Part shown: in pieces, positions 1 through 32,000 of the stretch
How positions within the stretch are numbered: position 1 is the stretch's first letter
How the letters are laid out: every line of letters begins with the position of its first letter
From: Nostoc sp. PCC 7120 = FACHB-418
Lineage (GTDB): Bacteria > Cyanobacteriota > Cyanobacteriia > Cyanobacteriales > Nostocaceae
NCBI RefSeq assembly: GCF_000009705.1
Contig: NC_003272.1
Coordinates: 5,490,001 to 5,522,000 of the forward strand
Direction: 5' to 3'
DNA: 32,000 bases
Notes under the pieces: model-generated
Told to the model about the DNA's origin: nothing
Database searches by the model: none
Seen by the model: only the letters and a program-made list of their open reading frames with translations
Program-made: the position numbers and the translations under genes

Positions 1-1
1 A

Positions 2-913
<912 letters not shown>

Positions 914-938
914 TTCTGAATTCTTAATTCAATAAAAA

Positions 939-968
939 AGCGTCTCCTGCAAAGGGGGCGCTTTTTTG
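939..968 (+). terminator. Rho-independent terminator downstream of psbA
   Basis: AGCGTCTCC (939-947) pairs with GGGGGCGCT (954-962), giving a 9-bp stem with two G.U pairs and a 6-nt loop. A T6 run follows directly. Confidence 0.8.
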
Positions 969-1173
969 TTGTTTATTATAGCGATTCCTAGTTAAGTTAG
1001 TTACAGACGATATTTTGAAACGCAAAGGGGCGCTGAGTAAAGCGCAGAGGTACGCAGAGATTTGTAGCTCATCAGACTAGTAAACGCTATATTTAAAAAT
1101 CATCTCTTTGGTGACCAGTAATTGGTAATAGTAAAAACAATTACCTGTTAGCCATTAGCAATCAACAAGAAGA

Positions 1174-2478
1174 TTAGCTAATATCATCTGAATTAACCCA
1201 TTCGTCGTAGGATGAATCGTAACCTGTGTAATGAATAAAATATTGATTTCCTTGAATTTTCTCAATGGTTGCAGTGTACCAAGTTTCTTCTTCATCACTC
1301 CAACATTTGACCTTTTTACCAACTGCATATCCGTTGGCATCAGATGAGGCATAATCAGTAGCGCGAATATCATCTTTGCCAACCCACTCATTATGGGATG
1401 AACCATAGCCAATATAGTTTATAAAGAACTGGTCATCTTGAACTTTCTCAATTGTGGCTTGATACCAGTCTTCTTCTTCTTCATCCCAGACTTCTATTTT
1501 TTTGCTGACTGCATACTGACTAGTATCTGATTTCACAGCAGATGATGAATCTTGAATAGGCTGTGTTGTCTCTTGTTTTATTTCTTCTTTAACTAAAGTA
1601 TGGGCTTTCAAAATCAATCTCCGAGCTACTGATTGAATACCTGTATGCTCAAAGTAATTGGTAGTTTGGTCTAGGAATGCAGCGACAAAATCTAAATTAT
1701 CATCAGCAATTTGGATGAAATTACCAAGATGACTAGAAATAGATTGTGGGGTGATACCTGTCTTAGTGACTAAGTTATTCATCCAGCCTTGAACAGCATT
1801 GAAACCTTGATTGATAAAGCCCAGTTTATCAGTGGGATTACTTCCTGGTAAGGAGCTATTGACGGCTAAGAAAACAGGATTTTGAGTGATGCTGTTAGAT
1901 TCAGCACCGCTAATGATTCCCTGGATTTTGCTGAGGAAGTCGGGGCCTAATGGTAGGATGCCATCTAGACAAACTAGAGCTACCATGCGGATTAAGGAAG
2001 CATCTTGATAGTTGTTAGCCAGAGAATTGGCAAATTCTTGGGGGTTTGGTTGGGGAATACCGTTGAGTTTGCAAAAAACGATAATTTCGATGGCAATTTT
2101 TGAGACTAAATCAATGCTTTGGGTGACATCGGCTTTGGGGGTAATATTGCTTAAAAAAGATAGAAAGCCGATCTTTTCACCTACTTTATTCGCTAAAGCC
2201 GCAGTTGCCATTGCTGTGTCGGCTTTATCTATGGTCTGGTAAAGTTTGACGGCGGATTGATAGCCTTGCTGGGGGTCATTATACAAAGAAGTGGCGCGAT
2301 CGCGGATTTTCTGAATTACCCTGGCATCAGTTTCTCCGGTAACAGCGCGAATAGTGTTATCAAAGCCTACTAAATTCTGCCACTGACCAGGGGCGACATA
2401 ATCTAGAGCGTTGAGAACTTTGACGGTAATATTATCGCTCGGTAATTCATCAACCAACTGAATAATTGATTTATCCAT
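1174..2478 (-). CDS. Hypothetical protein: unknown N-terminal domain of about 310 aa plus two C-terminal Tudor-like (SMN/Agenet-type) repeats
   Basis: 434-aa ORF. The C-terminus holds two related units of about 50 aa: KKIEVWDEEEEDWYQATIEKVQDDQFFINYIGYGSSHNEWVGKDDI and KKVKCWSDEEETWYTATIEKIQGNQYFIHYTGYDSSYDEWVNSDDI. I do not recognise the N-terminal part. Confidence 0.75.
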   Translation of the reverse strand: MDKSIIQLVDELPSDNITVKVLNALDYVAPGQWQNLVGFDNTIRAVTGETDARVIQKIRDRATSLYNDPQQGYQSAVKLYQTIDKADTAMATAALANKVGEKIGFLSFLSNITPKADVTQSIDLVSKIAIEIIVFCKLNGIPQPNPQEFANSLANNYQDASLIRMVALVCLDGILPLGPDFLSKIQGIISGAESNSITQNPVFLAVNSSLPGSNPTDKLGFINQGFNAVQGWMNNLVTKTGITPQSISSHLGNFIQIADDNLDFVAAFLDQTTNYFEHTGIQSVARRLILKAHTLVKEEIKQETTQPIQDSSSAVKSDTSQYAVSKKIEVWDEEEEDWYQATIEKVQDDQFFINYIGYGSSHNEWVGKDDIRATDYASSDANGYAVGKKVKCWSDEEETWYTATIEKIQGNQYFIHYTGYDSSYDEWVNSDDIS

Positions 2479-2679
2479 AAAGCAGACCTCATAATCTGGG
2501 GAAATACTGACACAACAATTCAGATCAGCCGATGCAAATAGCCTCTAACCGCTTCGGCTTCTATTCACTGCACAGTATTTATAGAGTTCCCAAGATTGAG
2601 AAAAAAGTAACTTTAACAAGTTAGTCAGGGTCTAGAGTGTTAAAATCCGTGATGAAATAATTAAGCAGCTATTTGAAGT

Positions 2680-2880
2680 ATGACGGCGATCGCACCTCAA
2701 GAAAAATCTCCACGTCAAGTACTGCTATATCTTGGAGAAGATAATTATTTTGTTGTCGAAGTGCCGAGTTTGCCTGGTTGTATCAGTCAGGGAAAAACTC
2801 GTGAAGAGGCTTTAACTAATATCGAAGTTCTCCAAGACAAAGGCGAAACTCTTCCAGAATACCAATTTATAAATATATGA
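2680..2880 (+). CDS. HicB-like (UPF0150) antitoxin-family protein, short form, no HicA partner visible
   Basis: YFVVEVPSLPGCISQGKTREEALTNI matches the HicB N-terminal core (xVPdLPGCxSqGeTxEEAlxNi). At 66 aa it appears to lack part of the following helix. Its TGA stop overlaps the ATG of the next gene (ATATGA at 2875-2880). Confidence 0.6.
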   Translation: MTAIAPQEKSPRQVLLYLGEDNYFVVEVPSLPGCISQGKTREEALTNIEVLQDKGETLPEYQFINI

Positions 2881-3770
2881 GCAAAAAATTAGTAGACAGG
2901 CTGCTGCTATTTTGTTTCACATTTGTTCTTGGCTTCACATTTACTATTCATAATGTCCAAGCCGAATCAGCACCTTTCTATTGGGAATTTATCAATGTCG
3001 ATATTGCCGTACAGCCTAACGGTGATATGTTAGTCACTGAGACACAAAAATATAATTTTATTAGAGATTATAACCATCTGCGTTCCCGGTACATTCCTTT
3101 AGATAATGTAGACAGAATTACTGAAGTTTCTGTATCCGAAAATGGTCAATTGTTACCCAGTATAACAAGTACAAGTACAGGAAATCATCAATTGTTGATT
3201 AGTTGGGAACATCAATTGCAATCACCAGAAAGCCATACTTTCGTGTTGAAATATCGTGTTATTGGAGGATTGCTCGTCAATCATAACTATGCTCAAGTAT
3301 ACTGGGAAGCAATATTCTCTGACCGTAAAGCCCCTATTAAACAGGCGCAGGTTAGGGTGGAATTTCCTGAAGAACTTACTAATAAAATTAAAATATTCCA
3401 AAGCTTTGGTGTAGTTGCAGATATTCGCCGAGTCGATACAAAAACTATTGAGGCTGTTACTAAACAATTTATAGAGCCAGGGACGGGGTTAAAAATTCAG
3501 GTGATATTTGATCGTGCGGGTACTAAGATTGAAACCTCTGGATGGCAAAGTACACAATTTTTTTATGAGAGGTTAGTGTGGATTTTGTTGGGATTGCTAG
3601 TCTTTGGTATCCCTCTTCTCCTCATTATTGTCTCTAGGAATGGGACTGGGACTAGTAGTAGCTACATTGGAGACAGTAGTATTGATTACTATGGCGGTGG
3701 CGGTGATTATGGTGGCGGTGATTATGGTGGCGGTGATTATGGCGGCGGTGGTGGTGGCGGTGGTGATTAA
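2877..3770 (+). CDS. DUF2207-like membrane protein with signal peptide, one C-terminal TM helix and a Gly/Tyr/Asp-rich tail
   Basis: N-terminal hydrophobic signal (LLLFCFTFVLGFTFTIHNVQA). FYWEFINVDIAVQPNGDMLVTETQKYNF resembles the DUF2207 N-domain. TM segment WILLGLLVFGIPLLLIIV. The tail GGGDYGGGDYGGGDYGGGGGGGGD is encoded by three 15-bp units (3696-3740). Confidence 0.65.
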   Translation: MSKKLVDRLLLFCFTFVLGFTFTIHNVQAESAPFYWEFINVDIAVQPNGDMLVTETQKYNFIRDYNHLRSRYIPLDNVDRITEVSVSENGQLLPSITSTSTGNHQLLISWEHQLQSPESHTFVLKYRVIGGLLVNHNYAQVYWEAIFSDRKAPIKQAQVRVEFPEELTNKIKIFQSFGVVADIRRVDTKTIEAVTKQFIEPGTGLKIQVIFDRAGTKIETSGWQSTQFFYERLVWILLGLLVFGIPLLLIIVSRNGTGTSSSYIGDSSIDYYGGGGDYGGGDYGGGDYGGGGGGGGD

Positions 3771-4081
3771 CCAAATAAACGCTGTACGCATTTGAGAATT
3801 ACTGGTTGTAAATAAAAGCGTTCCACATCACCAATACCTTCACCAAAAAGAGAGTATGAAGAGATAGGGCTGCTGTAGTAGGGCTAAGGTATTGCTAGCT
3901 CAAAAGATATTGGCTGGATAAGTTTTATACTCATACTGCAAAGGAAAAGAATCTACCTTTAGCCCTGGGAGAAAGTCTTAATTTATCCTGCAAATAATTT
4001 GGGTGTGTAGGTTTTATCGTAAAAATAGAATTTACTGTAACAATTCGATATAAAATCTAAAATCTAAAATCCCCAATTAAG

Positions 4082-5473
4082 ATGGCAGACTTAACTCCTA
4101 ATTCCAGTTTTAGTGTTACTCTCCGATTACAGATTCCCAATCGTGTGGGAATGCTAGCATCTATCACTCAAGCGATCGCATCTAGTGGTGGTAATCTCGG
4201 TCAAATCGATTTAATCGAGCAAACACGCCAAGTTTCTCTCCGTGACTTAACTGTTGATGCTGCTAGTACTGAACACGCGGAAACTATTGTGCAAGCAGTC
4301 AAAGCCATACCTGATATTAAGTTAGTCAGCGTTTACGATCGCACCTTTAATTTACATCGTGGCGGGAAAATCAGCATCACCAGCCGGATTCCTCTCAAGA
4401 GTGTATCCGACTTAGCAATGGCTTATACCCCTGGCGTGGGTCGGGTTTGTACGGCGATCGCTCAAGACCCATCGCAAGTATACAATTTAACTATCAAACA
4501 AAATACTGTCGCCATTGTCACTGATGGTAGTGCGGTTTTAGGATTGGGTAATCTTGGCCCCCATGCAGCTTTACCAGTGATGGAAGGTAAAGCCATGTTA
4601 TTTAAGGAATTTGCTGGGTTGGATGCCTTTCCTATTTGCCTCGCTACCCAAGATACAGAAGAGATTATCCAAGCCGTCAAAAATATTGCCCCGGTTTTTG
4701 GCGGTGTGAATTTAGAGGATATCGCCGCACCCCGTTGCTTTGAAATTGAGAAGAGATTGCGCGATGAATTAGATATTCCTGTTTTTCACGATGACCAACA
4801 TGGTACAGCAATTGTCACCTTGGCAGCTTTATTTAACTCCTTGAAACTGGTGCAGAAGTCACTGGCCGACATCCGCATTGTGATTAATGGTGCTGGTGCA
4901 GCTGGCGTGGCGATCGCCCGGTTACTACGGAAAGCTGGGGCAGAAAAAATCTGGATGTGCGACTCTAAAGGCATTATCTCCACCACTCGCACCGACCTCA
5001 ATGAAGAAAAACAGGAGTTTGCCGTCAAAGCTCAGGGTACACTAGCTGGTGCAGTCCAAGGCGCAGATGTATTTATTGGTGTGAGTGCGCCTGGAGTCTT
5101 AACACCAGAGATGGTAAAGTCTATGGCTAAAGATGCGATTGTTTTTGCTATGGCTAATCCCATACCCGAAATTCAGCCAGAATTGATTAGCAAGGATGTA
5201 GCTGTTATCGCCACAGGTCGCAGTGACTACCCTAACCAAATTAATAACGTGTTAGCTTTTCCTGGGGTATTCCGTGGTGCGTTGGATTGTCGCGCGCAAA
5301 CAATTACCACCACCATGTACTTAGAAGCAGCCAGTGCGATCGCTTCTTTGGTTAATCCCTCAGACTTGAGTCGGGAACATATTATTCCCTCAGTCTTTGA
5401 TGAACGTGTCGTTACCGCCGTCGCTGCTGCTGTGCAACGTGCAGCGCGAGAAGAGGGGATTGCACGGGGTTAA
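4082..5473 (+). CDS. NAD(P)-dependent malic enzyme (oxaloacetate-decarboxylating malate dehydrogenase) with N-terminal ACT domain
   Basis: 463 aa. ACT-like N-terminus (VTLRLQIPNRVGMLASITQAIASSGGNLGQIDL), then the malic-enzyme core (AYTPGVGRVC, VTDGSAVLGLGNLG, VFHDDQHGTAIV) and a Rossmann motif (NGAGAAGVAIARLL). Confidence 0.93.
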   Translation: MADLTPNSSFSVTLRLQIPNRVGMLASITQAIASSGGNLGQIDLIEQTRQVSLRDLTVDAASTEHAETIVQAVKAIPDIKLVSVYDRTFNLHRGGKISITSRIPLKSVSDLAMAYTPGVGRVCTAIAQDPSQVYNLTIKQNTVAIVTDGSAVLGLGNLGPHAALPVMEGKAMLFKEFAGLDAFPICLATQDTEEIIQAVKNIAPVFGGVNLEDIAAPRCFEIEKRLRDELDIPVFHDDQHGTAIVTLAALFNSLKLVQKSLADIRIVINGAGAAGVAIARLLRKAGAEKIWMCDSKGIISTTRTDLNEEKQEFAVKAQGTLAGAVQGADVFIGVSAPGVLTPEMVKSMAKDAIVFAMANPIPEIQPELISKDVAVIATGRSDYPNQINNVLAFPGVFRGALDCRAQTITTTMYLEAASAIASLVNPSDLSREHIIPSVFDERVVTAVAAAVQRAAREEGIARG

Positions 5474-5523
5474 TTAACACTTCGACTACGTTCAGTGTTA
5501 AATTTAAAAGTTTTTTTGATTAA

Positions 5524-5555
5524 GGATGGGCGGATTCGTCCATCCTTTATATTTT
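5524..5555 (+). terminator. Hairpin plus T-rich tail after the malic enzyme gene; left copy of the island-flanking repeat
   Basis: GGATGGGC (5524-5531) pairs with GTCCATCC (5538-5545), followed by TTTATATTTT. Nearly the same 32/33 nt recur at 14624-14655. Confidence 0.6.
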
Positions 5556-5615
5556 AACGGGTTCAGTTAAAGGTATAAATCAAAATTAAAGTAGGTTAAT
5601 TTGGTATCCGTTAAA

Positions 5616-5897
5616 GTTCCAATGCTCATTCACGAGTCTTAAACACTCGTCAACCAAGTTCCAATACTCGTCCACGAGTCTCAAACACTCATTCACGAGT
5701 CCCAAACACTCGTCAACCAATTTCCAATACTCACTCACGAGTCTTAAACACTCGTCAACTAGGTTCCAATACTCGTCCACGAGTCTCAAACACTCGTCAA
5801 CTAAGTTCCAATGCTCATTCACGAGTCTTAAACACTCGTCAACCAAGTTCCAACACTCATTCACGAGTCTCAAGCACTCGTCAACCAATCTCCAATA
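5616..5897. repeat. Tandem array, about 6.5 units of a 42-bp repeat built from two related 21-mers
   Basis: Unit GTTCCAAT(G/A)CTC(A/G)T(T/C)CACGAGTCT(T/C)AAACACTCGTCAAC(C/T)A(A/G). Each unit contains ACGAGT-N7-ACTCGT, which can form a hairpin. The 111-aa minus-strand ORF here only reads out the repeat (LVDECLRLVNEHWN repeated). Confidence 0.9.
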
Positions 5898-5982
5898 AGT
5901 AGAATGACTTGAAAAAAACAAACTATGGTAAAAATACTAGGATTCGTTTCTTAGTGATAACTTTAGTCTTTTCCTGAGAACT

Positions 5983-6195
5983 AAAGTTACGCGATGTGCG
6001 ACTTATTTGTGAAACCCCTCTCCATAGCTTGCTACTCTACGAGTTCTCCGTAGGAGTACCCGCAGGGTACCTCTCCCCGTTGGCGTTAGCCTGCCGTTAG
6101 GCAAGCGGAGAGAGGCTTTGAATCTTGCTCCCCTTCCCTTGCAGGGAAGGGGTTGGGGGTTAGGTTTGAGAGAAAGTTGCACACGGCGTAAAGTT
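5983..6195. mobile_element. MITE-like small dispersed element of about 213 bp with imperfect terminal inverted repeats
   Basis: Left end AAAGTTACGCGATGTGCGACTT (5983-6004) matches the reverse complement of the right end AAGTTGCACACGGCGTAAAGTT (6174-6195) at 17/22 positions. The interior is non-coding and hairpin-rich (CCCTTCCCTTGCAGGGAAGGGG), a motif style I recall from Nostoc dispersed repeats. Confidence 0.5.
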
Positions 6196-6269
6196 CCTAC
6201 TACAAAACTTTAATTAACCAAGACGATAATTTAAACTGGTTGAGATTTATTTGAAAAATTAGGGATAAG

Positions 6270-7853
6270 ATGACAGAAAAAGCAGCAAAGCAGAATAACT
6301 CAGAGTCATTTGAGCAGAAATTATGGAAAGCGGCGGATAAGCTGCGAAAAAATATTGATGCTGCTGAGTATAAGCACATTGTTTTAGGTTTAATTTTTCT
6401 GAAATATATTTCTGATGCCTTTGAAGAGTTGCATCAAAAGCTGCTGGCGGGTGAGGGGGATTACGCAGGGGCAAATCCAGAGGATAGGGATGAGTATTCA
6501 GCAGAGAATGTGTTTTTTGTGCCAGTTGAGGCGCGGTGGTCATATCTTCAAGGACAGGCGAAGCAACCGGACATTGGTAAAACCGTTGATTTGGCTATGG
6601 AAGCAATTGAGCAGGAAAACGCCAAACGGTTAAAAGGGATTTTACCCAAGGTGTATGGACAGCAGAAATTAGACCAGAAATCTTTGGGTGGATTAATTGA
6701 CTTAATTGGATCAATTACGTTAGGGGATGCTGAGGCACAGGCACAGGATGTTTTAGGGCGAGTCTATGAATATTTTTTGGGACAATTTGCTCTAGCTGAA
6801 GGCAAGAAAGGCGGACAGTTCTATACACCTGAAAGTATTGTGAAACTTTTAGTTGAGATGTTAGAACCCTACAATGGGCGTGTCTTTGACCCTTGCTGTG
6901 GTTCAGGGGGGATGTTTGTCCAGAGTGAGAAGTTTGTCAAAAATCACCAAGGGCGTTTGGATGATATCTCAATTTATGGGCAGGAGAGCAACGAGACAAC
7001 CTATAAATTGTGTCGGATGAATTTGGCGATTAGGGGGATTGACGGCTCAAATATTAAGTGGAATCCTGAAGGTTCGTTTCTCAATGATGCTCACAAGGAC
7101 TTAAAAGCGGATTTTGTCATTGCTAATCCTCCTTTTAATGATAGTGATTGGGGCGGCGAGTTATTGCGAAATGATGGACGTTGGCTGGATAAAGACCTTG
7201 TACCTCCAGTTGGGAATGCCAATTTTGCTTGGGTATCGCATTTTATTTACCACTTAGCACCCACAGGTTCGGCGGGTTTTGTGTTGTCGAATGGTTCGCT
7301 GTCGTCAAATACAAGCGGTGAGGGAGATATTCGCAAGGCTTTAGTGCAGAAAGATTTGGTGGATTGTATTGTCATGTTGCCAACCCAACTTTTTTACAAT
7401 ACGGGTATTCCTGCTTGTTTGTGGTTTCTTAGTCGGTATAAAAACGGGAATAAAAACAGGGATAGACACGGTGAGGTATTGTTTATTGATGCCTCAGAGT
7501 TGGGTTATATGGTAAATCGCAGTAGTAGGGCTTTCACGGAAGCTGAGATTAGCAAGATTGCTGATACTTACCATGAGTGGAAAAAGTCGGGGGGGAGTTA
7601 CCGCGATATCAAAGGCTTTTGTAAGTCTGCATCAATCGCGGAAATTGAGAAGCATAATTTTGTGTTGACACCAGGGCGATATGTGGGGATTCCTGATGAA
7701 GTGGAGGATGGGGTGAGCTTTGAGGAGAAAATGAGTGAGCTTACAATGGCATTAGGTGAGCAAATGCGAGAGGGGCAATTGTTGGATGAGGAGATTAAAA
7801 AGCAATTGTTAAAGGTGGGATTTATTGTTAGTGATGAGTTGGTTGATTTTTAA
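6270..7853 (+). CDS. hsdM: Type I restriction-modification system, N6-adenine DNA methyltransferase subunit M
   Basis: 527 aa. HsdM N-terminal domain ([36 protein letters not shown]), AdoMet motif I ([12 protein letters not shown]) and catalytic motif IV (VIANPPFN). Confidence 0.95.
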
Positions 7854-7988
7854 GGAGATGAATATGACTCAAGTTATCTTGAAAAAGCTTAACCCCATTG
7901 TTATAGAAAAACTAAAACATCTGGCTCAGAGTCATCAACGGACTTTGGAAGAAGAAATCACATCTATTCTTGAGGATGTAACAGAAAA
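7844..7988. repeat. 145-bp direct repeat, copy A (hsdM 3' end, RBS and antitoxin N-domain)
   Basis: Aligns base for base with 8856-9000. I counted only about 6 mismatches by eye. Confidence 0.9.
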
Positions 7989-8121
7989 TACGCCTATAAT
8001 TACATCTAAAAGTAGGGACTGGTCGCCTGGTTTTTTTGAGCAGACTTGTGCTGGTTGGCAGGGGGAATTGTTAGTTAGAGAGCCTCAGCCAGAAGCACAG
8101 GAACGAGAGCCGCTATTATGA
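7858..8121 (+). CDS. Ribbon-helix-helix (VapB/FitA-type) antitoxin, copy 1
   Basis: AAGGAG (7852-7857) precedes ATG 7858/7864. MNMTQVILKKLNPIVIEKLKHLAQSHQRTLEEEITSILEDV is an RHH-style N-domain. The C-terminal half (SPGFFEQTCAGWQGELLVREPQPEAQEREPLL) looks like a toxin-binding tail. The stop overlaps an ATG that opens a PIN-like stub. Confidence 0.7.
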   Translation: MNMTQVILKKLNPIVIEKLKHLAQSHQRTLEEEITSILEDVTENTPIITSKSRDWSPGFFEQTCAGWQGELLVREPQPEAQEREPLL

Positions 8122-8141
8122 GTTATTTGTTAGATACCTAA
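8118..8141 (+). pseudogene. Remnant of a PIN-domain (vapC) toxin gene, truncated after 7 codons
   Basis: ATGAGTTATTTGTTAGATACCTAA encodes MSYLLDT*. It is in the ATGA-overlap position expected for a toxin gene and matches the start of the intact VapC at 9142 (MSIKYLLDTNIISE). Confidence 0.6.
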
Positions 8142-8225
8142 AATGTTTTGCTACCTACACCAATAGAGACTTTTCAAACAACCTCTTATATTAATTTGTG
8201 TTGATTGCACATGAGGTAACAAAAA

Positions 8226-8804
8226 ATGATTGCTGTAAAAGGTAAGTTTCCTAAGTTAACACCCGAAGAATATTTCATCTGGGAAGAAAAACAACAGCTT
8301 CGCCATGAGTATCTTAATGGTGAAGTTTACGCTATGACTGGGGGGACGCAAAATCATGGACGAATTGCTAGTAATATTATTTTCATTGTTAAAGGTCATT
8401 TACGGGGCGGTGGTTGTCAGGTTGGTAATTCCGATTGTCGTATAAATATTTTTGAAACGAAAGATTATGTTTATCCTGATGTGAGCGTTACTTGCGACGA
8501 GCGCGATCGCACTGCAATTCAAGCAATTCAATATCCCTGTTTAATTGTTGAGGTTTTATCTCCAAGTACAGCCAGTTATGACCGAGGGGATAAATTTAGA
8601 TTGTATCGTCGCAATCCTAGTTTACAAGATTATCTTTTGGTTGATGCTGAGAAAATAGCGATTGATTTATACCGCAAAAATGAGCGCGGTAATTGGGAGA
8701 TTTTTAATTATCAGTTGGGGGATAATATCAAGCTACAAAGTATTGATTTAAGTTTTCCCATTGAGTCGGTTTATGAGGATATTGTTTTTGAGGAATCAGT
8801 ATAA
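8226..8804 (+). CDS. Uma2-family (DUF820) PD-(D/E)xK endonuclease
   Basis: 192 aa. EEYFIWEEKQQLRHEYLNGEVYAMTGGTQNHGRI, then PDVSV ... LIVEVLSPSTASYDRGDKFRLYRRNPSLQDYLLVD. This is the typical Uma2 layout with a D...E-x-L/K nuclease core. Confidence 0.85.
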   Translation: MIAVKGKFPKLTPEEYFIWEEKQQLRHEYLNGEVYAMTGGTQNHGRIASNIIFIVKGHLRGGGCQVGNSDCRINIFETKDYVYPDVSVTCDERDRTAIQAIQYPCLIVEVLSPSTASYDRGDKFRLYRRNPSLQDYLLVDAEKIAIDLYRKNERGNWEIFNYQLGDNIKLQSIDLSFPIESVYEDIVFEESV

Positions 8805-8855
8805 ATAGCTAGTATTTCTATCAGTTTGGGAATGAATTTACTAAAAATGCCAAAG

Positions 8856-9000
8856 TGATTTTTAAGGAGATGAATATGACTCAAGTTATTTTGAAACAGC
8901 TTAACCCCATTGTTCTAGAAAAACTAAAACGTCTGGCTCAGAGTCATCAACGGACTTTGGAAGAAGAAATCACATCTATTCTTGAGGATGTAGCAGAAAA
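8856..9000. repeat. 145-bp direct repeat, copy B
   Basis: See 7844-7988. It includes the same TGATTTTTAAGGAGATGAATATGACTCAAGTT leader even though no hsdM end lies upstream here. Confidence 0.9.
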
Positions 9001-9145
9001 AGAGGAAGAACCAAAAAGCTCTGAGGGTTTTTGGGATATGACTTTACAATTTAGAGAAAGGATGCAGCAGGAGAATATTACTTTTGATGATGCAGATTTT
9101 GCGGATATTCGAGATCGCTCTGTCGGTAGGGATGTTGAGTTTTGA
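8870..9145 (+). CDS. vapB: Ribbon-helix-helix antitoxin, copy 2 (same N-domain as copy 1, unrelated C-terminal half)
   Basis: MNMTQVILKQLNPIVLEKLKRLAQSHQRTLEEEITSILEDV, then an acidic tail that differs from copy 1 (EKEEEPKSSEGFWDMTLQFRERMQQENITFDDADFADIRDRSVGRDVEF). The TGA stop overlaps the TTG start of vapC. Confidence 0.75.
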   Translation: MNMTQVILKQLNPIVLEKLKRLAQSHQRTLEEEITSILEDVAEKEEEPKSSEGFWDMTLQFRERMQQENITFDDADFADIRDRSVGRDVEF

Positions 9146-9573
9146 GTATTAAGTATTTATTGGACACAAATATTATTTCAGAAGCCACTCGTCAAAGTCC
9201 TAATGTTAATGTGGTTAAAAAACTTACTCAGCATCAATTAGAGACTGCGACTGGTTCAGTTGTAATGCACGAACTTTTATTTGGTTGTTTACGTTTGGTG
9301 GAATCACAAAAACGTCGATTGTTGCTGGAATATATTAATCAAATACCTTTAAAAATGACAATACTAAATTATGATTTAAAGGCTGCACAGTGGCACGCCC
9401 AAGAAAGGGCTAGATTATCTAAGATGGGCAAAACTCCAGCTTTTATTGATGGTCAAATTGCGAGTATTGCTTACAGTAATAATTTAATTTTGGTAACTAA
9501 TAATGTTTCCGATTTTGAGTCTTTTAATGATTTAGCGGTTGAAAATTGGTTTGTTAATAGTGGTGAAGGCTGA
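9142..9573 (+). CDS. vapC: PIN-domain ribonuclease toxin
   Basis: 143 aa. YLLDTNIISE (first acidic residue), HELLFG, FIDGQIASIA and LVTNNVSDF together give the canonical PIN acidic quartet spacing. TTG start. Confidence 0.85.
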   Translation: MSIKYLLDTNIISEATRQSPNVNVVKKLTQHQLETATGSVVMHELLFGCLRLVESQKRRLLLEYINQIPLKMTILNYDLKAAQWHAQERARLSKMGKTPAFIDGQIASIAYSNNLILVTNNVSDFESFNDLAVENWFVNSGEG

Positions 9574-9576
9574 GTT

Positions 9577-10749
9577 ATGAGTGAGTGGAAAGAGACGACT
9601 TTAGGAGAGATTGCAGACATTATTATGGGGCAATCCCCTACAGGTGAAACTTGTAATAATAATGGTCAAGGATTACCACTATTAAATGGCCCTACTGAGT
9701 TTGGGGATAGAAACCCATTACCTACTCAATTTACTATTGATCCAAAAAAGATAGCTGAAGCAGGAGATTTGCTCTTTTGCGTGCGTGGCTCAACCACAGG
9801 TCGAATGAACTGGGCAGATCAAAAATATGCAATTGGTAGAGGTATTGCTTCGATCAGAGCAAAAGATGGAATCCTATTTCAACCTTACATAAGAGCAATT
9901 ATTGAAAAAGAGTTAAAAAGTTTACTTGCAGTTGCTACAGGTTCAACCTTTCCAAACATTTCCAAAGATCATTTACTAAATCTCATTGTTCAGTTACCAT
10001 CTAAAAATATAAAAATCTATATCTCTAATCTTGCACGGATTTTAGATGAAAAAATTTATAACTTACGATCACAAAATGAGACGTTAGAGGCGATCGCACA
10101 AACTCTATTTAAGCATTGGTTTATAGATTTCGAGTTCCCCAACGCAGACGGCAAGCCCTATAAATCATCTGGTGGGGCGATGGTGCGATCGGCGTTAGGC
10201 TATATTCCCGAAGCTTGGAGTGTTGGGAAATTAGGACAATATCTCAATATTAAACATGGCTATGCTTTCAAGGGTGAATATATAACAACGGAAGTAACAG
10301 AAAAAATTCTTTTAACTCCTGTTAATTTTAAAATCGGTGGTGGATTCAATGATTCAAAGTATAAATATTACTCTGCTGATGATTATTCAAATGAGTATGT
10401 TCTAAGAAGAAAAGATTTGGCTATCACAATGACAGATTTAAGTAAAGAGGGAGATAGCCTGGGCTATCCTGCATTTATTCCAGATATTAAAGGAAAAGTA
10501 TTTTTACATAACCAAAGGATAGGAAAGGTAGAAAATAATAATATCGACAAAACATTTTTATATTTTCTTTTATGTCGTAGAGAATATCGATCTCATATTT
10601 TAGGAACGTCATCAGGTTCTACAGTTCGCCATACGTCACCATCAAGAATTTGTGAGTATAGTTTTGTGATTCCAGATTTTGAATTAATTGATAAATTTTC
10701 AGCCCTAGCCACAGCAACTATTGACAAAATACTAATCTCTACGCTATAG
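9577..10749 (+). CDS. hsdS: Type I restriction-modification specificity subunit S, apparently truncated in the distal conserved helix
   Basis: 390 aa. TRD1 with WKETTLGEIADIIMGQSP and CVRGSTTGRMN. Central conserved region ILDEKIYNLRSQNETLEAIAQTLFKHWFIDFEFPN. TRD2 with WSVGKLGQYLNIKHGYAFKG and HNQRIG. The C-terminal conserved region stops early at ATIDKILISTL*. Confidence 0.88.
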   Translation: MSEWKETTLGEIADIIMGQSPTGETCNNNGQGLPLLNGPTEFGDRNPLPTQFTIDPKKIAEAGDLLFCVRGSTTGRMNWADQKYAIGRGIASIRAKDGILFQPYIRAIIEKELKSLLAVATGSTFPNISKDHLLNLIVQLPSKNIKIYISNLARILDEKIYNLRSQNETLEAIAQTLFKHWFIDFEFPNADGKPYKSSGGAMVRSALGYIPEAWSVGKLGQYLNIKHGYAFKGEYITTEVTEKILLTPVNFKIGGGFNDSKYKYYSADDYSNEYVLRRKDLAITMTDLSKEGDSLGYPAFIPDIKGKVFLHNQRIGKVENNNIDKTFLYFLLCRREYRSHILGTSSGSTVRHTSPSRICEYSFVIPDFELIDKFSALATATIDKILISTL

Positions 10750-10790
10750 CTATTGGAGAAATTATCGATAGGAGACTAAGTTTATCCACA

Positions 10791-11465
10791 TTGCGTATTT
10801 TTAATAATGCCAGAATTAGGTTGAATGGAAATGGTTTGTTATCAGATAGGCTAGGCTGTAAACTAGAAATCATTGAAAAAATTTTAGAATATAATGATCT
10901 AAATAAATTCAATCTTATAATTGGTGAAATTGTTCCAATTTCTGTGATTGGCAAATTACGTGAATTAAATGATGAAAGAAATTCCTTTTCGCATATTGCA
11001 GCTTTAGAAGAATCTCAAGCTGAAGATAAATACAATTTACTTATATCGAAAGTCATAGATTTGCTTTTTGAAGTAAAGAAGCTAGAGTCTATATCATTAA
11101 TTCAATATAAAAATACTCTCAGTAACATTACTGATATAAGATTTTTAAAATTCGATGGGCATTCATTAAAGAAAAGAAATCATGACTTAATTGTAGACAA
11201 TAATTTTATACGAACAAATATCGATAATTTGAATGAATATCGGTTGTTTTGTAAGTTCATAGCCAACAATCAAATTATTTGCTTATCTCCTTTTGCTTAT
11301 GGTTATCTTCACAATGGATACCCTCATATTCTTTTCTACAAGAAACAAGCAGAAGAACCAAACTATTTTATATTTGAAGTGATTGCTGACCAACCCCGCG
11401 AAATTAAAATAGAACGGAATATTTTTGATGTATCAATTCAAATACTTGAATCTTTACTATTATGA
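10791..11465 (+). CDS. Restriction-linked hypothetical protein: N-terminal HEPN/DUF4145-like motif plus an unknown C-terminal domain
   Basis: 224-aa ORF between hsdS and hsdR. Its stop overlaps the hsdR ATG (ATGA at 11462-11465). RNSFSH (R63...H68, nt 10977-10994) lies within LRELNDERNSFSHIAALEESQAEDKYNLLISKVIDLLFEV. The region is markedly AT-rich. The start is uncertain: TTG 10791 is the first canonical start after the in-frame stop at 10722, and there is no well-spaced RBS. Confidence 0.6.
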   Translation: MRIFNNARIRLNGNGLLSDRLGCKLEIIEKILEYNDLNKFNLIIGEIVPISVIGKLRELNDERNSFSHIAALEESQAEDKYNLLISKVIDLLFEVKKLESISLIQYKNTLSNITDIRFLKFDGHSLKKRNHDLIVDNNFIRTNIDNLNEYRLFCKFIANNQIICLSPFAYGYLHNGYPHILFYKKQAEEPNYFIFEVIADQPREIKIERNIFDVSIQILESLLL

Positions 11466-14353
11466 AATACCTCACCGAAGACGAAATCGAACAATACCAA
11501 CTTCAACTTTTGCAAAACCTTGGTTATAGCTACAGCAACGGCTACGACATCCAACCAGAAGGCATCAAGCAAGAGCGAGAAAGCTTCGGTGAAGTAATTT
11601 TAAAACATAGACTCCCACAGGCAATATCACGAATTAACCCCACCATTCCCCATGATGCCCAATATCAGGCACAACGGGAAATATTTAATATTGCTAGTTC
11701 CGACCTACTCAACAACAACGAAATATTCCATAAATACCTCACAGAAGGCATCACCGTTGAATATCAAAAAAACGGCGAAACCAGAGGCGAACCTGTTAAA
11801 TTAATTGACTGGGAACACCCCGAAAATAACGAATTTCTCGCCGTCAACCAATTTACAGTAATTGAAGACAACCATAACCACCGCCCCGATATTGTCCTGT
11901 TCATTAACGGCTTACCCCTCGTCGTCATCGAACTAAAAAACGCCGCCAATAAAAAAGCCAATCTTAACGCCGCCTATAACCAACTCCAAACCTATAAACG
12001 CAGAATCCCTAGCCTATTTACCTACAATGCCCTATTAGTAATTTCAGATGGGCTATCCGCCCGTGCTGGTTCACTTACGGCTGGGTTTAACCGCTTCTCC
12101 ACATGGAAAAACCCCACAGGCGAAAACCAGATAAACGAACTAGAAATTTTAACTAATGGGCTACTCAACAAGCAAACTTTACTAGATTTAATTCGTCACT
12201 TCACTGTATTTGAAAAGTCCAAAACAGAAGACCTGAAAACAGGCATAGTTAGCATTACCACCATTAAAAAAATCGCCGCCTATCATCAATATTACGCCGT
12301 TAATAAAGCCGTCGAATCTATTATTAATGCCTCATCCCAAGAAGGCGCACGCAAAGGCGGTGTACTTTGGCATACCCAAGGAAGCGGTAAATCCCTTTCA
12401 ATGGTATTTCTGGCAGGAAAACTGGTTTTAAACGAAAACCTCCAGAACCCCACCATTGTCATGTTGACAGATCGCAATGACTTAGATGATCAACTATTTG
12501 ATACCTTCGCAGGTTGTCAGCAACTCCTCAGACAAGACCCCCAACAAGCAGGAGATAGAGAACAAGTCCGCCAATTACTTAACACCAACTCAGGCGGCAT
12601 CATATTTACCACCGTCCAGAAATTTTCCCCTGCTGATGGCGAAACCCTCTATCCCCAAATCAGCCCTCGCCCTAATATCATTGTCCTGGCTGATGAAGCC
12701 CACCGCAGCCAATACGGTTTCACAGCTAAACAAGTTAATGTCCTTGATGCTGAAGGTAACGTGATTGGTAAACGCACCAAATACGGCTTTGCAAAATATA
12801 TTAGACAAGCCTTACCCAATGCTACCTTTGTCGGCTTCACAGGTACACCCGTAGAACAAACCGACAAAAACACCCCCGCCATTTTTGGTGAATATATCGA
12901 CATCTACGACATCTCCCAAGCCGTCAAAGATGGGGCAACCGTGCCGATTTATTACGAAAGCCGCTTAGTACAAGTTGATTTAGACGCAGCAGGTAGACAA
13001 CTCCTAGATGAACTAGACGAAGACCTGAGCTTTGAAGACCTCAGCACCACCCAAAAAGCCAAAGCTAAACAAACCAAACTTGAGGCGATTGTTGGTTCTA
13101 CTAAAAGAATAAGACAGATTGCCCAAGATATTGTCACCCACTTTGAGGCACGGCAACAGGTAAACAAAGGCAAAGCCATGATTGTCACCATGAGCCGCCA
13201 AATCGCCGTTAATCTCTACGATGCCATAATTCAACTCCGCCCTGATTGGCACAGTGAGGATCTCAACTTAGGCAAAATCAAAGTTGTAATTACTACCTCT
13301 GCCGCCGATGAAGGTAATTTAGTTAAACATCACACCAGTAAAGCCCAACGTCAAAACCTCGCCCAACGCCTCAAAGACCCCGAAAACTCCCTAGAATTAG
13401 CCATAGTCTGTGATATGTGGCTCACAGGCTTTGATGCCCCATGTCTGCACACTATGTATATTGATAAACCGCTTAAAAGTCATAATTTAATGCAAGCGAT
13501 CGCCAGAATTAACCGCGTCTATTTTGAAAAAACAGGCGGTTTGATTGTGGACTATCTAGGACTAGCCACCGAACTCAAAAAAGCCCTATCCTTTTATTCT
13601 CAAAGTGGCGGTAAAGGCGACCTCACCCTCAATCAAGAAGTGGCGGTGGGACTACTCCTAGCCAAATTGGAAATCGTCGAGCAAATCATATCAGGCTTTA
13701 CCTATCAGCATTATTTTGAGGCTGACACTGGCGAAAAATTGAATATCCTCAAAAATGCCACTAACTACGTAGCTGCACCAAACATCAAAGATAGATTTCT
13801 CAGTGAAGTTATCGCCCTATCTAAAGCCCATTCTCTCGCCGTACCCCATCCCCAAGCGATCGCCGCATCAGAAACCATCTCATTTTTCCAAGCCATCCAA
13901 GCCAGCCTCAGAAAACTAGAAGGAAGTGGTGATAGTGGTGGACTCAGCAACCAAGACATCGAAACCGCCATCCGTCAAGTCGTAGATCAAGCCTTGGTAT
14001 CCGATGCCGTGATTAACATCTTTGATGAAGCAGGTATTAAAAATCCTGACATCTCCATCATCTCCGATGAATTTATGGCAGAAGTGCGGGGCATGGAACA
14101 CCAAAACCTCGCGGTGGAACTGCTGCAAAAACTACTCAAGGATGAAGTTAAAACCCGCAGTCGCACAAATATTGTCCAAAGTCGTAAACTCTCAGAAATG
14201 TTGGAAGATGCCCTACGCCGCTATCGCAACCAAGTGATCAGCGTTACGGATATTTTAGAAGAACTGCTGGAACTAGCAAAAGATACCAAAGCTGCCAACG
14301 CCAGGGGTGAAGAACTGGGACTAGAACCCTATGAACTGGCCTTCCTTTTATGA
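11462..14353 (+). CDS. hsdR: Type I restriction enzyme, endonuclease/translocase subunit R (3' end frameshifted)
   Basis: 963 aa. N-terminal PD-(D/E)xK core (RPDIVLFINGLPLVVIELK). SF2 helicase motifs: Walker A HTQGSGKSLSMVF, DEAH box VLADEAHRSQ, GFTGTP and QAIARINR. The frame ends at ELAFLL*, exactly where the conserved ELAFYDAL motif would begin. Confidence 0.93.
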   Translation: MKYLTEDEIEQYQLQLLQNLGYSYSNGYDIQPEGIKQERESFGEVILKHRLPQAISRINPTIPHDAQYQAQREIFNIASSDLLNNNEIFHKYLTEGITVEYQKNGETRGEPVKLIDWEHPENNEFLAVNQFTVIEDNHNHRPDIVLFINGLPLVVIELKNAANKKANLNAAYNQLQTYKRRIPSLFTYNALLVISDGLSARAGSLTAGFNRFSTWKNPTGENQINELEILTNGLLNKQTLLDLIRHFTVFEKSKTEDLKTGIVSITTIKKIAAYHQYYAVNKAVESIINASSQEGARKGGVLWHTQGSGKSLSMVFLAGKLVLNENLQNPTIVMLTDRNDLDDQLFDTFAGCQQLLRQDPQQAGDREQVRQLLNTNSGGIIFTTVQKFSPADGETLYPQISPRPNIIVLADEAHRSQYGFTAKQVNVLDAEGNVIGKRTKYGFAKYIRQALPNATFVGFTGTPVEQTDKNTPAIFGEYIDIYDISQAVKDGATVPIYYESRLVQVDLDAAGRQLLDELDEDLSFEDLSTTQKAKAKQTKLEAIVGSTKRIRQIAQDIVTHFEARQQVNKGKAMIVTMSRQIAVNLYDAIIQLRPDWHSEDLNLGKIKVVITTSAADEGNLVKHHTSKAQRQNLAQRLKDPENSLELAIVCDMWLTGFDAPCLHTMYIDKPLKSHNLMQAIARINRVYFEKTGGLIVDYLGLATELKKALSFYSQSGGKGDLTLNQEVAVGLLLAKLEIVEQIISGFTYQHYFEADTGEKLNILKNATNYVAAPNIKDRFLSEVIALSKAHSLAVPHPQAIAASETISFFQAIQASLRKLEGSGDSGGLSNQDIETAIRQVVDQALVSDAVINIFDEAGIKNPDISIISDEFMAEVRGMEHQNLAVELLQKLLKDEVKTRSRTNIVQSRKLSEMLEDALRRYRNQVISVTDILEELLELAKDTKAANARGEELGLEPYELAFLL

Positions 14354-14498
14354 TGCACTGTCACAAAACCAAAGCGCACAGGATGTAATGGGTGTTGATA
14401 AACTGCGAGAATTAGCGATCGTTTTAGTAGATCGCATTCGCAAAAATGTTTCTATTGACTGGAATCTTAAAGTTAGAACAAGCCAAAGTTTTTACTGA
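14346..14498 (+). pseudogene. Out-of-frame, truncated remnant of the HsdR C-terminal domain (DUF3387-type)
   Basis: The +1 frame reads FYDALSQNQSAQDVMGVDKLRELAIVLVDRIRKNVSIDWNLKVRTSQSFY*. From memory this is the usual continuation of HsdR, and it breaks off soon after the IDW motif. Confidence 0.7.
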
Positions 14499-14625
14499 AT
14501 TTGCAGTCTCAATCAACACATAAAAGGATTTGGTTTAGTGCTTTCCGAGGTATACCATAAAATCACAAAAAAGCTTAAATACTGAGCGTAGTCACGATGT
14601 TCAAGCTAAAAATTATCTTCACCAA

Positions 14626-14656
14626 GGATGGGCGATTCGTCCATCCTTTATATTTA
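14626..14656 (+). terminator. Hairpin plus T-rich tail; right copy of the island-flanking repeat
   Basis: GGATGGGCGATTCGTCCATCC followed by TTTATATTT. AAGGATGGGCGATTCGTCCATCCTTTATATTT (14624-14655) equals 5522-5554 apart from one extra G in the loop of the left copy. Confidence 0.55.
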
Positions 14657-14709
14657 TACTATTTCACTTGAATCATCCAAACAATTTCTCAAACCTTTAA
14701 CTTTTGGTC

Positions 14710-17025
14710 ATGAATAACCAAGCTGGAGACTTTTTCGAGGAACTACCGTTAATTTTAGCGGGGCCATTGCTACAACATACTGAAGCAAAATCAGTCACCG
14801 TACTGGTTGCACTGCAACAATCTTGTCGGGTAGAACTCAAAGTTTACGCAACAACAAATAATGGTGAAAGGTTAGGAAATTGTTTATTAGAAGGACAACG
14901 CTTAACGGTTGCTTTGGGCAAGTATCTGCACATTGTAGCGATTACAGCCGTGTCTCCCTTGGGAGAGAGTTTAATTAGCGATCGCATTTATGCTTATGAC
15001 CTCCAGTTCGCCTGTGCTGACCAAACTTTGCTAACTCTAGAACAAGCATTATCTTCAAATCGCTTTCCCCAAGTTAGTATTAGTTACTTTGAGCATCAAA
15101 AACCAACTTTTGTGCTTCCTCCAGATTCGTTGGCAGATTTGCATATTATCCATGCTTCTTGTCGCAAACCCCACGGACACGGAATAGATGCCTTACCCTT
15201 ACTCGATGCTCTCATTGCCTCAGCCGCCAAGCAACCCCGTAGCCGTCCTCATCAGTTATTCCTCACAGGTGACCAAATCTATGGTGATGATGTTGCAGAT
15301 CCGTTTTTATGGGTCGCCAGTCATCTTGGTGATGCCCTGCTTGGTTGGGAAGAAAGACTTCCTGTAGGTGAAGGTTATCGCACTCCCAAAGAACTAGCCC
15401 CAGGAGAACGGGCAAAAGTGGCCACTGAGGAAGCAATGCTGACAGCTGGATTGCATAATAAATCAGAGAAAGTTTCCAGTCATTTGTTTAGTTTGGGGGA
15501 ATATTACGCCGCTTATTTACTAGCTTGGTCGCCTGTGTGCTGGCCAGATGCCTTTCCCCCCGGAAAATGGGTCACAAGCGATCGCCAAGCCCTAAAAATT
15601 TGGGATCAGTCTGTAGCTGATTTACGACAATTAATTTACACACTGGGACAAGTGCGGCGATCGCTGGCGAATATTCCCATGTACACCATCTTTGATGACC
15701 ATGATGTCAGCGATGATTGGAACTTAAATCAAGCTTGGTGTTTACGAGTTTTGGGTAATCCTCTAGGACGGCGGACTGTACAAAATGCCTTGTTAGCATA
15801 CAGTGTCTTTCAAGCTTGGGGGAATACGCCAGAGCAGTTTACAGATGGGCGATCTGGGGAAAAGTTGCTAGCGGCGGCGAAGAATTGGTCAGCATCAGCC
15901 GGGAAGAATGTTGAGGCTGATCAGGCGATCGCTCGTTATGTCGGGATGCCAAGCTGTAACCCCCACACAGGACTACCCAATTTTGTTTTAGAAGATGGCG
16001 TATTTATTCTGGAACGCCATCCCGAAACACTGACTTGGCACTACACCATCACCAGCAATTGTCATGAAGTCATAGTATTAGACACCCGTACATGGCGGGG
16101 CTACCCAGCCGACAAAAAACCAATTGCCCCACCGATGTTGTTATGTCCCCGTGCAATGAAACAACAACTGTTGCAACCATTACAAAAAACCGCAGACAAA
16201 CAAAATCTCACCACCTTTGTGATTGCACCTACCAACGTATTTGGATTGCAAGCGATCGATTGGATTCATCATTGGCAGTTAAAGCGCGAAAAAGTTTTTT
16301 CTACAGATGTCGGTGATTCCTGGAATATCCATTTTGAAGCCTTAGCAAAACTCCTGACAACTTTATGTGAGCAACGCCAACAAGTCATCATTCTTTCTGG
16401 TGATATTCATTACAGTTGTGCCGCCCGCTTCTCTTATGGAGCAATTCCCCATTCACCACAGCAATCTGTCATAGTCCAGTTAACCGCCAGTGCTTTGAAA
16501 AATGAAGAGACGCTCACTAAAATAATCCATACACGATTAAAACAATGGCTTTTGCCAGAAAAAATTCGCCGTTGGCTAGGCTGGAATCAACCACCCAATA
16601 TGCTGGAAGTTACCGCAAAACGGTTACACCGCCGCCAAGCACTAACTAATCCTGATTGGCATTGTGTACTGGAGTGGATACCGCGACAACCCACCCAAAA
16701 TTTTTATCACCAATTGGATATGTCTACTTTCATTACCCCCAAAAACCGCCGAAATCTACGCTGGCAATGGTTAAAACCCCTGAAATTTTGGCAATCTCCC
16801 TGGTTCCAAGATGGACGAGAAGTAGTTGGGTTGAACAATTTAGCATTTGTTCACTTTGAGCTATCTGGTAATAGTAATTCTTATCAAGTCATTCAGGATA
16901 CTTATTGGTTTTCTTCTACGTCTACAACGCAAATTGTTTACAGTCGCTTTGCCACTGATTTGCAACCAAATCAGTACTTGTTAAATGAATTTTTGATTAT
17001 AGGGAGTCAACCAATTCACAATTAA
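14710..17025 (+). CDS. PhoD-like metallophosphatase-fold protein (large, function unknown)
   Basis: The motif series resembles PhoD-type calcineurin-like phosphoesterases: HASCRKPHG, LFLTGDQIYGDDV, IFDDHDVSDDWN, ILSGDIHYS. A beta-rich N-domain precedes it (ILAGPLLQHTEAKSVTVLVALQQSCRVELKVY). ATG 14710 is preferred over TTG 14704. Confidence 0.6.
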   Translation: MNNQAGDFFEELPLILAGPLLQHTEAKSVTVLVALQQSCRVELKVYATTNNGERLGNCLLEGQRLTVALGKYLHIVAITAVSPLGESLISDRIYAYDLQFACADQTLLTLEQALSSNRFPQVSISYFEHQKPTFVLPPDSLADLHIIHASCRKPHGHGIDALPLLDALIASAAKQPRSRPHQLFLTGDQIYGDDVADPFLWVASHLGDALLGWEERLPVGEGYRTPKELAPGERAKVATEEAMLTAGLHNKSEKVSSHLFSLGEYYAAYLLAWSPVCWPDAFPPGKWVTSDRQALKIWDQSVADLRQLIYTLGQVRRSLANIPMYTIFDDHDVSDDWNLNQAWCLRVLGNPLGRRTVQNALLAYSVFQAWGNTPEQFTDGRSGEKLLAAAKNWSASAGKNVEADQAIARYVGMPSCNPHTGLPNFVLEDGVFILERHPETLTWHYTITSNCHEVIVLDTRTWRGYPADKKPIAPPMLLCPRAMKQQLLQPLQKTADKQNLTTFVIAPTNVFGLQAIDWIHHWQLKREKVFSTDVGDSWNIHFEALAKLLTTLCEQRQQVIILSGDIHYSCAARFSYGAIPHSPQQSVIVQLTASALKNEETLTKIIHTRLKQWLLPEKIRRWLGWNQPPNMLEVTAKRLHRRQALTNPDWHCVLEWIPRQPTQNFYHQLDMSTFITPKNRRNLRWQWLKPLKFWQSPWFQDGREVVGLNNLAFVHFELSGNSNSYQVIQDTYWFSSTSTTQIVYSRFATDLQPNQYLLNEFLIIGSQPIHN

Positions 17026-17076
17026 AAATAGCCTACATCTGGGCTAAAGCCTACAAAATCCAAAGTTAAATAAGTT

Positions 17077-17116
17077 TGGGGTGGGCAGGTTTCCACCCCA
17101 CAAAAATTTTATTTTT
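17077..17116. terminator. Hairpin between convergent genes (PhoD-like gene and gcvP)
   Basis: TGGGGTGG (17077-17084) pairs with CCACCCCA (17093-17100) around an 8-nt loop. An A-rich then T-rich tract follows (CAAAAATTTTATTTTT), which suits termination from either side. Confidence 0.5.
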
Positions 17117-17176
17117 GGCTAATGTGCAGGCTAATTGAGCAACGGCTTATAACAATTCTCTTTGCTTAATTACCAA

Positions 17177-20128
17177 TTAGTTATAAGCATCCATTGGCAG
17201 GCAAGAACAAACAAAATTCCTATCCCCAAAAGCTGCGTCAATTCTGCCTACACTCGGCCAGAATTTATGCTCCCTTGTCCAAGGCGCGGGATAAGCCGCC
17301 TGTTCACGGGAATAAGGATGAGGCCATTCCCCAACAATCAAACTTTCAACTGTATGGGGGGCATTTTTCAAGGAATTATCTTGAATATCTACCTTACCTG
17401 CTTCAATGTCGGCGATTTCTTGACGAATAGCAATCAGCGCCTCACAAAAACGATCTAATTCTGCTTGAGACTCGCTTTCTGTGGGTTCCACCATGATTGT
17501 ACCTGCCACAGGCCAGGAGACAGTCGGGGCATGGAAACCGTAGTCTATAAGACGCTTGGCTATATCATCAATTTCGATGTTTGCTGATTTTTTGAGGGCG
17601 CGCAAATCTAAAATACACTCATGGGCAACTAGGCCATTTTGCCCTTTGTACAACACAGGATAGTAAGCTGCCAATTTCTTAGCGATGTAATTAGCATTGA
17701 GAATTGCCACCTTGGTTGCTTGCGTCAACCCATCCGCCCCCATCATGACAATATACATCCAAGAAATCACCAAAATACTAGCACTTCCCCAAGGTGCAGC
17801 AGCTACAGCACCGATATTTTGAGGATTTTTCCCACTCTCCAAAACAGGATGTCCTGGTAAAAACGGTACAAGATGGGATGCAACGCCAATCGGCCCCATA
17901 CCAGGGCCACCACCACCGTGAGGAATACAGAAGGTTTTGTGCAAGTTCAAATGACAAACATCCGCGCCAATATCCCCTGGACGACAGATACCCACTTGGG
18001 CATTCATATTTGCCCCATCCATATAAACTTGACCGCCATGACTATGAATCACAGCACAAATTTCTTGAATTCCTGCCTCAAACACACCATGAGTTGAGGG
18101 ATAAGTCACCATCAAAGCCGCCAGTTCATGGCTGTGTTTTTCTGCCTTGGCTTTGAGGTCATCAATATCAATATTACCTCCGGCATCACAGGCAACAGCT
18201 ACAACCTTCATGCCACACATCACCGCACTTGCTGGGTTTGTCCCGTGTGCGGAATTAGGAATTAAACACACATTGCGGTGTGTTTCTCCCCGACTTTGGT
18301 GATACTGACGAATTACCAAAAGTCCTGTATATTCCCCTTGAGAACCAGCATTGGGTTGCAGCGAAACCCCAGCAAATCCAGTAATTTCCCCTAACCACGC
18401 CTCAAGTTGTTGGAAGAGAATTTGATAACCCCGCGTTTGGGTTAAGGGCGCAAAAGGATGTATTCTGCCAAATTCTTCCCAAGTTACGGGAATCATCTCC
18501 GATGTAGCGTTTAACTTCATCGTGCAGGAACCCAAGGGAATCATCGAAGTAGTTAACGACAAATCTTTAGTTTCCAGCCTGTGTAGATAACGCAATAACT
18601 CAGTTTCTGAGTGATAACGGTTGAAGACGGGGTGTGTTAAGTAACTGCTTTGACGGCTAAAGGGTTCATCTTTTAAAGATGATTGCTGAATTATCCAGTC
18701 AAACTCTTGCACATTTAAAACAAATGGCAACTCATCCGTTCCCGCAAATATCCGGCATATATCCTTGACATCTTCGAGAGTTGTAGTTTCGTCAAGAGAT
18801 ATTCCCACTGTGGATGTATCCACAATCCTCAAATTAATTCGGTAAGCTTCAGCCGCTTCTAGAATTTCTTGGAGGGGTTTTTCCCCCAACTTTATCTGCA
18901 ATGTATCAAAGAAAGATTGAGACGTGATTGTATAACCTAGTCGCTGCAACCACACTCCTAAGACCAGAGTCAGGTGATGTATTCTCTCGGCAATTTGCTT
19001 GAGTCCTTCTGGCCCGTGATACACAGCGTACATACTCGCCATCACTGCCAGCAATACCTGTGCTGTACAAATATTACTCGTAGCTTTTTCACGACGAATA
19101 TGTTGTTCGCGGGTTTGCAAAGCCAGACGCAGGGCAGTTTTACCGTGGACATCTTTAGATACCCCCACAATGCGCCCTGGAACTTGCCGCTTGTACTCTT
19201 CTTTGGTTGCAAAATATGCCGCATGGGGGCCGCCGAACCCCAAGGGAATACCGAAGCGTTGGGTGCTACCTACGGCAATATCAGCCCCAAACTCACCAGG
19301 AGGGGTAAGTAAAGTTAAACTTAATGGGTCTGCGGCTACAGTTACCAATGCACCTTGAGCATGAGATGTTTCAATAAAAGCTCGGTAGTCGTAGATTGTG
19401 CCATCACTGGCGGGATATTGTAAAACTGCACCAAAAATCGGTTTATCAAAATCAAATGTCTGGTGATCCCCGATAATAATCTCAATCCCTAAGGGTTTAG
19501 CCCGTGTTTGTAAAACGTCGATGATTTGGGGATGACAATCATGAGAGACAAAATAAGCATTGGCCTTATTTTTGCTCACACCGTAACTCATACTCATGGC
19601 TTCGGCGGCGGCTGTTGCTTCATCAAGTAGGGAAGCATTGGCAATTTCCAACCCTGTTAGATCGATAATCATGGTTTGGAAATTAAGCAGTGCTTCTAGT
19701 CGCCCTTGGGCAATCTCCGGCTGATAGGGAGTATAGGCAGTATACCAACCAGGGTTTTCTAAGATATTACGCCCGATGACTGAAGGAGTAATCGTATCGT
19801 AATATCCCATACCAATGTATGAGCGAAACACCTGATTTTTAGAGGCAATTTGTTTTAACTTTGCCAAGGCTGCATACTCAGTTTGTGCTTCTGGCAACTG
19901 TAGCTGTTCATGCAGCCTGATTGCGCTTGGTACTGTTTTCTCAATCAAGTCATCTAGACTAGAAAATCCCAGCACATCAAGCATTTGTTGAATATCTGCC
20001 GATGATGGGCCTATATGTCTTTGTATAAAATTATTTAAATCTTGTTTCCTTTCGTCTAGCTGTAGACTAGCACCTACGGTAGAGTGAGCTTCATCGCTAG
20101 ACTGAGGAATAGAGGCATAAGATACCAC
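17177..20128 (-). CDS. gcvP: Glycine dehydrogenase (decarboxylating), glycine cleavage system P protein
   Basis: 983 aa single-chain P protein. PLP-lysine region [26 protein letters not shown]-terminal FIQRHIGPS and [25 protein letters not shown] start. Confidence 0.97.
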
Positions 20129-20400
20129 TAAATTAAACTCCAGAAGTAACTATTTAATATTTTGCAACAAATACCCCTGAAAGGTAGGGGTATTTTGTAA
20201 ACTCTTGAATGATTTATCAATAATCATTGAGATGAGGCGTGCTGGGTAATGAGTGCTGTAAAGCTTTGCGGGTATAGCTTCTCTACGAGAATCTACGCGA
20301 ACGCTTAGAGCAATAGCGGGGTGTTTATCTAGTGTTGAGTAAGGAGTTTTTCTCCTGCTTCTTTGCTCCTAGTCACCAGTACTCAGTCCCCAAAACCCAG

Positions 20401-20793
20401 CTACTCGCCTTCTACCTCAGCACGATATTCATCCGCCGTCAAAGCATCATTTACTTCGTCAGGATCATTCACACGCACCTTCAAGAACCAACCTTCACCG
20501 TAGGGATCATCTGCAACCGCTTCGGGCGATTCAACCAAAATTTCGTTGCGTTCTACAACTGTTCCGGTGATTGGTGCGTTCAAGTTTTCGACGGCTTTGA
20601 CTGATTCAATTGAACCAAAAGTGTCTCCTTTTGTTAGTAAATCGCCAATGTCTGGCAGTTCTAGAAAAACCACATCACCCAATTGATCTACAGCAAATTC
20701 TGTAATACCGATAGTAGCGATTTCGCCATCTAGTCTCACGTATTCATGAGTATCCAAATATCTTAAATCTTGAGGGTATTCAAACGACGACAT
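20401..20793 (-). CDS. gcvH: Glycine cleavage system H protein (lipoyl carrier)
   Basis: 130 aa. [29 protein letters not shown] and the lipoyl-lysine motif ESVKAV. Confidence 0.95.
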
Positions 20794-20982
20794 TTCTTTT
20801 CCTCTTAAAATATCAAAAAATTAGTGTCCCAAAGTAATCAAGACCATATTTAGTTAATAACCATACTGTGATTGAGTATCTTACAACACATTCAGTAGGT
20901 CAACATTGGTTTTTAGATTGGGGGCTGGAGATAGGCCAAATTTTCCCTCTTCAACCCCTTTGCTTACCCTAATCACGATTTT

Positions 20983-22113
20983 CTAACCCTTATTACTTGA
21001 ACGATAAAAGGGTCGCTTAACTACAACAGCTGGGTATGCTTTACCACGAATTTCGACTTCTAGCGGTTGACCAACTTTCGCTAGTTTGCTAGGGACGTAG
21101 GCTAAAGCAACAGGATAACCCAGTGTAGGTGATAGAGTGCCGCTAGTCACTCCGCCTACTACTTTACCGTCTGAGAGAACTTGGTAGCCATGACGGGCGA
21201 TGTTACGTCCTTGGGTTTGCAAACCTATAAGTCGGCGTTGTACTCCTGTAGCCTTTTGTTGTTCTAAAACCGACCGACCAATAAAATCTCCTTTGGTATC
21301 CAAATGAACTAACCACCCTAACCCAGCTTCTAGAGGAGTGGTGTTGTCATCGATGTCTTGACCGTAAAGCGCCATAGCTGCTTCTAGCCTCAGGGTATCT
21401 CTTGCACCTAAGCCACAGGGAATGACACCTGCATCATATAAACTACGCCATAACTCTACCCCTACTTCTGGGTCTACCAAAATCTCAAAGCCATCTTCCC
21501 CGGTATAACCTGTACGGGCTATAAAACCTGCTTGACCTAGTACTGTTGCTTCTAGATGTCCAAAGGCTTTGATTGGTTGTAAGTTTTGCTGCACAAAAGG
21601 CTGGAGATAGCCGATAGCTTTTGGCCCTTGAATGGCGATTAAGACTTTTGCTGGTGATATGTCTTGGAATTGCACCTGATTTTGGTCGAGGTGTGACAGT
21701 ATCCATGCTTTGTCTTTACTAGTGGTGGCTGCATTGACGATAATAAATGCCTGTTGTGTACCAGTGTTGTCTTCACCTTGGTAGTAGACAATAATATCGT
21801 CGATGATTCCTCCTTGGGGGTTTAACAACACGGTATATTGGGCTTGTCCTGGTTGCAACCTACTTAAATCTGAAGGAACTAAACCTTGGAGTTGAGAAAT
21901 GAGGTTTTTACCTTGGAGGGTGAATTTACCCATGTGAGAAATGTCAAACATCCCAGCAGCGTTTCTTACTGCTTCGTGTTCGCGGGTGATCCCACTAAAT
22001 TGTACTGGCATTTCCCACCCGCCAAAGCTGGTCAAGCGGGCTTTGAGTTCTACACCCAGTTGATACAAAGGGGTTCTCGCTAAGGTTTCGGCAGTATCTT
22101 TTTGATTAGCCAC
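20983..22113 (-). CDS. gcvT: Aminomethyltransferase, glycine cleavage system T protein
   Basis: 376 aa. TPLYQLGVELKARLTSFGGWEMPVQF, FDISHMGKF, RTGYTGEDGFEI, GLGARDTLRLEA. GTG start. Confidence 0.95.
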   Translation of the reverse strand: MANQKDTAETLARTPLYQLGVELKARLTSFGGWEMPVQFSGITREHEAVRNAAGMFDISHMGKFTLQGKNLISQLQGLVPSDLSRLQPGQAQYTVLLNPQGGIIDDIIVYYQGEDNTGTQQAFIIVNAATTSKDKAWILSHLDQNQVQFQDISPAKVLIAIQGPKAIGYLQPFVQQNLQPIKAFGHLEATVLGQAGFIARTGYTGEDGFEILVDPEVGVELWRSLYDAGVIPCGLGARDTLRLEAAMALYGQDIDDNTTPLEAGLGWLVHLDTKGDFIGRSVLEQQKATGVQRRLIGLQTQGRNIARHGYQVLSDGKVVGGVTSGTLSPTLGYPVALAYVPSKLAKVGQPLEVEIRGKAYPAVVVKRPFYRSSNKG

Positions 22114-22289
22114 AGATAGTTTTGCTTATGCGATCGCACTTCAACATTTAATATCCTACGTGATGGTTTCAATTAATAGGGAGTAAGACATAGGGAATAA
22201 TTTCTGACCCACTACTTCCCACTCTCTGCTCACCATTCCCCTTTAATGTTTAATAATGGTGGAGTGTTGAGATTTATTAAGAATACGTT

Positions 22290-22784
22290 ATGAAAGATTG
22301 GCGAGTAGTGGTTAGTTTTGTCTTAGCAATGGTTTTATTTTTGTTTCCTGGGTCAGCCCAAGCTGCGAGTTCGTCTAGTATCACCCGTTCGGCTGGTGAT
22401 GAACTGAAGGCAAAAGATTTCTCTGGTCAAAGTTTAATTGGTTCTGAGTTTACCAATGTAGATTTAGAAAATGCCAATTTTAGCAATGCTGACTTACGTG
22501 GTGGTGTGTTTAACGGGACTGTGCTGGAGGGGGTTAATTTGCATGGTGTGGATTTTAGTGAGGGCATAGCTTATCTGGCAAATTTTAAGAACGCTGATTT
22601 AAGCGATGCTATTTTAACTAATGCTATGATGCTGCGTTCTATTTTTGATAACGTTAATGTCACTGGGGCAGATTTTACTAATGCGGTTTTAGATATAACG
22701 CAAGTGAAAAAACTCTGTCTTAAGGCTAATGGCGTAAACTCTAAAACTGGTGTTGATACCCGTGAGTCTTTGGGTTGTCGCTAG
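22290..22784 (+). CDS. Pentapeptide-repeat protein with N-terminal signal peptide (probably lumenal or periplasmic)
   Basis: Signal peptide [19 protein letters not shown], then consecutive A(D/N)LXX pentapeptides ([32 protein letters not shown]...). Confidence 0.85.
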
Positions 22785-23030
22785 GGCTGAGATTTTTTTT
22801 GGCTGAGTAGGAGATATTTCCTAGTTTCGCGCAAAGGCGCATACCACTAAGTAGGAATCCCCAGGGTAAGCACAAAGGTGTTATTAGCGTCTTTGCACTG
22901 TATGATTTTGTCTGCTTTTGCTGAGTAATCATGAAACTTTCACAAATGCTTTTTTTCGTCCATTATCAGCAAAATCAAGTCTTGGTATCAGCACAATGAA
23001 TCACCAAGGGCTTGCTGAAATCTTCACATT

Positions 23031-23867
23031 TTGTTACAAGAGTACAAAGAACTTCTAGAGACCCACAACCAAATGTTCGGCGGACTTACTGGTTTACAAG
23101 ATCCTAAAGGCACTGATTGGGGCGAGAGAATGCTCAATACAGTAGCCAGCCAAACGATTCGCCACCTGTTTTCCCAAAGCGAGTCAGTAGAAGTCTTTGT
23201 GCGCTGCTATCCCTCTAGCAAGCTGTTGCAAGGCAGCATTGATAGCTTCAAAATGAGCGGACGTGGCTTAGTCATCCGCAGAGAGTTTGCGGTAGAGGAG
23301 ATGTCTTTTGAGACGGATGCCGTGTCTATTGACTTTGGTGCTGTTTTGAGTGGTAAGTTAAATCTTAAGCAACCAACACAAGCGATCGCGCAAGTAATTT
23401 TATCGGAAACTGGAATTAATCAAGCCTTTAAAGCTGAACTAGTACAGAAGCGGCTAGTCAACTTAACTTTACCCGCTTTAACTGAATTATCTGACGGTAA
23501 ACCAGTTTCTTTTACTGAAGTTCAGGTACAACTATTACCCCAAAATAGCCTCAGACTGACAGCGCAGGCGGATTTAGGTAGCGGAGAACTGATCCCCATT
23601 AGCATGACTCTGACGGTGGCTGTGGAAAAGCGCCGCCGTATTTCTTTTAAAGATCCCAAAGTTGAACTTGGTGCTGTTCCCGAAACGCAACAAGAAATAT
23701 CACAAACCTTGAGTCTAGCACTGGCGGAAATTTTAGATAATATGGTCGATTTAGACCGTTTTGACCTTGATGGTGTGAAAATGCGGCTGAACCGATTAGA
23801 AACCGAAGGAGACAGGTTAATTTTTAGTGGCTATGCAGAAATTGAACGGATTCCTCGTAGTGCTTGA
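23031..23867 (+). CDS. DUF2993/LmeA-like family protein (conserved hypothetical)
   Basis: VEVFVRCYPSSKLLQGSIDSFKMSGRGLVIRREFAVEEMSFETDAVSIDF has the pattern of LmeA-type lipid-binding proteins as I recall it. TTG at 23031 is the longest start; ATG at 23073 (MFGGLTGL) may be the real one. Confidence 0.5.
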   Translation: MLQEYKELLETHNQMFGGLTGLQDPKGTDWGERMLNTVASQTIRHLFSQSESVEVFVRCYPSSKLLQGSIDSFKMSGRGLVIRREFAVEEMSFETDAVSIDFGAVLSGKLNLKQPTQAIAQVILSETGINQAFKAELVQKRLVNLTLPALTELSDGKPVSFTEVQVQLLPQNSLRLTAQADLGSGELIPISMTLTVAVEKRRRISFKDPKVELGAVPETQQEISQTLSLALAEILDNMVDLDRFDLDGVKMRLNRLETEGDRLIFSGYAEIERIPRSA

Positions 23868-23995
23868 AGATGAGGGAGGGGGGGAATAAATTCAAAATGA
23901 ATAATATAGCTGAGACATTTTCTTAAATATAGCTGTCGCCAGTAGTGTTAGAACATCGATAGATGATACAACCTAGACACAACAAGACTTTTAAC

Positions 23996-24083
23996 CCAGT
24001 CACCAGTCACCAGTCACCAGTCACCAGTCACCAGTCACCAGTCACCAGTCCCCAGTCCCCAGTCCCCAGTCCCCAGTCCCCAG
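23996..24083. repeat. STRR heptanucleotide array (7 x CCAGTCA, then 5 x CCAGTCC, the latter being the STRR1 unit CCCCAGT)
   Basis: Perfect heptamer periodicity read directly from the sequence. It lies in the spacer between convergent genes. Confidence 0.95.
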
Positions 24084-24171
24084 CTATAGCGTTCCTCTGT
24101 GTTGAAAAAGAAAAAACGCAGAGTACATAAAACCCTGCGTCATCAAAATCACTTATATAACTGCAAATGAA

Positions 24172-26076
24172 TTACAACTTAGTCCCACATTCAGAACAGA
24201 AATTGTGATTTGGTAAATTTGACGTGCCACAATGGCTGCAATAAACTGGTTCGACACTGGTCTTTGGTGGTTGCTTCGGTAAACCAATCATTTGAGCATT
24301 ACTCTTACCAGGAGCTACCATAGGATAGCAATTCTCGTCTTTTGTGACGCGAACATCTAAAATAACTGGGCCATCGTAGGCTAACATTTGAGCGATCGCA
24401 TCTTTCAATTGCTCTCTGTGAGTGACTACAATACCCTTAATGCCGTAGGCTTGTGCCAATAACTCTACATCTGGCATCCCTACTTCCATATTTGAGCAGG
24501 AGTAGCGCTCGCCGTGGAATGCTTGTTGCCATTGGCGTACCATCCCTTGCCAGCCGTTATTTAGAATTACAGTCTTGACATTTATCTTATATTGTGCAGC
24601 AGTACCAAGCTCTTGCAGACACATTTGGAAACTGGCATCACCGCTAATACAGATTACTTGTTCATCTGGGAAAGCTACTTTAGCGCCAATTGCGGCAGGT
24701 AAACCAAAACCCATAGTTCCCAAGCCTGCGCTAGAAATCCAACGCCGGGGGCCATTTTTGAGGAATTGGGCTGCCCACATTTGATGTTGACCAACATCAG
24801 TGGTGTAGAAGGCGTGGGGGGCTTGACTACCGACTTCCACAATCACTTCTTGTGGGGGAATGCTGTCTGGATGCTGGGGAACTACTAGGGGGTAATCCTC
24901 CCGCCAACGGTTAATTAAGTTAAGCCATTCTTGGTTTTGGTTGGGGGTAGTTTTGGCACTTGTTTGTTTGCAACGACGTAATAAATCAAGTAAGACTTTC
25001 CGCACATCGCCAACAATGGGGACTTCAGGAATGCGGTTTTTACCAACTTCGGCGGGGTCAATATCGATGTGAATGACTTTGGCACGAGAAGCAAACTCAT
25101 CTAATTTGCCAGTAACACGGTCATCAAACCTAGCACCCACGCAAATCAATAAATCACAATCAGTCACAGCAAAGTTAGCGTAAGCTGTGCCGTGCATCCC
25201 CAACATCCCCAAGGATAAAGGATGGTGTTCATCAAAAGCCCCGATACCCATTAGGGTGGTAGTGACGGGGATATTAAATAACTCGGCGAGTTCTTGAATT
25301 TCTGCATGAGCGCCAGATGCGATCGCCCCACCACCAACGTATAGTAAAGGACGACGGCTTTCGCGGATCAATTCAATCGCGGCGTTAATTTGGCGTGGAT
25401 TTCCCTTCACCGTGGGGCGATATCCGCGTAATTTAATTGAACCTGGTTCTACAGGTACATAATCAAATTGTTCAAAAGCCACATCTTTCGGCACATCAAT
25501 CAACACTGGCCCTGGACGGCCTGTGCTGGCTATGTGGAATGCTTCTGCCACAATTCGCGCCATGTCTTGGGGGTCACGCACTACATAGGAGTGCTTAACA
25601 ATGGGTAGAGTAATACCGTAGATATCGGTTTCTTGGAACGCATCTGTACCGATCATTTTCCGGGGTACTTGCCCAGTAACAATCACCATTGGAATTGAAT
25701 CCATGTAGGCTGTAGCGATACCTGTTACCAAGTTAGTTGCCCCAGGCCCAGAAGTACCAAAGCATACACCTACTTTTCCGGTTGCACGAGCATAACCATC
25801 AGCAGCATGAGCTGCTCCTTGTTCGTGTCTCACTAGAATATGTTTAAGGCTGCCAGTTGCTTCCACCTTATACAGATCATCATAAATCGGCAGAATCGCC
25901 CCACCAGGATAACCAAAGATATACTCAACGCCGTGGCGCAGCAGGCTATCAAGTAGCGCGAAGCCACCAGTTACCCGTTGTGGTGTCACAACCACCGATG
26001 GCGAATTAACAGACTGAGTATGTTTCTCTGTTTGTGAGGGACTAGTCGGGGAAGGCAAGCTCACAGTCACGGTCAA
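24172..26076 (-). CDS. ilvB: Acetolactate synthase (acetohydroxyacid synthase) large subunit with a C-terminal zinc-ribbon extension
   Basis: 634 aa. [13 protein letters not shown], the ThDP motif [15 protein letters not shown]...[11 protein letters not shown], and the FAD/central domain. The last 24 aa are [23 protein letters not shown] (CxxC-N10-CxxC). TTG start; the N-terminal extension is uncertain. Confidence 0.93.
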
Positions 26077-26199
26077 ACCTCAGATGATAGCTAAGTTAAT
26101 GCGGGAATTCTGTAGTCAGTAATTCAATATTAATAGAAAAGTTCAATCAAATTATGAATTAAATTTCTTTCTTTAGTATGACGATGATAGATACAGAGT

Positions 26200-26231
26200 A
26201 TGGGTGGGGGAATGGGTAATGGGTAATGGGG
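26200..26231. repeat. Short heptamer repeat (GGGTAAT-type)
   Basis: ATGGGTGGGGGAATGGGTAATGGGTAATGGGGA has 7-nt periodicity. It lies just downstream of the MFS gene stop. Confidence 0.7.
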
Positions 26232-26240
26232 ACTTAATAA

Positions 26241-27506
26241 CTAAATCACATCTTGCAAAACTCGGCGGGTATTTTTCCATGCCATTACACCTACGGTTAC
26301 AACTACGAAACTCATACCCACCAATACAGTTCTCAAGCCTAGAGCATCAGTTAATGGCCCGGTAATAGCCAACGGTGCTGATAGGGCAATATTTACAGCA
26401 TGGTTTTGAAAACCAAATACTTTGCCATACATTGTAGGTGGTGTTTGGTGTTGAATTAATGTTTGCATAGGTACGCCTATTAAAGAAGCACCTAATCCTA
26501 AAAATCCACAAAGTGCTAAAGCCAAGAGCAAATTGTGGGTAAAAGTGAATAATGACAAAACACCTGCCATCACCAGAAACCCGATTAAGGGTAAGGGTTT
26601 GTGACGAAAATTATCTCCCCAATGTCCCAATATGGCTGCACCTAAAACCATGCCTACTCCGGCTGCTGCTAAGAAAAAGCCAAATTGTTGCTGTTTTAAA
26701 CCAAAATCTGCTGCTAATCTGATTGAAAGCACCATTAAAGCGGCAAAAACACAATATAATGTGGTTAATTGCAGCATAGCATTCAATACTAGGCGGTTCT
26801 TTTTGAGATAGCCTAATCCTTCTTTGAAATCAGCCCAAGGATGGATTAAGGCTGTGGGATCGCTAATGGATTTGTGTTCAGATTTAAAATTAACTAGCCA
26901 AAATGCAAGTGCTGACAGCGAGTACAAACTAGCTACTATTAATTCTTGACCATAATCTGAGCCTAAGAAGGTTTTTGCCAAACTTAATATCGGCTCACCA
27001 ATGGCAAAACCCACAATTAAGGCTCCCATCATTGTACTGCTGTAAAGAGCATTGGCCGCCATAAAATTTTCTTTACGCACCAAAATTGGAATAGCAGCCT
27101 GTTCTGCTGGTGCGAAAAACTGCGCTAGGGAGGAAATTGCAAAAGTCAAGACTAAAAATATGAAAAAGTTCCGTGGAGAGAAAGCTATTAAAAGTGTTAG
27201 TAATGCCTGGATGACATCAGCGCCTACTAGGACGAATTTTTTAGAAACGCGATCAACAAAAAGACCTCCCGCAGAACCTAGTAAAATTGCGGGCAGAGTA
27301 AAGGCTACCATCAAAATTGAGTACATGGAGTTTTCTGCCCAACCTGGAAGGGGTGGGTAATTCTCCAGCAAGGCAACCATTAAGACAAAAAAGACTTTAT
27401 CACCTAACTGGGAGAGCAATTGCCCAATCCACAGCAGCATAAAATTACGATTTTTGATCAGTGCGCCAAACCCATTATTAACAGTAGCAGGTTCAGTAGG
27501 AAACAT
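26241..27506 (-). CDS. MFS-family transporter
   Basis: 421 aa, highly hydrophobic, with about 12 predicted TM stretches. The N-terminal FMLLWIGQLLSQLGDKVFFV resembles the MFS_3/EntS-like group. Confidence 0.8.
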   Translation of the reverse strand: MFPTEPATVNNGFGALIKNRNFMLLWIGQLLSQLGDKVFFVLMVALLENYPPLPGWAENSMYSILMVAFTLPAILLGSAGGLFVDRVSKKFVLVGADVIQALLTLLIAFSPRNFFIFLVLTFAISSLAQFFAPAEQAAIPILVRKENFMAANALYSSTMMGALIVGFAIGEPILSLAKTFLGSDYGQELIVASLYSLSALAFWLVNFKSEHKSISDPTALIHPWADFKEGLGYLKKNRLVLNAMLQLTTLYCVFAALMVLSIRLAADFGLKQQQFGFFLAAAGVGMVLGAAILGHWGDNFRHKPLPLIGFLVMAGVLSLFTFTHNLLLALALCGFLGLGASLIGVPMQTLIQHQTPPTMYGKVFGFQNHAVNIALSAPLAITGPLTDALGLRTVLVGMSFVVVTVGVMAWKNTRRVLQDVI

Positions 27507-27662
27507 TGGGGATTTTGTTTAATAAGTACGGTAGATGGGGGTGGGAGTGGGGACTAGAAGAAGCAAATGGAATCTGGAGTTTTTCATCTTCATTTTCCAT
27601 ATCCCTACTGATTGTCTCATCACTCAATATTTCACTCCTGGTAACTGTGACGGTTTTCCGGA

Positions 27663-28235
27663 CTATTTTGCTTCATAGTGTCTTAACAATAAATGTAAAA
27701 ACTCAGCCGCAGTTAAACGGGTATTTGAAGTAGTATTTTTGACATACATATCAACTTGCCAGCCTTGTACGGTTTGGGGCGATCGCCACATGGTTAAATG
27801 TTCAACGGGTGGTTCTGCGTAAAAATTAGTTTGCCCACTTCCTAGTAACAATGAACTCCAATGAGTGAAATAATCATGACTGAGCCGATGAATGGGAAAA
27901 TTTCCCCACAGTGGTACGCCCCATCCATCTATGGCAATAAATGCTTTGACATGACCCCCCCAATTTTGCCATTGCCAAGCAGCAGCGATCGCTCCGACTA
28001 CGCCAGCACTGAAGCTGATGAATATAACTGGCGATTTTAGCTTATTCCCCAAGCGATCGTGCAGAAACTGCAAAATATGAAGTGATGATAAAGTCAAAAC
28101 CCCTGCCACTGGAACAACAAGTATCTCTACGGGCTTTTGACTAATTGAGTTACCAGAGAATGCACCCAAGCACCCTGACACAAAGCTTTCAGTTAAATCT
28201 GAGTCATGGATTCCAGGGCAAATAATAATGCTCAT
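27663..28235 (-). CDS. Conserved hypothetical protein, possibly alpha/beta-hydrolase-like
   Basis: 190 aa. IIICPGIHDS and a nucleophile-elbow-like FISFSAGVVGA. The assignment is weak. Confidence 0.4.
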   Translation of the reverse strand: MSIIICPGIHDSDLTESFVSGCLGAFSGNSISQKPVEILVVPVAGVLTLSSLHILQFLHDRLGNKLKSPVIFISFSAGVVGAIAAAWQWQNWGGHVKAFIAIDGWGVPLWGNFPIHRLSHDYFTHWSSLLLGSGQTNFYAEPPVEHLTMWRSPQTVQGWQVDMYVKNTTSNTRLTAAEFLHLLLRHYEAK

Positions 28236-28248
28236 TTATAAATTATAG

Positions 28249-28288
28249 TCAGTTGTCATTTGTCATTTGTCAGTTGTCATTGGTCAAC
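28249..28288. repeat. STRR-like heptamer array (TTGTCAT/TTGTCAG/TTGGTCA)
   Basis: TCAGTTGTCATTTGTCATTTGTCAGTTGTCATTGGTCAAC has 7-nt periodicity and is related to STRR2 (TTGGTCA). Confidence 0.8.
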
Positions 28289-28468
28289 AGTTAACATTTC
28301 TTCCTCAAAGCATATAGTGTTAAATATTTTTCCCTACTCAGTACCTAGTATTAAGCTCAGTATGTCTTTTGATATATTATTGTCACTTTTGTTGTTATCC
28401 CATCCAGGGGGATAGGATAATAACTTACTAGGTGGGCAAACAATCCAGCTATGTTGTAGCTACTGATT

Positions 28469-29620
28469 TTGCTTGCCAATCTGGCTTATATCGAGGAATT
28501 TATTGTGGTTGCCACACCGGAAAAACTACAAAATACACAGGAACATTTATCAACCCAAGACCGAGTAGCCGTGTTGCTCATGGGTTATGGTGAAGTTGAA
28601 AGCTACGAAGATTTTGCTAACTATAACGAACAGGCGCTCAATCTACTGACAGCAAAATTCGCACCTGTACCGACTTGGATTTATCCGCCGTTAGCAAAGT
28701 TACTGGCGTTATTTGACCGTCACGAATGGGGACATCAACACCACGATTTTATTTCCCCTCACAACGCCATCTTTGAAAAGCAGCGTGCTGGCATTGAACA
28801 AAATTTACAAGCAAAATGGGGCGATCGCATTCAAGTTTTCAAAGCTTTTAATTTTTGCGCTCCTTTTTTACCTAACCAAGTTTTGGCGGAAATCAAAAGT
28901 CAAGGTTTTGACAAAATTCTGATTTATCCCCTACTAGTCGTTGATTCCATTTTCACCAGTGGGATTGCTATTGAACAAGTTAACAACGCTTTAACTGAGA
29001 CAAATGATGGTGAAAATCATTGGCTGAAAGCATTACGTTATATACCTTCCTTCTATAACGAGCCAGAATACATCCATTTAATGGCTCATCTGGTAGAGGA
29101 GAAAATTAACGCTGATTTAGCCACAGCTTATTTACCTTCCCAAATTGGCATTGTGTTGATGAATCATGGTTGTCCTCACAAAGCCAAAGGTTTCACCTCT
29201 GGAATTGTCGAAAGTCAAGCGTTGTACGACCTGGTGCGGGAAGAGTTAATTTATAAGTATCCCCTCATTTCCGTGGGTTGGCTGAATCATGACACCCCCT
29301 TAATTGAATGGACGCAACCCAACGCAGAGCAAGCAGCTAAAAACCTGATTCAATTGGGTGCAAAGGTTATTATCTTTATGCCTATTGGCTTTGCTACAGA
29401 AAACCACGAAACTTTACTAGATGTACACCACATAATTCATGATTTAGAGAAGAAATATTCTGGTGTGGATTATGTGCAGATGGCTTGTGTGAATGACCAT
29501 CCAGAGTTTTTGGCGATGGCGGCTGAATGGGCAAATGCTCAGATTGCTGAGTTGCAGCATGAGCAAGCAGTGGCAATCAACCCACAATTAGCTGTACATC
29601 ATCATCACCATCATCACTAG
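28469..29620 (+). CDS. Divergent ferrochelatase-family (class II chelatase) protein with a C-terminal His7 tail
   Basis: It is collinear with ferrochelatase as I recall it: VAVLLMGYGE (compare LLLNLGGP), ILIYPLLVVDSIFTSG (compare LPLYPQFSxxT), IPSFYNEPEYI (compare IxSWxxxPxYI), IVLMNHGCP (compare FSAHGxP), IEWTQPN (compare VEWLQPY), MPIGFATENHETLLDV (compare VPISFVSEHIETLxEID). It ends in HHHHHHH*. TTG start is uncertain. Confidence 0.6.
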   Translation: MLANLAYIEEFIVVATPEKLQNTQEHLSTQDRVAVLLMGYGEVESYEDFANYNEQALNLLTAKFAPVPTWIYPPLAKLLALFDRHEWGHQHHDFISPHNAIFEKQRAGIEQNLQAKWGDRIQVFKAFNFCAPFLPNQVLAEIKSQGFDKILIYPLLVVDSIFTSGIAIEQVNNALTETNDGENHWLKALRYIPSFYNEPEYIHLMAHLVEEKINADLATAYLPSQIGIVLMNHGCPHKAKGFTSGIVESQALYDLVREELIYKYPLISVGWLNHDTPLIEWTQPNAEQAAKNLIQLGAKVIIFMPIGFATENHETLLDVHHIIHDLEKKYSGVDYVQMACVNDHPEFLAMAAEWANAQIAELQHEQAVAINPQLAVHHHHHHH

Positions 29621-29625
29621 AATTA

Positions 29626-29715
29626 GGGGTGTAAGGGTGTAAGGGTATAAGGGTGTAGGGGTGTAGGGGTGTAGGGGTGTAGGGGTGTAGTTTTCACCAC
29701 CCTTACACCCTTATT
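29626..29715. repeat. Octamer tandem array (3 x GGTGTAAG-type, 5 x GGTGTAGG) followed by a partial inverted complement
   Basis: GGGGTGTAAGGGTGTAAGGGTATAAGGGTGTAGGGGTGTAGG... (29626-29690), then TTTTCACCACCCTTACACCCTTATT. This can fold back on the array and may act as a terminator for the chelatase-like gene. Confidence 0.8.
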
Positions 29716-29937
29716 AAGTTTTGGCTCAAATTACGTTGTAATTCCCGAATGGCAATGCTGGTGCTACCCTCAGCAGCTAATCGAGGAAAATAATTTTTTA
29801 CTTTGTTAGATCCTATGCAGGACTGCGTTAATTAGGATGACCGATGCGGGCGGTGGAAACCCTTTATGATTATACTCGATTACGTAAAGTACTATACCAA
29901 GAATCATGCTATAATACTTAAGATTTGTAGAAATAGG

Positions 29938-30414
29938 CTAACTTGCTACACCGGGATTTAGTTGGAGTAATAACCAAGTTAGATAAGTACCAAATGGCCC
30001 CCAGAGGGCGTAGGGAAGGAATAGCCAAGAGGCTTTTGGGGAAATGGGCTTGACTACGAAGGCTAAAATATACACTAGTAGCGTTGCCAAGCCACCCATA
30101 ATTATTCCCCCTGTGAGGCTCCGCAGTTCTACTACAATAGGACTATACGCAGAGGTAGAAATGGCGATCGCTGCATAAATAGCCATCAAATACCAAGGTC
30201 GAAAGCCCTGTCTTGTCCTTTTTTCCCAAACAATAATTGCAGAAATGGTTGTACAAGCCCAAATGAAAGTCCAAACAAACGGGATGATAAATTCAAAGGT
30301 CAGCCAGTCGGGACGTTGTAAGTTTTGAAACCAGGGGTCACGCAGCGATGTAAACAGGCTACCACCAAAAAACAATGCTGCTGAAACTGCTGTGATGATC
30401 CATCTCGCTTTCAC
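29938..30414 (-). CDS. tspO: TspO/MBR family (tryptophan-rich sensory, tetrapyrrole-binding) membrane protein
   Basis: 158 aa with 5 hydrophobic helices. WFQNLQRPDWLTFEFIIPFVWTFIW and the Trp-rich C-terminus WLFLPYALWGPFGTYLTWLL. Confidence 0.8.
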   Translation of the reverse strand: MKARWIITAVSAALFFGGSLFTSLRDPWFQNLQRPDWLTFEFIIPFVWTFIWACTTISAIIVWEKRTRQGFRPWYLMAIYAAIAISTSAYSPIVVELRSLTGGIIMGGLATLLVYILAFVVKPISPKASWLFLPYALWGPFGTYLTWLLLQLNPGVAS

Positions 30415-30498
30415 AAGGTTTTTCTAAAATAATGGTCTACTTGCAGTTTAGACAATTATTGGCGATCGCTGCATATTATAAGGAGTTGTGATCCTAAT

Positions 30499-31113
30499 TT
30501 AAGGCCACCCAAGGGGCGATCGCCGCAAGAATAACTGAGTAATATAGTAGGTGTTGCCTATTCGCCACACTCCTACACCTGTCTCCGCAAATACGGGGCG
30601 GAGAATATTTTCTCGATGTCCAGGGCTTTTCATCCACCCTTCAATCGCTGACGGTACAGGACGAGGAATATTTGTGCTTGTGTATAGATTTTCACCGACT
30701 ACCCAATAAGAAATACCACCAGCACGGACTCTATCTGCTGGGGTGCTGCCATCCGCGCCAGTATGACTAAAGAATTTCTTCTCTGCCATTTGTCTGCTGT
30801 ATTGACGGGCAACCTGCGCTAATTTGACGTTATTTTGTAAAGGTTGTAACCCGTTTTTTTGACGTACTTGGTTGATTCCTTGGCGGACGGCTGCTTCAAT
30901 TTGGGCAGAGGTGGCAGATTCTACAGGAATTTGAGGCTTTAGTGGTTGATTTGATGGTATTTCAACCGTTGGCAGAGGTGGCAAAGATTCAATTACCTGC
31001 TCACAGCCTGTGGATAATAAGGCGATCGCCAACGGTAGGGCGTAGCCCATGGCACCCCACATTACCCAAATATTTTTGAGTAACATATTTTTATATTTGT
31101 ATAGTAATTTCAC
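30499..31113 (-). CDS. CAP/SCP (YkwD-like) domain secreted protein or lipoprotein
   Basis: NQVRQKNGLQPLQNNVKLAQVARQYSRQMAEKKFFSHTGADGSTPADRV ... GENL ... WMKSPGHRENIL ... ETGVGVW. Signal peptide with a possible lipobox (LLSTGC). The start may be ATG 31086 rather than GTG 31113. Confidence 0.85.
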   Translation of the reverse strand: MKLLYKYKNMLLKNIWVMWGAMGYALPLAIALLSTGCEQVIESLPPLPTVEIPSNQPLKPQIPVESATSAQIEAAVRQGINQVRQKNGLQPLQNNVKLAQVARQYSRQMAEKKFFSHTGADGSTPADRVRAGGISYWVVGENLYTSTNIPRPVPSAIEGWMKSPGHRENILRPVFAETGVGVWRIGNTYYITQLFLRRSPLGWP

Positions 31114-31470
31114 TTATTCTTCCTTAAACAGTATTTTTACTGCTCTGTGCGTAACAGTTTAATTAATTTCTAGTGTTCCAATATTTATACTTTAGACAAT
31201 TTTTGCATAACATAACAACTAATTGCTGCCCATTTATTTGGCAAATTTTAAGGCTTTTAACCAGACAATAGCTGCTAAATTAACAATTATGATTGAGCGA
31301 ACTGGCATAATATAAAAGAAGTGTATACAGATAGTTAACATAGTTCAATCGCTACAAATTCAAGAGAAATTAACAGCAGATAATCTGTATATTTAACTGC
31401 AAAAATCGAGGGGATTTAGCTGCGAAATTTGGTTGCTTATAATTTTTACATTGATTTCGCAGAGGGGTTT

Positions 31471-32000
31471 ATGAGTCAAATCGACATCGAAAAACTTCAT
31501 CTTTGGGTACAAGATAGAGACACTGTATTAAAATACAGCAATCATGTTGAGTGGCGTTATGGTGAAAAGCCAGATTATACCCATTCTGATGCAAAACTTG
31601 CTCAAGAAAGTACACGTAATCACCCATCCAATTCATTGGAAACACTAGTCCAAAACTTAGTGCGTACCTTTGATATTGAAGCTAACTTTAAAACAAATCC
31701 TGCTCAGTGGCTTTCTGTTGTTCCCGACCAATTTCGCATGAGTACCAATGGAGGTTCTCGCCATACCATCACAGACTTGATTAATTCAGGTACTTATAAA
31801 TTGATGATTGGCAATACCAAAAATTACAAAGCCACTGAGGAAAACTTTGAAACTTCCACTGGTCTATTTCATACAGCTTTTCCCGATGGCTTTTTGTGGG
31901 AAGTACTAGAAGTTTATTCTGGGGCGCCGGAGATTGTTTTTAAATGGCGACACTGGGGTGAGTTTAAAGGTGAATTTAAAGGCTATGCAGCTACGGGCGA
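31471..32000 (+). CDS. Homologue of plant 'pathogen-related protein' (PRP; SnoaL/NTF2-like), 3'-truncated by the window edge
   Basis: My own translation from ATG 31471 is open to the end of the window (176 codons): MSQIDIEKLHLWVQDRDTV...SLETLVQNLVRTFDIEANFKTNP...FRMSTNGG...FHTAFPDGFLWEVLEVYSGAPEIVFKWRHWGEFKGEFKGYAATG. From memory, the FPxGFxWEVLxVYSGPPxIxFKxRHWG block matches the barley PRP family. It is absent from the ORF track because it has no stop. Confidence 0.65.
   Translation, partial: MSQIDIEKLHLWVQDRDTVLKYSNHVEWRYGEKPDYTHSDAKLAQESTRNHPSNSLETLVQNLVRTFDIEANFKTNPAQWLSVVPDQFRMSTNGGSRHTITDLINSGTYKLMIGNTKNYKATEENFETSTGLFHTAFPDGFLWEVLEVYSGAPEIVFKWRHWGEFKGEFKGYAATG

Follow-up and report, generated by a model that had tools for sequence, protein, structure and literature searches.

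The window analysed here is a stretch of 32,000 nucleotides from Nostoc sp. PCC 7120 (contig NC_003272.1, positions 5,490,001 to 5,522,000), and it carries a type I restriction-modification locus whose genes all lie on the plus strand. The first of them, hsdM (6270..7853), encodes 527 aa with the Pfam domains HsdM_N and N6_Mtase and is apparently intact. The reference used for comparison (hereafter L032) is an intact operon that Nostoc sp. C110 carries on a plasmid of 89 kb (CP171138.1); its hsdM has the same length and is 95.4% identical at the DNA level over the blastn segment covering the gene. Between hsdM and hsdS, Pfam recognises an RHH antitoxin-like gene (7825-8121), a member of the Uma2 nuclease family (8226-8804), a second RHH copy (8855-9145) and a PIN/VapC-like gene (9142-9573), while the same interval of L032 holds RHH and PIN only. 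Part of this region is duplicated, with 145 nt at 7844-7988 recurring at 8856-9000 with 96.6% identity.

The other two subunit genes are damaged. The hsdS gene (9577..10749; Pfam Methylase_S) is truncated at its 3′ end to 390 aa and has lost the C-terminal conserved region (...NQIQTLTKTRDxLLPKLMSGQLRV) that is present in the four intact HsdS proteins aligned with it. The hsdR gene (11462..14353; Pfam HSDR_N, SWI2_SNF2, T1R_D3-like and T1RH-like_C) ends after 963 aa, compared with 1050-1059 aa in its relatives, owing to a 4-nt insertion (CCTT) at 14340-14343. Its C-terminus continues out of frame (14331..14498), where the translation equals that of the L032 HsdR up to ‘...DWNLK’, and this continuation also comes to an early end, as 95 nt of L032 are missing at 14472|14473. 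A complete locus would have hsdM, hsdS with both conserved regions and hsdR; in the window, hsdS and hsdR fall short of this. From these lesions in the sequence we infer that type I restriction activity has probably been lost, and the whole locus appears to be decaying.

Between the truncated hsdS and hsdR lies the open reading frame that is the subject of this analysis (10791-11465, plus strand), which an exact-sequence look-up identifies as alr4603 of Nostoc sp. PCC 7120. It runs for 224 codons from a TTG start to a TGA stop at 11463-11465, and its stop shares an ATGA overlap with the hsdR ATG at 11462. These coordinates and the overlap had been given correctly in a preliminary description made from the sequence, as had the AT-richness relative to hsdM and hsdR (G+C 0.277 in the ORF, versus 0.429 in hsdM, 0.444 in hsdR and also 0.354 in hsdS). 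The same description placed the ORF just after the hsdS stop. The spacing is indeed short (41 nt from the end of hsdS at 10749 to the TTG), but neither the notion of a complete 224-aa gene nor that of a normal hsdS stop survives, for reasons given below. The ORF encodes the hexapeptide R-N-S-F-S-H (10977..10994, plus strand; R63 to H68 of the ORF product), an Rx4H signature.

The start of the ORF speaks against a complete gene. The ORF contains no ATG at all, and its TTG is simply the earliest start option past a stop codon. Public annotations of identical DNA place the start at three different points, for products of 224, 214 and 173 aa, as fits an ORF without a real start codon. No family in Pfam, NCBIfam or PADLOC matches any part of it, a promoter/terminator scan of the hsdS-hsdR interval gave nothing above chance, and a literature search for alr4603 and the presumed neighbouring locus tags gave no match.

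The structure of the ORF becomes clear when it is aligned with its relatives, a family of about 340-aa proteins that will be called X here. The L032 operon consists of hsdM, RHH, PIN, hsdS (434 aa), X (341 aa) and hsdR (1050 aa). More specifically, L032 positions 7191-7856 correspond to window positions 10071-10736 at 99.1% identity and L032 positions 8298-12029 to window positions 10737-14472 at 96.4%, whereas the 441 bp in between (L032 7857-8297) are absent from the window, with the junction at 10736..10737. The missing DNA takes in the final 88 nt of hsdS, the whole spacer (56 nt) and the first 99 codons (297 nt) of X. In agreement with this, homology to X extends 5′ of the TTG in the same frame, via ‘...LYAIAIGEIIDRRLSLSTL’, and ends at 10737 within the last hsdS codons, and blastn homology to intact loci begins at window positions 10726-10729. 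The last three residues and the stop codon of the window hsdS are X sequence read out of frame. Since hsdS and X are thus in different frames, no fusion protein can result, and an in-frame HsdS-X fusion, which was considered, is ruled out.

The alignment with 12 full-length relatives, the blastn comparison and the global alignment to L032 all delimit the X sequence in the window as 10737..11465 (plus strand), from codon 100 of a 341-codon gene through to its stop. Of the 15 relatives obtained from 5.8 billion proteins, the complete ones are all 339-348 aa long, and the window aligns with full-length relatives from residue 100 onward only. Residues 1-99 (1-116 if counted from the TTG) are therefore absent, and with them the N-terminal domain and most of the helix carrying W93 and E94. 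A full-length X has this N-terminal domain, the W93-E94 helix, the RNx3H motif and a C-terminal beta domain; the window copy has codons 100-341 only. The preliminary description had seen in the ORF a compact 224-aa effector, but what it described is the 3′ two-thirds of a longer gene. A single 441-bp deletion would have joined the 3′-truncated hsdS to the 5′-truncated body of X, and the ORF is very probably the non-functional remnant created by it. The remnant as such is an open frame of 242 codons overlapping the hsdR start, and some translation of it is possible. Its lineage-specific substitutions (0 synonymous, 3 non-synonymous) are too few for a branch-specific dN/dS to show relaxed selection.

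The intact family deserves attention in its own right. A second search, with a 13-member alignment, gave 61 clusters, and one with the window ORF against 1.84 billion representatives gave 101. When the profile of a 100-member alignment was run against 5.8 billion proteins, only family members were returned up to E = 1, with no bridge to other families. Four full-length relatives had no match in NCBIfam or PADLOC, and an intact relative had none among plasmids by tblastn. The intact family appears to be unannotated in Pfam, NCBIfam and PADLOC. It is nevertheless widespread: a scan of one genome per species with a 59-member alignment yielded 26 loci, in Nostocales, Delta-, Gamma-, Beta- and Alphaproteobacteria, Bacteroidota, Planctomycetota, Chloroflexota, Acidobacteriota, Cloacimonadota and others. 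Cultured strains with an intact copy include Buttiauxella brennerae ATCC 51605, Pandoraea bronchicola LMG 20603, Azovibrio restrictus DSM 23866, Pseudomonas sp. RGM2987 and Flavobacterium agri.

The genomic setting of X is uniform. In all 45 fetched loci with that flank visible (a count that includes near-duplicates, with about 35 distinct), hsdS lies directly upstream, and hsdR lies directly downstream in 43 of 45, both exceptions being short contigs. The linkage to the hsdS/hsdR slot, which had been proposed from the window alone, therefore holds among the homologues. Gaps to the neighbouring genes are mostly between -4 and +56 nt, with 4-nt overlaps with hsdR in many loci, and the full-length partner HsdR proteins with a precomputed Pfam record have one common domain set, including T1RH-like_C. 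When 21 loci are compared pair by pair, the identities of X go along with those of HsdR (r = 0.91) and of HsdM (r = 0.91), values not attained in any of 2000 Mantel permutations. Such co-divergence of the sequences argues that X is a long-standing member of the operon, and not a cassette that repeatedly lands in a hotspot. X is the faster-evolving component (mean identity 42%, versus 58% and 65% for its partners), and its dN/dS is about 0.17-0.2 at long range. Together with a confident AlphaFold2 model, this establishes the X family as a real gene.

The low G+C of the ORF might suggest DNA of foreign origin. In all 13 intact loci in which it was measured, however, X has the lowest G+C in comparison with hsdM, hsdS and hsdR, with a single near-tie with hsdS (in L003). 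Low G+C is a family-wide trait and not peculiar to the window copy, and a recent foreign insertion is therefore rejected as its cause.

The AlphaFold2 model of X (59 sequences, mean pLDDT 92.8, pTM 0.90) has three parts: a small alpha/beta N-terminal domain (approximately residues 1-77), a helical bundle (82-217) and a beta-rich C-terminal domain (218-325) with a helix cap. Residues invariant in the 59 sequences include, among others, P65, P67, W93, E94, R180, N181, H185 and P284. The hexapeptide seen in the ORF corresponds to R180..H185 of full-length X, and it had been read as the RN-x3-H signature of HEPN domains. This signature is upheld by the family, since all 99 aligned relatives have R and H, and 97 of them have N. 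E94, within model helix 82-111, is kept in 86/86 members that have the region.

In HEPN domains, the motif sits where a helix ends or where the loop towards the following one begins, an acidic residue is found in helix 2, and inserts between helices 2 and 3 are frequent (PMC3710099). In the model of X, helix 167-184 ends with R180-N181, H185 opens a loop and helix 191-211 follows, while an insert (112-164) comes after the long helix 82-111. The model thus agrees with the HEPN layout of helices and motif, with the helix numbering being our own mapping on the model only, and the HEPN-like setting of the motif anticipated by the preliminary description is recovered in it.

Sequence and structure searches give a less clear picture. 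A set of 100 distant relatives gives 28 Pfam matches, all sub-threshold, to five HEPN families (HEPN_Swt1 14, HEPN_RiboL-PSP 7, HEPN_Cthe2314 5, Csm6 HEPN 1 and HEPN_MAE_28990 1), the best with E = 0.0026, at 13-19 bits compared with cut-offs of about 27; the two whose coordinates were inspected both lie over the motif region. The curated HEPN profiles do not match the window ORF or its close relatives, and their matches to distant relatives are all below threshold. Consensus sequences of X, whole or per domain, have no HEPN match in Pfam, and sequence-profile searches of the PDB with three X alignments returned no HEPN chain, only spurious leucine-rich-repeat-like matches. The specific assignment to the DUF4145 type is not supported: PF13643 is not among the matches of the window ORF (E up to 1) or of the first of 13 close relatives (E up to 10), nor among the families tabulated for that set or the 25 families most often matched by the 100 distant relatives.

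Foldseek is insensitive for helical bundles. Against the PDB it found nothing at E <= 0.001, either with the full X model (best E 0.26; its C-terminal domain has weak matches of OB-fold or beta-barrel type) or with the helical domain alone (best E 2.2). The weak matches include the HEPN-type HepT (6m6u_D), MtlR (6kcr_C) and LinB (3jyy). The sub-threshold Pfam matches speak for a HEPN domain, but no profile or structure match is significant. For the C-terminal beta domain, no relative could be recognised by Pfam, PDB profile or Foldseek searches, and the earlier failure to place this part in any family is borne out. Taking the model together with the motif, the helical bundle is probably a HEPN domain, which would most likely be of the metal-independent RNase type.

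The main alternative gives X a non-catalytic part, as an accessory or adaptor subunit in one type I lineage that serves, for instance, assembly, HsdR regulation or sensing; R-N-x3-H would then be there for binding. Such a role would suit a gene that is strictly embedded and packed close to hsdR with 4-nt overlaps in many loci, that co-diverges with HsdR and HsdM, and for which profile and fold searches give no significant match among HEPN families; moreover, some proteins with the HEPN fold are non-catalytic, for example MtlR (PMC3710099). However, R, N and H are invariant at the spacing and structural position of catalytic HEPN domains, and the sub-threshold Pfam matches cluster on five HEPN families instead of being scattered randomly. 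An adaptor is therefore considered unlikely, and a HEPN RNase remains the preferred reading of intact X.

If X is such an RNase, a mechanism can be proposed. Intact X would be co-produced with HsdR and kept inactive on or by the restriction complex; a phage that disables this complex would release X, which would then cut RNA and so abort the infection. This would be the logic of PrrC (PMC3710099) without the PrrC ATPase. By this analogy, the chances that intact X is a latent RNase restrained by the type I complex, and released when a phage disables it, seem to us about even.

A separate observation concerns the N-terminal domain of X (about 75 aa), the part that is deleted in the window, which is homologous to small, hypothetical, stand-alone proteins of lytic phages. 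The PHROG families 9396 and 9294 match it with E down to 4e-5, and tblastn with the X family consensus matches 176 phage records (E about 1e-5), including PAK_P3-like Pseudomonas phages and rV5-like E. coli phages; the cyanobacterial X N-terminal domain gave no match to phages by tblastn. The PAK_P3 protein gp086 (132 aa) scores 35 bits against the N-domain profile, and short Foldseek matches in BFVD agree with the homology.

It may be imagined, as a doubtful extension of the mechanism, that X is an obligate fourth component of one lineage of type I enzymes, an ATPase-less HEPN RNase docked via its N- and C-terminal domains, and that the phage homologues (PAK_P3 gp086, rV5-like; 176 records) act on docking or sensing as counter-defence decoys or as triggers. 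The role of decoy or trigger is speculation. If true, a guard-and-decoy pair of this kind would not have been described before; the window copy would be dead even so.

Indeed, whatever intact X does, the window copy has neither the N-terminal domain nor most of the E94 helix nor an intact partner, and is unable to act by the guard mechanism. One proposal takes the 224-aa ORF for a functional, compact HEPN effector of abortive infection that is expressed along with hsdR and kept under guard by the type I enzyme. This view draws on a frame that is open for 224 codons, retains R-N-x3-H and the entire C-terminal domain, and overlaps the hsdR start with no terminator-like site between hsdS and hsdR. 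It is nonetheless very improbable. Residues 1-99 (or 1-116), including W93-E94 and the N-terminal domain, are present in all full-length relatives and gone here, there is no ATG, and the supposed guard is itself broken, with hsdS lacking its C-terminal conserved region and hsdR frameshifted, so that guarding by the type I enzyme does not hold for this copy. In addition, a near-identical strain is represented by a metagenome contig (L005) that differs from window positions 3764-21232 (17.4 kb) by 1 base, apart from an extra 67-nt frameshifting deletion inside the ORF, which splits it into 124-aa and 78-aa pieces.

That the truncation arose only in assembly or sequencing, with the true genome carrying a full-length X, is scarcely credible: deletions in AT-rich DNA can be artefactual and this reading has no specific support, whereas the identical truncated protein is known from independent assemblies (BAB76302.1 of PCC 7120, BAY70216.1, several FACHB strains and IMG contigs; 65 contigs overall) and L005 has the same deletion junction as the window, so that an assembly error is not at issue. 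The remnant formed by deletion is the reading that we retain.

The window feature itself is an ordinary pseudogene, and the immediate consequence is an annotation correction, alr4603 being a gene fragment. Next to it, a type I locus is apparently decaying in one of the major model strains among cyanobacteria, which bears on how inventories of restriction and methylation treat this locus. More broadly, the remnant leads to an unannotated family with an invariant HEPN-type motif, found in many phyla and, among the fetched loci, only between hsdS and hsdR. As intact X is available in cultured strains and its linkage is so regular, the idea of a restriction-guarded latent RNase becomes testable beyond PrrC, and the phage homologues of the N-terminal domain provide a concrete lead to a possible counter-measure.

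Among known systems, PrrC of the E. coli prr locus (hsdM-hsdS-prrC-hsdR) occupies the same slot between hsdS and hsdR as X. PrrC is almost exclusively embedded in the type I operon (Payne et al. 2024 bioRxiv 10.1101/2024.01.29.577857), and X is likewise almost exclusive to its embedded slot in the fetched loci. The two have an Rx4-6H motif in common, and in PrrC the logic is that of a latent RNase set free once the restriction enzyme is neutralised (PMC3710099). In contrast to PrrC, X has no ABC-type (SbcC/Rad50-like) NTPase domain, its N- and C-terminal domains differ and there is no detectable sequence similarity. The missing NTPase domain had already been pointed out for the ORF, and it is confirmed for the family both by the lack of any NTPase match in Pfam and by the model, which consists of the alpha/beta N-domain, the helical bundle and the beta domain.

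Second defence modules turn up repeatedly at the hsdS/hsdR junction, as is shown by DarTG2, which lies there in the RRDM island of EPEC (PMC12255303). DarTG2, however, is a mobile two-gene toxin-antitoxin cassette that occurs elsewhere too, whereas X is found only in the hsdS/hsdR slot among the fetched loci and co-diverges with the hsd genes. Another candidate recognised, like X, as a single HEPN-type gene by its embedding is HEC-08 (a DUF3644 HEPN domain plus a zinc-ribbon), whose defence is lost when the motif histidine is mutated (Payne et al. 2024 bioRxiv 10.1101/2024.01.29.577857). Its host system is Hma, as opposed to type I for X, and it has a different HEPN family and different C-terminal domains. 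According to the same survey, over half of the genes that sit inside type I systems are still unexplained (Payne et al. 2024 bioRxiv 10.1101/2024.01.29.577857), and none of its PADLOC models matches X.

At the structural level, the best HEPN-type neighbour of the helical domain of X is HepT of the MntA-HepT (HEPN-MNT) pair (PDB 6m6u_D), with a TM score of 0.43/0.49 over 153 columns and an E of 5.6, which is not significant; X has no adjacent MNT antitoxin gene. The closest precedent in concept is provided by the HEPN clades embedded in restriction-modification operons, of which at least 16 were described in 2013 and read by analogy with PrrC (PMC3710099). The claim that the ORF would be a module not described so far was thus too strong: the concept has been known since then, and it is only the particular X family that appears unannotated. 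The weak Pfam matches of X fall mostly on HEPN_Swt1, yet stay below every family threshold. Like these clades (Abi2/Swt1, ApeA, EC042_2821, pEK499_p136 and others), X is a solo, ATPase-less gene inside a restriction operon with a predicted role as a second-line RNase, and what sets it apart from them is its own three-domain architecture.

Between hsdM and hsdS, a Uma2-family nuclease gene (8226-8804) lies bracketed by two RHH antitoxin-like genes (window 7825-9145), which share a 145-nt stretch with 96.6% identity (7844-7988 versus 8856-9000). The intact reference operon of Nostoc sp. C110 (L032) carries one RHH-PIN pair at the equivalent place, and because the window holds two RHH copies sharing these 145 nt around Uma2, the Uma2 gene seems, from this sequence comparison, to have arrived by insertion, together with a duplicated RHH 5′ end.

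The reference operon (hsdM-RHH-PIN-hsdS-X-hsdR) is located on an 89-kb ParA plasmid. Close by, at L032 14221-17026, lie a gene for a phage-type integrase and a CBASS-like cluster (CD-NTase, Cap15-like). This plasmid region resembles a mobile defence island, from which the chromosomal copy in PCC 7120 may have come.

Erosion of the operon is also found outside PCC 7120 and is not peculiar to that strain: X, the family encoded between hsdS and hsdR, lacks part of its C-terminus in an Elainellales MAG (L015 6962-7954), a 7.8-Mb cyanobacterial genome has a split hsdR (L046 9020-12798), and no hsdR follows X on one short contig (L047).

Upstream of hsdM, the intergenic region that separates it from the malic-enzyme gene contains a tandem array (window 5586-5921) of five copies with a period of 42 nt and 86% matches, which can alternatively be read with a period of 63. 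The array gives rise to a spurious minus-strand ORF of 111 aa with a repetitive sequence. An identical copy of the array exists in L005, a metagenome contig near-identical to the window.

Across 13 measured intact operons, X is the gene with the lowest G+C (the exception being locus L003, a near-tie with hsdS), and lies 2-14 points below hsdR regardless of genome G+C. Possible causes are the amino-acid composition of X, control of its expression, or xenogeneic silencing.

The N-terminal domain of intact X (~70 aa; L032 8001-8240, and 2839-3237 in a further locus, L039) belongs to the deleted part of the gene and is absent from the window. Its homologues include small hypothetical proteins of lytic phages, in 176 phage records, among them PAK_P3 (gp086), rV5-like E. 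coli phages, and phages of Campylobacter, Klebsiella, Proteus and Providencia; the same domain also has matches in PHROGs 9396 and 9294.
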